DNA from: Alphaproteobacteria bacterium
GTDB taxonomy: Bacteria; Pseudomonadota; Alphaproteobacteria; MPNO01; UBA2964
Direction: 5' to 3'
NCBI GenBank assembly: GCA_049602055.1
Contig: JBMYRG010000019.1
Coordinates: forward strand, 1,076-65,075
DNA: 64,000 nt
The notes beneath the pieces were generated by a model. It did no database searches. It had not been told where the DNA came from and saw only the letters and a list, made by a program, of their open reading frames with translations. How positions within the stretch are numbered: the first letter of the stretch is position 1; each line of letters opens with the position of its first letter. Below, in pieces: positions 1 through 64,000 of this stretch. The position numbers and the translations under genes are program-made.

Positions 1-1
1 T

Positions 2-199
2 AACCCGGCAAATGTCGAAGCGCATCGCGATCTGATCGTCAGCTATGCCAAGCTCGGGGAAGTCTGCCCGGGTCAAGGGTGGTGGGCAAAAGGGCTGGCA
101 GTATGTGAACAGCTGGTCGCACAGGGGAAATTGCAGCCAGCGGATAGCTGGATGCTTGACGATTTACGGCGCAAGGCAGACGCCGACACGCCCCTCTAA
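2..199 (+). CDS. 3' end of a TPR-like protein (partial, runs in from window start)
   Basis: Manual translation of frame 2: NPANVEAHRDLIVSYAKLGE...WWAKGLAVCEQLVAQGKLQPADSWMLDDLRRK*; resembles the DPxNxxWxRDLxVSxxxLG TPR-type repeat; stop TAA 197-199. Confidence 0.6.
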   Translation, partial: NPANVEAHRDLIVSYAKLGEVCPGQGWWAKGLAVCEQLVAQGKLQPADSWMLDDLRRKADADTPL

Positions 200-203
200 C
201 AGA

Positions 204-860
204 TTATTCGGTCGCGTCCCTAAGCTCAGCCGAGCGGTCGAACAGGTTGGGCACTGCTTCATTGGAATAGCCGGAGATGAACTCTTTCGGCGTTCGGGTT
301 TCTGCATCAAACACATGTCGCCGCACCGCCCCGATATTGGCGCCGTAAACATGAATACTGATCGATGGCCTGTCGCTCAGGGCGTTGGATACTTTGTGAA
401 TGTCGCCAATGGAAGGGGAAACGGCGCTGACCATCCCTTGTGTCAGAACCTCATCGCCGGTTTTGATCAGTGTGCCATCGGGTGCCGCTGAGAAGTTCTC
501 GCTGACCTCGCTGCCGCGCAACATGCCGATCAGTCCCCACACCGTATGATCATGAACCGGTGTGGTTTGACCAGGTCCCCAGACAAAACTCACCACAGAA
601 AACTGCTCCAGCGGGTCGCACCAGAGAAGATTCTGGCGATAGCTGTTTGGGTCAGGCTCGGCATAGGCGTCGGGGAGCCAGCTATCGTCGGTAACCAGCC
701 GTTCGAGGAACGAGCTTCCTTTGGCGAGTAAACTGTTTTCGTCGCTTTCAGTACGGACAAGCCGTGTCATGTCAGCGACAAAGTCCCGTAAGGGCGAGAT
801 CGAAGTCATTCTTTTCCTTGCATGGTATTGGCTAGGGTTTAACCGTTTTAAGACGGACAT
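204..860 (-). CDS. Cysteine dioxygenase family thiol dioxygenase, Gln-type (3-mercaptopropionate dioxygenase-like)
   Basis: YRQNLL..., SFVWGPGQTTPVHDHTVWG, GDIHKVSN, SIHVYG cupin motifs; true start probably at MTSISP. Confidence 0.85.
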   Translation of the reverse strand: MSVLKRLNPSQYHARKRMTSISPLRDFVADMTRLVRTESDENSLLAKGSSFLERLVTDDSWLPDAYAEPDPNSYRQNLLWCDPLEQFSVVSFVWGPGQTTPVHDHTVWGLIGMLRGSEVSENFSAAPDGTLIKTGDEVLTQGMVSAVSPSIGDIHKVSNALSDRPSISIHVYGANIGAVRRHVFDAETRTPKEFISGYSNEAVPNLFDRSAELRDATE

Positions 861-962
861 AATCTTGCCTTATTTGATGAGTATTAACAATTTTTGAGGG
901 GTATTAGCGGTACAACCTAAAAGGTCTCAGAGCCCTATTAAAAGGGGCAAGGGTGTATTGCG

Positions 963-3946
963 ATGAAAAAAACTTTCCTTACCGGCATCTCTTTTCTGAT
1001 TTCTGTCCTCGTCCTGTCGTCCTTTTCGATTGAACGGGGTGCTACGACTAATGATCAATAGCAACGACAGGCGGCCCTTAATGCGGTCAGCGCTGTGAGT
1101 ACGGTTTTTAAAGGGCTGCAGCTAAAGGCCTTTCGCCAGAATTCGGGTTATTGGGAAGCGAAGACCAAACTCGGTGGGTAGAGCATCACGGTTGTTTTGT
1201 TCAAACAGAAAAATAAAAATTCCTACGATGTGGCATTTACCGCCCCATTTATCAAACTCGGTAATTTGATCGCTGTCGCGAATAAGGGTGAGTTCACCAA
1301 ATAGTTAGCTCGATGCGAAGCAGGGAACAGACTTTGTAGGTAAGGTGCCAAAACCCATTCGAACCAAGGTATCGACGCTTCCAAAGCCGATTGCCCAGGC
1401 CATTGGTCAGGCACATCCGAATTTGCGGGAAATCTCTCTCCCCACAGGGATATTTCTGATCAACCAGTTTCTGCCTGGCGGCAACAAATTTGTTGGTGAA
1501 GTGTTTAAACAGTCCGGTTTAGGCAATCCGGTTGTCTCTTTCGCCCAGCGCGATGCCAGCAACTATGCTGACATTCTCAAAGGCAAGGCGATGTTAAAGA
1601 TGTCGTTCCTGTTGCGCCGCGATAACGCGGTAAATCGGGCTTTGGAGCTCACGCAAGTCTTAAAGTCTCCCAGGGATGCTGAACCTATTCTAACCCTCTC
1701 CGCGGCAACGAGCGGCGAAAGTTTCAAACTGGCCTACAAGGCACAATATCTCGTTGCTGGCCTATAGAAAGCAATCCAGACCGAGCTGTATTTCAACTAT
1801 AAAAAGGGCAAAGTTTCCGGCGCGCTCGCCGTTGATCTCGGTGATCTGAAAAATCCAACGATTGTTCCCGGACTGGTCGAGCTAAAAGATGTCTCTATGG
1901 ATGATGTGAGGCTCAGCGTGAGCTATGAGCCTGGTCCCAAAGCGACTGCGATGACCGTAGGGTTTCGGGCACCAAAGATGGTGGTAAAAAACCGGCGACG
2001 CTATGAGCCCGTGCAATTGTAACTGGCCATGACGCCAGCAGGGCTGACCGGTGCCCTGATTGATCTTAAATCCGAGAAAGTAGACATCGGAGCTGTTGCT
2101 GACCTGGCGGAGGTCGCGTTTCGCGCGCATTCGGCTTCGCAGGCAGTGCCGAATTGGGCCAAGAAAGATATTGCGAACAAGCTCCAACTCGACAAGTTGC
2201 CGCCCATCAACATCCATCAGGCCCAGATTTATCTTGCAACACCGGGCCAGAGTAAATCCAGCCACCTCGCAGATTTTCACGGGATTGGTGGCGCCGGCGC
2301 ACTGGTTAAGGGCAAGCTGTATGCCTTCAAAAGATCTCTTGCGATGGTCGATCTGGTGCTGGATACGAAGGGGGGTTTAAAAGCCAGAGCAGGAATAGAG
2401 CCCTTTGCTGTAGGACCGCTAGCGTTGAAGGACGCCTCATTCGATATCAAAGCCGGACCGGACGGGGCGCCACATTTTAAAATTCTTGGCAAAGGAACAA
2501 TAAAAGGGGCCACTCTTGCGGAAACGGTCCTTAATTTGTCCAGGTCGGGTTTCAAATGGACTCAGGATTTTGGCTGCCTGCCGCCTATGCTCAAAGCATC
2601 GATTGCCACAAAAGGGTTTACGCCAAGTGATATCAGCGTCAACGCCTCGAACTGTGCCGCCGAAGTTGCCAAGGCGGCATTGAATGCCGGAAAGGTTGCG
2701 GCGGTTCAAGTCGCCGAGACGTCTGGAAAAGCCTTTAAAGCAGGCGAAAAAGCCATTAAAGAGGCCGGGAAATGGGTCGCAGGGGCCGCTGGCGCGGCGA
2801 AGAAGTTTGCTAAAGACACAGGTTGCAAAGTCAGTAGTTTCTTCGGTGGTAAATGCAACAAGCGTAAGCGGGAAAGAGAACGCAAGGCCAAACGGGATGC
2901 GGCGCTCGCCAAAGCAGCTCACTATCGCAAGAACGTCCCTACGCCGGGCCATTGTGGTTGGGGCTGGTCCTGGAACCATAAATACCGGACCTGCTGGCAC
3001 AGCCCGGAGGCCAAAATGCTGGTCTATACGCTATAGGGCGCAGAAAAGGGCCGCTGTGTGAATATCATGGGCAAAGGGGTGAAGGCGGGATCGCAGCTAA
3101 AGCTGTGGGACTGTCTGGCAAAGGGTCGACAGCAATTTACCCAGGAACCAATTAGTGAGGGACCCTACTTTTACCTTAAATGGGCGCGCGATCTTTGCCT
3201 TCGGGCAGAGTCTGGCAAGGCGGGCGCTAGAGTATTTCTGGCCAAATGCCGCAATCAGGCCGCGCAGCGTTGGCGTGAGGCGCATGGTCGCCTGATAGGT
3301 CGAAACAAACTGTGCTTGCGGGCAAAAGATCTCAATAATAGAGGGTAGCCCACTTATTTTGCAGGAGTGCAACGCCGGTATAACGGTTTCTAAAACGGTG
3401 AAACCACCAATTGAATGGGTTTTTGTGACGCCGGAGAAAAATACCGCGAAAAACTATCACAAGAAATTTGGCGTTCGGACGAACAGCAAGCTGCGGATTG
3501 GTGGTTGGTGTCTTGAATCGCCTTCATTGCTGCCCGAAGAAAGGATTCGTCTGTAAAAATGTAATAATGATAAGTCGAGTCAACTCATTGCTATCGGCAA
3601 TGTTCATGGCCATTATTTAGCGCTCGTTCCGCAGAATTCTAAAATGTGTCTCGATGTGTTCGCTTATAAAAAATACGACTTTGCCAGGGTGGTCACCTGG
3701 CCGTGTAATTTTGGCGGGAACCAGCAATGGATTGCTGTTATCGGCGATGACAAGGTCACAACGGTCAAAACCCTCAAACATAAGACCGGGTTTATGATCA
3801 AGAACCGTTTCAGCGGCAAATGTCTGGCGCCGCACGTGAATATCCAAGGCAAACATCTGGTGCGGGCCTCGCAGGGGGCGCGTTTGGTCCAGGTTAAATG
3901 CAACCCGCGTGACCCAAACATGCGGTTTAAATCAGCGTCACGATAA
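963..3946 (+). pseudogene. Degraded ~990-codon secreted protein with C-terminal ricin-B (beta-trefoil) lectin repeats
   Basis: Signal peptide MKKTFLTGISFLISVLVLSS; in-frame stops at 1059, 1179, 1302, 1765, 2020, 3034, 3554; frameshifts at ~1305 and ~3343; motifs GRCVNI..LWDC, AQRW, MCLDV..WPC..GGNQQW, SGKCL. Confidence 0.8.
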
Positions 3947-4054
3947 TCTGCCTGTCTGCTCAATCGGGGATTTTGCCGTCCGACATTGCCGAGTGGAGAT
4001 GGGGTCTCTACACTTTCTTGATCAGAAAAAGAAGGTGTAGAGGGAGGCCGGTTC

Positions 4055-5152
4055 ATGCTGTTCATTCATAATGATGTCGTCGAAGAAATCCTCAATATGG
4101 AGGATTGTATCGCGGCGCAGGAACAGGCGTTCCGCGACCTGGCGGAAGGTAAGGCAACGCATCGGCCGCGGTCAGATATTTATGCGCCGTGCGAGCGTGA
4201 TGATGGCTATTACCGCTGGGGGACGATGGAAGGCTGTTCCGGCGGCTATCTCGCCATCCGGATGAAGTCGGACATCATGACCTGGCCGCGCGCCGAGGAT
4301 GGCAGCTGGACCGAGGATAAATACTGTGTTGAGCCCGGCACCTATTGCGGGCTCATCATGTTGTTCTCGGCGATGAATGGTGAACCGCTGGCCTTTATCA
4401 ATGACGGCGTGCTGCAGCATATGCGGGTCGGTGGCGGCGGCGGTATCGGCGTCAAATATCTTGCCCGCGATAACGCCACGACTGTCGGTATGCTGGGTTC
4501 CGGCGGCATGGCCCGGACCTATCTGCAGGCCTATTGCGCGGTGCGCGGGATCACCAAGGTAAAGGTCTATAGCCCGACCAAAGCAAATCGCGAGGCTTAT
4601 GCATCCGAGATGAGCCGGCGCCTTAACATTGAGATACAACCCGTTGATAGTGCAGAGGAAGCGGTTCGTGGTGTTGACATTGTTTCGAGCTGTTCAGACT
4701 CGATGGAGCCGACCTTCGAGGCTGACTGGCTATCGCCCGGTCAGCACGTCACCATGCTTGGTCCGATGGAAATTTCCAATGAGGTTCTTGAGCGTGTTGA
4801 TGTTCGCATTTCACAAGGTAGTGGCGGTCTCGATATTGATAGCAAGGGCACTGAAAAGGGAGTCGGTCACAGCCCACTGGCCTGGGTCGCGGGTTCCGAG
4901 GAAGAACGCAAGCGTCTGCCGGAGAAGCAGGAGAACTTCAACTTCATCGTCGATTTTCCGACCTTTGGGGATTTGGTTAATGATCCATCTATCGGCCGTA
5001 CAGATGATGATCAGATCACGTTCTATCATAACGTCGGCAATCAGGGTCTGCAATTCTCGTCCGTCGGCGGGCTGGTCTATGAAAAGGCGCTGGAAGCCAA
5101 GGTCGGGCGGCATATGCCTACCGAATGGTTCCTGCAGGATATCCGCGACTAA
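4055..5152 (+). CDS. Ornithine cyclodeaminase/mu-crystallin family protein
   Basis: GEPLAFIND..LQHMRVG, GMLGSGGMA NAD-binding motif, QITFYHNVG. Confidence 0.85.
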   Translation: MLFIHNDVVEEILNMEDCIAAQEQAFRDLAEGKATHRPRSDIYAPCERDDGYYRWGTMEGCSGGYLAIRMKSDIMTWPRAEDGSWTEDKYCVEPGTYCGLIMLFSAMNGEPLAFINDGVLQHMRVGGGGGIGVKYLARDNATTVGMLGSGGMARTYLQAYCAVRGITKVKVYSPTKANREAYASEMSRRLNIEIQPVDSAEEAVRGVDIVSSCSDSMEPTFEADWLSPGQHVTMLGPMEISNEVLERVDVRISQGSGGLDIDSKGTEKGVGHSPLAWVAGSEEERKRLPEKQENFNFIVDFPTFGDLVNDPSIGRTDDDQITFYHNVGNQGLQFSSVGGLVYEKALEAKVGRHMPTEWFLQDIRD

Positions 5153-5194
5153 AACGTTAAATAGCCCTATACTGGTTGGGGAAAGGAGTGCGCC

Positions 5195-6025
5195 ATGCCT
5201 GACTCCCCAAGCTCCGAATTTAGCGAAACTGGTAAATTGCGGGTCATTGATCCGCAAAACGACCCGCTCTGGCAAAAGATTGACGCTTTTGACCTTGATG
5301 ACCTCGATGCCGATTTGAGCTTTACCGCCCGCTTGGCCCGTGAGAATGGCTGGAAGCCTGATTACGCCAGCCGCGTGGTCGAGGAATATAAGCGGTTTGT
5401 CTATCTCGCGATCCGCGCCGGCCATGAGGTAACGCCATCTGACGCGGTGGATCAGGTCTGGCATCTGCATCTGACCTACAGCAAAAATTACTGGGATGAA
5501 TTCTGCAAAGATGTCCTGACGATGCCACTGCATCACGGCCCGACGAAAGGCGGCAAGCCCAAGGCCGAGAAATACTGGGAGCAATATCATCGCACGCTCG
5601 ACTCCTATCAGGAAATATCCGGCGAGCCGCCACCGTCCGATATCTGGCCGTCGTCACGTGACCGCTTTGCCGATGTCAGTGCGATGCGCCGGGTCAATGG
5701 CGCGCAAAACTGGATCATCCGTAAGCCAACCCTGCAGCAATTCCGGATCATCCGCTGGGGGGCGCTGGTCGCCGGTATTGTGCTGATTATCCTCGGCTAT
5801 CCATGGGTTGCGCTGTGTGCCGGGGCGTTCTGGCTGATGTGTAGCGCTGTCATGGCACGCGAGGAGCGGCTGACGATGCGGCGCCATCGCGAAGACGGCA
5901 ATCTGACGATGCTGGCTGGCGGCTATATCATGACCGAAGGCATGCGCGGCGACGGGCTTGGCGATTTTAACGGGCCTGGCGGTGGTGACGGCGGTAGCGG
6001 GTGCGGCGGCTGTGGTGGTGGCTAA
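5195..6025 (+). CDS. Glycine-rich domain-containing (GRDP-like) membrane protein
   Basis: RLARENGW..EEYKRF..PSDAVDQVWHLH motif; two TM helices; GGSGCGGCGGG tail. Confidence 0.8.
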   Translation: MPDSPSSEFSETGKLRVIDPQNDPLWQKIDAFDLDDLDADLSFTARLARENGWKPDYASRVVEEYKRFVYLAIRAGHEVTPSDAVDQVWHLHLTYSKNYWDEFCKDVLTMPLHHGPTKGGKPKAEKYWEQYHRTLDSYQEISGEPPPSDIWPSSRDRFADVSAMRRVNGAQNWIIRKPTLQQFRIIRWGALVAGIVLIILGYPWVALCAGAFWLMCSAVMAREERLTMRRHREDGNLTMLAGGYIMTEGMRGDGLGDFNGPGGGDGGSGCGGCGGG

Positions 6026-6078
6026 GCCGCGCCGTTAGCGTTAAATTGTGGCGGAAACCCAATTGAGAGAGAGTCCCC

Positions 6079-6861
6079 ATGGATGTTCAGGCTGTCGAAA
6101 CCTCATCCTCCATTCGTAATCAGGTGAGTGCCGAAGAGTGGGAGGCGCGTGTCACGCTGGCAGCGGGGCACCGGGTGCTGGCGCATTATGGCGTCAATGA
6201 CATGACCTATAACCATTTCAGCCTACGAGTCCCCGGTGAACCCGATCATTTTTTGGTTAAGCCGACCGACTGGATGTTCAATGAGGTTACCGCCAGCTCG
6301 CTGCACAAGTTCGATCTCGATGGTAATCCGGTCGCGCCGCATGAAGGCAAGAACTGTATTGGTGGTGCCTTGATCATTCATGGCGGCATGCTCAAGGGAC
6401 GCCCTGATCTTGATGCCGTGCTGCATACCCATACGCCGGAGGTGATGGGTGTCTCGTCACACAAGTTTGGACTGCTGCCGATCAGCCAGCATTCGATGCG
6501 CTTCTATGGCGAAATGAAATATCATGATTTTAATGGCTTCGAGTTCGATGCGGAGATGACACCGCGGCTGATCAAGGACCTTGATGGCGGCAAATATGCG
6601 CTGTTGCGTAACCACGGCGCGCTAATCTCCGGCAATAGTGTGCCGGAATGTGTGGTCAATCATCACTGGCTCGATATGGCCTGCAAAGGCCAGGTCGCGG
6701 CGCTGGCAGCGGGTGAGGGCAACTACCTCGTACCGGATAAAGAAGCCAGCGAATATGCCGCGCAGCAATTCAGGGATGCTGGCGCTTTCCTTAACGGCAG
6801 CAAGGACTGGGAGGCATGTATACGTCTCGCGGACCGGCTGGATCCTTCCTATAAGGAATAG
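6079..6861 (+). CDS. Class II aldolase/adducin family protein
   Basis: NHFSLRVP, IHG, LHTHT, LLRNHG Zn-binding His motifs. Confidence 0.9.
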   Translation: MDVQAVETSSSIRNQVSAEEWEARVTLAAGHRVLAHYGVNDMTYNHFSLRVPGEPDHFLVKPTDWMFNEVTASSLHKFDLDGNPVAPHEGKNCIGGALIIHGGMLKGRPDLDAVLHTHTPEVMGVSSHKFGLLPISQHSMRFYGEMKYHDFNGFEFDAEMTPRLIKDLDGGKYALLRNHGALISGNSVPECVVNHHWLDMACKGQVAALAAGEGNYLVPDKEASEYAAQQFRDAGAFLNGSKDWEACIRLADRLDPSYKE

Positions 6862-6943
6862 GTCCTGGCGTCCCTTTGCGGACTGGCATTTTTCATGCCA
6901 TAGCGAGGTTAATAGTCGTCGGGATTGTATGAGGGGACTACTC

Positions 6944-7546
6944 GTGAAAATTCTGCGCGCTGTAGCTGTCAGCTGTGTTGCCGCCCTGATGTCATTTCAG
7001 GCGCAGGCGCTGACTATCGCGATGAACCTCAATGTCTTTACTGATCCGGGGTTGACGAATCCGGCCTTTGTATTTGGTCAGGGAGAAACGGCTTATTTTG
7101 GTGCCGACGTTACCGGAACATTGGAAGCTGGCGAAACCAGCGCTACCATCGATTCCGTTGCCTTTACCGATATTACCATTAATGGTCCGGGAGGTCCGAT
7201 CATCATTCTTACGGGTGGCATTGTTCAGGCCGCCGGTCTTGCCCGCAGCCTTCTTGTGAATGATTATCTTGGCCCCTCCGTCTCGCAACCATCTGCTGTT
7301 CCTCTGGATTTTAACTATTTGATCGATGGGGCGCTTGACCCCAGCGAAATCTATTCGGTTCTGGCGACAGTCGATGTGACGGCAACAATTAACGGTGGCG
7401 GCCCGACAGTAATACAAGCGCAGGCGCTAACGGTTGATTTTCAGATTGAAGCCGACGCTCCCTCAATTCCTGCTTCCGGGGGCTTCTTGTTCTTTGCGGC
7501 AGGGGCTGTATATGCCGGGGCTGCGCGTCGAAAAGCACGCGCTTAA
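6944..7546 (+). CDS. Secreted protein with variant PEP-CTERM-like C-terminal sorting signal
   Basis: GAGGGG RBS then GTG 6944; signal peptide ending AQA; acidic, low-complexity body; IPASGG + hydrophobic helix + RRKARA. Confidence 0.7.
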   Translation: MKILRAVAVSCVAALMSFQAQALTIAMNLNVFTDPGLTNPAFVFGQGETAYFGADVTGTLEAGETSATIDSVAFTDITINGPGGPIIILTGGIVQAAGLARSLLVNDYLGPSVSQPSAVPLDFNYLIDGALDPSEIYSVLATVDVTATINGGGPTVIQAQALTVDFQIEADAPSIPASGGFLFFAAGAVYAGAARRKARA

Positions 7547-7639
7547 TTACTCGAAAATCGGTAAATTGACGTCCGCGGGGTTTCCGGCGTCGATTGAATT
7601 CCAGTCCGGCAAGGCCTGCTCTCGAAGAGCAGTGCCCAG

Positions 7640-8167
7640 CTAAGCGCTTCCTCGATCTCCGAAAAACGCTCCCTCGCGGAAGATTACCGGCACGGTCTTG
7701 TTTTCTTTTGAATCGCCGCGCATTTCCTCGCCCTTGGCATTGAGGCGATAGGGCGCGGCCTGTTTCTTGTAATTCGGATTGCCGACCCGGATCATGACCA
7801 GAGGTTCCTCGCTGGTGGCAAAGAATTTATAAAGGTTGCCGCGTGGCAGCATGATGCCTTCCCACTGACCAAGTTCAATTGCTTCATCTTCAGGGCCAAA
7901 GAACCGGGCAGAACCCTGCAGGATCATAAAGCTGTGATCTTCATGTGGATGGGCGTGCAGTTCATTCTCGCCGCCCGAGGCATAGATTTTGAGCCGGATC
8001 GTGAGATCATCAGTCGCGGCCAGCACACTATCGGTGCGACCCTGATCGAGGAGCTGGCCTTTGAGGGAAAAGACATAGGGTGTTTTTTTGTCGGAAAGTG
8101 CGACCTCCTGCTCTTTCATTTCCTTGTTGGTCAGGGCGGGCGGGGTAAATTGCAGGGCATCAAGCAT
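7640..8167 (-). CDS. Cupin domain protein
   Basis: GGENELHAHPHEDHSFMILQG cupin motif 1; start codon uncertain. Confidence 0.8.
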   Translation of the reverse strand: MLDALQFTPPALTNKEMKEQEVALSDKKTPYVFSLKGQLLDQGRTDSVLAATDDLTIRLKIYASGGENELHAHPHEDHSFMILQGSARFFGPEDEAIELGQWEGIMLPRGNLYKFFATSEEPLVMIRVGNPNYKKQAAPYRLNAKGEEMRGDSKENKTVPVIFREGAFFGDRGSA

Positions 8168-8277
8168 GGCATCGTTCCTTCTTCAAAATCATTGACCCCA
8201 ATTATACAGGGGATATGTCGGGATAAGCGAGTCCGGTGGTAGATAAGGTGTCATTTTAGCGATGACATACTGCCATC

Positions 8278-8349
8278 GTCATGCCGCACTTGATGCCGCA
8301 TCCGCCGCTGTTGTGGTAGACAAGGATCCCGGATCAAGTCTGGGGTGAC
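8278..8349. repeat. Alphaproteobacterial palindromic REP/RPE-like repeat, copy 1
   Basis: GTCATGCCGCACTTGATGCCGCATC...CCCGGATCAAGTCTGGGGTGAC; near-identical arms at 17069-17139. Confidence 0.8.
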
Positions 8350-8402
8350 AAGACTGTATGTGTGTTGGAGGACATTTCGTGTTGCTTGACGATGAACTAT
8401 AA

Positions 8403-8420
8403 TTGTTTGTACACATACAA
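8403..8420. promoter_or_regulatory. Putative NicR-like operator upstream of the Pcd-like UbiD
   Basis: TTGTTTGTACACATACAA; 16/18 identical to the box upstream of hnr (TTGTATGTACACAAACAA); overlaps TATAAT at 8398-8403. Confidence 0.75.
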
Positions 8421-8459
8421 ATATAGTTTTGGTGATTTAGCGCCACAGGAGGAGACATT

Positions 8460-10025
8460 ATGGCAGACCGGTTAGCTGTAAAGCTGGAAGAAAAAGGGGC
8501 AAATGGCATGACGCGCGAAGAAGCGCTGGTCGATTTGCGCACCACGCTCGATTGGCTTGGCGATGATGTTCAATATATTGATGGCGAGGTCGATCCGCTG
8601 GTCGAGATGTGCACCATCACAAAGGCGTTTGATAATTCCAAAGTGATCGTTGCCAATAACATCAAGGGCTATCCCGGCGTCCGGATGATCTCCAATCTGT
8701 ATTCGCGCAAGGAACGGGTAAACCGGTTCCATGGCGTTGAAGACTTCCGCGATATCAAGCATCAGCTGCTCAACCAGGTGAATAACCCAATCCCGCCGCG
8801 GATCGTCGATGATGCGCCGGTTCAGGAAGAAGTGCTGATTCCGGGCAAGGATTTTGATCATATCCACGATATCATTCCCGTGGCGACGCATACGTTTGAT
8901 GATGGCGGCCAGATTTTTGGCGCCGGGTCACATCTGTTTATGGGAGAGCCCTGGGTACCGGGTGGCGGCAGCCAGATTTCGATGTATCGCATGTCTTTCC
9001 GCGAAGGGCAGAAATATGCGTCGATCAACATGGTGCCAGGCGGTGCTGGTGATGTGATCTGCTCGCATCACCCAGGCAAGAAAGTTCCCTGTACCGTCAA
9101 TATCTGTCCACCTGTAGGACCCGAACTGGTGTCGGTTTCAACAATGAACCCGGTGATATTCCCCGGCCAGACCGACAAGCTCGGCTTTGCCGGTGCCATT
9201 CAAGGCTATCCGGTTGACGTTGTAAAAGCGCGCACCGTCGACGCCTATACCATCGCCAATGCCGAATGGTCACTTGAGGGCTATGTGCTTGAAGGCGAAC
9301 GGGTCTGGGAAACCGAAGAGGCTGAACGGATGGGCAAGCAGGGTGTTGCCTTGCTGCATCCGGAATGGGCGCGCTCGATGGGTCACGCCTATCGTACACC
9401 GCGCGCATTCCAGCTCACCGCCGTGACACGCCGTAAAAAGAACCCGATTGTCTACACACCGCATTTTGGCGCGTTCTGGTATGAAGCCCCGTTCATGTGC
9501 GCCAGCGTTTATGAGTTGTGCGAACGCATGGCGCCGGGCTTTGTAAAAGATGTTGCGAGCTGGCTTGGTCTCACTTTGTGGGGTGGGCTGGTTATTCAGG
9601 TCAAGAAGCGCCGCCGTTCTGATGAAGGTATGCAGCGCAATCTGCTGACCGCCATCATGGGGCTCTATCGTGGTATGCGGCTGGTGGTCGTGGTCGATGA
9701 GGATATTGATCCATGGCAGCCCGAAGATGTCATGTGGGCGATCCAGTCCCGCGCCTCGGCCCAGAAGGACTATATCGTCTACAATGAATATGGCCGTGGA
9801 CAGGCTTTCCAGCCATCAGAGCTCAAGATCGGTAATATTTCGGTCTCGGATGGCGGTATGGGTATCGATGCAACCGCGCCGCTAGGTGAGCAGGTTTATG
9901 AACGGTCAAAATACCCCGTCGATCAGATGGATTTCTCCAAATGGCTCAGCGAGGATGAAATCGCCGAGCTCAAAAATATGCAGGATCCATACTTCCGCTG
10001 GCTCGGCGAAACCGGTCACGGTTGA
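8460..10025 (+). CDS. UbiD-family decarboxylase, phthaloyl-CoA decarboxylase (Pcd/PhtDa)-like clade
   Basis: HPEWARSMGHAY replaces the canonical EGPFGE; AGAIQG.PV..VK.RT.DAYT, WGG.VIQVKKR, QRN.L.A, GRGQ.F.P.E and GGMGIDAT match recalled Pcd signatures; AGGAGGAG RBS. Confidence 0.8.
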   Translation: MADRLAVKLEEKGANGMTREEALVDLRTTLDWLGDDVQYIDGEVDPLVEMCTITKAFDNSKVIVANNIKGYPGVRMISNLYSRKERVNRFHGVEDFRDIKHQLLNQVNNPIPPRIVDDAPVQEEVLIPGKDFDHIHDIIPVATHTFDDGGQIFGAGSHLFMGEPWVPGGGSQISMYRMSFREGQKYASINMVPGGAGDVICSHHPGKKVPCTVNICPPVGPELVSVSTMNPVIFPGQTDKLGFAGAIQGYPVDVVKARTVDAYTIANAEWSLEGYVLEGERVWETEEAERMGKQGVALLHPEWARSMGHAYRTPRAFQLTAVTRRKKNPIVYTPHFGAFWYEAPFMCASVYELCERMAPGFVKDVASWLGLTLWGGLVIQVKKRRRSDEGMQRNLLTAIMGLYRGMRLVVVVDEDIDPWQPEDVMWAIQSRASAQKDYIVYNEYGRGQAFQPSELKIGNISVSDGGMGIDATAPLGEQVYERSKYPVDQMDFSKWLSEDEIAELKNMQDPYFRWLGETGHG

Positions 10026-10060
10026 TCCCAAAACAGACTTTCTGACAATAAGTTGAAGAC

Positions 10061-10098
10061 AACCCCGGCTTTCAAACGGAACGCTGGGGTTTTCTTTT
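10061..10098 (+). terminator. Rho-independent terminator
   Basis: AACCCCGGC...GCTGGGGTT stem followed by TTCTTTT. Confidence 0.7.
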
Positions 10099-10145
10099 GG
10101 TTAACACTCACCAACTATGGTTAACGCCAAAATGGAGAGTGTTCG

Positions 10146-11826
10146 ATGAAAGCATCCGATTTATTTGTAAAATGCCTTGAAGCAGAAGGCGTTGAACGCA
10201 TCTTTGGCGTTCCTGGCGAGGAAAACGCCGATCTCATGATTTCGCTGCTAGACAGCAAAATAGAGTTTGTGCTGTGTCGACACGAACAGGCGGCTACCTT
10301 TATGGCGGATACCTGCTGCCTTTATGGCGGATACCTATGGTCGGCTGACGGGTAAAGCAGGCGTGTGTCTCGCGACATTGGGGCCGGGGGCGACCAACCT
10401 CGTTACCGGGTTGGCGGGTGCGAACATGGACCGTTCGCCAGTTGTCGCGATCATCGGACAGGGCTCGACGCGACGTCTCCATGAGGAAAGCCATCAGAAT
10501 ATGGATGCGATTGGCATGATGAAGCCAATCAGCAAATGGGCCCACAGTGTCTACACGGCACAATCCATTCCCGAAATTGTCCGCAAGGGTTTCAAGATTG
10601 CCGAAGCCGAAAAACCCGGCGTTTCCGTTATCGAATGGCCGGAAGACATTGCCAAGCAGTATACCGATGAGACGCCGATGGTTGTCTCGGCGACACGTCG
10701 TCCCGCCGCCGATCATAAGGCTGTGGCGCGTGAGGTTGATCTGATCACCAATGCCAAGTCGCCGGTCATTCTGGCCGGTAACGGGTCAGTGCGGAAACGG
10801 GCCGCAACACAGTTGCGACGCCTGGCGCGCAAAACCGGCATCCCGGTTGTGAATACCTTTATGGGTAAGGGCGCCGTCCCGATGGATGATCCGCATACCC
10901 TGTTCACCTTGGGGCTGCAGGGACGGGACCACGTCATCAAGGCGTTTGCTGATTCCGATGTCGTGATCACAGTTGGCTATGACCTCGTCGAATATTCGCC
11001 GGAATTCTGGAACGTTGGACGCAATCATAAAATTGTTCATGTTGATTTTGAACCAGCGGAGATTGACCAGTTCTATCCGGTTGAGGTGGATGTGGTGTCT
11101 GATCTGGCCGACGGGTTGTGGCAGATCAATGAAGAGATTAACCGCCGTCATGGTGAAATCTTGCCGCTGTTTGATATTGGAAAATGGGCGCCGCTGCGCC
11201 AGACGATTGTCGAAGACTTGGCCGCCGAGAAGGATGATGACTCTTTCCCGATGAAACCACAGCGTATAATCAACGATGTGCGGGCGTTCATGGGAGACGA
11301 CGATATTCTGCTCTCGGATGTGGGTGCCCATAAGATGTGGATTGCCCGCTACTATCAGTGCCAGGAAGCCAATACCTGTCTGATTTCCAACGGGTTCTGC
11401 ACCATTGGATTTGCCATGCCAGGCGCTCTCGGAGCCAAGATGGCATTTCCGGATCGCAAGGTGATGTCGATTAGCGGCGATGCCGGGTTTCTGATGAATG
11501 TCCAGGATCTCGAAACCGCTGCCCGGCTTGGTCTCAACACCGTGAATATGGTGTGGCTAGACGGCGAGTACGGGCTGATCAAGTGGAAGCAGCAAAACCA
11601 TTTTGACGGCAAGCACTCCGATCTGCAATTTAACAATCCCGATTTTGAGCTTCTCGCCCAGGCCTTTGGTATCTGGGGCAGGGTGCTCGACGGACCAGGC
11701 CAGGTGAAGGGCGCGTTGGAAGACGCATTTGCTCAGGATACGCCCGCTCTTATCGCGGTACCGGTTGATTATTCGGAAAACCAAAAACACACCAAACGTC
11801 TCGGTGACATCGACGTCTCGATTTAA
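10146..11826 (+). pseudogene. Acetolactate synthase large subunit-like ThDP enzyme, frameshifted
   Basis: IFGVPGEEN..RHEQAA N-terminus; GDAGF ThDP motif; 22-bp tandem duplication at 10293-10336 shifts the frame. Confidence 0.85.
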
Positions 11827-11899
11827 TTTTCGAATGGATTACTTTAGGGCGACGCGAAAATTTCGGTGTTGAAATTGTCTCGCCAATCGAGGTCACCGC

Positions 11900-12130
11900 T
11901 CACGGGCGGTCGCTATCATCTTTGTCTTGAGCCGGGGATTTATCCCGCGAGAAAAAATTCTTGAGCTTGTACCAGTACATTTTGATGACAACCAATGCAC
12001 CGGCGATACTTGCTATCAATAGTTGAAGTATCATACTGCCGGTGCCTGGATCCAGATAGGCCCAGGCGGGAGACGAACTCCCGAGGTAAACACTTTAACT
12101 AAAAGCAAATAAAAATAAAAAATAGGGCAT
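11900..12130 (-). pseudogene. Small 'AYLDPGTGS' membrane protein with an early stop (absent from ORF track)
   Basis: Manual translation MPYFLFLFAFS*SVYLGSSSPAWAYLDPGTGSMILQLLIASIAGALVVIKMYWYKLKNFFSRDKSPAQDKDDSDRP*; TAA at 12097-12095. Confidence 0.7.
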
Positions 12131-12459
12131 AAATATTCGCCGAGAATGATTCTGTGCCAATGCTCAACTGGTTTTTCTAAAGGAGTCAGATGGTAACAGC
12201 AAGACGCGTTTGAAATCAGATGCGGCCAGTATAATAACACCGGTTTAATTCGGTATTAAGAGCGGGATAGGAGGTCGGAAGGGACCCTAAAGAGAAAATT
12301 AGGGCCGTAACCTTAATCGTTGTTTGCCTTAATGTCTTGGTCGGTGATGTCATTTTGTATCCAAATGGCCGACGAGCACCGATCCCGCTGTTGAACAGAT
12401 GCAGTCCGTGATACTATGCTATAGCTTACGGTTGAAATTTTTCCAAGGAGGGGCGTTCA

Positions 12460-12870
12460 TTGGAAACGGTTGGCATTACGATTAGCGATTTCCCTGAGTT
12501 CCTGGCTTATCTTGGGACCGCGTTTGGTCTCACGCTGGTATTCTCGGTTGTTTATATGTGGGTGACACCTCACGACGAAATCAAACTTATCCGCGACAAT
12601 AATCTGGCGGCGTCCTGTGCGCTGGTCGGTAGCCTGATCGGGTTTTCGCTGCCTCTCGTAAGCGCCATCGCGCATTCTGTTGCCTTGCTGGATTGTCTTG
12701 TCTGGGGTGGGGTTGCCCTGGTTGTGCAAATACTCGTGTTCTATCTGGTCCGTTTGCCGGTGCCGCAGATTTCGGAACGGATTGAAAAGGGTGAGATCGC
12801 CAGCGGTATCTGGCTCGGTGGTGCCTCATTGACAGGTGGGTTGCTTAATGCAGCCTGCATGACCAGTTAA
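12460..12870 (+). CDS. yjfL: DUF350 membrane protein (YjfL-like)
   Basis: VTPHDEIKLIRDNNLAA, LNAACMT; synteny with ygiB/ygiC. Confidence 0.85.
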   Translation: METVGITISDFPEFLAYLGTAFGLTLVFSVVYMWVTPHDEIKLIRDNNLAASCALVGSLIGFSLPLVSAIAHSVALLDCLVWGGVALVVQILVFYLVRLPVPQISERIEKGEIASGIWLGGASLTGGLLNAACMTS

Positions 12871-12896
12871 TAGCTATTGGATTGGGAGAACAGATT

Positions 12897-13442
12897 ATGA
12901 AGCGCCTGAGAAATTCAGCTTCGGTTATTGCTATAGTCGTGGCAAGCGCGATGTTCACCACGGCTTGCGAAGAGCCAAAGGTAGAAGCGGCGATTTATGA
13001 AACGCTGCAGCAATGTCTCAAGGACATCAATATGGTTCGTTCGGAATGCGAAAAGAACTATAACGCGGCACGCCAGCAGCACGCATCTGTAGCCCCGAAA
13101 TTTGCTTCCAAACAGGAATGTGAAACCGAGTTTGGGGCGGCGCGATGTGAGCAGGCACCGCAGCGGTCTGAAACTGGTGGCTCGATGTTTATGCCGCTGA
13201 TGATGGGCTACATGATGGGCTCTGTCCTTGGCGGACGCGGTTTTGGTAATTCGCAACCGCTCTACCGGACCCGGACGGACCCAGGCACTTATCGTACCGC
13301 CGACAATAAGAGTGCGGGGCGCTCTACCGGACGGACCCAGGTTGCCAAGTCCGCAACATCACGTCCCACGTCAAAATCCTCGACTCGTTCCCGCGGTGGT
13401 TTCGGGTCTTCCGGTCGGCGTTTTGGTTCAGCGGCAACCTGA
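12897..13442 (+). CDS. ygiB: DUF1190 lipoprotein (YgiB-like)
   Basis: Lipobox TTAC, APKF..KQECETEFG, MPLMMGYMMG, SRGGFGSS. Confidence 0.85.
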   Translation: MKRLRNSASVIAIVVASAMFTTACEEPKVEAAIYETLQQCLKDINMVRSECEKNYNAARQQHASVAPKFASKQECETEFGAARCEQAPQRSETGGSMFMPLMMGYMMGSVLGGRGFGNSQPLYRTRTDPGTYRTADNKSAGRSTGRTQVAKSATSRPTSKSSTRSRGGFGSSGRRFGSAAT

Positions 13443-13472
13443 AGAATTTCAGCCTAACCGAGTACAAGTCCT

Positions 13473-14633
13473 ATGAAGCGTATTCCCGTCAAAGAGCGGT
13501 CGGGCTTGGCGGAAGCCGCTGCCCGCCATGAATTTGAGTACCAGGCTGGGCGAGGTGTGCCGTTTTGGGACGAGACGGCGTTTTATCAATTTACCACACA
13601 GCAAATTGACGAGGATATCGCCGCGCCAGCGGAAGAGATTGAAAATCTTTGCTTCGAAGTCATCGCCCGTGCGATGGAGGATGAAAGTGTTTTGCTGCGG
13701 CTTGGTGTCGCCAGACCGCACTGGGATATCATCGCTGACAGTTGGCAGAATAAAGAGCGCAATCTGTATGGCCGTATGGATTTTTCCTATGACGGCACAG
13801 GTCCCGCCAAACTCCTTGAATATAACGCCGACACACCGACGACGCTTTATGAATCCGCCGTGTTCCAGTGGGAATGGCTGGAGGAAGCCGACAAGGAAGG
13901 GTTGTTGCCCGATCGCTGTGATCAGTTCAACGAGGTTCACGAAAAGATTGTCGAGGCGTTTCCCCATCTCGGGATAGACAGCATTCTTCATCTCGCGAGC
14001 AATCAGGATGTCGAAGATGACAAGGGCACGCTGGAATATATCGCTGAATGCGCTCAGGAGGCGGGTCTTCTGACAAATGTCCTGGCGATGGAGGATATTG
14101 GCATCAGCGAAGACGGACAGTTCACCGATCTAGATGACAAACCGATATCAACCTTGTTTAAGCTCTATCCCTGGGAGTGGATTTTTGCGGAGGAGTTTAG
14201 CAGCCATATTTCTGCCAGCGGCGCCCGGTTTATCGAACCTGCCTGGCGGTCAATCCTGTCGAATAAAGGATTGCTGCCGATCCTGTGGGAAATGTTTGAG
14301 GGGCACCCGAATTTGCTGCCAGCATTTTTTGAGGATGATCCAGCGGCAGATGCGCTTGGCGAAACCTATGTTCGTAAACCTTTGCTGGGTCGGCAGGGCG
14401 CCAATGTCGAAATCTATCGTGATGGCGAATTAGAAACCTCGCGTGAGGGACCTTATGGCGAGCAAGCCCATATCCTTCAGGAGTTCCATCCACTGCCTGA
14501 ATTTGATGGTGGCTATCCGCTGATTGGCTGTTGGTTAATTGCCAGCAAGGCTGTTGGCATGGGGATACGCGAAGACCGGACTCTCATAACCGGCACCGAA
14601 GCCAACTTTGTTCCCCACATCATTGTGGAGTGA
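13473..14633 (+). CDS. ygiC: Glutathionylspermidine synthase-family ATP-grasp protein (YgiC-like)
   Basis: LYGRMDF, KLLEYNADTPT, FKLYPWEW, EPAW..ILSNKG. Confidence 0.9.
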   Translation: MKRIPVKERSGLAEAAARHEFEYQAGRGVPFWDETAFYQFTTQQIDEDIAAPAEEIENLCFEVIARAMEDESVLLRLGVARPHWDIIADSWQNKERNLYGRMDFSYDGTGPAKLLEYNADTPTTLYESAVFQWEWLEEADKEGLLPDRCDQFNEVHEKIVEAFPHLGIDSILHLASNQDVEDDKGTLEYIAECAQEAGLLTNVLAMEDIGISEDGQFTDLDDKPISTLFKLYPWEWIFAEEFSSHISASGARFIEPAWRSILSNKGLLPILWEMFEGHPNLLPAFFEDDPAADALGETYVRKPLLGRQGANVEIYRDGELETSREGPYGEQAHILQEFHPLPEFDGGYPLIGCWLIASKAVGMGIREDRTLITGTEANFVPHIIVE

Positions 14634-15870
14634 CGGCTTCCGGACGGTCGCCCCAAACTTCTCCCCACGATTCGGCCAGACAGGCTGCGAAGCGTGCGTG
14701 ACTATAGTTATTCTCGACAAAAATTCGGGCATTAGCTCCGAATTGATCACGTGTCGCGCGATCCTCGATGAGCGCTGTAACAGCGTCCGCCATTTCTGAC
14801 GCGTCAAACCCGATCAGACGGCCGGTTTCATTGTCGATGACATAATCTTCCGGGCCGCCGCAGCGGGTGGAAATCACCGGCACGCCCGAGGCCATGGCCT
14901 GTAGCCCGGCGATGTTCAGACCTTCCTGAAAGGAGGGGATCATGAAGACATCCAGACCTTGATAAAAAGCCGGTAGATCTCTCTGTTCGAGCCAACCGGT
15001 CCAGGTGATGTGATCGCTTAATCCCTGCCGCATTATTTCGTCCTGCAATTGAGGGGACGGATCGCCCGTAAGTTTTAAAGAGATATCTTTCCCTTGGTCG
15101 CGTAACAATTTTAGTGCTTCGAACAGGAGCGGCAGATTTTTTCGGTCGTCCTCAGGGCGTCCGGCAAATCCGATGACTCCCGTGGGCACCGAGGTTGTTG
15201 GCGGTTGAAACCGTTCGAGGTCAATCGGGATCGGCGTAACCGATACTCTGTCGTTCTTTCCGCCGGCGGCGACCAGTGTACGACGCGTGTAGTTACTGAC
15301 ACCCATGAAGTGACCACTCCCGTTCAGGACAGTTTTCTCCATCACCCGCAAAACAGGCGACACAAGCAGGCAATCAAACAGATGACGTGGTAGTTTCATC
15401 GCGCGGCGGCGGTCGATGCGATCCTCAATCATGGTGCTGGCGCACCAGACCAGATGGGGCAGCTGCATTTTGGCAATGGTGTGGGCTGTCAAAACGGTAC
15501 CGGTGATGACGATGTGCCGGTCGAATTTTTCAATCAAAGTGCGCCACTGCGGCGTGGACCGATAGTAGGTGAATTCCAGTTCAGGGAACCGGCAGCCAAC
15601 TGACACGCACGGGAAATCAACAAAGCAGGTTCCTTCGCGCAGTCCCGGAAGCCTTCCGGAAAAGCTCTGCCAGCTCGGAACAACCAGATCAGCGTAATCA
15701 CTCAGAGTCGCGTAATGCGCCACCGTCACCTCATGCCCCAAATCGCGAAGATGATTAACGAGTATGCGCGCCTTGTCGGGTACACCGCCGGTAAGCGGCG
15801 GGATCGTTATGATGAGGATTGATTGAGCGGTCATCATCGTACTCGTGGTTCTGCCGTCAGAGGATAGCAA
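14620..15870 (-). CDS. Glycosyltransferase family 4
   Basis: PSFQEGLNIAGLQAMASGVPVISTRCGGPED motif; start probably at ~15837. Confidence 0.85.
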   Translation of the reverse strand: MLSSDGRTTSTMMTAQSILIITIPPLTGGVPDKARILVNHLRDLGHEVTVAHYATLSDYADLVVPSWQSFSGRLPGLREGTCFVDFPCVSVGCRFPELEFTYYRSTPQWRTLIEKFDRHIVITGTVLTAHTIAKMQLPHLVWCASTMIEDRIDRRRAMKLPRHLFDCLLVSPVLRVMEKTVLNGSGHFMGVSNYTRRTLVAAGGKNDRVSVTPIPIDLERFQPPTTSVPTGVIGFAGRPEDDRKNLPLLFEALKLLRDQGKDISLKLTGDPSPQLQDEIMRQGLSDHITWTGWLEQRDLPAFYQGLDVFMIPSFQEGLNIAGLQAMASGVPVISTRCGGPEDYVIDNETGRLIGFDASEMADAVTALIEDRATRDQFGANARIFVENNYSHARFAACLAESWGEVWGDRPEAVTPQ

Positions 15871-15931
15871 ATAAGTTTCTGTCCTTCAGGGCGTAAGCAA
15901 AGCCGCATTCGTCGTCAAGCGTGGGGCACCC

Positions 15932-17053
15932 TTGTGCCCTATTCAGAAGGCCAATCACGGGCTAGCATTTCATATGAACGAGATTTCACGCAAAGAGCGA
16001 GGGAGTTTAGTCACAATCGACCGGCATGTCGATCATCTCTCGACGGTCCCCGCGATCGCTGGTGAGACGGTAAAGCTGTTCGTTCGGGAAAAACTGCAAG
16101 CCGGAGCCGAAAACGCACCGGTCGTTCTGATGGTGCATGGCGGTTACTGGCCCGGCACCATGGCTTTCGATTTTGACTGTAAGGATTACAGCTGGATGTC
16201 GGCACTGGCCCGGGCTGGCTTTGATGTCTTTGCGATGGACATGACCGGCTATGGCTTTTCGTCGCGCCCGTTGATGGATGATCCGTGCAATCTATCCGAA
16301 TCCGACCAGGCGGAAATTTTACCGACCGCTCAACCTTCTGCGCATCCTTACAACCTTGTGACCAGCGATTCCGAAACCGACGATATCAACTGCATTGTCG
16401 AATTCATTTGCAATCTGCGCAGCGTAAATCGGGTGAACCTGATTGGCTGGTCGGGGGGTGGTATTCGGACGGGAACTTATACCGTGCGTCATCCAGAAAA
16501 AGTCGAACGGCTGGTGATCTTTGCGTCGTCGAATTTTGTTATAGATGCTCCAAGCGAACCACCCACAGAAATTCCCGGGCCCGGCGTCGCCATGAGTATC
16601 CAGACCCGTGCCGTGGGAGAGGGGGAACGCTGGCTACCCAATGTGCGATGCGAGGGACAGCTTGAAGATGGGCTCATCGATTTGATCTGGCCGGCCAGCA
16701 TGGCGACGGATGAGGTTGGTGCTGGTTGGGGTCCCGGATGTCTGCGTGCTCCGGGAAGAACCTACTGGGGCTGGAATGCCGCGAATGCTTCAACCATCCA
16801 GATACCGACACTGGTGATGGTTGGAGAATATGACCGGCTGCATGAGTCCAATGTTGAACTATTCACGGCGCTCGGGGCTGAGGATAAAGCTTTTCTCGGT
16901 ATAGATTGCGCCTCGCATTTCATGGCCTGGGAAATGCAGCGTCATGTACTGCACCGTGCCTCAACCGAATGGCTGACGTCGGGTACGTTGAACGGCGGTC
17001 GCAAGGGGATCTATGGGGCCGACAAAACAGGAACGGTTTGCGCGCAAAATTAG
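15932..17053 (+). CDS. Alpha/beta hydrolase
   Basis: VHGG oxyanion motif, GWSGG nucleophile, GEYD, ASH; start uncertain. Confidence 0.85.
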   Translation: MCPIQKANHGLAFHMNEISRKERGSLVTIDRHVDHLSTVPAIAGETVKLFVREKLQAGAENAPVVLMVHGGYWPGTMAFDFDCKDYSWMSALARAGFDVFAMDMTGYGFSSRPLMDDPCNLSESDQAEILPTAQPSAHPYNLVTSDSETDDINCIVEFICNLRSVNRVNLIGWSGGGIRTGTYTVRHPEKVERLVIFASSNFVIDAPSEPPTEIPGPGVAMSIQTRAVGEGERWLPNVRCEGQLEDGLIDLIWPASMATDEVGAGWGPGCLRAPGRTYWGWNAANASTIQIPTLVMVGEYDRLHESNVELFTALGAEDKAFLGIDCASHFMAWEMQRHVLHRASTEWLTSGTLNGGRKGIYGADKTGTVCAQN

Positions 17054-17068
17054 CGGGTCATCGAGATT

Positions 17069-17139
17069 GTCATGCCGCACTTGATGCGGCATCCATCGCC
17101 GCGGTCGTTGAAATGGCCCCCGGATCAAGTCCGGGGTGA
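17069..17139. repeat. Alphaproteobacterial palindromic REP/RPE-like repeat, copy 2
   Basis: GTCATGCCGCACTTGATGCGGCATCC...CCCCGGATCAAGTCCGGGGTGA. Confidence 0.8.
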
Positions 17140-17215
17140 AGTATTCTATTTCGTGGAGGATGACTTTCAGTCCTGCAGGTTTGCCCAGCTGCGGCACGGG
17201 TGCTAAACCATCGCC

Positions 17216-18787
17216 ATGTCTGATACCGCCACCCAACCCGCTAAATCATTTCATCGGGTCGTTGTCGAAAATGCCGCACAATGGCCGGAGCGAACTTACG
17301 TTCACTGCATTGATCAGGATAAATCGCTGAGCTATGGCGCGCTGTATGACGTGTCCAATCGCATCGCCCGGTTTCTGAAATCACGTGACATTAAGGCCAA
17401 TGAGAGGGTGCTGCTGCTGGCGGAAAATTCGGTTGAGAACCTGGCCGTATTTGTCAGCGTGCTGCGTTATGGCGCGACACTGGCGACCGTGCAGGTTGAG
17501 ATGAATAAGGCCAACCTGTCAGAAATCATCGCCGCCATTGCGCCGAAAATCGTGCTCTATCAGGAAGGGCTCGGGCTCGAAGAGCTGGAAGAAGGCGCGC
17601 CGGGGGAATGGTTTGCGCTCGGTGAATGGCAGGCGGACGACAAGGCAGCGACAGGCTGGTTTGCAGAGATTGCCAGTCTTTCAGGTGAAGATGATATCCA
17701 AACCATTGCTGGACCGGATGATCATGCGGTGATCTTTTATACGTCGGGCACGGTGGCGAAGCCCAAGGGTGTGATCCAGACCCATTCAACGGCCTATTAT
17801 AATTATGACGCCACGGCGGATTATCTGCAGCTCGCGCCGGGTGACAAAACCTTTGATTGCCGGTCCTATAGCTGGTTGTCGGCCCAGCATATGAGCCTCG
17901 GTGCGCCGCTGGTGGCCGGGGCAACGACGGTTATGGCCAAGCATTTTTCGCAAAGCCGCTATCTCGGCTGGCTCAAGACCTATGAAGCTAATGTCGGCTT
18001 CGTAGTGCCGACGATTGTGAATATGCTGATTAACCGGCCGCAGGATATTCGCGGTGAGGATCTGCCGCATTTACGGTTTTTGACGTCGAGCTCCGCCCCT
18101 TTACTCGACGAACAATGGCGCAAGTTTGAAGAGATGTATGGCATCACGCTGGCGCAAAGCTGTGGCTCCAGCGAGGGTGGAAACACGGCAGCGCATCGAG
18201 GTGTAGATCGTAAAATCGGGACGATTGGCCCGGCCCAGAAATATCAGGATATCCGGATTGTCGATAATGAGGGCAACCGGTTGCCGCAGGGGGAGACCGG
18301 CGAAATTATAATCGGCGGCGGCAAACAGCAGGCCTTTGGCTATCTGATGCTGGATGGCTCTATCGAACGTTTGCCAGAAGATGGGCACCATTCGGGTGAC
18401 CTTGGTTACTTTGATGAGGACGGTCATCTGCATATCACCGGGCGGGTCAAAGAGCTGATCATCCGCGGTGGTATGAATATTGCTCCGTTAGAAATTGACT
18501 CGGTTTTGATTGAGCACCCCAATGTAACTGAGGCCGGCACCATAGGTGTGCCGCATCCGATTTATGGAGAAGAGGTGGTTTCCTATGTTTCCTGTGTGCC
18601 GGGCAGGGCCGTCTCTTTCCCGGATATTGCGGCGCATTGTGCCGCGCATTTACCCGAAGCCAAATGGCCGAAAGCAGTTTATATTCTTGAGGAATTACCT
18701 AAGAATCCGCGCGGCAAACTGGACCGAAGCGCGATCGCCACACATTATCAGGATCATTACGCCGATAGCGTCGAGTGGTCGTCCTGA
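17216..18787 (+). CDS. Class I adenylate-forming enzyme (acyl/aryl-CoA ligase)
   Basis: YTSGTVAKPKG, SGDLG, GRVKELIIRGG, PKNPRGKLDR. Confidence 0.9.
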   Translation: MSDTATQPAKSFHRVVVENAAQWPERTYVHCIDQDKSLSYGALYDVSNRIARFLKSRDIKANERVLLLAENSVENLAVFVSVLRYGATLATVQVEMNKANLSEIIAAIAPKIVLYQEGLGLEELEEGAPGEWFALGEWQADDKAATGWFAEIASLSGEDDIQTIAGPDDHAVIFYTSGTVAKPKGVIQTHSTAYYNYDATADYLQLAPGDKTFDCRSYSWLSAQHMSLGAPLVAGATTVMAKHFSQSRYLGWLKTYEANVGFVVPTIVNMLINRPQDIRGEDLPHLRFLTSSSAPLLDEQWRKFEEMYGITLAQSCGSSEGGNTAAHRGVDRKIGTIGPAQKYQDIRIVDNEGNRLPQGETGEIIIGGGKQQAFGYLMLDGSIERLPEDGHHSGDLGYFDEDGHLHITGRVKELIIRGGMNIAPLEIDSVLIEHPNVTEAGTIGVPHPIYGEEVVSYVSCVPGRAVSFPDIAAHCAAHLPEAKWPKAVYILEELPKNPRGKLDRSAIATHYQDHYADSVEWSS

Positions 18788-18802
18788 AAGCAAGGTAAGC
18801 CA

Positions 18803-19558
18803 ATGCCAGATACGCTCTCCAATAGTGAAGCGATCTCCATCGAACAGCACAAAATTGCGGTCTGTGCTTGCACGCGGATGTTCAATGATCTGAATATTCT
18901 TGATCATAGCGGCCATGTTTCTGTGCGCCTGCCGGACGGTAATCGTTTTCTGATGCAGGGCATTGAGGCGAGCCGGGCACAGTTGGTACCGGATGATCTC
19001 TTCACAGTCAGTCTGGATGGTGAGGTGTTAGACGGTCCTGGTGATACACGGCCCGCTGCTGAGTTTCATATCCACTCTGAAATCTATAAGGCCCGACCCG
19101 AAATCAATTCTGTACTGCATGCCCACACCAAGGTGCCGATCTTGTTTACCATCGCCGAAGGGGCCGAGTTGAAAATGGTGGTGAATCACGGCTATCGCTG
19201 GCGGAATGGCCTACCGGTTCATCGAGATACCGGCCATATCAATACGGCGACGCTCGGTGCTGATATGGTCGCGACGATGGGGGGTGCCAACGCGGTGTTG
19301 CTACGAGCCCACGGTATTGTGTTGGCCTCGGAAGACGTTAAATGTCTGCTGATCGATGGCATTCATTTTGATGAGAACGCGCAAGCATGCTTTGACGCGA
19401 GTCGTCTAGGTCCGCCGGTGGCGATGAGTGAAGAAGAATTGGATATCTTTGAAGGGCGATTCAGCCGCTCCAATCACGGTCGCAAGCTGTGGCATTATTA
19501 CTCGACGCGGGCGATTGAAAATGGTGTGCTACCGGACGAGTGGCGGGACGCAGTTTAG
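18803..19558 (+). CDS. Class II aldolase/adducin family protein
   Basis: SGHVSVR, EFHIHSEIYKARP, LHAH, LLRAHG. Confidence 0.9.
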   Translation: MPDTLSNSEAISIEQHKIAVCACTRMFNDLNILDHSGHVSVRLPDGNRFLMQGIEASRAQLVPDDLFTVSLDGEVLDGPGDTRPAAEFHIHSEIYKARPEINSVLHAHTKVPILFTIAEGAELKMVVNHGYRWRNGLPVHRDTGHINTATLGADMVATMGGANAVLLRAHGIVLASEDVKCLLIDGIHFDENAQACFDASRLGPPVAMSEEELDIFEGRFSRSNHGRKLWHYYSTRAIENGVLPDEWRDAV

Positions 19559-19590
19559 ATTAAGCCGGACTAGATGAACCTAGGTGTCTG

Positions 19591-20508
19591 ATGTCCGATA
19601 TTCCGATTATTGATTTTTCCAATTTCGAGAATGGTAGTGACAGCGAGCGCCGCAAGGTTGCTGCGGAACTCGATTGGGCAGCCTCAGAAGTCGGCTTTAT
19701 GTATGTCAAAAGCCTTGGAATCGACCCGCAAATCCTCGCTAAGGCCTTCGCTTCGAGTAAGGCGTTCTACACGCAGCCGCAGGAAATAAAGAACCTCTCT
19801 GACTATAATCAGGAAACTAATCACGGCTATCAGCCGTCGGGCCTCCAGCGCCTTGATCCGTCAGTGGCACCTGACCTCAAAGAAGCCTTCACCATGCGGG
19901 ATGTTCACAAGAATGCGGACAAGCCAGAAATGTGGCCGTCACCGGAATTTCTGGAAACCGCGAAGGTGACATTCGATGAGTTCCTGCGTGGCGCCAATAT
20001 CGTTATGGAAGCTTTCGCCATTGCCCTCGATCTGCCGATCGATTTTTTCCGCAATTGTCACAAGGGCGATAATACGGCGCTGCGCTATCTGCATTACCCG
20101 GTGATCACCGAGGAGCTCACAGAAGAACAGCTTGGCTGCGGCGCGCTTACCGATTTCGGCACCATTACCTTGCTGTTTCAGGATGATGTCGGTGGCTTGC
20201 AGGTGCAGGGGCGGGATGGGGTATGGCGCGACGCGATCTATATTCCCGATACCATTGTGGTTAACACGGCAGACCTCGTGGCAACCTGGACCAATGACCG
20301 ATATTGCTCAACGCCGCATCGCGTAAAGCCAATGATCAGCGATACAGATCGTTACTCAATCGCATTCTTTGTCGACCCTGATGTCGATACGCCGGTGAGC
20401 ACATTCCCGAGCTGCATCACGGAAGACAATCCGCAAAAATATCCCGATACGACGGCGGGGGCGTATGTCGCGCAACGGATCGCAGATAGCAATAAGATTA
20501 CGGGCTGA
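19591..20508 (+). CDS. Isopenicillin N synthase-family 2OG/Fe(II) oxygenase; first Fe-ligand His replaced by Leu
   Basis: IPIIDFS, LRYLHYP, GALTDFG (expected GAHTDFG), STPHRV, RYSIAFF. Confidence 0.8.
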   Translation: MSDIPIIDFSNFENGSDSERRKVAAELDWAASEVGFMYVKSLGIDPQILAKAFASSKAFYTQPQEIKNLSDYNQETNHGYQPSGLQRLDPSVAPDLKEAFTMRDVHKNADKPEMWPSPEFLETAKVTFDEFLRGANIVMEAFAIALDLPIDFFRNCHKGDNTALRYLHYPVITEELTEEQLGCGALTDFGTITLLFQDDVGGLQVQGRDGVWRDAIYIPDTIVVNTADLVATWTNDRYCSTPHRVKPMISDTDRYSIAFFVDPDVDTPVSTFPSCITEDNPQKYPDTTAGAYVAQRIADSNKITG

Positions 20509-20618
20509 GATTTTCTCGTATTTCCGCCGTTTAGGCGGTTGATTGTCTCGAATGAGAATGTCAGTCTGCGCCGCAATGCATGAAAGATTCATGCCAGTTT
20601 CGAAAGGGAGAAATTTCG

Positions 20619-21662
20619 ATGATCAAGAGTTTGACTCTACCCGTTACGGCAGGTGCCGTTGCGCTTGGGCTGGTGTTTGGTGGCCCTGCTGCTGCCCAGC
20701 AGGTGATATTAAAACTTCATTCATTCCTGCCGCCGCCGGCAAATCCAGTTAAGACTTTTCTGAAGCCGTGGATTGAAAAGGTGGCCAAGGCCTCAAACGG
20801 CACGCTGAAGGTTCAGTATTATCCGTCCATGCAGCTCGGTGGTAAGCCGCCGCAGCTCGCCGATCAGGTGAAGGATGGCGTCGTCGATATGGCCTACACC
20901 CTGCCGGGCTATACCGCAGGCCGTTTCCCCAAGCTGGAAGTTTTCGAACTGCCCTTCATTCACAAGAGCGCATTGTCGACTGCATTGGCTATCCAGGACT
21001 ACCAGGCCAAGCACCTGAAAGATGAATTCAAGGATTACCGCGTGATCCTTCTGCATAACCATGCGGGCTCCATGTTCATGACCAAGAAGGTCAAAATTCA
21101 AAAGGTGAGCGATCTCAAAGGTCTCAAAATCCGGACCGCGACCCGCGCAGGTGGCTGGTATCTGAAATCTCTTGGCGCGGTACCAATCGGTGCGCCTTTG
21201 CCGAAGATTCCGCAGATGCTGTCTAAAGGCGTTATTGAAGGCGCGATGTTGCCGTTTGAAATTGCGCCAGCGATTAAAATGCAGGAACTGGCGAGCAACT
21301 TTATTCAGCTGGCTGGTGATCAGCCGCGCATGAATACCTCGACCTTTGCCTTTCTGATGAACAAGAACAGCTACGCGAAGCTGTCGAATGCTCATAAAAA
21401 AGTTATTGATGGGCTGTCTGGTAAAAAAATCGCCAATTGGGCCGGCCAGAACTGGGACGATATTGAAGCACCCGGCGAAAAGGTCATGCGGTCAAAGAAG
21501 AAAAACAGCTTCCTGACCATCCCGGCTGGCGAAGTCGCCAAAATGAAAGAAGCCGCGAAACCGGCTATTGCGCGCTGGATCAGTATCATGAAGAAAAAGG
21601 GTGTCGATGGTGATCAGCTGATTGCCGATGCCCGCGCCATGATCGCGAAGTACCACAAATAG
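20619..21662 (+). CDS. dctP: TRAP transporter substrate-binding protein
   Basis: Signal peptide, YPSMQLGG, DLKGLKIRT; RBS before ATG 20619. Confidence 0.9.
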   Translation: MIKSLTLPVTAGAVALGLVFGGPAAAQQVILKLHSFLPPPANPVKTFLKPWIEKVAKASNGTLKVQYYPSMQLGGKPPQLADQVKDGVVDMAYTLPGYTAGRFPKLEVFELPFIHKSALSTALAIQDYQAKHLKDEFKDYRVILLHNHAGSMFMTKKVKIQKVSDLKGLKIRTATRAGGWYLKSLGAVPIGAPLPKIPQMLSKGVIEGAMLPFEIAPAIKMQELASNFIQLAGDQPRMNTSTFAFLMNKNSYAKLSNAHKKVIDGLSGKKIANWAGQNWDDIEAPGEKVMRSKKKNSFLTIPAGEVAKMKEAAKPAIARWISIMKKKGVDGDQLIADARAMIAKYHK

Positions 21663-21689
21663 GTTGCCGCTGCGATCTAGTAGTTCGTA

Positions 21690-22223
21690 ATGGCTGAAGC
21701 GTCGTTAGAACAGTACACCCGGCCCACTGATCCAGTGGGTCGGGTTTTGTTTCAAATATCGCGTGCGTTTGCGATTTTTGGCGGCTTTGTGCTGTGCGCC
21801 ATGGCCGTCTTGACGACGGTGAGTGTCACCGGCCGCTCGACCATTAGCTTGCCTGTCACAGGTGATTTTGAATTGATCGCGATTGGCACCGGTGTCGCGG
21901 TATTTGCCTTTTTGCCCTATTGCCAGCTGGTTCGCGAGAACGTCATCGTCGATATCTTTATGAGTCGGGCGTCGTTCAAGGCACGGACCATCTGCGACCT
22001 TGTTGGTAATTTTCTTTATGTCGTAATTATTATGCTGATGCTCTGGCGGTTGCCGCTGGGTGGTATGGAGCTCTATGAAAATGACCAGATGACGCTGGTA
22101 CTGGAAGTGCCGCAATGGTGGACCTTCCCCCTGGCCATCCTGTGTCTGATCCTGTTGCTGGTCGTCAATATTTACACTGTGGTGCGGAGCTATCGAGAAA
22201 TCCGCATGAACCGGACACTATAG
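21690..22223 (+). CDS. dctQ: TRAP transporter small permease
   Basis: Four TM helices, SVTGR..GDFEL; lies between dctP and dctM. Confidence 0.9.
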   Translation: MAEASLEQYTRPTDPVGRVLFQISRAFAIFGGFVLCAMAVLTTVSVTGRSTISLPVTGDFELIAIGTGVAVFAFLPYCQLVRENVIVDIFMSRASFKARTICDLVGNFLYVVIIMLMLWRLPLGGMELYENDQMTLVLEVPQWWTFPLAILCLILLLVVNIYTVVRSYREIRMNRTL

Positions 22224-22232
22224 GAAAATCTG

Positions 22233-23558
22233 ATGTCAGGTTTGGAAATTGGCGGTCTCGGCTTCATCGTTCTTCTGCTCATGCTGGCGCTGCGCATTCC
22301 CATCGCTGTCGCCATGCTTTCTGTCGGACTGGTTGGCTATTTCGTTATCGCGGGACCAGCCGCGCTCCTGAGCTATCTCAAGGGCGAGATGTACTGGCGC
22401 TTTACAACATTTGATCTCTCGGTTGTGCCGCTTTTTGTTCTGATGGGTCAGTTCGCCGCCAAGGCAGGGCTTAGCCAGGCTTTGTTCAAGGCCGCCAATG
22501 TATGGCTTGGTCATTATCGTGGCGGCATCGCGATGGCAGCCGTTGGAGGCTGTGGCGGGTTTGGGGCGATCAGCGGCTCCTCCTTGGCGACGGCGGCGAC
22601 GATGGGGCAGGTCGCGCTGCCGGAGCTCAAGCGCTACAACTATGCGGGATCGCTGGCGACTGGCGCGCTGGCGGCTGGTGGCACGCTTGGCATTCTCATC
22701 CCGCCCTCAGTCGTATTGATTATTTACGCGATCATGGTCGAGGCCAATATCGTCACCCTGTTCCAGGCGGCGTTTATCCCCGGCATTCTTGCTGCCCTCG
22801 GCTATATGGCGGCGATTGCCATCGTTGTCCGGATCAATCCCGAAGCGGGGCCGGCAGGCCCCAAGGCCTCCCGGCGTGAACAGTTTCTGGCGCTGCTCGA
22901 TATCTGGCCGGTGCTGGTTATTTTTATGCTCGTCATGGGCGGTATCTATCTCGGTTTCTTTACCCCGACCGAAGGGGCCGGGGTCGGTTCCGTTGGCACC
23001 TTCCTGATTGCCCTGTCGCGGGGCGGGATGAAGTTCAAGGACTTCATCGACGCGTTGATGAGCACGGCGACAACCACAGCGCTGATCTTTCTCATCCTGC
23101 TCGGCGCAGCGGTATTCAATGCTTTTCTCGGCTTCTCTCAACTGCCACTGGCGGCGGCTAATTTCTTCAAGGAATCCGGCCTGTCACCAATGACTGTTTT
23201 GTTGATGATGGTGGTGCTGTTCATCATGCTTGGCTTTGTCATGGATTCGCTCTCGATGATCCTGCTGACCGTGCCGATCTTCTGGCCGATCATCGCGGTG
23301 CTCGATTTCGGGCTTCAGCCCGAAGACCTCAAGCTGTGGTTTGGGATTATCACGCTGATTGTGGTGGAGGTCGGGCTGATAACCCCGCCGGTGGGGCTCA
23401 ACGTCTTCGTCATCAATTCAATGGCCAAGGACGTGCCAATGATCGAGACCTTCAAGGGTGTTGTGCCGTTTTTTGTCTCGGATGGTATTCGCGTCGCGTT
23501 TATTATCTTCTTCCCGGCCATTACGTTGATCCTGCCGCGCTTACTCGCGAGCGAGTGA
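22233..23558 (+). CDS. dctM: TRAP transporter large permease
   Basis: GGTLGILIPPS, FTPTEGA, GLITPPVGLN. Confidence 0.92.
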   Translation: MSGLEIGGLGFIVLLLMLALRIPIAVAMLSVGLVGYFVIAGPAALLSYLKGEMYWRFTTFDLSVVPLFVLMGQFAAKAGLSQALFKAANVWLGHYRGGIAMAAVGGCGGFGAISGSSLATAATMGQVALPELKRYNYAGSLATGALAAGGTLGILIPPSVVLIIYAIMVEANIVTLFQAAFIPGILAALGYMAAIAIVVRINPEAGPAGPKASRREQFLALLDIWPVLVIFMLVMGGIYLGFFTPTEGAGVGSVGTFLIALSRGGMKFKDFIDALMSTATTTALIFLILLGAAVFNAFLGFSQLPLAAANFFKESGLSPMTVLLMMVVLFIMLGFVMDSLSMILLTVPIFWPIIAVLDFGLQPEDLKLWFGIITLIVVEVGLITPPVGLNVFVINSMAKDVPMIETFKGVVPFFVSDGIRVAFIIFFPAITLILPRLLASE

Positions 23559-24491
23559 TACATCCCCAAATCCGCCATCCTTGATCATTTTATTGATCTC
23601 GTCATGGACCAGGCGGGTTAGTTCAATCACTGCCGGTGTTGGTGTGCGGTCGGCGCGATGGACCAGCGTTCGGGTAATCGTTAGCCCGTCAATCGGCACG
23701 GCCTGATAGCGGCCTTCCTTGATCCCCGGGGTAATTGACGAGTAGGGCAGGATGCCATAGCCCAGCCCGCGTTCGACGAAATCTTTTACCACATCGACAT
23801 TGGCGACTTCATGGGTGACGTCAAAGGTGATCCCGGCCTGGCCCGCCATGCGGTCTAGCTTGACGCGGCTGCCGGCCGGGCGTGGCAACAGGATCAGCGG
23901 CAGCCCGGCGAGATTTTCAACTGTGCAGACCGGCCCCGGCATATTCGCCTTGTTGGTGCCAATGAGATATTCCTGCTCGGTGACCAGCGGCTCAAGCACC
24001 AGACTGGCGCGTGGCTCAGGGTCGACCATCACAGCCAGATCGATGTCACCGGTATCGAGTCCTTCGAGGAGCAGATAGGGCACGCCTTCAACAAAGCGCA
24101 GCCGGACATTTGGATAGTCCTGGGCAAAGCGCGCGGCGAGGGGGCCATAGAGGATACGGCTGGTGGTCGACGTCGTGCCGATAACCGCGCCACCGCTGGG
24201 CAGGGCGGCTTGCGCCATGACCTCGGTGCGGGCCTCCTCAAGCTCCGCCATGATTCGTTTTGTCCGGGTCAGGAGGAGCGATCCGGAATAGGTAATATCG
24301 ATACCGCGCGGGTGTCTGTCGAACAGTTGAACGCCGAGTTCCTTCTCCAGGGCCAGCATATGTCGGCTCAAAGCGGACTGCGCAACCCGCAGACGGGCCG
24401 AGGCCTCACTAAAACTGCCAAACTCGGCAATTGCCGCGAAATATCTCAATTGGCGAAGGTCCACCGAAAAAATCCCTCTCTGGGAGTCCAA
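23541..24491 (-). CDS. LysR-family transcriptional regulator (Nac-like)
   Basis: DLRQLRYF..GSFSEAS..VAQSALSR HTH; divergent from the UbiD cluster. Confidence 0.92.
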   Translation of the reverse strand: MDSQRGIFSVDLRQLRYFAAIAEFGSFSEASARLRVAQSALSRHMLALEKELGVQLFDRHPRGIDITYSGSLLLTRTKRIMAELEEARTEVMAQAALPSGGAVIGTTSTTSRILYGPLAARFAQDYPNVRLRFVEGVPYLLLEGLDTGDIDLAVMVDPEPRASLVLEPLVTEQEYLIGTNKANMPGPVCTVENLAGLPLILLPRPAGSRVKLDRMAGQAGITFDVTHEVANVDVVKDFVERGLGYGILPYSSITPGIKEGRYQAVPIDGLTITRTLVHRADRTPTPAVIELTRLVHDEINKMIKDGGFGDVSLARE

Positions 24492-24510
24492 ATAAGCCCT
24501 TAAAAGCGCT

Positions 24511-24535
24511 TAGCTATCTCAATTTGGCATAACTA
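24511..24535. promoter_or_regulatory. LysR T-N11-A recognition site
   Basis: TAGCTAT-N11-ATAACTA inverted repeat in the divergent intergenic region. Confidence 0.6.
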
Positions 24536-24660
24536 TAATATCGAGACGGTATTTGTATCAAGCGCCGCAGAGTCTGTAGGTTAACCGCAGTGTGCAGCAC
24601 AAGGGCTGCAGCAGAACCGTGCCAAGGGTGCGGGGATTTCTCACTAGGGAGATATTATAC

Positions 24661-26181
24661 ATGGCAGATAATACAGCCACAGCCGTCGACGCAGGATCAA
24701 ACGTCGGCGCCCGCATGACCTACGAGGACATGCGCGAATGGATCGTGGAGGCCGAAAAACTCGGCGAACTCCGCGTCGTTAAGGGAGCCAGCTGGGAAGA
24801 AGACATCGGCCTCGCCGCCGAAGTTGTCCAGCATGACGAAAGCGCTCCTTGCATCGTCTTTGATGACGTTCCTGGTTGCCCCCCGGGTTTCCGGATGCTC
24901 ATCAACTTCTTCGCCGGCAAGCGCAAATGCATGACGATGGGCTTCCCCACTGAATGGGACAAGCTTGAGCTTACCGACGGTGTGCACAAGCACATGAAGG
25001 GTGTTGAATCGATCCCGCATAAGATCGTTGAGACCGGTTCTGTGTTTGAGAACATTCTTGAAGGCGATGACATCGACATCGAGAAGTTCCCCGCGCCGAT
25101 GTGGCATGACAAGGACGGTGGCCGTTATATCGGTACTGGTTCTTACAACGTCACCCGCGACCCTGACACCAACTGGATCAATCTCGGTACCTACCGCGTC
25201 ATGATCCAGGGCAAGAAAGAAGTCGGGTTCTACATCTCACCTGGCAAGCATGGCAGGATCCATCGCGACAAGTACGAAGCCAATAACGAGCCCATGCCGG
25301 CTTGTGTTGTGCTTGGTGGCGATCCGATGGCGTTCCTGATGGGCTGCACTGAATTGCCCCCGGGAGAATGTGAATATGACATTCTCGGTGGCTATCGCGG
25401 TCACGCTCTGGAATGTGTTGAAGGCAAGCACACCGGACTTCCTTTCCCGGCCAATGCCGAGGTGGTTATTGAAGGCTTCATTATGCCGAACAACCGCCGT
25501 CAGGAAGGCCCGTTTGGCGAGTGGACCGGTTATTATGGTTCTGACGTTCGTCCTGAGCCGATCCTCGACATCAAGGCGATCTATCACCGGAACGACCCCA
25601 TCATCCTTGGGTGTCCTCCGCTGCGTCCGCCGGATGAGCTGGCCCGCTACCGTGCGGTTACCCGTTCGGCTGCGCTGAAGGAAAACATCGAAAAAGCCGG
25701 TGTTCCCGATGTAACAGGCGTTTGGGCCCACGAATGTGGTACCGCCCGTATGTTGCTGGGTATTTCCATCAAACAGCGTTATCCCGGTCATTCCATGCAG
25801 ACCGGTCACGTTGCCGCTATGTGCCATGCTGGTGCCTATGCCGGTAAGTACGTGATCGTTGTGGATGACGACGTCGATGTCTCCAATCTCGAAGAGCTGA
25901 TGTGGGCGTGTATTACGCGCTCCGATCCAGCAACCTCGATCGACATCATCCACAATTGCTGGTCTACGCCGCTTGATCCACGAATTCCGCCGGAAGAGCG
26001 TGCCAAGGGCAACCTGACCAACAGCCGCGCGATTATCGATGCGTGCCGTCCGTTCCACTGGAAGGACGAATTCCCGGCAGTCAACTCGCCGGAACCGGCT
26101 GTGATGAAAGAAGCCTATGAGAAGTGGGGTCACCTCTGTGATCCGGTAACGCCTGAGAACCAGGTTGTCACCAAGAAGTAA
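24661..26181 (+). CDS. UbiD-family decarboxylase (paralog 1)
   Basis: NLGTYR, SPGKHG, EGPFGEWTGYY, VVDDDVD, IIDACRP; RBS before ATG 24661. Confidence 0.92.
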   Translation: MADNTATAVDAGSNVGARMTYEDMREWIVEAEKLGELRVVKGASWEEDIGLAAEVVQHDESAPCIVFDDVPGCPPGFRMLINFFAGKRKCMTMGFPTEWDKLELTDGVHKHMKGVESIPHKIVETGSVFENILEGDDIDIEKFPAPMWHDKDGGRYIGTGSYNVTRDPDTNWINLGTYRVMIQGKKEVGFYISPGKHGRIHRDKYEANNEPMPACVVLGGDPMAFLMGCTELPPGECEYDILGGYRGHALECVEGKHTGLPFPANAEVVIEGFIMPNNRRQEGPFGEWTGYYGSDVRPEPILDIKAIYHRNDPIILGCPPLRPPDELARYRAVTRSAALKENIEKAGVPDVTGVWAHECGTARMLLGISIKQRYPGHSMQTGHVAAMCHAGAYAGKYVIVVDDDVDVSNLEELMWACITRSDPATSIDIIHNCWSTPLDPRIPPEERAKGNLTNSRAIIDACRPFHWKDEFPAVNSPEPAVMKEAYEKWGHLCDPVTPENQVVTKK

Positions 26182-26205
26182 CCACCTTTTAGGTTAGCGT
26201 TTGAG

Positions 26206-26240
26206 AGCGGCCATCGTGCAACAGCACGGTGGCCGTTTTC
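26206..26240 (+). terminator. Stem-loop/terminator after UbiD paralog 1
   Basis: AGCGGCCATCGTGC-AACA-GCACGGTGGCCGTT followed by TTC. Confidence 0.65.
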
Positions 26241-26309
26241 GTTTCTTCCCATTCAGGAATTCCTGCCATACGCTTCCTGTCAGAGATACCAGACAGGTGA
26301 GGCTGTACG

Positions 26310-27482
26310 ATGCTGAGTGCAGAAGACAATCAGATGTTAACCGAGGTCGGGGCGAGCACGCCCTGTGGCGAGATGTTGCGGCGCTACTGGTGGCCGGTCG
26401 CGGTATCGGCGGACATCAGCGCGGCGCCCGTGCTCGTCAAACTGCTCGGCGAGGAAGCTGTTCTGTTCCGTGATGGGTCGGGCGCGCTGGGGCTGCTCGA
26501 GAAGCATTGCGCGCATCGTGGCGCATCGCTGGAGTTCGGCCGGGTTGAGGAAGACGGGCTACGCTGCTGCTATCATGGCTGGCTGTATGATCGCGCCGGC
26601 ACATGTCTTGATCAGCCGTGCGAACCACCCGAGAGCAATTTCAAAGACCGGGTCCGCCAGCCCGCCTTTCCGGTTCATGAAGTGTCGGGGCTGGTCTTTG
26701 CCTATCTTGGCCCGTTACCAGCGCCAAGCTTTCCCAGGATCGATCTGCTTTATCGTGATGACTGCAACAAGACGGTCTATGGCCGCGACATGCAGTGCAA
26801 CTGGCTGCAGCGTGCTGAAAACATGCTTGATCTGATGCATGTCAATGTCCTGCATGCCAGCCTCTATCCGGAATTGGCCCTGACCCGTCCCACCACCCAT
26901 GAATGGGCGGAGCGGTGGTACGGTGTCCAGATGGATTTGACCTACCCGAATGGTGTCGAGGACCGGCATCATTTCGTGTTTCCGTTTATCAATCGCGTAC
27001 AGGTGGTGCGCGCCGGGCAGGAACCGTTCCAGTTCATGCAGTGGGTGACACCGATTGATGACACGCGCTGTATCTCCTATCAGGTCTGGGCATCGGAGCT
27101 GGAAGAAGGCCCTTATGAATTACAGACTGGCAAGTTCCAGCCAACGACCCGTGGCGAGATCAAACGTATTGACGATGGCTGGTGGAATATCTGGGAACGC
27201 GATCAGGACGATGCGGCGGTTGATAGCCAGGGGGTCGTCGCCAATCGGACACGGGAGAATCTCGGCAGTTCGGATCGTGGGATCACCATGCTGCGAAAAA
27301 TGATCCGTGAGGCCATAGAAGCCGTGCAACAGGGCGATGATCCGCGCGGGGTTTTACGCGATGACGATCATGAGATTATTGATCTTTACGCCTACAAGAC
27401 CGAGCTCGGCGCTGTCGCCGGGCAGGTACGCGCTCCCGGCGTTGGCAGGAAGCTGGGGATTGTTCAGCCGTTTGATCTCTAG
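26310..27482 (+). CDS. Rieske oxygenase alpha subunit (phthalate 4,5-dioxygenase/LigX-like)
   Basis: LRRYWWP, CAHRG..CCYHGW Rieske motif, ENMLDLMHVNVLH Fe site, ENLGSSDRG. Confidence 0.88.
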   Translation: MLSAEDNQMLTEVGASTPCGEMLRRYWWPVAVSADISAAPVLVKLLGEEAVLFRDGSGALGLLEKHCAHRGASLEFGRVEEDGLRCCYHGWLYDRAGTCLDQPCEPPESNFKDRVRQPAFPVHEVSGLVFAYLGPLPAPSFPRIDLLYRDDCNKTVYGRDMQCNWLQRAENMLDLMHVNVLHASLYPELALTRPTTHEWAERWYGVQMDLTYPNGVEDRHHFVFPFINRVQVVRAGQEPFQFMQWVTPIDDTRCISYQVWASELEEGPYELQTGKFQPTTRGEIKRIDDGWWNIWERDQDDAAVDSQGVVANRTRENLGSSDRGITMLRKMIREAIEAVQQGDDPRGVLRDDDHEIIDLYAYKTELGAVAGQVRAPGVGRKLGIVQPFDL

Positions 27483-27577
27483 CCGATGGCGATTTTGCGG
27501 GCGCAGCCCCGCCCACTGGTGCGCCCCGTCCAAACACGATAAAACAATCCCTAAACAAGAATATTGGGGACGGTTCG

Positions 27578-29068
27578 ATGAGTGATCCATCTGCTTCAGC
27601 GGAAATCGTGGAGTCCGGCGACAACGCCGCCTGCGCGCTTGAATATGTCGATCTGCGGGACTGGCTGGCTGAGGTCGAAAAGCGGGGCGACCTTAAAGTT
27701 GTCACCGGGGCGAGCTGGGAAAAGGATATTGGCCAGGTCGTCGAGGTCATGTGCCATGACGAGGGCACGCCGAGCGTGGTGTTTGACGAGGTCGAAGGCT
27801 GCCCCAAGGGGTTCCGCATCCTGGTCAATTGGTTCACCGGCACGCGCAAGAATTTGACGCTCGGGTTTCCGTCCAGTCTCAACAAGCTGGAGCTTAGCCA
27901 GTCCTATCACCAGCACACCAAGAATCTTGATCCGATCCAGCATGAGATCGTCGAGGATGGACCGGTGTTTGAGAATATTCTTGAAGGCGACGATATCGAC
28001 ATCACCAAATTTCCGTCGCCATTGTGGAACCCGGCGGATGGCGGGCGCTATATCGGTACCGGCTGTTTCAATATTACCCGCGACCCGGAAACCGGCTGGA
28101 TCAATTGCGGCACCTATCGTGTCATGGTGCATGATAAAAAGCGGGTCGGTCTCTATATCTCCCCCGGCAAGCATGGCCGTATCCACCGCGATAAATATAT
28201 GGCCAAGGGCGAACCGATGCCGGTCTGTATCGTGGTTGGCAGTGATCCGCTGTCTTTCCTGTCGTCTTCGACGGAAGCGCCGGAAGGCATGTGCGAGTTG
28301 GATATGATGGGCGCCTATCGCGGCGAAGCGATTAAATGTGTCACTGGCAAACATACCGGGCTGCCATTCCCGGCCAATTCCGAGATTGTCATCGAAGGAT
28401 TTATTCATCCCGGCAACACCGCGCCGGAAGGGCCCTTCGGCGAATGGCTGGGCTATCAGGGCGCCGAGATGGAAGCCGAACCGTGGGTCGATATTGCCGC
28501 GGTCTATCACCGCAATGATCCGATCATGCTCGGCGCGGCCCATATCCGCATGCCCTATGAATATGCCCGCTATCGGGCGATCAGCCGCTCGGCGGTGTTG
28601 AAAGAAAATATCGCCCGCGCCGGGGTGCCGGATGTCGATAATGTCTGGGCGCATGAGGTTGGCGGCTCACGGCTGTTTCTCGCGATTGGTATCAAGCAGC
28701 GCTATCCCGGCCATTCGACACAGGCCGGACAGATCGCCGCGACCTGTCATGCCGGGGCGTATCTTGGGCGATTGGTCGTCGTGGTGGATGAAGATGTCGA
28801 TGTTTCAAACCTCGAAGAGGTAATCTGGGCGGTCTGTACACGCTGCGATCCGGCCACGGGGATCGATATTATTCATAATATGTGGTCATCGGCCCTCGAT
28901 CCGGTGATTTCTCCTGATGACCGCAGGGCAGGAAAGCTCTATAACAGTCGGGCAATTATCGATGCCTGCCGGCCGTTTCACTGGAAAGACGAATTCCAAG
29001 AGGTAAACGCCCCAACCCCAGAGGCCCGCCGCGAGGCATGGGACAAATGGGGGCATCTCAGAGATTGA
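27578..29068 (+). CDS. UbiD-family decarboxylase (paralog 2, close to paralog 1)
   Basis: NCGTYR, SPGKHG, EGPFGEWLGY, NSRAIIDACRPFHWKDEF. Confidence 0.92.
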   Translation: MSDPSASAEIVESGDNAACALEYVDLRDWLAEVEKRGDLKVVTGASWEKDIGQVVEVMCHDEGTPSVVFDEVEGCPKGFRILVNWFTGTRKNLTLGFPSSLNKLELSQSYHQHTKNLDPIQHEIVEDGPVFENILEGDDIDITKFPSPLWNPADGGRYIGTGCFNITRDPETGWINCGTYRVMVHDKKRVGLYISPGKHGRIHRDKYMAKGEPMPVCIVVGSDPLSFLSSSTEAPEGMCELDMMGAYRGEAIKCVTGKHTGLPFPANSEIVIEGFIHPGNTAPEGPFGEWLGYQGAEMEAEPWVDIAAVYHRNDPIMLGAAHIRMPYEYARYRAISRSAVLKENIARAGVPDVDNVWAHEVGGSRLFLAIGIKQRYPGHSTQAGQIAATCHAGAYLGRLVVVVDEDVDVSNLEEVIWAVCTRCDPATGIDIIHNMWSSALDPVISPDDRRAGKLYNSRAIIDACRPFHWKDEFQEVNAPTPEARREAWDKWGHLRD

Positions 29069-29149
29069 CGAAAACACCGGCCTTCAGCAGGGCCGGCAAG
29101 CTATATATTTGTTTAAAAATACGATGTTGTATAACAGAGGAGACTAAAA

Positions 29150-30604
29150 ATGGACGGTGGAAGAGAGAATTTTAGCCCACAGACTGATTTGCGCGATTTT
29201 CTCGCGGCGTGCGAAGAAAACGGCCAGCTTGAGAAAGTAGACGGCGCACATTGGGACAAGGAAATGGGTGCGGTCGTCGAGGTGCTCTATCGTGAGCGCG
29301 TCGAAAAAGCCAAAGCGGTCCTGTTTGACAATATCCCGGGCTATCCGGAAGGCTATCGTTGCCTATATGGCATGCTGGCCTCGCCATATCGCCTGGCGCT
29401 CGCTGTCGGCATGGATACCGAACTTCACGATGACCGGTTTGCTTTGCTCAAGGCCTATCGCGAGAAGATGTTCAACCATGAACCCATTCCGCCGCGCTAT
29501 GTCGATGACGGGCCGGTTCTTGAGAATATCATCGAAGGCGATGATATCGACATTGAAAAGACGGTTCCCGTGCCAATTCATCATGAGCTGGATGGTGGCC
29601 GTTACATCGGGACCGCCTGCGGCGTTATCACCCGCGACCCCGATAATGGCCGGGTCAATTCCGGTACCTATCGCTGCATGGTACATGATGGCCAGACACT
29701 CGGTGTCATGGCGTCAAACGGCAAGCAGGGCAACATCCAGCGCGCCAAATATTTCGCCAAGGGTGAGCCTTGCCCGGTGACGGTTGTGGTTGGTGTTGAT
29801 CCGACCCACTTCCTCGCCGCTCGCATGACCATTCCTGATGATATTGAAGAGTTTGCCTTCCAGGGCGGTCTCGCTGGCAAGCCGATTGATTTGATCACCG
29901 GTGATAACGGTCTGCCATTCCCGGCCCATTCGGAAATCGTTATTGAAGGGTACCAGTATCCTGACGAAACCCGCCTCGAGGGACCATTCGGTGAATGGAC
30001 CGGTTACTATGCCGGTGACGCCGAGCAGGACCCGGTTTTCAAGATCACCAAGGTCTATCACCGGAATAATCCGATCCTGACCTGTGCTGCGAGCCAGAAG
30101 CCACCGCATTCGCATCTGTTCGAACGTTGCTTCACCCGCTCGGTGACGCTGCTTGAAGGATTGCAAAAGGCTGGCGTTCAGGATGTTCGCGGTGTCTGGC
30201 ATCATGAAGCCGGTTCCGGCCGTACCTTCGTGGTTGTGTCGATCAAACAGCGCTTCTATGGCCATGCCACACAGGCAGGCTTGATGGCGTCACAGCTTAA
30301 CCCGGCGACCTATTGTGGCCGCTATACGGTTGTTGTTGATGAGGATATCGAGGCCCATAACCTGCACGATGTCGTGTGGGCGATGGGTACGCGGTCCGAT
30401 CCCGAAAAGGACATCATCCATCTCAATCAATGCCAGTCATCGCGTCTTGACCCGATGCATGGCGAAGACACGCTCTACAACACGCGGGTGGTTATCAATG
30501 CCTGCCGTCCGTATGAGCGGATCGAAACCTTCCCGGCAGTCGCGCAGACATCGCCGGAACTTGCCGCGGAAGTTCGCAAGAAATTCCCGAAGGTTTTCGA
30601 ATAA
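29150..30604 (+). CDS. UbiD-family decarboxylase (paralog 3, more divergent)
   Basis: NSGTYR, SNGKQG, EGPFGEWTGYY, VVDEDI, INACRP. Confidence 0.92.
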   Translation: MDGGRENFSPQTDLRDFLAACEENGQLEKVDGAHWDKEMGAVVEVLYRERVEKAKAVLFDNIPGYPEGYRCLYGMLASPYRLALAVGMDTELHDDRFALLKAYREKMFNHEPIPPRYVDDGPVLENIIEGDDIDIEKTVPVPIHHELDGGRYIGTACGVITRDPDNGRVNSGTYRCMVHDGQTLGVMASNGKQGNIQRAKYFAKGEPCPVTVVVGVDPTHFLAARMTIPDDIEEFAFQGGLAGKPIDLITGDNGLPFPAHSEIVIEGYQYPDETRLEGPFGEWTGYYAGDAEQDPVFKITKVYHRNNPILTCAASQKPPHSHLFERCFTRSVTLLEGLQKAGVQDVRGVWHHEAGSGRTFVVVSIKQRFYGHATQAGLMASQLNPATYCGRYTVVVDEDIEAHNLHDVVWAMGTRSDPEKDIIHLNQCQSSRLDPMHGEDTLYNTRVVINACRPYERIETFPAVAQTSPELAAEVRKKFPKVFE

Positions 30605-30652
30605 GTCAGTTCAAATAAAGGCGTCGCTATCTAAATATCGATGAGATGAGAG

Positions 30653-30683
30653 AAAGGCTCCGCTTCGGCGGGGCCTTTTTTTT
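30653..30683 (+). terminator. Rho-independent terminator
   Basis: AAAGGCTCCGC-TTCG-GCGGGGCCTTT followed by a T-run. Confidence 0.9.
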
Positions 30684-30755
30684 ATAACCCTGGCGCAATT
30701 TCTTTATAACGCCAATTCATTTGTCAGCGCGGTTATGGCGCGGGTATCATGATGC

Positions 30756-31907
30756 GTGAAACCGAGCCAATCACAAACTGACAACGCGACGTTAGAGCAT
30801 CGTATCGAAGTCGGTGTTTTGTTTCTTCGGGCATCTGGCCATTGGATCATCGCCAATAGCATGATGCTTGCCGGGAAGGCGGAAAAGGTCGACGGAACGT
30901 CAGTCATTCAGCGTGCTGTCTTTGATGTCTCCGCGATTGATCGGCTCGATAGTACTGGCGCGCTTCTCTTGCAAAAATTACGAATTCGGCTCGAGGCAAA
31001 CAACATCGCTGTGGAACTAGCGGGGCTTCGTGAGGATCACCGGCCATTACTGGATTATGCGGCGAATCTGGCGAAAGCCGAGGCGCTGACCGAGACGCCG
31101 CATCATCCGTTGCTGGCGATGATTGAATGTCTCGGGCGGGGCGCGGTTGATGCCTGTAATGAGGCGCGGAACCTCACCAATTTTCTCGGCATGACAGTTG
31201 TGAGTGGGTTTCGCAATTTGCTCAATCCGGGTCAAATTCGATTTGTCTCTGTCATCAGCCATATTGAGAAAACCGGTCTCAATGCGCTGCCGATCGTCGG
31301 ACTCCTGTCATTCCTGATCGGTGTTGTTCTAGCCTTTCAGGGGTCGGATCAGCTCACCCGTTTCGGGGCTGATATCTTTACCGTCGATCTTCTTGGTATT
31401 TCGACCTTTCGCGAGATGGGCGTCTTGCTCACCGCCATCGTCGTTGCTGGCCGGTCGGGTAGTGCCTTTGCCGCTGAACTGGGGACCATGCAAGTCAATC
31501 AGGAAGTCGATGCGATGCGCACTATGGGGCTCGATCCTGTCGATATTCTGGTTCTACCGCGGATGCTGGCGCTGGTCATCGCCATGCCCTTGCTGGCGGT
31601 GTTTGCTAATATCATGGGGATCGCCGGTGGCGGGTTGATGGTTATTCTGACGCTGGACGTCTCGGTAGCGCAGTTTCTCGAACGGTTGAGCAGTGCTGTT
31701 TCAACGCAGACTTTCTGGATCGGTATCATCAAGGCACCAGTGTGCGGTTTGCTAATCGCGCCGACGGGCTGTCGTGAAGGCTTGCTGGTCACGGGGCGTG
31801 CGGAAAGCCTCGGGCTCCATAGCACTCGTGCGGTGGTGATCTCCCTGTTTCTGGTCATCGTTGCCGATGCTGCATTCTCCGTTCTGTTTTCGGTGCTCGG
31901 CATATGA
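30756..31907 (+). CDS. mlaE: MlaE-family ABC permease with STAS domain
   Basis: LDSTGA STAS motif; REMG..GRSGSAFAAELGTM..EVDAMR. Confidence 0.88.
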   Translation: MKPSQSQTDNATLEHRIEVGVLFLRASGHWIIANSMMLAGKAEKVDGTSVIQRAVFDVSAIDRLDSTGALLLQKLRIRLEANNIAVELAGLREDHRPLLDYAANLAKAEALTETPHHPLLAMIECLGRGAVDACNEARNLTNFLGMTVVSGFRNLLNPGQIRFVSVISHIEKTGLNALPIVGLLSFLIGVVLAFQGSDQLTRFGADIFTVDLLGISTFREMGVLLTAIVVAGRSGSAFAAELGTMQVNQEVDAMRTMGLDPVDILVLPRMLALVIAMPLLAVFANIMGIAGGGLMVILTLDVSVAQFLERLSSAVSTQTFWIGIIKAPVCGLLIAPTGCREGLLVTGRAESLGLHSTRAVVISLFLVIVADAAFSVLFSVLGI

Positions 31908-32695
31908 CGGAAGCAGTGGAAAACATCATCAAAATAAGGGGGCTGCGTAGCCAGTTTGGCAGCAACGTGATTCATGACGGGCTTGATCTCGACGTCCGAC
32001 AGGGGGAAGTACTGGGGGTTGTCGGTGGCTCCGGCACCGGCAAATCGGTTTTGCTCAATAGCATAATCGGCCTTATCCAACCCGCAGCGGGAACCATTGG
32101 GGTGTTCGGTACCAGGACCAATGGTTTATCACGACAAGTCGCACGTTCCCTGCGATCCCGCTGGGGCGTATTGTTTCAGCAGGGGGCTTTGTTTTCGTCA
32201 TTGACCGTGGCGGAGAATATCCAGGTGCCGCTCAAGGAATACACCAACTTGTCACGTGACATGCGCAACGCGGTGACGGCGTTGAAGATTTCAATGTCGG
32301 GTCTACCCATGGATGTCTGCAATAAATGCCCCTCTGAACTATCCGGCGGCATGAAGAAACGCGCTGGCCTTGCGCGCGCATTGGCGCTGGATCCGGAAAT
32401 TCTGTTTCTTGATGAACCGACAGCAGGTCTTGATCCGATTGGTGCGGCGGCGTTCGATGAGTTGATCGCGGATCTACAAAAGAGTCTGAATTTGACGGTG
32501 GTCATGGTGACCCATGATCTCGATAGTCTTTACGCGATCACCGACCGGATTGCTGTGTTGATTGACAAAAAGGTTACCATTGGGAGTCTTGAGGAATTGC
32601 GGCAGAATCCCCACCCTTGGATACAGGATTATTTTCACGGGCCACGCGCCCGGGCGGCCAGCAATACGCAGCAAGAAAAACAGGTGAAAGCGTAG
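31904..32695 (+). CDS. mlaF: MlaF-family ABC ATPase
   Basis: GGSGTGKS, LSGGMKKR, FLDEPTAGLDP. Confidence 0.9.
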   Translation: MTEAVENIIKIRGLRSQFGSNVIHDGLDLDVRQGEVLGVVGGSGTGKSVLLNSIIGLIQPAAGTIGVFGTRTNGLSRQVARSLRSRWGVLFQQGALFSSLTVAENIQVPLKEYTNLSRDMRNAVTALKISMSGLPMDVCNKCPSELSGGMKKRAGLARALALDPEILFLDEPTAGLDPIGAAAFDELIADLQKSLNLTVVMVTHDLDSLYAITDRIAVLIDKKVTIGSLEELRQNPHPWIQDYFHGPRARAASNTQQEKQVKA

Positions 32696-32698
32696 ATA

Positions 32699-33675
32699 AT
32701 GGAAACACGTGCGAGCTATCTCCTGGTTGGCAGCTTTGTTTTGGTGTTAACGGCGGCGCTGATCGCTGTCGTTGTCTGGCTTGGTGGTAAGGGGCTGGAC
32801 CAGAAAAATGTGCGCTACGCATCTTATTTTGCCGGCGATGTTACAGGGCTCGGGATTGGAAATGCGGTGCGCTATCGCGGGGTTCCTGTTGGTTCCGTCG
32901 TCAATATCGCGATTGATCCGAAAAATGTAGAGCGGGTGCGTGTCATCATGGAAGTCGATGAAACGACACCAATAAAAACGGATACCGTCGCTCAGCTGGC
33001 GCTTCAGGGGATTACCGGCGTGGCCTTTATTTAACTGACCGGTGGAACCCAAAATCCAGCGGCCTTGGCAGGACCTGCCAATAAAAGATAATTCCGGTGA
33101 TTGCAACGCGAGAGTCGGTCGTTCAGCAAATCCTGACCCGTCTGCCAGAGATATTTGAAAAGGTTCTGAGTGTCGCTGACTGAATAGTTCTTTTGTTTGA
33201 TGAGAAAAATCTCGGGGCCGTGACAAAGATTCTCGAGAACCTTGAACAGTTCAGCGAGAATGCGCGCAGCACGACTGATGATGCCCGGGCTTTGATCGGC
33301 GAGGCGAAATCGGCGGCGGGCGCTCTAAAAGATACGGCAGCGGCGATCCGGTCGCTGACCGAAAATATCGGCAAGCAGGTTGATCCGGTGGCTGGTGATG
33401 TCCGCAGAACCGCTTCGAAAATGCGGCTGGCGGTCGCGGAATTCAGCAAAACCTTAAAGAATGTCACCGCGATCAGCTCGGAAATCGAGCAGCTTTTCAA
33501 AACCAACAAACGGTCGATCACGGATTTCTCACAAACCGGGCTGTATGAATTCACCAGCTTTTTGACGGAAGCACGGACGCTGGTGGATGCGTTGACCCGT
33601 CTGACCAACCGGATTGAGCGTGACCCGGCGCAGTTTTTCTTCGGGGATTCACAAAAAGGGGTAAGGGCGCAATGA
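32699..33675 (+). pseudogene. mlaD: MlaD/MCE family protein, disrupted
   Basis: METRA..VRYRGVPVG; TAA 33032 in AFI*LTGG, 1-nt frameshift at ~33060-33090, TGA 33181; C-terminal RDPAQFFFG. Confidence 0.88.
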
Positions 33676-34319
33676 AGGTAAATCGAATGGGCTCTATCCG
33701 GATAATCGCCGTCGCTATAACGGCAGGGTTATTCCTCGCGGGGTGCACCGGACTGGTCTTCGACAAGGCGCCACCAAAACTTTATCGGCTGACTCGCAAG
33801 AGCGTTTTCGATCCCAACATGAAAAAGGTGGAGTGGCAGCTTACCATTGAAACGCCGGTGGCTGAGGCTGGTATCAATAGCTCGCGGATTGCGGTTCTGC
33901 GTAATCCGTTATCGCTGGATTATTACGAAGGCGTGACATGGCTCGATACTGCGCCGCGTCTGGTCCAGACATTGCTGGTCGAAAGCTTTGAGAACAGCCG
34001 CAAAATTGTTGGTGTCGGTCGGCAATCGGTCAATTTGCGCACCGATTACACGTTGTTGACTGATCTTCGCGAGTTTCAGTCAGAATTGTCGCCGGGTGGC
34101 AATCCGGTGGCGCATGTCCGGATCAATGCCAAACTCGTTCGTTTTCCAGACCGGGTAATTGTGGCGACGATGAGCGCTGACGAAAAGATTCCCGCGACAG
34201 GCGCAAAACTTAAAAATGTTATTCAGGCGTTTGATAAGGCCCTTGGTCGGGCGCTGAAAAAAATCGTCAATTGGGGGCTGACCTCTGTTCCACCCGAACG
34301 GCGCGGACGGCGGCGCTGA
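33672..34319 (+). CDS. ABC-type transport auxiliary lipoprotein (PqiC-like)
   Basis: Lipobox LAGC; W.D.APRLVQTLLVESFENS; operon position. Confidence 0.85.
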   Translation: MKVNRMGSIRIIAVAITAGLFLAGCTGLVFDKAPPKLYRLTRKSVFDPNMKKVEWQLTIETPVAEAGINSSRIAVLRNPLSLDYYEGVTWLDTAPRLVQTLLVESFENSRKIVGVGRQSVNLRTDYTLLTDLREFQSELSPGGNPVAHVRINAKLVRFPDRVIVATMSADEKIPATGAKLKNVIQAFDKALGRALKKIVNWGLTSVPPERRGRRR

Positions 34320-34400
34320 CTGAAACTTTACTGGACATGTTTGCCTTTCATTGACCAAGATTCCTGGAACAAAAGATGAAAAAGCCCATAGGAGGGATTT

Positions 34401-34814
34401 ATGGAATTTTCAGGAATGAATTATTTCGCGGTCGTTGCTGCGGTACTGGCTTCGTTTTTCTTTGGTATCGGCTATTACACGATCCTCGCCAAGGCGTGGG
34501 TAACAGCGACGGGTAGACCTGAAGCCGAGCTCAAAGCGGGCGGCATGGCCAAGCCAATGATTATTACGATCATTTGCCAGCTACTGGTGGCGTTTTTTCT
34601 CGCCGGCATCATGGGCCATCTCGGTGCCAAGATGATCAATGTACAGGGCGGGCTGATCACGGGTTTCTTTGTCTGGCTTGGCTTCTCGGTGACGACAATT
34701 GCCATGAACTATGCCTGGCAACGGGCCAAGCTAAGCCTCTATCTTATTGACGGCGGCCACTGGCTTGGCGTTATGCTTCTGCAGGGTGCCGTGATCGGTG
34801 CGATGGGTGTTTAA
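34401..34814 (+). CDS. DUF1761 membrane protein
   Basis: MNYFAVVAA, four TM helices, LIDGGHWL. Confidence 0.8.
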   Translation: MEFSGMNYFAVVAAVLASFFFGIGYYTILAKAWVTATGRPEAELKAGGMAKPMIITIICQLLVAFFLAGIMGHLGAKMINVQGGLITGFFVWLGFSVTTIAMNYAWQRAKLSLYLIDGGHWLGVMLLQGAVIGAMGV

Positions 34815-34921
34815 GGCGTATTTCCGCATAAATTTCAGTCCATTTACGTGGGAACCAAAAAAGCCGTAGAATGGCGTCTAATAGAGCATAATCTTCCAGA
34901 ATTTTTCGGAGGTTTCGGACC

Positions 34922-35803
34922 ATGGCGACACAGCTGAGCCAGAACAACAACATTACAGTGACACCGCTCCACCCGATTATTGGGGCAGAGATCGGCGGTG
35001 TTGATCTCAGTCAGGAGCTGGATGACGCGACCGTTGAGGCGATCCGCAATGCCTGGCATGACCACGGCATCCTGCTGTTTAGGGGGCAGGACATTACCGG
35101 CGATGAGCAACTGCGGTTCGCCAGCCATTTTGGTGAGGTTGCCGAGCGTCACAAGCCCAGGGAAGGCGCGAATGTCGCCGAAGTTGGTGCCGCACCGGAC
35201 TGGACCAACCTGATGATGGTCACCGACAAGAAGGACGAGAATGGCAATCCCGTGGGTGGATTGGGTCACGGTGAAATGTGGTTCCATTCCGACAAGTGCT
35301 ATCACGAGCGACCGCATCGCGCGTCGTTCCTCTATGGGATCGAGATTCCGGCGGAGGGTGGCCACACCAAGTTCGCCAGCCTGTATGGCGCCTACAATAA
35401 TTTACGGCCTGAACTGAAAGAACGGTTTGCCGATGCCCGGGTCATGCAGGGCTATGATTATCGCAATGTCGAGCGGCTTGATCTCAACATCAATCTCGAC
35501 AACATTTTTCATTTCAGCCAGCCACTATTCGTCACCAATCCCGGTTCGAATCGCAAAGCGCTTTATGTTTCGCGCCTTAATACGATGTGGATCGAAGGGA
35601 TCGATCGTGACGAGAGCGAGGAAATTCTAGTGGAACTTTTCGATCTGACCGAGGACCCGGACAACTATTATGAACATGTCTGGCAACCGGGTGATCTCAT
35701 GATGTGGGATAATCTCGCCTGTCTGCATGCTCGGACCGACTGGCCGCAGGATCAGACCCGTATGCTACGCCGCTGCACGACGCTCGGCGAACCTCTCACT
35801 TAA
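34922..35803 (+). CDS. TauD/TfdA-family dioxygenase
   Basis: GAEIGGVDL, FHSD, GGHTKFA, WQPGDLMMWDN..LHAR. Confidence 0.9.
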   Translation: MATQLSQNNNITVTPLHPIIGAEIGGVDLSQELDDATVEAIRNAWHDHGILLFRGQDITGDEQLRFASHFGEVAERHKPREGANVAEVGAAPDWTNLMMVTDKKDENGNPVGGLGHGEMWFHSDKCYHERPHRASFLYGIEIPAEGGHTKFASLYGAYNNLRPELKERFADARVMQGYDYRNVERLDLNINLDNIFHFSQPLFVTNPGSNRKALYVSRLNTMWIEGIDRDESEEILVELFDLTEDPDNYYEHVWQPGDLMMWDNLACLHARTDWPQDQTRMLRRCTTLGEPLT

Positions 35804-35814
35804 GGAAGGTTATC

Positions 35815-36462
35815 ATGTACAGCCTTTATTTCTGTCCGGGCACCTGCTCGATGGCGGCTCATATCCTGTTGGAAGAATGTGGTGCTGATTATGAAACAAT
35901 TCCGGTTGCACTGGGCAAAGGCGAACAGCGCGGTGAGGAATATCGCAAGATCAATCCACACGGCAAGGTGCCTGCGCTGGTCGTTGATGACAAGATCATC
36001 ACGCAGAATGTCGCGATCCTGCCTTACATCACCAGCCAGTTTCCCGATGCGAAACTTTCCCCCGGCAATGCGGGGGATTACGCACATTGTCTGGAAACCA
36101 CAGCCTGGTTAACCAGTGCCGTTCATCCGGCCTTTTCACTGGCATTGCATCCGGAACGGCCGGGTGGTGACACCAGCCTGGGTGAGGCGGCTGAAAAGAC
36201 CATTGAAGATGGTGCCCGAGAAAACTATTGGGCGGCGATGGAGGAACTCGATAACCGGCTTGCCAATCGTGAATGGATGATGGGCGATCAATATACCTTC
36301 CTCGACCCCTACACGCTGGTGTTTTATGGCTGGGGCAAGCGCATCAATATGCCGATGGAAGATCTCAAGAACTTCACCGCCTTCAAGGACCACATGATGG
36401 CGCGTCCCGCTGTACGAACGATCCTTGAGAAAGAAAAAAGCCCACTTCTCGACGCCGCGTGA
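35815..36462 (+). CDS. Glutathione S-transferase (beta class)
   Basis: PGTCSMAAHI, INPHGKVPAL, TQNVAI. Confidence 0.9.
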   Translation: MYSLYFCPGTCSMAAHILLEECGADYETIPVALGKGEQRGEEYRKINPHGKVPALVVDDKIITQNVAILPYITSQFPDAKLSPGNAGDYAHCLETTAWLTSAVHPAFSLALHPERPGGDTSLGEAAEKTIEDGARENYWAAMEELDNRLANREWMMGDQYTFLDPYTLVFYGWGKRINMPMEDLKNFTAFKDHMMARPAVRTILEKEKSPLLDAA

Positions 36463-36679
36463 GAGCCTCAACGATTGGTTTTTGGTTTGACCAGAAACCT
36501 GACTAACTGTTTGAAATTCTTACGTTCTTGAATTTGAAATTTGTCGAATTCATCGTAAATCATTGAAGACAAAAGATTGCCTGAATTTGGCATAAAAATC
36601 GCTTAAATCCACAAATATAAGATGTTGATGGGACTTTTGGATATTTCCTCAATAGTAATTCTAATCGGCGAGATCTTTA

Positions 36680-37213
36680 ATGTTGATGCGTTTTAGTAAG
36701 TTGCCCCTATTCGCCGTAATGATTTTCGGTCTTTCTATTGTGCTGACGTCCGTTGCTTCCGCCATTCCATTGACCCGAACATTTAACTTTACGGCAACGA
36801 ATTTCATCGGTGCTGGATTTCCAGTTCCCACTGTGATCGGTAGCGTCACAGTAGATTGGGACAATTCTTCCGATGTTACTGATGGAACAACGGTAACGAT
36901 TAACTCGTTGAATATCACTGCAGCGCCTACAATAAGGTTTACCTATTTTACGTCGAATGATCGCCTGGTAATTGGTGCAAACAGCTCTGCCTCCACTTTC
37001 GCGGATTTTACCGATGATTTCAGGATGATAATCCTGGATGCTTCGACACAGGGGACGACACTTGGTAGTTTCGTCTATGCGACGGCGGCGACTGAATCCG
37101 CTACAGCTTTGGATCGAACGCTTGAAATCGCTGCGTACGTACCAGAGCCGGGGCCGCTGGCGACTTTTGCGCTGGCAGTTGTAGGGATAGGCCTGACGCG
37201 TCGCCGTTCCTGA
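36680..37213 (+). CDS. PEP-CTERM sorting domain protein
   Basis: Signal peptide; Thr/Ser-rich; VPEPGPLATFALAVVGIGLTRRRS. Confidence 0.9.
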   Translation: MLMRFSKLPLFAVMIFGLSIVLTSVASAIPLTRTFNFTATNFIGAGFPVPTVIGSVTVDWDNSSDVTDGTTVTINSLNITAAPTIRFTYFTSNDRLVIGANSSASTFADFTDDFRMIILDASTQGTTLGSFVYATAATESATALDRTLEIAAYVPEPGPLATFALAVVGIGLTRRRS

Positions 37214-37312
37214 ATTTTTATACCCTCAATTTTGGTCAGTCGGCGTTTGGCGGATATCAGCGGCTGCGCTAAACTTATAGGCAATTCAAAAAAATTGCGG
37301 GAGGGTTGTCCA

Positions 37313-38071
37313 ATGGATAACGCAAAGGGACCATCAGAACTGGCGGAAGAAGATGAGTTTCAGCGGATGCGGGAGCTCGGCGATTTCATGATCTATCGCT
37401 CGGCGATTAACAAGCTGGCGGATGGCGAATGGTCTGATGAAGAAGCGAAGTTCAATCTGGGGCCATTAAAGCCGTCGCTGATGGGCGAAGATCATCGGCT
37501 GCCGGCGATGCCGGAGAAACCGTCATTAATTGATTTTTTCAAACTTAGGTTCGGTCCCTCGAAACAGCATTTGTTGCAAAGCGCTGCATTGGCGCAGAAG
37601 AACGGTCTGCCGGAGAAAATGGTGCTGGCCTGTCTTTTGCATGATGTGTCTGTGATCGCGTTTTTCCGGCCTGATCATGGCTATTGGGGCGCGCAAATGC
37701 TGGAACCCTATGTCGATGAAGAAGTCTCCTGGGCGATCCGCATGCATCAGGCCTTGCGGTTCTTCCCCGATGAGTCCGTCGGCTATGAATATCCCGAAGC
37801 CTATGCCAAACGGTTTGGTGCGGATTATCAGGTTGAGCCCTATATTCAGCGCGATTACGATTATGCGCGAAACCACAAATGGTACATGTCAGCGCGGCAG
37901 ATCTGTCTCAATGATCTCTATGCGTTTGATCCTGATACACTGGTTTCGATTGATCAGTTTGAAGATGTTATCGGGCGGCATTTCAAACAGCCCGAAGAGG
38001 GACTCGGAAATGACAATAGCCCGGCGGCCCATATGTGGCGCACGCTGCGCCGCCCGGCGAATGCGCTTTAG
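37313..38071 (+). CDS. HD-domain protein (PhnZ-like diiron oxygenase fold)
   Basis: QHLLQSA, LLHD, DHG, MHQ, NDL: H..HD..H..H..D ligand set. Confidence 0.75.
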   Translation: MDNAKGPSELAEEDEFQRMRELGDFMIYRSAINKLADGEWSDEEAKFNLGPLKPSLMGEDHRLPAMPEKPSLIDFFKLRFGPSKQHLLQSAALAQKNGLPEKMVLACLLHDVSVIAFFRPDHGYWGAQMLEPYVDEEVSWAIRMHQALRFFPDESVGYEYPEAYAKRFGADYQVEPYIQRDYDYARNHKWYMSARQICLNDLYAFDPDTLVSIDQFEDVIGRHFKQPEEGLGNDNSPAAHMWRTLRRPANAL

Positions 38072-38085
38072 CGTGGGAGGTCCCG

Positions 38086-39165
38086 ATGACGGACAAACTC
38101 AGATATTATATAGCGTGTAATAGCGGCCTTACCGTCTTGCAGGGGAATGGCTCTGGCTTTCAGGAGCTGGGCCAAAGTTTCCCCGGTGTCACGCTGGAAT
38201 ATATCGTCGGCTGTCGGGAATCGCCCGAGGTTCTGTTCGCCGCGGTTGCCTTTGACGGTGGCTATCGTTCCGAAGATGGCGGGTTGAGCTGGACGAAAAT
38301 CCTTGAAGGCGATGTCCGGACCTTTACGGTCGATCCGCATGATGAACGGGTGGTCTATGCCGGGAGTGGCCCGGTCTGCCTGTATCGCAGTGACGATAAC
38401 GGCAAAACATTTGAGACCGTTGATAGCTTCCTGGCTCTGCCACAATCGGTTCAGGACCAGTGGACGGTTCCCGCGACCTATGCCGGGAAAGTGCCGCCGC
38501 ATGTCCGCCATATCTATATCCACCCGGATCGACGCGACCTGATCTATGTATTGCTCGAACATGGCGGTGTCGTGCGCAGTCTTGATGGCGGCGCGACCTG
38601 GGAAGATGTCAGCCGCGGTATCGATTATCTCGATATGCATATCATCGAGAACCTGCCGGGTGACTATGATCGCTATTACGTGTCTTCAGCGCGTGGCTTT
38701 TTCCGGACGGATGATGGCGGCAAGATGTGGCATCGCGTCGAAGACGGCATGCCCTATGGCTATACCGAATTTTACAGCTATTCGCATGAGTGGCTGTTCT
38801 GTGACGGTCCTAACGGCAAACCACGCATGGTGCTTGGTGGGGGTAGGGGGTCGCCCGGTTACTGGGTGCGGGAAAAGATGACGCCGCATGGTCACATATT
38901 GATTAGTGATGACGAGGGGGCAAGCTGGCTTCACTCAGCGAACCTGCCTATCGACATGCCCTATATGCCCTGGACCTTTTTGGCTCACCCGGAAAAGCCG
39001 GAAGTGCTGTTTTGCGGTATGGGCGATGGCGCGCGTGGTTTTGGCATGGCACCGGACCAGCGCGGCACGGGGGCGTTTTACCGCTCCGATGATCGCGGCG
39101 AGAGCTGGGATTGCATTATGCCGGACATGCCGTCCGTTCTGACGAGCTGGATTTCGCCAGCCTAA
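38086..39165 (+). CDS. BNR/Asp-box repeat beta-propeller protein
   Basis: Multiple RSxDGGxTW Asp-boxes; no signal peptide. Confidence 0.85.
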   Translation: MTDKLRYYIACNSGLTVLQGNGSGFQELGQSFPGVTLEYIVGCRESPEVLFAAVAFDGGYRSEDGGLSWTKILEGDVRTFTVDPHDERVVYAGSGPVCLYRSDDNGKTFETVDSFLALPQSVQDQWTVPATYAGKVPPHVRHIYIHPDRRDLIYVLLEHGGVVRSLDGGATWEDVSRGIDYLDMHIIENLPGDYDRYYVSSARGFFRTDDGGKMWHRVEDGMPYGYTEFYSYSHEWLFCDGPNGKPRMVLGGGRGSPGYWVREKMTPHGHILISDDEGASWLHSANLPIDMPYMPWTFLAHPEKPEVLFCGMGDGARGFGMAPDQRGTGAFYRSDDRGESWDCIMPDMPSVLTSWISPA

Positions 39166-39173
39166 ATTTCGTC

Positions 39174-39923
39174 CTAGTTGATCGAAACGTACCAGCCGCC
39201 ATTGACGTGTAGCGTTTGCCCGGTTGTGTAGCGCGAGTTGGGGCCGCACAGAAAACGGACGGTTGCAGCGAATTCCTCTGGCGTGCCTTCTCGACCGGCT
39301 GGAATAGGTTTTGCCTGAAAATGGGCGGAGATAGCGCCGGGACGCTGGATGCGGCCGGGGGCAACGCAGTTTACCGTGATATTTCGATCTGCCAGCTCGA
39401 CGGCGAGGGCACCAGTGAGACCGGCAAGCCCCATCTTGGCCGCGACATCGACTGAACGGTTTGGGTTACCGGTATGGGCCGAGGACGCCCCAATATTGAT
39501 AATCGCGCCACAGCCATTTTTAGCGAGATGCGGGATAGAGGCCTTGATGCACAGGAAGGCGCTATCCAGCTTTGTTGCCATAAAGTGGCGCCATTCGTCA
39601 TAGGATATATCTGTAACCGCACCGCTTGAAGCCGGTCCGACATTATTGACGAGAATATCGAGTCTGCCGAACGCGTCGACAGCGGCATCGACCATGCCCT
39701 GGACCTGCTCTTCGCTGGTGACATCGGCGAGGTGCACAATGGCTTTGCCACCGGCTTCTTCGATTTCCTCAACGACCTCAGCGGCAACATCGCCGGAAGT
39801 ACGGCCATTGATAACCACGCCGGCGCCGGCCTTCGCCAGGGATAGCGCAATGTTGCGGCCAATATTGCCTGTGCTGCCGGTGACAATGGCAGCCATTCCG
39901 TCGAGTTCTTTTTCGGTTGTCAT
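39174..39923 (-). CDS. SDR-family oxidoreductase (lacks the catalytic Tyr)
   Basis: TGSTGNIG, DILVNN, DVAAK in place of YxxxK. Confidence 0.85.
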   Translation of the reverse strand: MTTEKELDGMAAIVTGSTGNIGRNIALSLAKAGAGVVINGRTSGDVAAEVVEEIEEAGGKAIVHLADVTSEEQVQGMVDAAVDAFGRLDILVNNVGPASSGAVTDISYDEWRHFMATKLDSAFLCIKASIPHLAKNGCGAIINIGASSAHTGNPNRSVDVAAKMGLAGLTGALAVELADRNITVNCVAPGRIQRPGAISAHFQAKPIPAGREGTPEEFAATVRFLCGPNSRYTTGQTLHVNGGWYVSIN

Positions 39924-40093
39924 ATTATTTCCGTGAAATTGCGTTGGTTGGTTCCGATCTTATAGCGAACAGTATGTGTCGAATCGACGGCTGATTGCCC
40001 GTCTGTCGTATCTGAGGTATTCTCCGACCTATCGGAAAGTGCCGTAGCCAACGCGGTGCGGCATGCGGACTGGTTTGAATTTGAATTAGCGTA

Positions 40094-41317
40094 ATGCCGG
40101 AAATCCTGCAAAAGAACTGGGTGTATGGCTTTGGCCTGATTGGTCCCTTAGCCTTTTTTTCGGTCTATGCGCTCTGGTTGCCCATTTTAATCATTGTGCT
40201 GTGCAATGTGCCGCGGCTCGTGGAGATTATCCGGGGAGATGGCGCCGCATCGTTAAACCGGTATCTACCCTATTTTATTTTACCAGCATTTGGTGCGCTC
40301 TCAGCGATCTGGTCTCTGATCCCGGGGAATGCGGTTTCAACCGCTGCCAAGTTTGCCGGCTATATCTGCGTTGCCATTATGGCCGGGCTGGTCATTCGTC
40401 ACGCGACAGATAGTGAGAAGCGGAAAATCGTTTTTAGCACGGCGATTGGGTTGTTGATCGCGTTTCCGGTCGCTTTGCTTGATGTGTCCCTGTCAGGCGC
40501 CATTTGGGACCTTTACAAGTCTTATGAGTTTAATCCGAATGTCTATAGTCGCGGGACAGCGATTACGGCCTGTTTGCTGTTTCCCCTGGCTGTCGGCTTA
40601 TTCCGCTATACGGCGGCGTGGCAGTCCATTGTTTTCATCCTGATTTGCTTGGGGATGATCTTTGGCTTGTATATGGAGGCGGCCAAACTTGCTGTCATTC
40701 TGGGGGGTGTTTTTTTTGTGCTTGTCAGGTGGCAGCGCAAACTGTTTTGGCCAGTTGTTCTGCTCCCGTTAGTGATCGCATTCGTATTTCCGGTTTTTTT
40801 CACGACTCCACTGACGGAGCAACAGCAATGCCGACTGCATTACACGATGGATTCCGCATATCACCGCGTCATGATCTATCAGTTCAGCACACATAAAATT
40901 ATTGAAAAACCAATTGTGGGTTGGGGCATGGATTCGTCCCGTTCGATTCCAGGAGGAGCAAGCAAAGTGGGGACAATCAACTGCATTCGTCCCGATGGGC
41001 AGCCAACTAAGCTAAATATTGGGGGGAATTTGCCGCTTCACCCTCACAATGCGTCCGTTCAAATATGGCTTGAGCTAGGGTTAATCGGCACATTGCTTCT
41101 TAGCGCCAGTGTGTTGATCTTGATCCGACGTTTTGAGCGCAACAATTCGGACAATCAGGGAAGAGCAATTATAGCGGCAACCTTTTGTAGCATTTGCCTG
41201 ATTTATAATATCAGCTTCGGACTGTGGCAGAGTTGGTTGATGTTTACGATGATTCTGCTGGGTTGTATCGTCATAGCGTTGCAACGCAGTTCAGCGGCAA
41301 GCGAGCAACAGCAATGA
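40094..41317 (+). CDS. O-antigen ligase family protein
   Basis: Many TM helices; KPIVGWG, LHPHNASVQIWLELG. Confidence 0.85.
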   Translation: MPEILQKNWVYGFGLIGPLAFFSVYALWLPILIIVLCNVPRLVEIIRGDGAASLNRYLPYFILPAFGALSAIWSLIPGNAVSTAAKFAGYICVAIMAGLVIRHATDSEKRKIVFSTAIGLLIAFPVALLDVSLSGAIWDLYKSYEFNPNVYSRGTAITACLLFPLAVGLFRYTAAWQSIVFILICLGMIFGLYMEAAKLAVILGGVFFVLVRWQRKLFWPVVLLPLVIAFVFPVFFTTPLTEQQQCRLHYTMDSAYHRVMIYQFSTHKIIEKPIVGWGMDSSRSIPGGASKVGTINCIRPDGQPTKLNIGGNLPLHPHNASVQIWLELGLIGTLLLSASVLILIRRFERNNSDNQGRAIIAATFCSICLIYNISFGLWQSWLMFTMILLGCIVIALQRSSAASEQQQ

Positions 41318-42090
41318 GTTTTAAAAATATTGCTGGAAAAATGTCTCGTGAAATCGGCAAAGTTTATCGCAAACTGCTCGCGCCGAAAGGTGTCAGGGAG
41401 TTGCCACCGGAATGGCCGGAAGATTTTTCTGATTTTACCAGGAATTTGTGGCGACAGGTTTCCACCTGCACTATGACGTCGAAGGAACGAGTGGCCTCCC
41501 TTGAGCGCGCTATCCGCTATTTACACGAATATAATATTACGGGTGACTTTGTTGAATGCGGGGTGGCGGCCGGCGGCAGTGTAATGGCCATGGCGATCAC
41601 GCTACAGGAGCTGGGAATAACGGACCGGCGTATCTGGTTGTTTGATACTTTTGAAGGTATGCCGGAGCCAACCGAGCATGACAAAGGGCGGTTCGATACA
41701 CCGGCGTTAAAGCTCTATAACAAGAAGTTCGATCCAGTCGATGGGTGGATTAAGTTCGGCGTTGATGATGTTCGAACGAATGTTCTGACCACGGGGTATC
41801 CCGAACAAAAGTTCGAATTCGTCAAAGGCAAGGTACAGGACACCTTGCCCGATAGAACACCAGAACAGATTGCCATGTTACGGCTTGATACGGATTGGTA
41901 TGAGTCGACAAAGGCTGAAATGGAAAATCTGTTCCCACGCCTTCAGACAGGCGGGCTCATCCTGATTGATGACTATTATCGCTGGAAGGGATCGCGCAAG
42001 GCCGTCGATGAGTACATTGCTGCCAACAACATCCGGATTTTCTGGTCGCGCATCGACGAGAATGCCGTGCTTGGGGTGAAGCAGGGCTAA
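41314..42090 (+). CDS. TylF/MycF family O-methyltransferase
   Basis: GDFVECGV, LFDTFEGMP, LRLDTDWYEST, IDDY. Confidence 0.9.
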   Translation: MSFKNIAGKMSREIGKVYRKLLAPKGVRELPPEWPEDFSDFTRNLWRQVSTCTMTSKERVASLERAIRYLHEYNITGDFVECGVAAGGSVMAMAITLQELGITDRRIWLFDTFEGMPEPTEHDKGRFDTPALKLYNKKFDPVDGWIKFGVDDVRTNVLTTGYPEQKFEFVKGKVQDTLPDRTPEQIAMLRLDTDWYESTKAEMENLFPRLQTGGLILIDDYYRWKGSRKAVDEYIAANNIRIFWSRIDENAVLGVKQG

Positions 42091-42139
42091 ATAGAAATAT
42101 CCCGACCCCGCCAAAAATCGCAGGGCCGGATAAATTAAC

Positions 42140-43170
42140 TTAGAACTTTGCCTTGAGAAGATTCGTACAAACCTTAAACGCGCCGTCGATGTCGCTCTTG
42201 GGCAGGTCCATTACGTCATTGACGACCTGGGTCAGATTTTTGGCGTTCATCGGGTTAAGACGCGATTTCCGTTTTGCAATATCCGCAATGAAAGCCCGGT
42301 CAGCCATTGTCTTGTCGAAGGCTGAGCGCCAGGCCGAGACCAGATGCTTGGGCATGCCGAGCGGTCCTGCCATTGAGCGTCCGATTTCACTGCCAGCGCC
42401 AATAACAGCAAGGAAGGTTTTCTCAGCCTTGTTGCGGCCAAACTCGACGACGGTCGGTGTGTTCAGCAGGTATGACTGACGGGTTGATGCCATCTGGTAA
42501 ACCGGAACCAGTTTGCCGCTCTTGATGTCATCGGCATGCCGAACATTGAGCGTTGTCCAACTCGTTGCGGAAGCATCAAGTTCGCCGCGCTCGAGGGCAA
42601 GGAACGAGGTCTTGGTGCCCCGATAGCCGCTGATGATTTTAAACTTGGTCCCGGCGAACATGTTCATCGCCGCCACACCAATATAGGTGTAATTGCGTCG
42701 TCCGATGGAGCCATAGGTGAACTGCTTCGCCTTGGCATCCTTCCAGCTTTTAAAGCCAGAGCGCTTGTGCGCCATACCAACGGTATTGGCGTCGGCAAAG
42801 CGGCCGATATATTGATAGTTTTTGGCGTTAAATATGACCTTTTGGTTAAACAGGGTTTCCTGCACGACGCTGATCTGCAGGATCGAAACCAGGCTGCCAT
42901 CCTGCGCTCCAGCATTTGTGGTGTAGTTCACCGCCTTGTGACCACCACTGCCGGGCATCGACTGAACAACAACAGTAGGGCCACCGGATAGATGTCTATC
43001 GACATGGCGGGACAGAAGCTGGGCATAAGGCGATAGGCACCACCCATACTGCCGCCGATGACGATTTTGACTGTTTTACCCTTATAAAAATCCGATACCG
43101 CGTCGGCGATTGCCGATAGCGGCATTAGCATCGCCCCAAAAATGGCGAGACCAGCTATCTTATATTTTAT
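42140..43170 (-). pseudogene. Tripartite tricarboxylate transporter binding protein (TctC/Bug), disrupted
   Basis: GGAGG RBS followed by ATA instead of ATG at 43170; FYKGKTV; 1-nt frameshift at ~43028 (YAQLLSRH..MPGSGG); GYRGT..ERGELD. Confidence 0.85.
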
Positions 43171-43518
43171 GAGTTGTCCTCCCTGATGGTGTGTTTGGTA
43201 AGTTATTATATAAAACCATAAATATAGTAGGGGTAATGGTCAAACCAATGGGTTACGTTGGTCGATGGGACGGGATTGGAGAGACGCTACGACAGGCGGT
43301 AAGCACTTGGTTTGAAGGAAGACCTAAAGACATTCGTACGTTTGCGAAAACGGTATCTAGCACCACTTTATGCATGAACGATCAGCTTAATACGAATTCT
43401 GAATGTTTGGAACCAGTGTCAGAATTTGGAAGTATGCCTATAACGTCATTTATGATGGCTGCACTTTGCCGATCCGGTAGTTTTTGATAGTTTCGTCGCG
43501 AATGATGAGGAGCCAGTA

Positions 43519-44343
43519 ATGCCAAGAGTGCTGACCGATGCCCAGCTTAAGGCCTATCAACAGGATGGATTTGTTTCCCCGCTGGACTGCATTTCCGCAG
43601 CGGAAGCGACACGCTATTTCCAAATCATCGAGGATTACGAAAAGACCCATAATGAGGATGTCAGCGTAAATATTCGCGTTCGCGCGGTGCTGGCCTTTAA
43701 ATGGATGATTGATCTGGCGCGGCATCCGCAAATTGCCGGCGCGCTGCAGGATGCTATCGGTCCCAACGTCATGCTGTTCCTGTCAGGCGTATGGTCAAAG
43801 CGACCGGGCACGGACACGTTTGTCTCGTGGCATCAGGATGGTGCCTATAACCCGTTTGACCGTAATACGGGCGGGACCGCGTGGATCGGGTTGACCGACT
43901 CGACTCCGGAAAAAGGCAATATCCGCTGTATTCCCGGTAGTCACCGCGAGGTCATTCCACATGAAGAACGCTTTGACGAAGATAATATCCTATCGCGAGG
44001 GCAGAGCGTGCCGGAGGTTGATGAAAGTGTTGCGGTTGATATGCCCCTGAAGGCAGGGCAGTTTTCCCTTCACCATGAATTGCTGGTGCATGGCTCGGCT
44101 CCCAATACGACGGACAGTCGACGGCTTGGAATATCTTTTGCCTGTGTGCCGGCTGAGGCCAAGCCGCTCTCCGGTCCCAATACAGGGGTGCTGATTGCCG
44201 GTGAAAATTCCCCGGGCCATTGGGTGCTCAATAAGGAACCGGCTTTTGATCTCGATCCGGTTGGGCTGGCAGAACTCAAAGCTGTGCAGGATGCCTACCG
44301 TGACCCCGAGTCCACGAAGCTGATTACCGAAGTTCTCGGTTAG
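43519..44343 (+). CDS. Phytanoyl-CoA dioxygenase (PhyH) family 2OG/Fe oxygenase
   Basis: YQQDGF, WHQD, IPGSH, VHGSAPNTTDSRR. Confidence 0.9.
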   Translation: MPRVLTDAQLKAYQQDGFVSPLDCISAAEATRYFQIIEDYEKTHNEDVSVNIRVRAVLAFKWMIDLARHPQIAGALQDAIGPNVMLFLSGVWSKRPGTDTFVSWHQDGAYNPFDRNTGGTAWIGLTDSTPEKGNIRCIPGSHREVIPHEERFDEDNILSRGQSVPEVDESVAVDMPLKAGQFSLHHELLVHGSAPNTTDSRRLGISFACVPAEAKPLSGPNTGVLIAGENSPGHWVLNKEPAFDLDPVGLAELKAVQDAYRDPESTKLITEVLG

Positions 44344-44536
44344 GAAACAAACTCCGCCTTATTGTGGACACATAGTCGTCCTAATGTGCTTCTACTGCAC
44401 GTGGGATGCGAGGTGGGGAAATTCTTAACAACAAGTTTATTTCTTTAACGAGAGTCACATGCTCGCGAAATCGTGAGCATGTGACGTGTTCATTCAAAAA
44501 GGCGAGATCGGCTAACGGGTATTACGGGTTTATTTC

Positions 44537-45034
44537 ATGAGTTTTTAAAAAAATACGACTGTTCTTATTTTTGGTTTGTCTTTGCTCGTCTGGGGCGTCA
44601 GCCTGACGACGCTTGCCGCTCAGTCATCGGGTTCGTCAGTTCAGATTAAGCTGGACGATGTTTTGGTAAAAGCCGCGTCGAGTTTTGGTCTAAATGTTCG
44701 CGACTTTTTTACGGTTTGTATCGGCAAACAGAAAATTTGCTCAAAGGACGGAAAAATCATAAGCGCCTATACTGGTGACTTTGGTAATATTCGCGTCGCG
44801 GGCGGGCCGAAGGTTCCGACATACGGTAATATGCTATTTATTCGCGGTAATTTGACGCCGGAACCGAAAGGGGTTTTCAAACTTCTAGTCGGGTCAAAGT
44901 TTACCGATGGCATTCTCAGCCATGTTCCCCGAATGAATGGCGACGTTTTGCTGGGATCCAAGCTACTCGGAAAACTGAGGAGAGCAGTAACCGAAAAATA
45001 TGCGGGGAGAATCGTTGTTGATGGGGGCGTTTAG
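44537..45034 (+). pseudogene. Probable remnant of a secreted protein
   Basis: ATG 44537 is in frame with ORF 44576 but interrupted by TAA at codon 4; signal-peptide-like N-terminus; ends abutting a convergent gene. Confidence 0.45.
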
Positions 45035-45453
45035 CTCTTGTCGCCGGAATAGGCGTACATATCGACGAGCTCTATCACATTGCCATCAGGGTCGGGGATA
45101 TAGACGCTGCGCCCTGTGACGACGGCGCGTTTCTTGCGCTCATCTTCGAGCAGAATTTCGATGCCCTTGTCCTTCAGCTCCTGAACACAGCCCTCAAACT
45201 TGTCGGCATCGACATGAAACGCATGATGCGCATCGCGTTGGCGCACCGGCGCGATGGTCGTATCGGTCTTCATAAGAACAATGCAGTCGCCTGCGGAATC
45301 TAGAAACACCATGCCACGGTCATGATTGGCATTGAGCAGCCGAAGCCCCAGCACATCGGTATAGAACTCGGTGCTTTTTCTGGTGTCTGTCACCGCGATG
45401 GTGAAATGGCATACGCCCTTTGTCTCGATCATGTGCAGCCTCCCGCTTGGCAA
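45031..45453 (-). CDS. VOC/glyoxalase family protein
   Basis: HFTIAV..FYTDVLG, HHAF, DPDGNVIEL. Confidence 0.9.
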   Translation of the reverse strand: MPSGRLHMIETKGVCHFTIAVTDTRKSTEFYTDVLGLRLLNANHDRGMVFLDSAGDCIVLMKTDTTIAPVRQRDAHHAFHVDADKFEGCVQELKDKGIEILLEDERKKRAVVTGRSVYIPDPDGNVIELVDMYAYSGDKS

Positions 45454-45506
45454 TAATTATTGCCGAGAGTTTAGGGGCGGGAGAAGAGAGTGTCTATTGG
45501 CGCTCG

Positions 45507-46004
45507 CTACTCTTCCCATTCGGGAAGGGTCGGGTCCCCTGCGCTGGATGGCGGGCCATCCATATCGAGGATACTGTCATCATGCAGTGGCTCGTTGAGC
45601 TGTTGGAGCAGGGAGAGCCGATCGCCGAGCTCCCAGACATGGCTGATCAGATCGGCGCGAAAGATGAAAATCCCGACCCCGACATATTGCACCGGCTGAC
45701 CCACTGGCTCGACACCAAAAATTTCTCCGTCATGGGTACCGCGATAGGTGAGGCAGGCTGCGACCTTCTGCTCTTCGGCAACCATGTCCTCGACAGAATT
45801 GCGGAAGTCGGGGAAAACATCATGAAGCTGTTTTACATAGGTCGTAAGGCCTTCGATTCCCTTGGTTTGCGTGCCAAGAGCACCGTGGAAGGTGACATCG
45901 AGTGTCACGATCTCTTCGGCGATGTCGAAATCCAGCTCGTTCCAGAATTCATGATAAAAACGATTGACCAGCAGCCGATTGGCTTCGATTTGTTGTTCTG
46001 ACAT
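45507..46004 (-). CDS. SnoaL-like ester cyclase
   Basis: FPDF..VEDMVAE..V, GTHDG, D.LSLLQQL. Confidence 0.85.
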   Translation of the reverse strand: MSEQQIEANRLLVNRFYHEFWNELDFDIAEEIVTLDVTFHGALGTQTKGIEGLTTYVKQLHDVFPDFRNSVEDMVAEEQKVAACLTYRGTHDGEIFGVEPVGQPVQYVGVGIFIFRADLISHVWELGDRLSLLQQLNEPLHDDSILDMDGPPSSAGDPTLPEWEE

Positions 46005-46130
46005 TGGTAAAACTCTTATCCCACCCTAAAAATACGCTGTTTAATCGCAGTTTGTCCGCGTCGCGGTTTGGTTTATCATAAAACCAACCAACGCGGCCAA
46101 TTCAATGGCCGCCTTATCCGGAGGCAGATC

Positions 46131-47351
46131 ATGGATAGCGGAGTCGAACAAACCCGGGAACTTCCCCAGGAAATAGATACCAAGACCGATACACGCGATA
46201 TTCTGGCGCGCGAGACCCGATACCAGAAAGAAAAAGGCTTTAACGACTGGACCATTGTCGATGTTGACGCCCATCACTCAGAGATGAGTTCGTGGCGCGA
46301 AGTTGTCGAATATCTCGATGATCCGATCCTCAAACATTATGCCAATGAGTTTCAGGCCCGCACCGGGGGCGCACCAGGTCTATCCAATCATATGCCGGGT
46401 CTACGCTATCAGGATGCTGGTGGCCGTATTCCGCATCAAACCCATATTGGTGAGGCGGTTGATGACAGCCAGCACCACCGCGATGTAACACTGATCCGCC
46501 GTTCGATGGATGCGATGGGGCTGGATCATCAGATCCTGTTCCCCGGCAATCTGCTGCAGTTGGGTACCCATCCGCAGCCCCGCGTCGAGGCGCATCTGGC
46601 GCTGGCCTATAACCGCTGGGTCTGTGAACGCATTCTGCCGGTCGATGACCGGGTGAAGACGCTGCTCTATTTACCGATCTCCGAGCCGGATATGTGTCTC
46701 AAGATCATCAAGGAGTTTGGTGACAATCCGAACGTCTCGGGTTTCATGATCACATCGGTCCGTTTCAAGCCGGTGCATCATAACCAGTTCATCCCGATCT
46801 ATCGTGAGCTTGAGGAACGCGGCCTGCCGTTGGCTTTCCACGCTGGGCTCACCTGGGGCGACGACTGGATGAAGCAGCTCGATCTGTTTATCTCGATGCA
46901 TGCGATCTCGTTTGTGCTGTGTAACATCGTGCATATGACTAACTGGATCATTCACGGCATGCAGGAGCGTTTCCCGAAACTCGATGTGATCTGGATCGAA
47001 TCCGGCCTCGCCTGGCTGGCCTTCCTGATGCAGCGTCTTGATTCGGAATATCTGATGCGTCCGTCAGAAGCGCCATTGCTCAAGAAGCTGCCGAGCGAGT
47101 ATATGGCTGATATGTATTATACCTGTCAGCCGATTGAGACCTCAAACATGGCGCTAACGGAGGAAACCTTTAAGGCGGTGAAGGCGGAAACCCAGCTGCT
47201 TTATGCCTCGGATTGGCCGCACTGGGATTTCAATCCGCCGAGCACAATTTATGATCTGCCCTTCCTCGATGAGAAGGCCAAGCGTAATATACTGGGAGAG
47301 AATGCCGTGCGGTTGTTTGGTATCGACACCAAGAAACCCAAGACGGCGTAA
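46131..47351 (+). CDS. Amidohydrolase-2 family protein (possible dinuclear oxygenase)
   Basis: DVDAHH, AYNRW, AFHAG, ERFPKL..IESG, YASDWPHWD. Confidence 0.85.
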   Translation: MDSGVEQTRELPQEIDTKTDTRDILARETRYQKEKGFNDWTIVDVDAHHSEMSSWREVVEYLDDPILKHYANEFQARTGGAPGLSNHMPGLRYQDAGGRIPHQTHIGEAVDDSQHHRDVTLIRRSMDAMGLDHQILFPGNLLQLGTHPQPRVEAHLALAYNRWVCERILPVDDRVKTLLYLPISEPDMCLKIIKEFGDNPNVSGFMITSVRFKPVHHNQFIPIYRELEERGLPLAFHAGLTWGDDWMKQLDLFISMHAISFVLCNIVHMTNWIIHGMQERFPKLDVIWIESGLAWLAFLMQRLDSEYLMRPSEAPLLKKLPSEYMADMYYTCQPIETSNMALTEETFKAVKAETQLLYASDWPHWDFNPPSTIYDLPFLDEKAKRNILGENAVRLFGIDTKKPKTA

Positions 47352-47362
47352 GGGAGAAGAAA

Positions 47363-47728
47363 ATGGCTGAGTTGTATGTGGGCCGCGAAGATGAATTTGA
47401 GGATCGCGGTCGCAAGGTTATCGCGCATGGTGATCTTGAGATTGGGGTGTTTTTCGTTGATGGCGGCTTCTACGCCTATGAGAACAAGTGTGTTCATCAG
47501 GGGGGGCCGGTTTGCCAGGGCCGTATCCTGAACCGGGTTGTCGAGTTGATTTCGGATGACAAGACCAGTCAGGGGCTGGCCTGGTCAGAGGATGACGTGC
47601 ATATCGTCTGCCCGTGGCATGGCTATGAGTTCAACCTCAAGACGGGCGTTCATCCCGGTTATAAAAATGCACGGCTTCGCCCGTTCGACGTAAAGGTCAA
47701 GGACGGAGAAGTCTATGTCGTCACCTGA
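47363..47728 (+). CDS. Rieske [2Fe-2S] ferredoxin
   Basis: CVHQGGP...CPWHG. Confidence 0.9.
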   Translation: MAELYVGREDEFEDRGRKVIAHGDLEIGVFFVDGGFYAYENKCVHQGGPVCQGRILNRVVELISDDKTSQGLAWSEDDVHIVCPWHGYEFNLKTGVHPGYKNARLRPFDVKVKDGEVYVVT

Positions 47729-48014
47729 TGACATCGTCGACCCGGCGAACGCGGCGTTTGACGCGGCTGTAAAAGCCCTCGCAGAGGGCAATACAGAGAA
47801 TATTCCGGCGGAAACTGTCCAGAAGCTGCTGACGGCGGGGGCCAAACTCTATTGCCGCAAGCTGACGGAAGAAGATGATTATTTTCCGCCTTTCCGTCCG
47901 GAGGATGTCGTCACCGCAACAGACTCTGTCGTCGCTATCGCCGAGATGATGCGGGCCGCCGATCTCAATACGTTTGACCTCGCCATGTGGATGTCCCGTC
48001 CGCATTCGGAGTGA
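47715..48014 (+). CDS. Small hypothetical protein of the amidohydrolase-Rieske cassette
   Basis: Overlaps the Rieske gene stop; coding-like composition; AADLNTFDLAMW. Confidence 0.7.
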   Translation: MSSPDDIVDPANAAFDAAVKALAEGNTENIPAETVQKLLTAGAKLYCRKLTEEDDYFPPFRPEDVVTATDSVVAIAEMMRAADLNTFDLAMWMSRPHSE

Positions 48015-48102
48015 GGCGGTAAGCCGCTGAGGCTTGTCTGGCAGCACCAATTCCGTATGATCCCGGCAACCGTTTTGACTAAAAATATTTGAAGGATCGG
48101 AC

Positions 48103-49326
48103 ATGTCCAGCTCTGCTGCCGCGACCGCCAGTGATGGCCCAAAACTCAAGAAATGGGCCAAATTTAACTGGGAAGACCCGCTGCTGTTTGAAAACCAGCT
48201 GACCGAAGAAGAAAAGCTGGTCCGCGACACAGCCCGGCAATACGCCCAGGAAAAACTGATGCCGCGTATTCTCGATGCGAACCGGAATGAGACGTTTGAC
48301 CGCGATATCATGAATGAGATGGGTGAGCTTGGCTTGCTCGGCTCAACGCTTGACCCTGAATATGGCTGTTCCGGCGTCAACTATGTCTGTTACGGGCTGG
48401 TGGCACGCGAGATCGAACGCGTTGACTCAGCCTATCGGTCGACCCTGTCGGTACAAAGCAGCCTGGTGATGTGGCCGATCTATGCCTATGGCACGGAAGA
48501 GCAGCGTCAGAAATATCTGCCCAAGCTGGCGACCGGTGAGTATGTCGGTTGTTTCGGTCTGACCGAGCCCGATCATGGCTCTGATCCCGGTGGCATGATT
48601 ACCCGCGCCAAGTCAGTTGATGGCGGCTATCAGATGAAGGGCGCAAAAATGTGGATTTCCAACGCCCCGATCGCTGACGTGTTTGTCGTCTGGGCCAAGG
48701 ATGATGATGGCGTGATCGGTGGCTTTATCCTCGAAAAAGGCATGAAGGGTCTCAGCGCGCCAAAGATCGAAGGCAAGTTCTCGCTGCGGGCATCTCTGAC
48801 CGGTGAAGTCGTCATGGATGATGTATTCGTGCCGGAAGAAAACCGGTTGCCGGGAGCGCGTGGTCTCGGTGGTCCGTTTGGGTGTCTCAACAATGCCCGC
48901 TATGGCATCGCCTGGGGTGTGCTGGGGGCGGCAGAATTCTGCTGGCATGGCTCACGTGATTATACGATGGAACGAACCCAGTTCGGACGTCCCCTGGCGG
49001 CAAACCAGCTGGTGCAGAAGAAGCTGGCAGATATGCAGACGGACATCACGGTTGCTCTGCAATCCTGCTTGCAGCTTGGCCGTTTGATGGATGAGGGTAA
49101 TTGCGCACCGGAAGCCATTTCATTGATGAAACGTCATTGCACTGGCAAAGCGCTTGATATCGCGCGGGTCGCGCGGGATATGCATGGCGGTAACGGGATC
49201 GTCGATGAATATCACATCATTCGTCATGTGATGAATCTGGAGACCGTCATCACCTATGAGGGCACGCACGATATTCACGCGCTGATCCTCGGTCGGGCGC
49301 AGACCGGTATTCAGGCGTTTACATAA
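48103..49326 (+). CDS. gcdH: Glutaryl-CoA dehydrogenase
   Basis: [51 protein letters not shown]. Confidence 0.93.
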
Positions 49327-49405
49327 CACATCACCAGGCTGTTCCTTCACCTGGCTCCAAAAGGGGCAAGGGACGGAGGCAGGTTGTTTACAGAACGAAA
49401 CGATT

Positions 49406-50635
49406 ATGACTAAACCGCTATCCCATGTTCGTGTGCTCGATATGAGCCGTATTCTCGCTGGTCCGTGGGCAGCGCAAACGCTTGCGGATCTCGGCGCTGA
49501 AGTGATCAAGATTGAGCGTCCGGGTACCGGCGATGACACCCGCACCTGGGGGCCTCCCTTCATTAAAGACAAAGACGGGAATGAAACCCAGGAATCGGCG
49601 TATTTCCTGTCGACCAATCGTGGCAAGAAATCAGTGGCGCTGGATATCTCCAAACCGGAAGGTCAGGAGGTTCTCAAAAAACTCGCTGCCAAATCCGATA
49701 TTCTGATTGAGAATTACAAAGTTGGCGGGTTGGCCGCCTATGGGCTTGGTTATGAAGACCTCAAGAAAATCAATCCCGGGCTGATCTATTGTTCGATTAC
49801 CGGGTTTGGTCAGACAGGGCCTTTCAGTACACGCGCCGGCTATGACTTCCTTATTCAGGCAATGGGCGGGCTGATGAGCGTTACTGGCGAGCCGGATGGC
49901 AAGCCGGGTGCCGGGCCGCAAAAGGTCGGGGTGGCTCTGACGGATATTCTGACCGGGCTCTACACCAATATTGCGGCGCTCGGCGCTCTGGCGCAGCGTG
50001 AAAAGACGGGTGAGGGATGTCACGTCGATATGGCCCTGCTTGATGTTACAACAGCGACCATGGCTAATCAGGCGCTCAATTTTCTGGTGACCGGCAATGC
50101 GCCAACCCGTATGGGCAATGCGCATCCCAATATTGTGCCATACGAGGCCTTTGAAGCGTCGGATATGTATTTGATTGTTGCGGTTGGCAATGACGGCCAG
50201 TTTGCCCGCTACGTCGAGGCCGCCGGTCAGCCCGAATTGGCGACCGATGAACGGTTTGCGACCAACGCGGCACGGGTCGAAAATCGCGATGTTCTGATTC
50301 CGATCATCAAGGACTTCATGAAGCAGAAGACTGGGCAGGAATGGATCGACGCGCTGGAAAAAGTCGGGGTGCCCTGCGGTCCGTTGAATAATATGGAACA
50401 GGTCTTCGCACATCCGCAAGTTCAGGCACGCGGCATGCAGATGGAACTCGATCATCCGCTTGCGGGGTCTGTGCCGCAGGTCGCCAGCCCGATCAAATAT
50501 ACCGGCGAAGAGCTGGAATATCAGGGCGCGCCGCCGACATTGGGACAGCATTCAGATTATGTGTTGAGTGATGTGCTGGATATGTCGGCAGATGAGATCG
50601 CAACGTTACGTGATGCGGGGGTGTTGGGGCGTTAA
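49406..50635 (+). CDS. CaiB/BaiF class III CoA-transferase (probably succinyl-CoA:glutarate)
   Basis: DMSRILAGP, GDDTRTWGPP, NRGKKS, RAGYD; adjacent to gcdH. Confidence 0.9.
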   Translation: MTKPLSHVRVLDMSRILAGPWAAQTLADLGAEVIKIERPGTGDDTRTWGPPFIKDKDGNETQESAYFLSTNRGKKSVALDISKPEGQEVLKKLAAKSDILIENYKVGGLAAYGLGYEDLKKINPGLIYCSITGFGQTGPFSTRAGYDFLIQAMGGLMSVTGEPDGKPGAGPQKVGVALTDILTGLYTNIAALGALAQREKTGEGCHVDMALLDVTTATMANQALNFLVTGNAPTRMGNAHPNIVPYEAFEASDMYLIVAVGNDGQFARYVEAAGQPELATDERFATNAARVENRDVLIPIIKDFMKQKTGQEWIDALEKVGVPCGPLNNMEQVFAHPQVQARGMQMELDHPLAGSVPQVASPIKYTGEELEYQGAPPTLGQHSDYVLSDVLDMSADEIATLRDAGVLGR

Positions 50636-50644
50636 ATTGTCTGG

Positions 50645-51574
50645 ATGTCAAATCGGAGGCTTGGTTTGATTCTGAGGTTGGTTTCGATTTTTATTTTGAT
50701 GGCGATGGCTACACCGCTGTTATCGGTGGTCGTCCAGGCTCAGCCTGCCCCCGGAAATTCGCCTGCAAAGCGTATGAGCATTGTTCCGACCGTCGAAGAG
50801 ATGCGGCAGTTCCAAAGAGAGGAGCTCAAAAAGAAGCAGGAGGCTTTTCAAAAGACGCTAAAGGCAGAGTTTGGTCAGGGGAGGCCGAAAGATGCCAGTA
50901 AGTCGGTCATTTATGTATCTGACAAGAAAACCTGGTTTGAAGCCGAGGAGCATTGTCAGTCAGTCCATGGTACAAACCTGGTGTCGGTCACATCAGCTGA
51001 TTTCAATACTTCGCTTGGTCAGGCGGTTAAATCAATGGCCAGTAATCCGAAGGCGCGGGTCTGGGTCGGTCTCCGGCGGCCTTCATCATATTTTGTCTGG
51101 TCGGACACAACGCCCTATTATTTTGAAAATTGGGGCTTCTTTACCCCGTGGAAGAAAGATGAATGGAAGAACTGTGTGTCGGCACGGGGCGTTCGTGATC
51201 ATCGTGGCGAAGCAAATTTCAACTGGGTAACAGAGGATTGTTGGGAAAAGCGCAGCTTCGCCTGTTGGAAAAAGGACAGCAAGCCCACTAGATTTTCCGT
51301 GGCATCAGTGCCCGCTCGGCCGAGAAAACCGGAAACGCTGATCCCTGATTGCCCGCTAATGGCATCACGACGGGAAACCGCCAGCGGGGCACGAAATTGG
51401 TGTGATGCTAATGCCCGGTGCGTCGGCTATCGGATACATTCTGTTTATAAGCAGATCAAAATGGCCGATAAGCGATCTTTTGTCCGATTCTATCAGGATG
51501 GCACTGAATGTGCTCAGAATCGCCTGGATAGGGCTAAACGCCAGAATTTTATTTTTATCACGAAAAACAAATAG
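50645..51574 (+). CDS. Secreted C-type lectin domain protein
   Basis: Signal peptide; TWFEAEEHC..LVSV, VWVGL, FVWSD, NCV, W..EDC..RSFAC. Confidence 0.75.
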   Translation: MSNRRLGLILRLVSIFILMAMATPLLSVVVQAQPAPGNSPAKRMSIVPTVEEMRQFQREELKKKQEAFQKTLKAEFGQGRPKDASKSVIYVSDKKTWFEAEEHCQSVHGTNLVSVTSADFNTSLGQAVKSMASNPKARVWVGLRRPSSYFVWSDTTPYYFENWGFFTPWKKDEWKNCVSARGVRDHRGEANFNWVTEDCWEKRSFACWKKDSKPTRFSVASVPARPRKPETLIPDCPLMASRRETASGARNWCDANARCVGYRIHSVYKQIKMADKRSFVRFYQDGTECAQNRLDRAKRQNFIFITKNK

Positions 51575-51591
51575 CGACAAATTCGGGTTTT

Positions 51592-51607
51592 TTAACCCGG
51601 TTTTAAC
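51592..51607. promoter_or_regulatory. CtrA binding box
   Basis: TTAA-CCCGGTT-TTAAC (TTAA-N7-TTAAC) upstream of the Hpt gene. Confidence 0.7.
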
Positions 51608-51663
51608 CCTGTTCGGGTGGTATCTTGGTCTACGCAACATTTTGCGAACAACTAGGTACCATA

Positions 51664-52158
51664 ATGGACGGTAATGTCGTTGCGCCCGGCGCCAAGCTGG
51701 CCGCATCTGAGATATCCAAGGAAGAGCTGGATCGACGTCTTGCCGCGGCTGATCAAAAGATCAAAAGGCTTGCCCAGAATTTCAATATGGTCGCCGCAGA
51801 TCTGTTCCAGGAAGAGATGGAAAAGTTTCAAGCGGCATGTGCCGTGGGTAATGATGTCGATGTACGGAATGACGCTGTAAAATCTGTCTTTACGGTTACT
51901 CATGATATGCGAGGGTTGTCCAAGACATTCGGCTATCCGCTGCTTGGTGAAATATCCTCGTCCTGTGCGGACTTTATTAAAAACCGCGATATCCTTGAGA
52001 GTGACAAGGAACTGGAGATTGTCCGACTTCATCTTGGGGCGTTAATTCTCATGGCCAAACAGGGCGAAAGCGGTGACGGTGGTGCAGAAGGTGTAGCGCT
52101 GATGTCGCAGCTTACGGCGGCGATCGAAGCCGTCGATAAGGCAGAGAGCCGTCTATAG
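51664..52158 (+). CDS. Hpt (histidine phosphotransfer) domain protein
   Basis: THDMRGLSKTFGYPLL motif. Confidence 0.8.
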   Translation: MDGNVVAPGAKLAASEISKEELDRRLAAADQKIKRLAQNFNMVAADLFQEEMEKFQAACAVGNDVDVRNDAVKSVFTVTHDMRGLSKTFGYPLLGEISSSCADFIKNRDILESDKELEIVRLHLGALILMAKQGESGDGGAEGVALMSQLTAAIEAVDKAESRL

Positions 52159-52233
52159 CGTTCCCTTCTTCCTTGCTACCCCTAAAAACCACTTTTACAC
52201 TCAGACATTGAACACCCCTATTGGGAGACTTCG

Positions 52234-53286
52234 ATGTTTTTGCGTAACGCATGGTATGTCGCTGCTTTTATCGGCGAAGTTGGCCGTGAGCCGCTGGCCC
52301 GAACTCTGCTCAATGACAAGGTCGTGCTGTTTCGAACCCAGGACGGTAGTCCCGTCGCGTTGGAGGACCGCTGTTGTCACCGGGCGCTGCCGCTTTCGAT
52401 GGGGCAGTGCGTTGGCGATAATTTGCAATGTGGATATCACGGGCTGCAGTTTGATCGAATCGGCCAATGCGTTGAGGTGCCGGGCCAGCCCAATATTCCG
52501 CCTGATGCTTCAGTACGGTCTTATCCGTTGATAGAGCGATGGAACTGGATCTGGATATGGATGGGTGATCCGGCAAAGGCCGATGAGACCCTGATCCCTG
52601 ACTGGTTCTGGGCAGATCATCCCGACTGGGCCTGTATTCAGGGTTGTGGAGGCACACCTCTTTATACCAAATGCAATTTTGAATTAATTACGGACAATTT
52701 GCAGGATGTCTCGCACCTGACCTTTATTCATGCGAGTTCTATCGGTAGCTCCGCAGTTTGTGAGTATCCGCCAAAAACCACGAGATCAGAACGCGAAATT
52801 ACCGCAGATCGCTGGATTCCGGACAGACCGCCTGCGCCGTTTTGGAAGAAGGCTGGCGGTTTTGAGGGCAATGTTGATCGCTGGCTGATCAGCACGACAA
52901 TTTTACCGTCCTGCACGGTGAATGACGCGGGCAGCGTCGAAGTAGGTACTGACGCGCGACAGGGGCATCGCGAGCACGGTGCCGAGATGCGGGTTCTCAA
53001 TGCACCAACGCCGGAGACCGAAACCACGACTCATTATTTTTACCAGCATGCCCGGGGATTTGAGGTTGATAACCCTGAGTGGGATGAGATTTACCGAACC
53101 CAGTTCACAGAAGTATTTCTTGAAGACAAGGTCGTCCTGGAAGCGCAGCAGGAAAGCATGAGCCGCACCCCTGATGCCGCGATGATCGATATCAATGACG
53201 ATGCGCCGAGTATCGCGATCCGCAAGGCGTTGCGGGCGGCGATCGCGGCAGAGCAGGCTGAAAACCGGCAAGCGGTAGCCGGATAA
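52234..53286 (+). CDS. VanA-like Rieske oxygenase/demethylase alpha subunit
   Basis: FLRNAWY, CCHR..CGYHG, DNLQDVSHLTFIH, EDKVVLEAQQ. Confidence 0.9.
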   Translation: MFLRNAWYVAAFIGEVGREPLARTLLNDKVVLFRTQDGSPVALEDRCCHRALPLSMGQCVGDNLQCGYHGLQFDRIGQCVEVPGQPNIPPDASVRSYPLIERWNWIWIWMGDPAKADETLIPDWFWADHPDWACIQGCGGTPLYTKCNFELITDNLQDVSHLTFIHASSIGSSAVCEYPPKTTRSEREITADRWIPDRPPAPFWKKAGGFEGNVDRWLISTTILPSCTVNDAGSVEVGTDARQGHREHGAEMRVLNAPTPETETTTHYFYQHARGFEVDNPEWDEIYRTQFTEVFLEDKVVLEAQQESMSRTPDAAMIDINDDAPSIAIRKALRAAIAAEQAENRQAVAG

Positions 53287-53424
53287 AATCCCTACATTTT
53301 TTGCCTTTTCGGCTATCGCGAGGCAGAAAATTCGGCGTATACTTTGAACCATTCCGGGAAATGGGCATCTGACACAAGACCCAAAATTTCTGTAATCCGG
53401 CTGGTTCGACAACAGGGGAGTCCC

Positions 53425-54708
53425 ATGAAGATATCTCGAATGACGAGCGCGCTTGCCGTGATGGCTGGTGTTTTAGGCATGACGGCAACGATGTCGGCGG
53501 CAGATGCCAACGAAGTTGAAAAGTTTTATAAGGGTAAAACGCTGACAATCTGGAGTGGTCTTTCTCCAGGCGGGTCTTACACGGCCTATGCGTTGGCCCT
53601 CAAGGATTACATGCCCAAATATATTCCCGGTAATCCGACCATTATCGTGGGTAGCCGGACAGGCGGTTCAGGCCGTGTCCTCGCTAACTGGATGTATAAT
53701 GTCGGTCCCCGGGACGGATCAATGTTCGGTCTGATCCATGAACGGATGGGGTTGGAACCGCATGTCTATCCCAAAGGCACTCGGTTTGATGGCCGTGAGC
53801 TGACCTGGATTGGTAGCATGGCGAAACAAAAGAGTGTCTGCTACACGTGGCACACGTCCAAGGTGAAAACCTTTGAAGATGCCCAGAAGATGACCGCGAT
53901 TGTGGGTACCAGCTCGTCGACCGCGACGGGTTCGGTCATGCCGCGCATGTTAAATTCAATGGCTGGAACAAAATTCAAGATCATCCGTGGTTACGATCCG
54001 GCAGAAGTCTTTTTGGCGATGGAACGCGGTGAGCTTGATGGTCTTTGCGGTTATGGTTGGGGCAGCATGAAGACAGCGCGTCCTGACTTTATCCGGGACA
54101 AGAAGTTGAACCTGATCCTGCAGTTCTCCGACAAGAGTCATGCAGAGCTTGATGGCAAGGTACCGGTCATGATGGATTACATCACCAACCCGAGGGATCG
54201 GGCCATGCTCAAGCTTGTCTTTGGAACGCAGGAAATGGGTCGTCCGTTTGCAGGGCCGCCAGCCATGCCTAAAGCGCGTATCGCGGCACTGCGAAATGCA
54301 TTTAATATGGTGATGAAGGATCCGGAATTCCTGGCGGATGCCAAAAAGCGGCGTCTGGAAATTGATCCGATTACCGGTGAGACGATTCAGGCGCTTGTTA
54401 ACGAGCTCTATAAGACCCCAAAAGATATCGCAGCGCTGACGGCTGGATATCGCAAACCAGCTAAAGTTGGCGAGTCCAAGCGTAAGATCAACTGGAAAAA
54501 GGTCGATGTGACGCTGTCCAAGAAAAAGGGCCGCTATGTTTACTTCACGGTCGGTAGTGAGGCGCATCGCGCCAAGCTTCATGGCAAGCGCACCAAGGTG
54601 ACAATTGCAGGCAAGAAAGCCAAAACCAAAAATCTTAAGGCTGGTCTGAAATGTAATGTAACTTATCCTGGCCATCATGGTCTGGCGAAGGCGATTACCT
54701 GTCAGTAA
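53425..54708 (+). CDS. TctC/Bug binding protein with a basic C-terminal extension
   Basis: FYKGKT, PGGSY, ERGELDG, GRPFAGPP; extra ~80-aa Lys-rich domain. Confidence 0.85.
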   Translation: MKISRMTSALAVMAGVLGMTATMSAADANEVEKFYKGKTLTIWSGLSPGGSYTAYALALKDYMPKYIPGNPTIIVGSRTGGSGRVLANWMYNVGPRDGSMFGLIHERMGLEPHVYPKGTRFDGRELTWIGSMAKQKSVCYTWHTSKVKTFEDAQKMTAIVGTSSSTATGSVMPRMLNSMAGTKFKIIRGYDPAEVFLAMERGELDGLCGYGWGSMKTARPDFIRDKKLNLILQFSDKSHAELDGKVPVMMDYITNPRDRAMLKLVFGTQEMGRPFAGPPAMPKARIAALRNAFNMVMKDPEFLADAKKRRLEIDPITGETIQALVNELYKTPKDIAALTAGYRKPAKVGESKRKINWKKVDVTLSKKKGRYVYFTVGSEAHRAKLHGKRTKVTIAGKKAKTKNLKAGLKCNVTYPGHHGLAKAITCQ

Positions 54709-54732
54709 GGTAATCCATCTCGTTGAGATTTG

Positions 54733-54767
54733 CCCGCTTCCCCAATTGGGGGAGCGGGTTTTCTTTT
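54733..54767 (+). terminator. Rho-independent terminator
   Basis: CCCGCTTCCCC-AATT-GGGGGAGCGGG followed by TTTTCTTTT. Confidence 0.85.
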
Positions 54768-54793
54768 GTTTATGGCGCAGATTGGTCGGTTTC

Positions 54794-54856
54794 TTGACAC
54801 AAATCACCCAGCCCTAGATTATTCGTACACAAACAAGTTTTTGAGTACACTCATTA
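54794..54856 (+). promoter_or_regulatory. nicR promoter with tandem operator boxes (autoregulation)
   Basis: TTGACA-17-GATTAT; TTATTCGTACACAAACAA at 54819-54836 and TTTTGAGTACACTCATTA at 54839-54856. Confidence 0.7.
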
Positions 54857-54870
54857 GGGTTTTGCGGCGT

Positions 54871-55317
54871 ATGACAGCGAAAGATGGCTATATTCTGGAA
54901 CGCCAGGCGGGGCATTTACTGCGTCGCGCGCATCAGCGTCATTCGGCTATTTTTCAGGAAAATATCGGCGATGCACAGCTGACCCCGTTGCAATTCGCGG
55001 CGCTGATCAAGCTTCGCGATCTCACTGAGGTTTCCCAGAACCATCTCGGTCGCTTAACAGCAATGGATGCGGCGACGATGCAGGGCGTCATAAAACGTCT
55101 CGCCTCCCGTGGACTGATCGAGCGGCGGCCCGATCCAAATGACCGACGCCGTTTGATTCTGAGCTTGAGTATTGAAGGACGCGATCTTGTCGAAGCGCTG
55201 GTCAATAACGGCAGTAATATTACGGCGCAAACGCTTGAGCCGCTGACCGCAGCAGAACAGAAAACGTTTTTGGACTTGCTGACTAAGCTGGCGCAGCTAA
55301 ACGGTAATATTGAGTAG
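54871..55317 (+). CDS. nicR: MarR-family regulator, NicR-like
   Basis: QAGHLLRRAHQRHSAIFQ..QLTPLQF..SQ..TAMDAAT..DPNDRR matches recalled NicR/BpsR sequence; lies near hnr. Confidence 0.75.
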   Translation: MTAKDGYILERQAGHLLRRAHQRHSAIFQENIGDAQLTPLQFAALIKLRDLTEVSQNHLGRLTAMDAATMQGVIKRLASRGLIERRPDPNDRRRLILSLSIEGRDLVEALVNNGSNITAQTLEPLTAAEQKTFLDLLTKLAQLNGNIE

Positions 55318-55332
55318 AAACGTCTGGACGCT

Positions 55333-56658
55333 TTAACGCGTGGCGTTAAGGCCCTCGATCATCCCTTCAACGGTACTGAATTTTTTGCGCGGCGCTGGCT
55401 CGGGAGCGGCTTTTTCTTCCAGCTCCTTGATCACCAGCCAATCATCAAACGAGATAGCCTGGAGATTGCGTTCTTTGGTCAGTACGTCGAGCGCATCAGG
55501 GCCGGGCTTTGCCTCGCCGCCAAAGTCAGCGACCAGGAGGTCGGTGACGGCATAGGAATCCAGCCGGTTGGTACCGATCGTGCCAGTAGCCCCGCGTTTG
55601 ACCCAGCCGGCCGCATAAACACCCGGCGCGACGCGGCCTTCTTCATGCTCGACAATACCGCTGCGTTCATTAAAGGGAATACCTTCAATGGCTTCGGCAC
55701 GTGATCCGATGCAGGTTATGACCATTTCGCAGGGGATATCAAAAGTCTCGCCGGTGCCGACGCAACGGCCGCCTTCGACCTTGGTGCGTTCCATGCGAAT
55801 GGCTTCAACGCTGTCACCGCCAAGGATTTCAATTGGCGAGGCATAAAACTCAATATGGACCTTACGACGCTTCTCCCCGGCTTTCGCCTTGGAAAGGTCT
55901 TTGAGTGTATCGACAATACGGGCGCGCACTTTCTTTTCGCGGTCATCCATTTCTTCCGGCATTTCGTCCGGCAAAATAGAGCCATCGACGACAGTTGTCG
56001 CGGCCTCGAGGACACCCATCTCCTTGAGCTCGTTATTCGTACAGGCGGCTTCCAGAGGTCCCCGTCGCGCAAACATATATATGTCTTTGAGTGATGCCGC
56101 GTCGATATCGTCCATCGCGTAATCAGCAATATCGGTTGTAGCCATTTCAGCCGGTGTTCGCGACAGGACACGTGCAACGTCAATAGCGACATTGCCGATA
56201 CCAATTACGGCAGCGGTATTGATGTTGAGATCGGGGCCAAGGTCCTTAAAGTCGGGGTGGCAGTTATACCAGCCGACAAAAGCGTTTGAGCCATAGACGC
56301 CTTTCTTATCTTCGCCAGGGATGCCGAGTTTATTGTCATATGGGGCGCCATAGGCCAGCACCACGGCATCATAAATAGCGGTTAGTTCTTCGAGGCTGAC
56401 ATCACGCCCGAGCGATATATTCCCGACATAACGCACGTTCTCATTCTCGGTAATACTCTGGGCATATTTCTGGTCGACCCGCTTGGTCTTCTGATGGTCG
56501 GGGGCGACGCCACCTCTGATCAGTCCAAACGGAGATGGCAATCGGTCGATGATGTCGATACGGCACCCGGGTGCTTTCTCTAACAACGCCTGTGCGACAT
56601 ACATGCCGCCGGGACCGGAACCGACGATGGCGACACTGCGGTCACTGAACTCACTCAT
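55333..56658 (-). CDS. Ferredoxin-NADP+ reductase (adrenodoxin reductase/FprA type)
   Basis: GSGPGG, PFGLIRGGVAPDH, IGIGNVAIDVAR, RRGP, GWVKRGATG. Confidence 0.9.
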   Translation of the reverse strand: MSEFSDRSVAIVGSGPGGMYVAQALLEKAPGCRIDIIDRLPSPFGLIRGGVAPDHQKTKRVDQKYAQSITENENVRYVGNISLGRDVSLEELTAIYDAVVLAYGAPYDNKLGIPGEDKKGVYGSNAFVGWYNCHPDFKDLGPDLNINTAAVIGIGNVAIDVARVLSRTPAEMATTDIADYAMDDIDAASLKDIYMFARRGPLEAACTNNELKEMGVLEAATTVVDGSILPDEMPEEMDDREKKVRARIVDTLKDLSKAKAGEKRRKVHIEFYASPIEILGGDSVEAIRMERTKVEGGRCVGTGETFDIPCEMVITCIGSRAEAIEGIPFNERSGIVEHEEGRVAPGVYAAGWVKRGATGTIGTNRLDSYAVTDLLVADFGGEAKPGPDALDVLTKERNLQAISFDDWLVIKELEEKAAPEPAPRKKFSTVEGMIEGLNATR

Positions 56659-56755
56659 TCTTAAATCCGCGTTTTATTATTAAGCCCAAAACTGCGGGTG
56701 ATGATAGCCGAACCATGTGCTGAGGAAACCCCTGCCGGTACACTTTTCCACAACA

Positions 56756-56790
56756 AAAAGCCCCGGAAAAATGTATTTGCCGGGGCTTTT
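56756..56790. terminator. Stem-loop terminator downstream of korB
   Basis: AAAAGCCCCGG...CCGGGGCTTTT. Confidence 0.75.
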
Positions 56791-56810
56791 CGTAATATGA
56801 AATGAAAGAA

Positions 56811-57836
56811 TCAGACGACGGTCCAGGTCTTTCCTTTATGCATCAACTCGTTGATCGGAATTGCCGGTGATTTTTTAGTCACATCGGCGATCTGCTCGTA
56901 CACGGCTTCATCGTATGCTGGACCGGGGTCGCGGAAGATAACTCCCATGGCAACCGGGAAGTTTGGAGGCTGCATCCCAGCCAGCATAAGCGCCAGCGGG
57001 CGATTGGTTTCATCATGGATCAGAATGTCATCTTCAGTGACACCATTCTCCCCAATCGTAACGACCTCAAGTTCCATTTTACCGGGGGTCATGCGCAGGC
57101 CTTTTTCATTTTCCTTACCGAACAGCAGCGGTTTGCCATGCTCGCAAAGAATCTGACCATCAGCCGCGTTGGCCTTGTCGGTGAACGAGGAATATACGCC
57201 ATCGTTATAAACGATGCAGTTCTGCAGGATTTCAACAAACGAAGCACCCTTGTTTTCTTTTGCTTCCTGCAGCAGTCCGGGAAGGACTTTCTGGTTGGTG
57301 TCGACAGAGCGCGCAACAAACCGGGCATTACAGCCAAGCGCATAAACACAGGCGGAAACCGGAGAATCGACTGAACCTGCAGGGGTTGAGGGTGAGCGCG
57401 TACCGACTTTCGATGTCGGTGAATATTGACCCTTGGTCAGGCCGTAGATCTCGTTGTTAAACAGCAGGACCTGAACATCGATGTTGCGGCGCAGAACATG
57501 CAGTGTGTGATTGCCGCCGATACTCAGCATGTCGCCGTCACCACCGATGACCCAAACGTCGAGGTCAGGGTTTGCCAGCTTGACGCCGGTGGCAACAGCC
57601 GGGGCACGACCATGGATCGTGTGGAAACCGTATGTTGCCATGTAATAAGGGAAGCGGGCGGCGCAACCGATACCGGAAACGAAGACGGTGTTCTTCGGAT
57701 CGGCTCCCATATTTGAGAGGGCCTTTTGTACGGCCTTAACGATTGCATAGTCACCACAACCTGGGCACCAGCGTACTTCCTGATCGGAAGCATAATCGTT
57801 TGGCTTAAGAGCTTCTGGGGGGCTTTGAACGTTCAT
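56811..57836 (-). CDS. korB: 2-oxoacid:ferredoxin oxidoreductase beta subunit
   Basis: WCPGCGD, SGIGC, HGR, GDGD, NNEIYGLTKGQYSPT. Confidence 0.93.
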   Translation of the reverse strand: MNVQSPPEALKPNDYASDQEVRWCPGCGDYAIVKAVQKALSNMGADPKNTVFVSGIGCAARFPYYMATYGFHTIHGRAPAVATGVKLANPDLDVWVIGGDGDMLSIGGNHTLHVLRRNIDVQVLLFNNEIYGLTKGQYSPTSKVGTRSPSTPAGSVDSPVSACVYALGCNARFVARSVDTNQKVLPGLLQEAKENKGASFVEILQNCIVYNDGVYSSFTDKANAADGQILCEHGKPLLFGKENEKGLRMTPGKMELEVVTIGENGVTEDDILIHDETNRPLALMLAGMQPPNFPVAMGVIFRDPGPAYDEAVYEQIADVTKKSPAIPINELMHKGKTWTVV

Positions 57837-57839
57837 CGA

Positions 57840-59705
57840 TTAGTCCTCCAACCGGCTACGGATTTCTCGTTCCAGATCGGAAACCTTAAAAGGTTGACCA
57901 GTAATCTGGGCGAGAGATTCCGCCGGTACTAGATATTCAGAGCGGAGCAGCGTAACCAGCTGTCCGTTATTCATTTCGGGAACCAGGATTTTATCAAAAC
58001 CCTTCAACAAATCACCGAGGTTACGCGCCAGCGGCCAGATGTAACGGATATGGATGTGAGAAACATCCAGACCGTCTTCCTGACAACGACGGGTTGCCTG
58101 TTCAATAGCCCCGAACGTTGAACCCCAACCGACGACGACCATCTTGCCCGACGTGTTCCCTGACACGACTTCCTGCTCTGGAATATCATCGGCGATGCCG
58201 AGAATTTTCTGAGCCCGGACCTTGGTCATCTTGTGATGATTGTCGGAGTCATAAGAGATATTGCCTGAATCGTAGTCTTTCTCGATCCCGCCAATCCGGT
58301 GCTCCAGACCCGGTGTCCCGGGGATGGCCCAGTTGCGGCCTAATGTCTTCTCATCACGAAGATAGGGGTGGAAGCCTTCGGTCTCGCTGGCGAACTCAAC
58401 CGGGAATGGTTCGACATCATCGGTGTCAGGCAGTTTCCAGGGCTCCGCCGCGTTGGCGAGGAAGCCTTCATTGAGGAACATAACCGGGGTCATGTATTTG
58501 GTCGCCAGACGAACCGCTTCAATCGCGCAGTCATAACAGTCTGACGCAGTAGAGGCAGCAATGACCGGCATCGGTGTATCACCATTACGACCAAATACCG
58601 ATTGATACAGGTCTGACTGCTCGGTTTTGGTCGGCATACCCGTTGACGGTCCAGCGCGCTGGAAGTTTACAATGATCAGCGGTAATTCGGTTACAACAGC
58701 GAGGCCGAGCGCTTCTGACTTCAGCGCGACACCTGGACCGGAACTGGATGTGATTCCCAGCGATCCGGCATAAGACGCCCCGAGTGCTGAACAGATAGCG
58801 GATATTTCGTCTTCTGCCTGGAAGGTAACAACCCCATACGCTTTCAGATTACTCAGCGAATGCAGTAGCGGTGAAGCTGGTGTAATCGGGTAGGAGCCAA
58901 AGAAAATATCCAGACCGGCTTTCTGAGCGCCGGTGAGGAGACCCCAACAGGTTGTTTCAACACCGGTGACAGCGCGGTAGATGCCGGGCTCCACTTTGGC
59001 TTTGGGAACAACATAGGTACTGATTTCACTTGGCAGCTCAGCAGTTTCGCCAAAGGCGTGTCCGGCATTGAGCGCTGCAATATTGGCTTCTGCGATGTGC
59101 GGTAATTTACCGAAACGCTGGTTCAACCAATCAATTGTTGGCTGACGATCACGATCATACATCCAGCACATCAGACCCAACGTCCACAAATTCTTGGCGC
59201 GAAGTGCTTCTTTCTGGGTGACGTCGATGCCTTCAACGGCGGCCAGCGTCATTTTTGAGATATCAATCTCAATGACGCGGTAGCTGTCGAGCGAGTGATC
59301 TTCCAGAGGGCTTTCCTTGTAACCGGCTTTCTCGATATTACGCGCCGTAAAGGCACCGAGATTGAGGATCAGCGTACCGCCGGGGACAAGGTCCTTTAAA
59401 TGGACCTTAAGAGCCGCCGGGTTCATCGCGACCAGAACATCCGGGGCATCGCCCGGAGTTTTGATGACATGCGAGGCGAAGTTGATCTGGAAAGCTGAAA
59501 CCCCATAGGTCGTTCCGACCGGCGCGCGAATTTCAGCAGGAAAATCAGGGAACGTCGAAAGATCGTTGCCCATTAAGGCCGTTGACTGGGTGAACTGCGT
59601 TCCCGTCAGCTGCATTCCGTCGCCCGAATCACCCGCAAAGCGAATAACTACAGAGTCCAGAATTTCGCGGCCGCTCTCGTCGGTTTCTTTGAGTTGTGTA
59701 GCCAT
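57840..59705 (-). CDS. korA: 2-oxoacid:ferredoxin oxidoreductase alpha subunit
   Basis: RFAGDSGDG, YPITPAS, QAEDE, QRAGPSTGMPTKTEQSD. Confidence 0.93.
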   Translation of the reverse strand: MATQLKETDESGREILDSVVIRFAGDSGDGMQLTGTQFTQSTALMGNDLSTFPDFPAEIRAPVGTTYGVSAFQINFASHVIKTPGDAPDVLVAMNPAALKVHLKDLVPGGTLILNLGAFTARNIEKAGYKESPLEDHSLDSYRVIEIDISKMTLAAVEGIDVTQKEALRAKNLWTLGLMCWMYDRDRQPTIDWLNQRFGKLPHIAEANIAALNAGHAFGETAELPSEISTYVVPKAKVEPGIYRAVTGVETTCWGLLTGAQKAGLDIFFGSYPITPASPLLHSLSNLKAYGVVTFQAEDEISAICSALGASYAGSLGITSSSGPGVALKSEALGLAVVTELPLIIVNFQRAGPSTGMPTKTEQSDLYQSVFGRNGDTPMPVIAASTASDCYDCAIEAVRLATKYMTPVMFLNEGFLANAAEPWKLPDTDDVEPFPVEFASETEGFHPYLRDEKTLGRNWAIPGTPGLEHRIGGIEKDYDSGNISYDSDNHHKMTKVRAQKILGIADDIPEQEVVSGNTSGKMVVVGWGSTFGAIEQATRRCQEDGLDVSHIHIRYIWPLARNLGDLLKGFDKILVPEMNNGQLVTLLRSEYLVPAESLAQITGQPFKVSDLEREIRSRLED

Positions 59706-59794
59706 GGTTCCGATTAGGTTGATTGGCGAAAAAAAACGCCAGATTTCCGGTTCAGTTAAATGTCTTTAGTAGGACAAAAACGCTCAATAAATAA

Positions 59795-59854
59795 TTGTAT
59801 GTACACGAACAATTGATGTGGCAGCCAGTATCGGATAAGTCGGGAATTTGTCAA
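59795..59854 (-). promoter_or_regulatory. korAB promoter with NicR-like operator
   Basis: Minus-strand TTGACA (59854-59849)-16-GATACT; box TTGTATGTACACGAACAA at 59795-59812. Confidence 0.75.
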
Positions 59855-59935
59855 GAGGATCGAGCGTTATTTAAATCCCCAAAAGGCAAAAAAGAGTGAA
59901 CGAATTTCAGTGACCTTTTGATCATTTGATCTGTC

Positions 59936-59981
59936 TTGACAGAAAACGGTCGCTCGCGGATATTTGTATGTACACAAACAA
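59936..59981 (+). promoter_or_regulatory. hnr promoter with NicR-like operator
   Basis: TTGACA-17-GATATT overlapping box TTGTATGTACACAAACAA at 59964-59981. Confidence 0.8.
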
Positions 59982-60017
59982 TTATTCAGACGCGGCTAAT
60001 GAGCTGGGGAGAGCGCC

Positions 60018-61511
60018 ATGGCGGATGACACAAAAAGCAAGGATGATGGTCTGATCAGATGCGATGCGTGCCCGGTTCTTTGCCGAATTCGCGATGGAAA
60101 AACAGGGGCTTGCGACCGGTATGGTAATTTCGACGGCAAGCTGGTCCGCATGGATCCGGTCGTTGTTGCGCAAAAAGTCATGGACGAAAAAGGCGAGATG
60201 ATCCCGTTTGCCCAGGCCTCGGAAAGCTGGGATGGCTCACTCATTAGTCAGGCCCCGACTTTTTTGACCGGTATTGGCTCGACAACCACCTATCCGGATT
60301 ACAAGCCAGCACCATTTATCGTGTCCAGCGAGCAAGATGGCGTCGATATGGTCACCGTCGTCAGCGAAGGTGTATTCAGCTATTGCGGCGTGAAGGTGAA
60401 GATCGACACTGATGCCTATATTGGTCCCGAACCAGCTGCGATCCGGGTCAATGGCGAACAGGTCGGCCATGTGACGACGGCTGAATATGGTTCCCAGATG
60501 CTGGCGATTGGCGGTGTCCGGCATCTGACCGGGGGCAGCAAAAAAGAGGGCAACACCACCTGCAATACGATGATGCGGCTGTGTAATAAAGAAGCAGTCG
60601 AGATGACCATCGATGGCGGTGCCGAGATCGTTGTGCAGGCTGGCAAACCTCCCATCATCAACGGTATTCAGGAAGAACGCATGCGGGTTGGTTGCGGGTC
60701 GGCCACCGTCGGTATTTTTGCACCGCAATGGCACAACCATGTTGATGAGGTGATCGTGGTCGATGATCACATCACAGCAGTCTTAAGCGAGCATCAGGCA
60801 GGCAAGTTTATTGATATGCCGCCAGCAGGTATTAAAGTCCGCGGTCGTCGGTCAACGCCAGGCCGCTATTTTCAGGTTGCCGATCACGGCGCGGGCTGGG
60901 GTGGCACCGACATTATCGATCCGCTCGACATCATCGAAAAAATTGATCCTGAGGTGGCCTGGGCGGGGCTGCGTCTGTTGATGGTTTCAACAACGGGGCA
61001 GGATTCAGCTTATTTTGAGCTTGATGAGGAGCTGAAGCCAATCCAGAAAGACATGCCGGAAGCAGTGCAAATTGTTGTCGACAGAATTGGTGAAAACTGC
61101 GAGCCAGCGTTGTGTTCGGTTATGTTTATGGCTGGCGCGGGTGGCAGTTTACGCGCTGGCGTGACCGTCAATCCGGTATTGCTGACACGCTCCGTCAAGA
61201 AATCACACACCGAAGTCACGTGTGGTGGGGCTCCGGTTTTTGTCTGGCCGGGCGGTGGTATTACGCTTTTGGTTGATGTTAATGAAATGCCCGATAATTC
61301 ATTCGGCTATGTACCAACGCCGGCACTGGTAGCGCCAATCGAGTTTACGATACGCGCCGATGAATATGGTGCGCTTGGCGGTTATGTGGATCGCATCCGG
61401 TCTTTGGATGATGTCCTGGAGAAAGAAAAAATTCGATCTGTGCCCTGGCATGAGGATCACCCCTGGCCGCTGGACGTTGGCAAAGCGGTTGAAGAGGCCC
61501 AGGACAGCTGA
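60018..61511 (+). CDS. hnr: 6-hydroxynicotinate reductase
   Basis: CDACPVLC..GACDRY Fe-S motif, YPDYKPAPFI, MRVGCGSA, RSTPGRYF, GAGGSLRAG; UPF0280/DUF1185 context. Confidence 0.88.
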   Translation: MADDTKSKDDGLIRCDACPVLCRIRDGKTGACDRYGNFDGKLVRMDPVVVAQKVMDEKGEMIPFAQASESWDGSLISQAPTFLTGIGSTTTYPDYKPAPFIVSSEQDGVDMVTVVSEGVFSYCGVKVKIDTDAYIGPEPAAIRVNGEQVGHVTTAEYGSQMLAIGGVRHLTGGSKKEGNTTCNTMMRLCNKEAVEMTIDGGAEIVVQAGKPPIINGIQEERMRVGCGSATVGIFAPQWHNHVDEVIVVDDHITAVLSEHQAGKFIDMPPAGIKVRGRRSTPGRYFQVADHGAGWGGTDIIDPLDIIEKIDPEVAWAGLRLLMVSTTGQDSAYFELDEELKPIQKDMPEAVQIVVDRIGENCEPALCSVMFMAGAGGSLRAGVTVNPVLLTRSVKKSHTEVTCGGAPVFVWPGGGITLLVDVNEMPDNSFGYVPTPALVAPIEFTIRADEYGALGGYVDRIRSLDDVLEKEKIRSVPWHEDHPWPLDVGKAVEEAQDS

Positions 61512-62375
61512 ATGTTTGCCCCGGCGCAGATGGCATTGCTGCCAGATGGCCAAAGGCTGCACCTGAATCACGGCCCGATTGACCTGATTGTACAGGCTTT
61601 TGGCGATCCTGATGAGATCAAAAAGTCCTATAAACAGGCGATGTCCTGCTTCCCTGACATTTTGCCGACATTGGTCGATGAGCTTCAAAAATTGCGTCAG
61701 CTTTATAATGAAGACTGGCAGCCGGATGGACGGGTGGCGAGCCATATGCAGATCGCCTGTTCACGATTTTCTTCAGAATTCGTGACACCGATGGCAGCAG
61801 TCGCCGGAGCAGTGGCCGATGAAGTATTGCGGCAGCTGGTTCGTGGCAGGCAGCTTGAAAAGGCCTACGTGAATAACGGCGGGGATATTGCATTCCACCT
61901 GACCGAAGGGCAAAGCCTGACAGCGGGTCTGGTTGCGGATTATCATCTGCCGAATATTGATGGTGAATGTATTCTTACCTATGACATGCCGGTGCGCGGG
62001 ATTGCAACCAGTGGCTGGAAAGGGCGTAGTCTTTCGTTCGGTATAGCTGATTCTGTGTCAGTTTTGGCGAAAGACGCGGCCTCAGCGGATGTAGCGGCAA
62101 CGCTTATCGCCAATGATGTGAATGCAGATCATCGAGGGATAAAACGTGTGCCCGCGTCTGAACAGGACCTCGACAGTGATCTTGGTGAAAGGTTGGTTAC
62201 GGTAGAGGTCGGTGCGCTTGATCAGCAAACCGTCGATGCAGCATTAAACTCGGGCGAGAAGGCGGCCGTTACGGCGGAACAGGCTGGACACATCACAGCG
62301 GCGGTGCTGGTATTGCAGAATAATTTTAGAGTGGTTGGAGCGGCGCCTGCCGGGCTAATCGCAGAGGCGGCGTAA
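61512..62375 (+). CDS. UPF0280 (ApbE-like) protein
   Basis: HGPIDL, TPMAAVAGAVAD, NNGGDIA, ATSG..GRS.S.G.AD. Confidence 0.88.
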   Translation: MFAPAQMALLPDGQRLHLNHGPIDLIVQAFGDPDEIKKSYKQAMSCFPDILPTLVDELQKLRQLYNEDWQPDGRVASHMQIACSRFSSEFVTPMAAVAGAVADEVLRQLVRGRQLEKAYVNNGGDIAFHLTEGQSLTAGLVADYHLPNIDGECILTYDMPVRGIATSGWKGRSLSFGIADSVSVLAKDAASADVAATLIANDVNADHRGIKRVPASEQDLDSDLGERLVTVEVGALDQQTVDAALNSGEKAAVTAEQAGHITAAVLVLQNNFRVVGAAPAGLIAEAA

Positions 62376-62386
62376 AGGAAAAATCC

Positions 62387-63013
62387 ATGGGAAATATTTC
62401 AGACATAGAGACAGCCCCACAAGGCGACTTTGGCGAGCTAGTAAAAGTTCGCAAATTCGTTATCCATATTGAAGAGGTCCTGCATGAGTTCGGGCCGGCG
62501 GCGAACCCGCCACAGCTCAAGGGTTATATCGCGGCGGTTGCGGCTAACCCTTATGCCGGACGTTATGTCGAAGATCTGATGCCATTGATGGAAGCGTTGA
62601 AACCTCTCGGCACAGCGATGGCGCAAAGATTGATTGATGCGCTTGGTGCTGTGGACAAGATTGTCGCCTATGGCAAGTCAGCCATTGTTGGGGAGAATGG
62701 TGAGCTGGAACATGCTGCGTTGTGGCATGAACCCGGCGGCTATGGCATGCGGCAGCTAATCAAGCCGTCCAAGGCCATTGTCCCATCGACCAAAAAAGTA
62801 GCGGGCCCCGGGCGTCCGGTTGATGTGCCATTGGCGCATGTAAATGCGGCTTATGTTCGTAGCCATTTTGATTGCATCGAATGTTCAATTCCGGATGCGC
62901 CGCGCGCGGACGAGATTGTCTGGATCCAGTCAATGGCAACCGGTCCGCGGATTTATGACCGTGCCGGTGGATTAAAGGCTTCTGATATTCAGGGAGAGGA
63001 TGGACTTAAATGA
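62387..63013 (+). CDS. Amino acid synthesis family protein (DUF1185)
   Basis: NPYAGRYVEDL, YGKSAIVG..GELEH, YVRSHFD, PRADE. Confidence 0.88.
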   Translation: MGNISDIETAPQGDFGELVKVRKFVIHIEEVLHEFGPAANPPQLKGYIAAVAANPYAGRYVEDLMPLMEALKPLGTAMAQRLIDALGAVDKIVAYGKSAIVGENGELEHAALWHEPGGYGMRQLIKPSKAIVPSTKKVAGPGRPVDVPLAHVNAAYVRSHFDCIECSIPDAPRADEIVWIQSMATGPRIYDRAGGLKASDIQGEDGLK

Positions 63014-63594
63014 ACGCCAAGATCAGAAAAACCCAGGTAATTGTAGAAACAACCCATAGCGATATCGGTAAGCCGGTTGATCCGGCGACACGTAAGGCTT
63101 CGGCGCTCGCAGTGATCGAAAACCCGTACGCGGGCCGTTATGAAGAGGATTTGTCCGAGCTGATGGATATTGGCGCTGAACTCGGCGGCTATCTCGGCAA
63201 AATGTGTGTCGATGCGCTCGGGATTACACCTGAGCAGGCGGAAAGCTATGGCAAGGCCGCTATCGTTGGCGAGAACGGCGAGTGGGAACATGCTGCGGCT
63301 ATCCTGCATCCCAAGCTCGGCGCGCCTCTTCGCAAAGAAGTAGAAAAAGGGGCAGCGCTCGTGCCATCGGTTAAAAAGCTCGGCGGACAGGGCACCCGGA
63401 TTGACGTACCGCTCGGTCATAAAGATGCGGCCTATGTACGTAGTCACTTTGACGGAATGGAAGTCGGCATGGCTGATGCCCCGCGTGCCAATGAAATCCT
63501 GGTGGCGGTTTCGGTTACCGATTCTGGCCGACCGTTCCCGCGGGTTGGTGGATTGACCACTGATGAAGTGGTGGGCGAGGATGGTCTTCGCTAA
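63010..63594 (+). CDS. Amino acid synthesis family protein (DUF1185)
   Basis: NPYAGRYEEDL, YGKAAIVG..GEWEH, HKDAAYVRSHFD, GRPFPRVGGL. Confidence 0.88.
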   Translation: MNAKIRKTQVIVETTHSDIGKPVDPATRKASALAVIENPYAGRYEEDLSELMDIGAELGGYLGKMCVDALGITPEQAESYGKAAIVGENGEWEHAAAILHPKLGAPLRKEVEKGAALVPSVKKLGGQGTRIDVPLGHKDAAYVRSHFDGMEVGMADAPRANEILVAVSVTDSGRPFPRVGGLTTDEVVGEDGLR

Positions 63595-63615
63595 CATCAC
63601 GAAATGGATGACAGG

Positions 63616-63651
63616 AAAGGCGGATCATATTGATCCGCTTTTCTTTTTTTT
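63616..63651 (+). terminator. Rho-independent terminator ending the hnr operon
   Basis: GCGGATCA-TAT-TGATCCGC followed by a long T-run. Confidence 0.9.
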
Positions 63652-63652
63652 G

Positions 63653-63668
63653 TTAAGGTAAAATTAAC
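63653..63668. promoter_or_regulatory. CtrA binding box
   Basis: TTAA-GGTAAAA-TTAAC (TTAA-N7-TTAAC). Confidence 0.7.
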
Positions 63669-63737
63669 GCAACGCTTCTACTAATAGGCTGAAGACTAGT
63701 CAGAGAGCAGTCTGCAGGACTGCGGGTAAGCGGTGTT

Positions 63738-64000
63738 ATGCGGGTATTCAGAATTCTATCGGTTGTTACGTTGGCGGCTATGTTGAGCGTCTGTTTTGCC
63801 GCCACGGCTGTGATTTCCAATCCCGATCAGGTGGTTGTCGAGGCTTTGTCGGCCAAATCAGCGGCAGACTATGCCCAACGACGCTGTAGTGAGCATGGCA
63901 AACATGCTGTCTATCTTCGCGACGGCGGGTCGGCCTACTGGTTCGCGTGTCGTCAGATTGTCGCTGCACCGATAGAGGCTGTACCGGAGGATGAGATGGC
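63738..64000 (+). CDS. Secreted/lipoprotein-like hypothetical protein (partial, runs off window)
   Basis: Manual translation MRVFRILSVVTLAAMLSVCFAATAV..AQRRCSEHGKHAVY..WFACR, open to the window end. Confidence 0.6.
   Translation, partial: MRVFRILSVVTLAAMLSVCFAATAVISNPDQVVVEALSAKSAADYAQRRCSEHGKHAVYLRDGGSAYWFACRQIVAAPIEAVPEDEM

What the first reader, a model, noticed from the sequence alone, without database searches (positions are those of the whole stretch)
8403..10025. Phthaloyl-CoA-decarboxylase-like UbiD carrying the nicotinate-regulon operator: candidate pyridine-dicarboxyl-CoA decarboxylase
Seen: this UbiD has HPEWARSMGHAY instead of the EGPFGE motif found in the other three UbiDs, and its upstream box TTGTTTGTACACATACAA matches the hnr box at 16/18 positions although it lies ~51 kb away. 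Known: HPEWxxxMGxAY, WGGxxIQVKKR and GGMGIDAT are features I recall from anaerobic phthaloyl-CoA decarboxylase (Pcd/PhtDa), which acts on a CoA thioester; NicR responds to 6-hydroxynicotinate. Inference: the enzyme may decarboxylate an aza-phthalate (quinolinate, cinchomeronate, isocinchomeronate or a hydroxylated form, probably as the CoA ester) to a nicotinate-level product. That would be an O2-independent entry into the Hnr pathway which I do not know to be described.
Basis: partly seen in the sequence, partly recalled or inferred. Interest (0 to 1): 0.85.

Follow-up and report, generated by a model that had tools for sequence, protein, structure and literature searches.

The report
Pcd-like decarboxylase under nicotinate-type repressor
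A decarboxylase gene from an uncharacterised sister branch of phthaloyl-CoA decarboxylase carries the same repressor-binding site as the 6-hydroxynicotinate reductase genes 51 kb away, so it probably belongs to nicotinate-type breakdown, but its substrate is still unknown.

Summary
ORF 8460-10025 is a UbiD-family enzyme. Its best solved relative is phthaloyl-CoA decarboxylase (Pcd), at E 1.7e-82 and about 35% identity, and it carries the three quoted motifs. The 18-bp palindrome at 8403-8420 recurs only before a MarR gene (54819) and twice between an oxoacid:ferredoxin oxidoreductase operon and the hnr operon (59795, 59964). The chance expectation is 0.04.

The MarR keeps all four 6-hydroxynicotinate-contact residues of Bordetella BpsR. 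The box precedes the UbiD ortholog in 17 of 23 genomes of the bacterial family, and it is a clear footprint (1.84 versus 0.47 bits per position).

The protein is not Pcd. It belongs to a separate sister clade, and the same genome has two paralogs 66-68% identical to real Pcd. Across the order the ortholog usually sits directly before an AMP-forming ligase whose best solved relatives are oxalate- and malonyl-CoA ligases. This supports a CoA-ester substrate.

The substrate itself (pyridine-dicarboxylyl-CoA) is untested, and rival placements remain open. Verdict: a new variant of a known kind, of moderately high interest.

The parts
8403..8420 (.). 18-bp palindromic operator box TTGTTTGT-AC-ACATACAA, 40 nt before the UbiD start codon
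   Evidence: It is conserved before the orthologs in 16 of 26 fetched loci at 2 or fewer mismatches. Information content is 1.84 bits per position against 0.47 in the flanks.
8460..10025 (+). UbiD-family decarboxylase (P0001, 521 aa) of a clade sister to phthaloyl-CoA decarboxylase
   Evidence: Pfam UbiD_N, UbiD and UbiD_C. PDB Pcd at E 1.7e-82. Tree. The AF2 model's best fold match is Pcd 8oz5, TM 0.77.
10055..10099 (+). Hairpin with a U-rich tail after the stop codon; terminator-like, so the gene is probably monocistronic
   Evidence: Fold of -22.6 kcal/mol, z = -3.4. The consensus scan did not list it.
7640..8167 (-). Cupin_2 protein, divergent neighbour sharing the intergenic region with the UbiD gene
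   Evidence: Pfam. It is the divergent upstream neighbour in 21 of the 22 fetched loci of the window's own bacterial family (not found in L001 or L012; also present in L021). No specific function was found.
17216..18787 (+). AMP-forming acyl-CoA ligase, the proposed partner that makes the CoA-ester substrate; no box upstream
   Evidence: Pfam AMP-binding. Best PDB relatives are oxalate-CoA ligase and malonyl-CoA synthetase. Its homolog is directly downstream of the UbiD ortholog in 8 of 11 loci from other families.
54819..54836 (.). Operator box before the MarR gene (TTATTCGTACACAAACAA)
   Evidence: The same variant sits about 5 kb from hnr in G017 and G019-G023.
54871..55317 (+). MarR-family repressor of BpsR/NicR type, the presumed box-binding protein
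   Evidence: Pfam MarR. PDB BpsR 6pcp/6pco at E 6e-28, with Tyr15/His23/Arg26/His32 of BpsR aligned to identical Y7/H15/R18/H24.
55333..59705 (-). Operon of a 2-oxoacid:ferredoxin oxidoreductase (alpha 57840-59705, beta 56811-57836) and an FAD/NAD(P) oxidoreductase (55333-56658)
   Evidence: The box at 59795 lies 90 nt upstream.
59795..59812 (.). Operator box on the oxidoreductase side of the divergent region
59964..59981 (.). Operator box 37 nt before hnr, abutting a TTGACA-17 nt-GATATT promoter-like pair
60018..63594 (+). hnr operon: Hnr homolog (60018-61511), PRK04334-like protein (61512-62375) and two AA_synth/PF06684 proteins (62387-63013, 63010-63594)
   Evidence: Close homologs are named 6-hydroxynicotinate reductase by NCBI and JGI and by the Atlas clusters.

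Best explanation
P0001 is an active, prFMN-dependent UbiD decarboxylase. It belongs to an uncharacterised clade that is sister to phthaloyl-CoA decarboxylase.

Like Pcd, it most likely removes a carboxyl group from the CoA thioester of a dicarboxylic acid. That thioester would be made by the AMP-forming ligase that is its ancestral operon partner (here at 17216-18787).

In this bacterial family the gene has been placed under a BpsR/NicR-type MarR repressor (54871-55317). The repressor binds the 18-bp palindrome over the promoter and is released by 6-hydroxynicotinate. The decarboxylase is therefore switched on together with 6-hydroxynicotinate reductase and its ferredoxin-reducing oxidoreductase.

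The most economical metabolic reading is a feeder step. A pyridine ortho-dicarboxylate, such as quinolinate, cinchomeronate or a hydroxylated form, is decarboxylated as its CoA ester to a nicotinyl- or 6-hydroxynicotinyl-level product that enters the Hnr pathway.

Shown: fold, clade, catalytic residues, operator conservation, repressor pocket residues and ligase synteny. Inferred: repressor-operator pairing, effector, CoA-ester substrate, identity of the acid, and direction relative to Hnr.
For: Enzyme:
- UbiD domains are present.
- The catalytic Arg (R177) and Glu (E302 in HPEW) are invariant in 42 aligned homologs. They align with the R and the last E of GPFGE in canonical UbiDs.
- Two ubiX genes lie elsewhere in the genome.

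Clade:
- The Pcd clade (EbN1 Pcd plus two own paralogs) and the P0001 clade (29 rows) are sisters, each with SH-aLRT 100 and with joint support 100.
- A clade-specific Gly to Arg change sits 3 residues after the catalytic Glu. It occurs in 100 of the 112 homologs in which the motif was found.

CoA ester:
- A ligase homolog is directly downstream (gap 40 nt or less, same strand) in 8 of 11 loci from other families.
- It lies within 8 kb downstream in 30 of 37 loci.
- The ligase's best solved relatives are dicarboxylate-CoA ligases.

Regulon:
- The window has 4 box sites against 0.04 expected, and the rest of the genome has almost none.
- The box precedes the UbiD ortholog in 17 of 23 family genomes and precedes hnr in 21 of 23.
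- The footprint is 1.84 versus 0.47 bits per position.
- The MarR keeps all four 6HNA contacts of BpsR.
- Other box targets in relatives fit a nicotinate-to-glutaryl-CoA route: a caprolactamase-like lactamase and etfBA-hbd.

Nitrogen context:
- RutB/biuret-amidase-like and PuuE-like hydrolases sit beside orthologs in other lineages.

Accessory role:
- Hnr occurs in 67 of 78 genomes of the order but the UbiD in only 32 of 78. This fits a peripheral feeder better than a core step.
Against: - No substrate evidence of any kind was obtained.
- The ligase has no box in this genome, so only half of the proposed two-step feeder is in the regulon.
- Three family genomes keep the box at hnr but not at the UbiD (G007, G011, G013).
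- Outside the family, neither the UbiD orthologs nor hnr carry this box, and the two genes are not linked there.
- One genome (G078) has a 74% ortholog but no Hnr was found; its completeness is unknown.
- Paralogs at 50% identity sit beside Rieske ring-hydroxylating oxygenases, which fits benzenoid acids.
- The genome has 34 UbiD paralogs, so substrate range is broad.
- No thioesterase or other route from a nicotinyl-CoA product to the free acid used by Hnr was identified.
- The promoter at the box is not canonical: the TTGACG and TATAAT hexamers are only 6 nt apart.
Confidence: 0.33

Rival explanations
1. The enzyme decarboxylates the CoA ester of a benzenoid or other non-nitrogen aromatic dicarboxylate or polycarboxylate, for example an isophthalate-, terephthalate- or substituted-phthalate-type acid. 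Its box is a regulatory cross-link acquired in one family, for example because substrates co-occur, without a direct metabolic link to 6-hydroxynicotinate.
For: - It is sister to Pcd.
- There is precedent for a ligase plus a UbiD-like decarboxylase in isophthalate and terephthalate breakdown (passages in PMC9516798; PMC13040137).
- Rieske oxygenases sit beside the 50% paralogs and in the island.
- PhtC-like class II aldolase-family genes are in the island, with weak hits below cut-off.
- The genome has 34 UbiD paralogs.
- The box link is absent outside the family and was lost in three family genomes that keep it at hnr.
Against: - The operator has been kept before the gene in 5 of the 6 genera that have the gene, while the flanks diverged. 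This argues for selection on co-expression with hnr.
- The genome already has two close Pcd homologs.
- The residues after the catalytic Glu differ from Pcd.
- Amidase-type neighbours in other lineages hint at nitrogen-containing substrates.
Confidence: 0.27
2. The enzyme acts downstream of Hnr. It removes the former nicotinate carboxyl group from the alpha,beta-unsaturated acid 1,4,5,6-tetrahydro-6-oxonicotinate, or from the enol of 2-formylglutarate (possibly as a CoA ester). The linked ligase then makes glutaryl-CoA.
For: - The gene is co-regulated with hnr.
- Other box targets in relatives are downstream-type functions: a caprolactamase-like ATP-dependent lactamase in G013 and G009, and etfBA plus 3-hydroxyacyl-CoA dehydrogenase in G001 and G010.
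- The alphaproteobacterial route goes from THON via glutarate (passage in PMC3511419). A decarboxylation after ring opening is recalled from Kitts et al. 1992, a paper that is not held.
- The ligase resembles aliphatic dicarboxylate-CoA ligases.
- UbiD chemistry on acrylic-type acids is established (Fdc1 entries).
Against: - Hnr is present in 67 of 78 genomes but the UbiD in only 32 of 78, so most Hnr-bearing genomes do without it.
- In other families the UbiD-ligase pair is neither near hnr nor box-linked.
- The nearest characterised relative acts on an aromatic ortho-carboxy thioester, not on an aliphatic enol acid.
Confidence: 0.15
3. The box before the UbiD gene is not a functional operator, or it is bound by a regulator other than the neighbouring MarR, so the gene is not part of the hnr regulon.
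For: - No binding data exist.
- The promoter around the box is not canonical.
- The operator of BpsR or NicR could not be retrieved from the papers searched.
Against: - The 18-mer is nearly invariant in 17 distinct upstream regions whose flanks are diverged.
- Genome-wide it is essentially confined to marR, hnr/oxidoreductase and this gene.
- It stands 35-40 nt before the start codons of marR, hnr and the UbiD alike.
- A site before marR itself is the usual autoregulatory layout (established knowledge of MarR regulators).
Confidence: 0.07

Closest known systems
Phthaloyl-CoA decarboxylase (Pcd/PhtDa) of Thauera chlorobenzoica and Aromatoleum aromaticum EbN1 (PDB 8pmk, 8oz5, 8p02)
   Same: - UbiD fold, best sequence and fold match.
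- A shared 13-residue insertion before the catalytic Glu.
- Shared HPEW..MG.AY, WGG..IQVKKR and GGMGIDAT motifs.
- Gene linkage to a CoA-activating enzyme in relatives.
   Different: - Only about 35% identical, and in a separate sister clade.
- Gly to Arg and Tyr to Ser changes next to the catalytic Glu.
- No adjacent ubiX or class III CoA transferases, unlike the EbN1 cluster.
- An aerobic marine host that also has two 66-68% Pcd homologs.
- Controlled by a nicotinate-type repressor.
Isophthalyl-CoA decarboxylase with isophthalate:CoA ligase of Syntrophorhabdus aromaticivorans
   Same: Logic of a ligase plus a UbiD-like decarboxylase acting on a dicarboxylate mono-CoA ester (passages in PMC9516798).
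   Different: That ligase is PaaK-type, whereas the ligase here resembles oxalate- and malonyl-CoA ligases.
BpsR (Bordetella) / NicR (Pseudomonas putida) nicotinate regulons
   Same: A MarR-family repressor. The four 6-hydroxynicotinate contacts of BpsR are identical here. There are sites before catabolic operons and before the regulator gene itself.
   Different: The targets are the reductive Hnr route, a ferredoxin-reducing oxidoreductase and a UbiD decarboxylase, rather than the aerobic nicC/nicX route. The operator sequence could not be compared with published ones.
Alphaproteobacterial nicotinate cluster (Azorhizobium caulinodans, Bradyrhizobiaceae SG-6C)
   Same: [quoted passage not shown]
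   Different: In this family hnr is separated from the Mo-hydroxylase that precedes it in sister families. It is paired with an oxoacid:ferredoxin oxidoreductase instead, and a UbiD has joined the regulon.

Membership tests
UbiD family (prFMN-dependent decarboxylases) | UbiD_N, UbiD and UbiD_C domains and the UbiD fold | tested here: met
   Pfam E-values of 9.6e-07, 8.1e-23 and 3.4e-19. The AF2 model has pLDDT 83.3 and pTM 0.85. There are 103 PDB fold matches at E <= 0.001, and all those listed are UbiD enzymes.
UbiD family (prFMN-dependent decarboxylases) | Catalytic Arg and Glu of the Glu-Arg-Glu network | tested here: met
   R177 and E302 are invariant in 42 homologs and align with the R of YR and the last E of GPFGE in canonical UbiDs. 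The position of the second Glu is not assigned.
UbiD family (prFMN-dependent decarboxylases) | A UbiX flavin prenyltransferase available | tested here: met
   There are two homologs of EbN1 UbiX in the genome, at C4:3660-4268 and C26:18813-19424 (51-52% identity). They are not adjacent here. A ubiX homolog lies within about 1 kb upstream of the orthologs in L022 and L024.
Phthaloyl-CoA decarboxylase (Pcd) proper | Groups within the clade of characterised Pcd | tested here: not met
   It falls in a sister clade, with a path length of about 1.7 substitutions per site to EbN1 Pcd. The own-genome paralogs C7 and C6 group with Pcd instead.
Phthaloyl-CoA decarboxylase (Pcd) proper | Pcd signature motifs | tested here: met
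   HPEW...MG.AY, WGG..IQVKKR and GGMGIDAT are present, but with Arg for Gly and Ser for Tyr after the Glu.
Phthaloyl-CoA decarboxylase (Pcd) proper | Gene cluster with ubiX and a phthalate CoA transferase or ligase | tested here: inconclusive
   There are no ubiX or CoA transferase neighbours, unlike EbN1. An AMP ligase lies 7.2 kb downstream here and is adjacent in relatives.
Phthaloyl-CoA decarboxylase (Pcd) proper | Decarboxylates phthaloyl-CoA to benzoyl-CoA; conservation of CoA-contact residues | not testable with these tools
   This needs an enzyme assay. The paper describing the Pcd structure was not in the library, so contact residues could not be compared.
BpsR/NicR-type MarR repressor | MarR winged helix and the 6-hydroxynicotinate pocket residues of BpsR | tested here: met
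   Pfam MarR. BpsR 6pcp at E 6e-28, with Tyr15/His23/Arg26/His32 identical.
BpsR/NicR-type MarR repressor | Binds the box and is released by 6-hydroxynicotinate | not testable with these tools
   This needs a gel-shift or footprint experiment.
6-hydroxynicotinate reductase (Hnr) for ORF 60018-61511 | Homology to Eubacterium barkeri Hnr | not tested
   No Pfam, NCBIfam or PDB match was found. Close homologs are named Hnr by NCBI and JGI and by the Atlas. A Bradyrhizobiaceae homolog is reported as 42% identical to E. barkeri Hnr (PMC3511419).

The most novel reading that the evidence does not exclude
The UbiD-ligase pair defines a new enzyme activity: an aza-phthaloyl-CoA (pyridine-2,3- or -3,4-dicarboxylyl-CoA, possibly 6-hydroxylated) decarboxylase. 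This would give marine Alphaproteobacteria a previously undescribed route from pyridine dicarboxylates into the reductive Hnr nicotinate pathway, under a 6-hydroxynicotinate-sensing repressor. The Gly to Arg change next to the catalytic Glu would be the adaptation that accommodates the ring nitrogen or hydroxyl.
Probability: 0.22. Interest if true: 0.8.

Novelty: new variant of a known kind. Interest (0 to 1): 0.6.

Why it matters
Only a few UbiD enzymes are known to act on CoA thioesters, and all of them belong to anaerobic phthalate-isomer breakdown. This finding shows a large sister clade, with homologs in Alphaproteobacteria, Dehalococcoidia and Anaerolineae MAGs. The clade has a conserved ligase partner and no assigned substrate.

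In one marine family the gene is wired to a repressor that almost certainly senses 6-hydroxynicotinate. That wiring narrows the substrate search to a short, testable list. It could uncover a new catabolic entry for pyridine carboxylates, which are widespread nitrogen heterocycles.

The host genome, with 34 UbiD paralogs in 3.5 Mb, also points to decarboxylation as a major strategy for using carboxyl-rich aromatic matter in the sea.

Tried and rejected

3. CoA-contact residues of Pcd: three literature searches and passages of two reviews gave no structural details. The paper on PDB 8pmk/8oz5 is not in the library.

4. Published BpsR/NicR operator sequences were not found.

5. Co-occurrence of the UbiD with Hnr is uninformative. 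Hnr is near-universal: 23 of 25 genomes in the family and 67 of 78 in the order.

6. A box search in 20 loci from other families (UbiD and hnr regions), with up to 4 mismatches, gave no site.

7. The extra genome site C1:202252 lies inside an ORF and was rejected as chance. The sites in C5 and C34 were not pursued.

8. The consensus promoter scan found no canonical promoter at the box and did not list the terminator hairpin.

9. Cupin neighbour: no informative PDB or Atlas match.

10. RNA libraries: contigs of 4 marine runs from 4 studies cover parts of the ORF. X1 covers 8448-9907 in three pieces, and X2-X4 give short pieces at 99% or more. These are contigs, so they show neither a start site nor a level, and DNA carry-over is possible. 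The uncovered intergenic region means nothing.

11. AF2 model: residues 442-476, including GGMGIDAT, have pLDDT below 50. No coordinates are returned, so pocket geometry could not be examined.

12. The Kitts 1992 and Alhapel 2006 papers are not held, so what I say of them is recalled. Supplementary files were not consulted and may hold gene lists for the nicotinate clusters.

The tree therefore used 31 other UbiD paralogs of this genome plus a second EbN1 UbiD as the outgroup. Only every fourth full-length homolog (28 in all, taken from those of P0002-P0121 that are 480-570 aa long) was included.
Full report
**The object.**
- ORF 8460-10025(+) encodes a 521-aa protein (P0001) preceded by AGGAGGAG.
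- It is followed by a hairpin of -22.6 kcal/mol (z = -3.4) with a U-rich tail, so it looks monocistronic.
- Pfam finds UbiD_N, UbiD and UbiD_C. NCBIfam gives only sub-threshold hits (VdcC 141.8 bits against a cut-off of 650).
- The best solved relatives by far are the phthaloyl-CoA decarboxylase (Pcd) entries 8pmk and 8oz5 (E 1.7e-82 and 4.8e-82). AroY follows at 8.6e-32.
- An AlphaFold2 model (pLDDT 83.3, pTM 0.85) has Pcd bound to 2-CN-benzoyl-CoA (8oz5) as its best fold match (TM 0.77, 34% identity), ahead of AroY, HmfF, UbiD and Fdc1.
The other three UbiD genes of the window carry EGPFGE.

**Not Pcd itself.**
- The bona fide Pcd of Aromatoleum aromaticum EbN1 lies in its known cluster with ubiX and two CoA transferases. 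It is 35% identical to P0001.
- It is 68% and 66% identical to two other ORFs of the same genome, C7:87688-89268 and C6:124-1713.
- The tree has 64 rows: P0001, 28 sampled homologs, EbN1 Pcd, a second EbN1 UbiD and 33 other UbiD ORFs of this genome. In it the Pcd clade (3 rows) and the P0001 clade (29 rows) are each supported at SH-aLRT 100 and are sisters at 100. The internal branches are 0.58 and 0.49 substitutions per site.
- In a MAFFT alignment the catalytic Arg (R177) and the Glu of HPEW (E302) align with those of canonical UbiDs. The Pcd superclade has a 13-residue insertion before that Glu. Both residues are invariant in 42 homologs.
- Three residues after the Glu, canonical UbiDs and Pcd have Gly. 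The P0001 clade has Arg in 100 of the 112 homologs in which the motif was found, out of 121 examined.
- The closer alphaproteobacterial subclade also replaces the following Tyr by Ser, Ala or Thr. This suggests a pocket different from that of Pcd.

**The operator.**
- TTGTTTGTACACATACAA (8403-8420) is a palindrome of the form TTGTWTGT-N2-ACAWACAA.
- With up to 3 mismatches the window has four sites: 8403, 54819, 59795 and 59964. Shuffles predict 0.04.
- The whole genome adds only three weak sites, one of them inside an ORF.
- The sites stand 40, 35 and 37 nt before the start codons of the UbiD gene, a MarR gene (54871-55317) and the Hnr homolog (60018). A fourth stands 90 nt before a divergent 2-oxoacid:ferredoxin oxidoreductase operon.
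- At marR and hnr the box abuts a TTGACA-15/17 nt-TAGATT/GATATT pair. At the UbiD gene the TTGACG and TATAAT hexamers are only 6 nt apart, and no canonical promoter was found.

**The regulator.**
- The MarR's solved relatives are 2nnn (7e-33) and Bordetella BpsR (6pcp/6pco, 6e-28).
- The four BpsR residues that hydrogen-bond 6-hydroxynicotinate are Tyr15, His23, Arg26 and His32 (passages of PMC6837509). They align to identical residues Y7, H15, R18 and H24.
- In 2nnn two of the four differ. This is the best available evidence that the effector is 6-hydroxynicotinate.
- The 497-aa ORF at 60018 has no Pfam, NCBIfam or PDB match. Its close homologs are named 6-hydroxynicotinate reductase by NCBI and JGI and by the Atlas.
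- PMC3511419 reports an alphaproteobacterial homolog 42% identical to the Eubacterium barkeri enzyme. It lies in a cluster with two conserved unknown proteins, in a route via THON and glutarate.
- I could not compare the window's protein with the E. barkeri sequence.

**Conservation of the regulon.**
- The organism is a marine Rhodospirillaceae-type MAG lineage, judging by the titles of related records.
- In its family (25 genomes) the UbiD ortholog and Hnr are each found in 23.
- A pattern scan with 2 or fewer mismatches gives 0-7 sites per genome, against 0-2 for the reversed control.
- Matching coordinates shows the box before hnr in 21 of 23 genomes and before the UbiD ortholog in 17 of 23.
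- The UbiD box is absent or degenerate in G002, G003, G007, G011, G013 and G016. Of these, G007, G011 and G013 keep the box at hnr.
- In the 26 fetched loci the box is present at 2 or fewer mismatches in 16. In 17 distinct upstream regions its information content is 1.84 bits per position, against 0.47 in both 25-nt flanks.
- The few further sites in relatives precede a caprolactamase-like hydantoinase A/B pair (G013, G009) and etfBA plus a 3-hydroxyacyl-CoA dehydrogenase (G001, G010). These fit lactam opening and the glutaryl-CoA branch.
- Outside the family no such box is found, either at UbiD orthologs or at hnr. There hnr follows a Mo-hydroxylase, whose homolog in this genome lies at C1:184253-187935.

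**The ligase partner.**
- In the order (78 genomes) the ortholog occurs in 32 and Hnr in 67.
- In 8 of 11 loci from other families, including the 50% paralogs, an AMP-forming ligase follows the UbiD gene on the same strand within 40 nt. This ligase is 40-46% identical to the window's ORF 17216-18787.
- Over all 37 loci the ligase lies downstream within 8 kb in 30, and 5 of the remaining 7 loci are cut short.
- In the window 7.2 kb of other genes lie between the two genes. These include an acetolactate-synthase-like enzyme, DUF1190, a GSP-synthase-like protein, a glycosyltransferase and a hydrolase.
- The ligase's best solved relatives are oxalate-CoA ligase and malonyl-CoA synthetase.
- This synteny, together with the sister relation to Pcd, is the basis for proposing a dicarboxylate mono-CoA ester as substrate. 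The reverse order (decarboxylase first, ligase second) is not excluded.
- Other neighbours of orthologs are RutB/biuret-amidase-like isochorismatase-family genes (three f3 loci, and L020), PuuE-like hydrolases with ubiX nearby (L022, L024), and Rieske oxygenases.

**Reading.**
- The safest statement is that this is a functional decarboxylase of a new Pcd-sister clade, and that one bacterial family has recruited it into a 6-hydroxynicotinate-type regulon.
- I rank a feeder role for a pyridine ortho-dicarboxylate CoA ester first (0.33). Three points favour it: co-regulation has been kept through five genera, the gene is accessory to Hnr, and nitrogen-type hydrolases accompany it elsewhere.
- A benzenoid substrate with regulatory cross-talk comes second (0.27). 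A step downstream of Hnr comes third (0.15).

**Prior literature.**
- No paper in the library mentions UbiD together with 6-hydroxynicotin*.
- A search for prFMN, pyridine, dicarboxyl and CoA returned three reviews, on lignin and phthalates by their titles and abstracts.
- A looser search listed nothing relevant among its 20 rows out of 905 papers.
- Passages matching four search terms in the dipicolinate dip-cluster paper mention no UbiD.

Noticed in passing
whole genome G000 (e.g. C7:87688-89268, C6:124-1713, C13, C20, C1, C8): The 3.53-Mb genome holds 34 UbiD-family ORFs and two ubiX genes. Relatives gave 26-43 first-look candidates per genome. This is a striking expansion of prFMN decarboxylases in a marine alphaproteobacterial lineage.
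   Followed up: partly
G000 C7:85525-92266 and C6:124-1713: Two ORFs are 66-68% identical to bona fide phthaloyl-CoA decarboxylase, but no CoA transferase or ubiX lies beside them. The C7 copy sits among an MFS transporter, an alpha/beta hydrolase, a glutamine-synthetase-like gene and a Rieske oxygenase.
   Followed up: partly
window 55333-63594; L043-L051; G000 C1:184253-187935: In this family hnr is split from the Mo-hydroxylase (candidate nicotinate dehydrogenase) that directly precedes it in sister families. Instead it faces a 2-oxoacid:ferredoxin oxidoreductase operon, a plausible supplier of reduced ferredoxin.
   Followed up: partly
L054 (G013 C45:31121), L059 (G009 C11:45196), L055 (G001 C2:72468), L058 (G010 C66:3490): In relatives the same box precedes a caprolactamase-like hydantoinase A/B pair, and etfBA with a 3-hydroxyacyl-CoA dehydrogenase. 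This suggests an ATP-dependent lactam opening and a glutaryl-CoA branch in the regulon.
   Followed up: partly
window 52234-54708: A VanA-type Rieske oxygenase and a 454-aa ORF without any family match lie directly upstream of the MarR gene. A demethylase acting on an N-methyl pyridine carboxylate is conceivable but untested.
   Followed up: no
window 8278-8352 and 17069-17140: A roughly 70-nt element stands both before the UbiD box and before the ligase gene. Its right half contains the inverted repeat CCCGGATCAAGTC[TC]GGGG. That half recurs at 7 further places on six contigs of the genome, like a small dispersed REP-type repeat.
   Followed up: partly
window 10146-17053: The stretch between the UbiD gene and the ligase is absent from most relatives, where only an SDR gene or nothing separates the two. 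It holds an acetolactate-synthase-like TPP enzyme, DUF1190, a glutathionylspermidine-synthase-like gene, a GT4 glycosyltransferase and a hydrolase. It is probably an insertion.
   Followed up: partly
G020 C4:358979-360599 (L026): In one relative the UbiD ortholog is split, with a frame break and 2 in-frame TGA codons. The box upstream is nevertheless perfect.
   Followed up: no
window 4055-5152, 6079-6861, 18803-19558, 19591-20508, 20580-23558: The conserved island around the gene holds an ornithine-cyclodeaminase-family enzyme, two class II aldolase-family proteins with weak sub-threshold similarity to 3,4-dihydroxyphthalate decarboxylase, a 2OG-Fe(II) oxygenase and a TRAP transporter.
   Followed up: partly

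Follow-up and report, generated by a model that had tools for sequence, protein, structure and literature searches.

A conserved palindrome as the predicted operator of a BpsR-type MarR regulator at an alphaproteobacterial hnr and korAB locus

The MarR-family protein BpsR of Bordetella bronchiseptica (PDB 6pcp/6pco) represses nicotinate catabolic genes and is released by 6-hydroxynicotinate, and its DNA recognition sequence was called "unclear" (PMC6837509). NicR of Pseudomonas putida KT2440, the repressor of nicCDEFTP/nicXR, follows the same physiological logic, since it represses the lower nicotinate pathway and answers 6-hydroxynicotinate; the residues by which BpsR contacts this compound are not conserved in NicR (PMC6837509). 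For Azorhizobium caulinodans and the Bradyrhizobiaceae, a nicotinate cluster was described in which an Hnr homologue neighbours a nicotinate dehydrogenase as well as conserved proteins without assigned function, with a route that runs via THON and ends in glutarate. The accessible part of this source mentions neither a regulator nor an operator for the cluster (PMC3511419).

The window, i.e. the whole analyzed stretch of 64,000 nucleotides, encodes a regulator of the same MarR family (Table 1). In a gapless alignment of 136 residues its Y7, H15, R18 and H24 correspond to Y15, H23, R26 and H32 of BpsR, which are all four 6-hydroxynicotinate-contact residues. The nine aligned orthologues of the families f1 to f4 share these residues, with the exception of one that has F instead of Y7. 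A 46%-identical paralogue without the operator box described below has lost them. The best-scoring solved relative by sequence is PA1607 of Pseudomonas aeruginosa (PDB 2nnn, "probable transcriptional regulator"; E 7e-33), which has F and Y at the positions of H15 and H24. A preceding sequence-only reading had called the regulator NicR-like. This fits the MarR family and the lower-nicotinate-type label (JGI names an 89%-identical protein "lower aerobic nicotinate degradation pathway regulator", a KEGG-style NicR label), whereas the ligand pocket follows BpsR and not NicR of P. putida. Where the alignment covers the winged-helix domain, residues differ from those of BpsR, and the operator may therefore differ as well. 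The predicted targets are also different, namely a reductive hnr route, korAB, ETF and a UbiD enzyme instead of the aerobic nicC/nicE route of BpsR.

Compared to the Azorhizobium/Bradyrhizobiaceae cluster, as far as the accessible part of PMC3511419 describes it, hnr is here accompanied by a PRK04334 protein and two AA_synth proteins, and korAB with a GltD-like flavoprotein is divergently coupled to it. The flavoprotein gene is possibly part of the predicted korAB transcript. The acdh-coaT genes lie nearby, and the closest match of coaT is a succinate-glutarate CoA-transferase. The dehydrogenase-like genes are located on another contig in this genome. In the sister family f2, the box-controlled hnr operon also contains a molybdenum-hydroxylase pair, made up of an FAD subunit and a MoCo+2Fe-2S subunit. 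Downstream of the hnr operon, the contig of this study carries an unrelated 165-aa ORF.

The four intergenic 18-bp boxes reported from the sequence could be confirmed by a pattern scan of the window. The boxes at UbiD, korA and hnr match TTGTWYGTACACRWACAA with 0 mismatches and the box at marR with 1 mismatch (TTAT for TTGT). The total number of matches was 7 (4 boxes and 3 minus-strand matches), as three of the sites are matched a second time on the minus strand, with 2 mismatches. The chance expectation in 100 dinucleotide shuffles was 0.01, and none of the shuffles reached 7 matches. Box 1 lies between a cupin gene (7640-8167, minus strand) and the UbiD gene, box 2 between an ORF ending at 54708 and marR, and boxes 3 and 4 between the start of korA and hnr. 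The center reads GTACAC on the plus strand in all four boxes, whereas GTATAC is equally frequent in the relatives. The site is therefore a true palindrome, TTGTWYGTAYACRWACAA, and the central AC is not the fixed asymmetric spacer it had been taken for. With its A/T-rich flanks the comparative consensus is AW-TTGTWYGTAYACRWACAA-WT (half-sites TTGTWYGTA and YACRWACAA), in which T1, T4 and G7 are invariant across the relatives. A weaker copy proposed at 54839 has 3 mismatches to this consensus; it is unconserved even in the closest relatives and was therefore treated as a chance match.

Table 1. Predicted regulatory elements and genes of the box-bearing loci (window positions)
Feature	Position	Strand	Remarks
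Operator box 1 (TTGTTTGTACACATACAA)	8403..8420	.	57 bp upstream of UbiD-like gene; abuts TATAAT (8398-8403); 30.0 bits
UbiD-family decarboxylase, predicted regulon member	8460..10025	+	Pfam UbiD/UbiD_C/UbiD_N; closest solved relative phthaloyl-CoA decarboxylase (PDB 8pmk, E 1.7e-82)
marR promoter TTGACA-17-GATTAT	54794..54822	+	-35 and -10 kept in same-family relatives; box overlaps -10
Operator box 2 (TTATTCGTACACAAACAA)	54819..54836	.	overlaps marR -10; predicted autoregulatory site; 26.5 bits
MarR-family regulator, BpsR-type, 148 aa	54871..55317	+	Pfam MarR 46.2 bits (cut-off 24.6); PDB 6pcp E 6e-28
GltD-like NAD(P)-binding flavoprotein (Pyr_redox_2)	55333..56658	-	downstream of korB; syntenic in most relatives
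korB, 2-oxoacid:acceptor oxidoreductase beta subunit	56811..57836	-	TIGR02177 245.1 bits, slightly below cut-off 261.9; TPP_enzyme_C
korA, 2-oxoacid:acceptor oxidoreductase alpha subunit	57840..59705	-	TIGR03710 618.4 bits (cut-off 482.75)
Operator box 3 (TTGTATGTACACGAACAA)	59795..59812	.	about +8 to +26 of predicted korA promoter; 28.5 bits; kept in relatives
korA promoter TTGACA-16-GATACT	59827..59854	-	TTGACA kept in all aligned relatives, including two without marR
hnr promoter TTGACA-17-GATATT	59936..59964	+	kept in relatives, including two marR-less genomes
Operator box 4 (TTGTATGTACACAAACAA)	59964..59981	.	begins at last base of hnr -10; 30.0 bits
hnr, 6-hydroxynicotinate reductase homologue, 497 aa	60018..61511	+	proteins 72-95% identical so named by NCBI and JGI
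Conserved protein, hnr operon	61512..62375	+	NCBIfam PRK04334.1-2, 345.9 bits (cut-off 290); syntenic behind hnr in relatives
AA_synth (PF06684) protein 1, hnr operon	62387..63013	+	Pfam; synteny in relatives
AA_synth (PF06684) protein 2, last hnr-operon gene	63010..63594	+	Pfam

For the whole genome (84 contigs, 3,530,914 bases), the plus-strand pattern gave 4 matches with at most 1 mismatch, all of them in the window, 5 with at most 2 and 7 with at most 3. In addition, a symmetrised scoring matrix was used that had been derived from 46 distinct sites in other genomes. The four boxes scored 26.5-30.0 bits, followed by a fifth site outside the window (C12:76663; 24.0 bits) upstream of etfB-etfA-hbd and then by sites of 15.8, 14.8 and 12.0 bits. 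Five sites reached at least 20 bits, compared to a mean of 0.03 (maximum 1) in 30 first-order Markov genomes, while below 18 bits the real counts were at chance level. The motif is thus not widespread in the genome. At most 1 mismatch was also allowed for the relatives, where 4 sites were found in the closed genome G004 (hnr, korA, marR and UbiD), 6 in G017, 3 in G029 and 5 in G031; the reversed pattern gave 0 matches in every genome scanned, these four included. Additional sites had been expected at nicotinate dehydrogenase, enamidase and transporter genes. The genome-wide matrix scan found no box at the nicotinate-dehydrogenase-like operon (C1:184254-188496) and no enamidase or transporter target in this genome, the etfB-etfA-hbd site being the sole extra one.

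The three distal boxes overlap or follow TTGACA-16/17-GATWNT promoters, as had been described, and the box directly upstream of the MarR gene is placed on its -10 hexamer. In the alignments of the relatives, the conserved islands are the -35, the -10 and the box. The marR promoter is divided from the upstream gene by a terminator-like hairpin (54732-54759). For the UbiD box no good -35 could be found near the abutting TATAAT. A suggested control of the divergent cupin gene found no support: the distance from the box to the cupin start is 236 bp, and the sole promoter-like site for this gene (8282-8253) is more than 120 bp away from the box.

The palindrome is confined to few promoters, overlaps or adjoins their core elements, is conserved and is lost together with marR, and the ligand residues of the regulator are conserved. 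It is judged probable that the palindrome is the operator of the MarR protein of the window, acting as a BpsR-type repressor which is released by 6-hydroxynicotinate and targets marR, korAB, the hnr operon, the UbiD gene and ETF. The regulon itself is sound and of a conventional kind. One winged-helix domain of the MarR dimer would bind each 9-bp half-site. The site overlaps with the -10 and the predicted transcription start in the case of marR and hnr, and at korA it would lie just downstream of the start, so that the bound repressor is proposed to block RNA polymerase. The hydroxylation product of nicotinate, 6-hydroxynicotinate, would fit between the alpha-1 helices of the dimer, contacted, as in BpsR, by Y7, H15 and R18 from one chain and by H24 from its partner, and its binding would open the dimer and release the DNA. 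Derepression would then yield the 6-hydroxynicotinate reductase and the three conserved proteins of the hnr operon, the divergent korAB with the GltD-like flavoprotein as a putative source of low-potential electrons for the reductase, the phthaloyl-CoA-decarboxylase-like UbiD enzyme, the products of etfB-etfA-hbd, which may oxidise glutaryl-CoA from the pathway, and MarR itself (negative autoregulation). If true, a MarR repressor controls the genes for reductive breakdown of vitamin B3 (nicotinate) in uncultured marine bacteria.

The substrate is the part of this model that is most open to another reading. MarR could bind the box in response to an inducer other than 6-hydroxynicotinate, the substrate being another pyridine or aromatic carboxylate or a CoA ester turned over by the phthaloyl-CoA-decarboxylase-like enzyme, and "hnr" a ferredoxin-dependent reductase of different specificity. 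The name of hnr comes from database annotation, and the protein has no Pfam, NCBIfam or PDB match. The gene is present in 54 of the 61 relatives (69-95% identity among the matches listed, some of them fragments), a degree of conservation that is unusual in a niche catabolic gene. The UbiD member is nearest to a CoA-ester decarboxylase, the box targets in G031 include a VanA-type Rieske oxygenase gene, and the dehydrogenase-like operon of this genome lacks the box. Regulators without H15 (L226) carry the same box, and the box is therefore uninformative on the effector. This reading is nevertheless considered rather unlikely, because the four BpsR contact residues are kept in the orthologues adjoining hnr, the f2 molybdenum hydroxylase co-operonic with hnr has the architecture of a nicotinate dehydrogenase, and JGI gives a nicotinate-pathway name to an 89%-identical regulator. 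The gene set also agrees with the THON/glutarate route, as far as this is covered by the accessible part of PMC3511419.

The assignment of the palindrome to the MarR repressor draws on adjacency, co-occurrence and co-loss, which were counted in related genomes and thus in non-independent samples. Within the same family, each of the 19 examined genomes that carry marR has one or more boxes of at least 18 bits in the hnr locus (hnr/korA), and 17 of 23 loci of the UbiD orthologue have such a box at about -57. In the three sister families f2-f4, 16 of 17 genomes have one before marR, and in f4 a box also precedes acdh-coaT. In two genomes of one genus, G020 (99% complete) and G023 (94%), pyrRedox-korBA/hnr and coaT-acdh are syntenic and marR is absent exactly between pyrRedox and coaT. 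Neither has a box at hnr/korA, UbiD or etfB, and a scan of the complete G020 sequence found none at all. The promoter elements TTGACA and GATAT are retained in both, and a decayed remnant of the UbiD box survives in G023. G017 and G022, which belong to the same genus, possess marR and boxes. Since G020 and G023 belong to one genus, the absence of marR may reflect a single loss event.

Alternatively, the palindrome could be bound by a different transcription factor whose gene lies elsewhere, with MarR as a bystander sharing locus and history. Some marR carriers are in line with this, as G045 has no box at up to 2 mismatches and 36 of 80 named marR-homologue loci have a box in the 250 bp before the gene, the 44 without it including all Sneathiella loci (58-61% identity). 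G021 has boxes and no detected marR, but its assembly is merely 72% complete. An unrelated factor appears improbable given that the box occupies the marR promoter itself in four families, that all boxes are gone in the two genomes missing only marR from an otherwise syntenic locus, and that a perfect 18-22-bp palindrome suits a MarR dimer. Furthermore, distant homologues of the same MarR clade have the same palindrome beside them: in alphaproteobacteria with regulators of 46-53% identity, similar palindromes lie between the regulator and xanthine-dehydrogenase-family FAD subunit genes at 3 of the 4 loci looked at. For the four most BpsR-like N-terminal loci of the phylum sample no 18-mer above 10 bits was found, and the operator is therefore not simply transferable to Bordetella BpsR. 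The predicted MarR control of marR itself, korAB, the hnr operon and UbiD is supported by genome comparison, the boxes being conserved, exclusive to these loci and lost together with marR.

It is hardly credible that the repeats are not a protein-binding DNA site but function as RNA hairpins, in the manner of attenuators or stability elements, or stem from a small element that is repeated or mobile. An inverted repeat longer than 18 bp lets two of the four boxes, taken with their flanks, fold to -7.8 and -6.4 kcal/mol (z -2.6), and the predicted transcript includes the korA box. But the other two boxes reach 0 kcal/mol (z +0.95) and -1.9 kcal/mol (z +0.23), three boxes are at or upstream of the predicted start, the sequence and not the pairing is conserved (T1, T4 and G7 invariant), no Rfam match was found in 54000-61000, and each genome has just five copies, which all lie at promoters of a single functional set.

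The deviation of box 2 from the pattern (G3>A) falls where the box overlaps the -10 hexamer. The korA gene was covered by contigs from RNA libraries of two studies.

The 18-bp palindrome TTGTWYGTACACRWACAA, the putative operator (box) of the MarR-family regulator encoded by marR, was located without mismatch at 8403 (UbiD-like gene), 59795 (korA) and 59964 (hnr, 6-hydroxynicotinate reductase homologue) and with one mismatch at 54819 (marR). As the sequence-only reading had stated, these sites are real occurrences of the pattern and all four are located between genes. The shuffle expectation for the pattern in the window was 0.01, and the observed count was reached by none of 100 shuffles. The window corresponds to C19:1076-65075 of the genome G000 (3.53 Mb, 84 contigs, 97% complete). 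Across this genome, a search of the plus strand with at most one mismatch returned only the four window boxes. A matrix derived from the four sites was applied to both strands and revealed a wide score gap beneath them.

Since circularity was to be avoided, a symmetrised matrix was built from 46 distinct sites, all of which were collected in genomes other than G000; because close relatives are among the source genomes, the matrix is only partly independent. The four boxes scored between 26.5 and 30.0 bits, whereas the rest of G000 reached at most 15.8 bits with the exception of a fifth site outside the window (C12:76663-76680; L183:6664-6681), which reads TCATATGTATACGAACAA and scored 24.0 bits. 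The number of sites with at least 20 bits was five, compared to a mean of 0.03 in 30 first-order Markov genomes. Below 18 bits, the site counts in G000 were at the chance level of the Markov genomes. Candidates in this range were dismissed as chance matches, namely C1:202252 (15.8 bits) and C1:196424, both inside long ORFs, C5:147482 (14.8 bits) inside an 823-aa xanthine-dehydrogenase-family ORF, and C34:29443 (12.0 bits). The weaker second copy proposed at 54839 was likewise rejected as chance: it deviates from the comparative consensus by three mismatches and is unconserved in the nearest relatives.

For the analysis of the motif shape, 132 distinct sites with their flanks were compared, resulting in the consensus AW-TTGTWYGTAYACRWACAA-WT. 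T1, T4 and G7 were invariant; in the flanks, only two positions on each side were biased, favouring A or T. The central AC is not a fixed asymmetric spacer: the centre reads GTATAC in the relatives as frequently as GTACAC, which makes the site a true palindrome. The putative operator is pinned to single bases by comparative genomics. The inverted repeat exceeds 18 bp at some sites (8395-8428 and 59956-59989 in the window, L253:1493-1526 in a relative) and is longest at the UbiD site, with up to 34 bp. RNA folding of the four boxes was inconsistent (−7.8, 0, −1.9 and −6.4 kcal/mol), and no family was matched in an Rfam search of 54000-61000.

Consensus scans recovered the promoter geometry claimed for three of the boxes. 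The marR promoter was found to be TTGACA-17-GATTAT with the box over the −10 hexamer. The TTAT of this site coincides with the overlap on GATTAT and is conserved in that form among relatives. The palindrome at 54819-54836 thus overlaps marR's own promoter, is conserved in relatives and represents a putative autoregulatory operator. For hnr, the promoter is TTGACA-17-GATATT and the last base of the −10 hexamer is the start of the box. The korA promoter on the opposite strand is TTGACA-16-GATACT, with the box about 8-26 bases past the expected start. The UbiD box adjoins a TATAAT; a good −35 was not found before the UbiD-like gene in the consensus scan. Control of the cupin gene (7640-8167), which had been considered possible, finds no support in the geometry. 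Phase-locked looping between the korA and hnr boxes was discarded, as their spacings among relatives (139, 157, 168-170, 185, 189, 204 and 209 bp) keep no single helical phase.

Features of the regulator locus, the UbiD-like gene and a related locus of a sister family (positions in the window unless a locus is named)
Feature	Position	Strand	Properties
UbiD-family enzyme	8460-10025	+	best solved relative phthaloyl-CoA decarboxylase (PDB 8pmk, E 1.7e-82)
MarR-family regulator (marR)	54871-55317	+	148 aa; PF01047 46.2 bits (cut-off 24.6), PF12802 44.6 bits (cut-off 27)
GltD-like NAD(P) flavoprotein (pyrRedox)	55333-56658	-	domain and family matches
korB, 2-oxoacid:acceptor oxidoreductase	56811-57836	-	beta subunit; TIGR02177 245.1 bits, just under the cut-off of 261.9; TPP_enzyme_C domain
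korA, 2-oxoacid:acceptor oxidoreductase	57840-59705	-	alpha subunit; TIGR03710 618.4 bits (cut-off 482.75)
hnr	60018-61511	+	named 6-hydroxynicotinate reductase after NCBI and JGI annotation of 72-95% identical proteins
PRK04334-type protein	61512-62375	+	function unknown; NCBIfam match
AA_synth proteins (two)	62387-63013, 63010-63594	+	PF06684
Molybdenum-hydroxylase pair, genome G029 (f2)	L049:7242-11047	hnr strand	347-aa FAD subunit; 921-aa 2Fe-2S+MoCo subunit

The hnr product was matched by no entry in Pfam, NCBIfam or PDB. For another alphaproteobacterial Hnr homologue, 42% identity to the E. barkeri enzyme is described (PMC3511419). A few kb 5′ of marR, an acyl-CoA dehydrogenase and a family-III CoA-transferase are encoded (48103-50635), the latter being nearest to succinate-glutarate CoA-transferase (514 bits, under the curated cut-off of 750). 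In the window this pair has no box; boxes occur before the corresponding pair in sister family f4 (L057:540, L062:294, L064:6243, L065:5756). Directly 5′ of marR there is a 454-aa ORF (53344-54708) without Pfam or NCBIfam match, which is conserved at 86-94% in two close relatives and at 36% in two others; a strong hairpin of terminator type lies behind it (54732-54759). G000 also contains two more UbiD paralogues with 38-40% identity to the enzyme downstream of the box.

The regulator yielded 30 MarR-family matches in the PDB at E≤1e-5. By sequence, its solved relatives include PA1607 (2nnn, E 7e-33) and BpsR, the MarR repressor of Bordetella bronchiseptica (6pcp, E 6e-28), to which it could be aligned without gaps. 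The residues of BpsR in contact with 6-hydroxynicotinate (6HNA) are Tyr15, His23, Arg26 and His32, a tetrad described as strictly conserved among BpsR homologues and as not conserved in NicR, the P. putida counterpart (PMC6837509). All four are identical in the window regulator (Y7, H15, R18 and H24); in PA1607, two of the four are replaced by F and Y. The tetrad is kept in nine orthologues from four families, except for one with F in place of Y7, and is not kept in a 46%-identical paralogue.

Orthologues of the locus were analyzed in 61 related genomes. An hnr orthologue was identified in 54 of them, which suggests that uncultured marine alphaproteobacteria of an abundant group regularly use nicotinate-type compounds; a marR orthologue (E≤1e-25) was found in 46. 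In f1, the family to which G000 belongs, the hnr locus was examined in 19 genomes with marR; each has at least one box of at least 18 bits at this locus, most have two, and the distances are as in the window. The UbiD orthologues of f1 are preceded by a box at about 57 bp in 17 of 23 loci. In the sister families f2-f4, 16 of 17 genomes have a box at 50-115 bp before marR, and boxes also occur beside korA.

Whole-genome scans with at most one mismatch resulted in four sites in the closed genome G004, which are exactly those of hnr, korA, marR and UbiD, and in six, three and five sites in G017, G029 and G031, respectively. The reversed-pattern control gave no match in any of the scanned relatives. 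Two one-mismatch boxes, G017:C15:54245 (L264) and G029:C1:3495425 (L258), have no obvious pathway link; a glutaredoxin-like ORF (G017) and a rhodanese-domain protein were seen near one of the two, and the neighbours of the G029 box have no Pfam match. Furthermore, G017 carries tandem boxes 21 bp apart before hnr (L044:5254-5292) besides the korA-side box. The korA-hnr spacer of G016 (L038, about 6400-6560) contains a run of N, so its box count may be incomplete.

Among 80 named loci retrieved with the regulator alignment (marine Rhodospirillaceae and Alphaproteobacteria MAGs, Defluviicoccus, Sneathiella and others), 36 carry a box in the 250 bp preceding the regulator gene. At up to two mismatches, no box was found there in Sneathiella or in other loci with 58-64% identity. 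A phylum sample of 401 genomes, 37 of them with a homologue at E≤1e-22, contained four regulators with 46-53% identity that have similar palindromes beside them (L218, L226, L228, L242); in three of the four, a xanthine-dehydrogenase-family FAD subunit gene is a neighbour. Some of these regulators lack H15, and the DNA specificity therefore appears to be older than the ligand pocket. The four most BpsR-like sequences found in the sample (L234, L239, L240, L246) have no 18-mer above 10 bits and only GTGTAC-type cores.

Two relatives lack the regulator gene. In G020 (99% complete; L047, C2:362000-378000) and G023 (94%; L048, C12:279000-294000), pyrRedox, korBA, hnr, the CoA-transferase and the acyl-CoA dehydrogenase are syntenic, and marR is absent exactly between pyrRedox and the CoA-transferase gene. 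No box was detected at hnr/korA, UbiD or etfB in either genome, nor anywhere in the whole genome of G020. The alignment of the korA-hnr spacer revealed that both genomes keep the TTGACA and GATAT of both promoters, with decayed box positions, and at the UbiD position of G023 a three-mismatch remnant is left. Their congeners G017 and G022 possess marR and boxes. Of all the evidence, the joint loss of boxes and marR argues most strongly that the box would be read by the MarR protein. The co-loss may go back to a single evolutionary event. Both genomes provide a ready natural control.

The fifth site of G000 is located 55 bp upstream of etfB, in an operon of etfB, etfA and a 3-hydroxyacyl-CoA dehydrogenase gene (hbd). 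A box at the same place was found in 9 of 24 f1 loci; those of G017 and G021 match the consensus perfectly. The expectation that a whole-genome matrix scan would return further sites at dehydrogenase, enamidase and transporter genes was not borne out in G000: the only extra site is the one at etfB-etfA-hbd, a dehydrogenase-like operon on contig C1 is without a box, and enamidase or transporter targets were not found.

In f2, two additional genes on the strand of hnr stand between it and korA; they encode the FAD subunit and the fused 2Fe-2S/MoCo subunit of a molybdenum hydroxylase, which would place a nicotinate-dehydrogenase-like enzyme within the box-controlled operon. The pair is directly 5′ of hnr, so that a genomic association of hnr with nicotinate-dehydrogenase-like genes is present in this family. 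The first scan of eight f2 hnr loci had returned no boxes, because in this family the korA-adjacent box and hnr are about 4 kb apart, with dehydrogenase-like genes in between. The 65%-identical pair of G000 (C1:184254-187936) belongs to the box-free operon on contig C1, where a gene for a PCu(A)C copper chaperone comes next. With the 921-aa subunit as query, 50 matches were obtained in G000, corresponding to about 30 large-subunit genes of the xanthine-dehydrogenase/CoxL family, which is unusually many for a 3.5-Mb genome.

Computation establishes the motif with its exclusiveness and conservation, its disappearance together with marR, its overlap with promoters and the conserved ligand residues. 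From these results, we infer how the regulator binds and represses, which effector it senses and what the enzymes do, as follows. A dimer of the BpsR-type MarR protein on the palindrome would block transcription from the promoters of marR, hnr and korA and probably also of the UbiD-like gene and etfBA; 6HNA at the dimer interface would release the repressor. 6-hydroxynicotinate reductase (Hnr, EC 1.3.7.1) is a ferredoxin-dependent enzyme. KorAB and the GltD-like flavoprotein would deliver low-potential electrons for the ferredoxin-dependent ring reduction, and ETF together with the hbd product would serve the oxidation of glutaryl-CoA. For alphaproteobacteria, a route via THON and glutarate is described (PMC3511419).

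The finding as a whole is correct and well supported, and its mechanism is conventional. The combination of a MarR repressor, a palindromic operator, 6HNA as inducer and nicotinate catabolism is of a known kind. However, the 6HNA-sensing MarR repressors of Pseudomonas and Bordetella belong to the oxidative route, whereas the same sensor type in the window appears to be wired to the reductive Hnr/THON/glutarate route and not to the oxidative nicC/nicX route, which would be new. Also new are the putative operator sequence for the clade of the regulator and the predicted regulon membership of korAB, ETF and the phthaloyl-CoA-decarboxylase-like UbiD enzyme. The precise DNA recognition sequence of BpsR is called unclear in PMC6837509, and the literature searched defines no operator for BpsR or an Hnr-linked MarR regulator.

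A more far-reaching reading is rather unlikely: in an undescribed regulon, widespread in marine Rhodospirillales-like alphaproteobacteria, a sensor of the BpsR class would tie the reductive degradation of nicotinate or similar pyridine carboxylates to a dedicated ferredoxin-reducing module of KorAB and the GltD-like protein. Further N-heterocyclic acids would enter through the prFMN enzyme resembling phthaloyl-CoA decarboxylase and, in some lineages, through an oxygenase of the VanA type, and the palindrome would be the first DNA recognition sequence of the BpsR clade. If true, an oxygen-exposed bacterium could run ferredoxin-dependent ring reduction. The regulon gives testable functional links for hard-to-assign genes: korAB is a candidate source of electrons for Hnr, pathway enzymes may be encoded by the PRK04334 and AA_synth genes, and the UbiD enzyme and ETF are candidate members.

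Contigs from four marine RNA-library runs (two studies) cover korB-korA, with ends at 59781, 59797 and 59797, and one run yielded a contig within hnr (59994-60257). These are assembled contigs and not reads, without strand, depth or comparison to DNA runs and silent on regulation, and give a weak hint that korB-korA and hnr are expressed with transcript ends near the predicted starts. They do not cover marR or the intergenic stretch, which carries no weight either way.

In G031, a perfect box is located directly 5′ of a VanA-type Rieske oxygenase gene (L253; G031:C11:1108425). A 38%-identical oxygenase is encoded in the window (52234-53286) two genes 5′ of marR, and in G005 it is directly 5′ of marR. 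Through this oxygenase, the regulon may be connected to pyridine carboxylates that are methylated or substituted.
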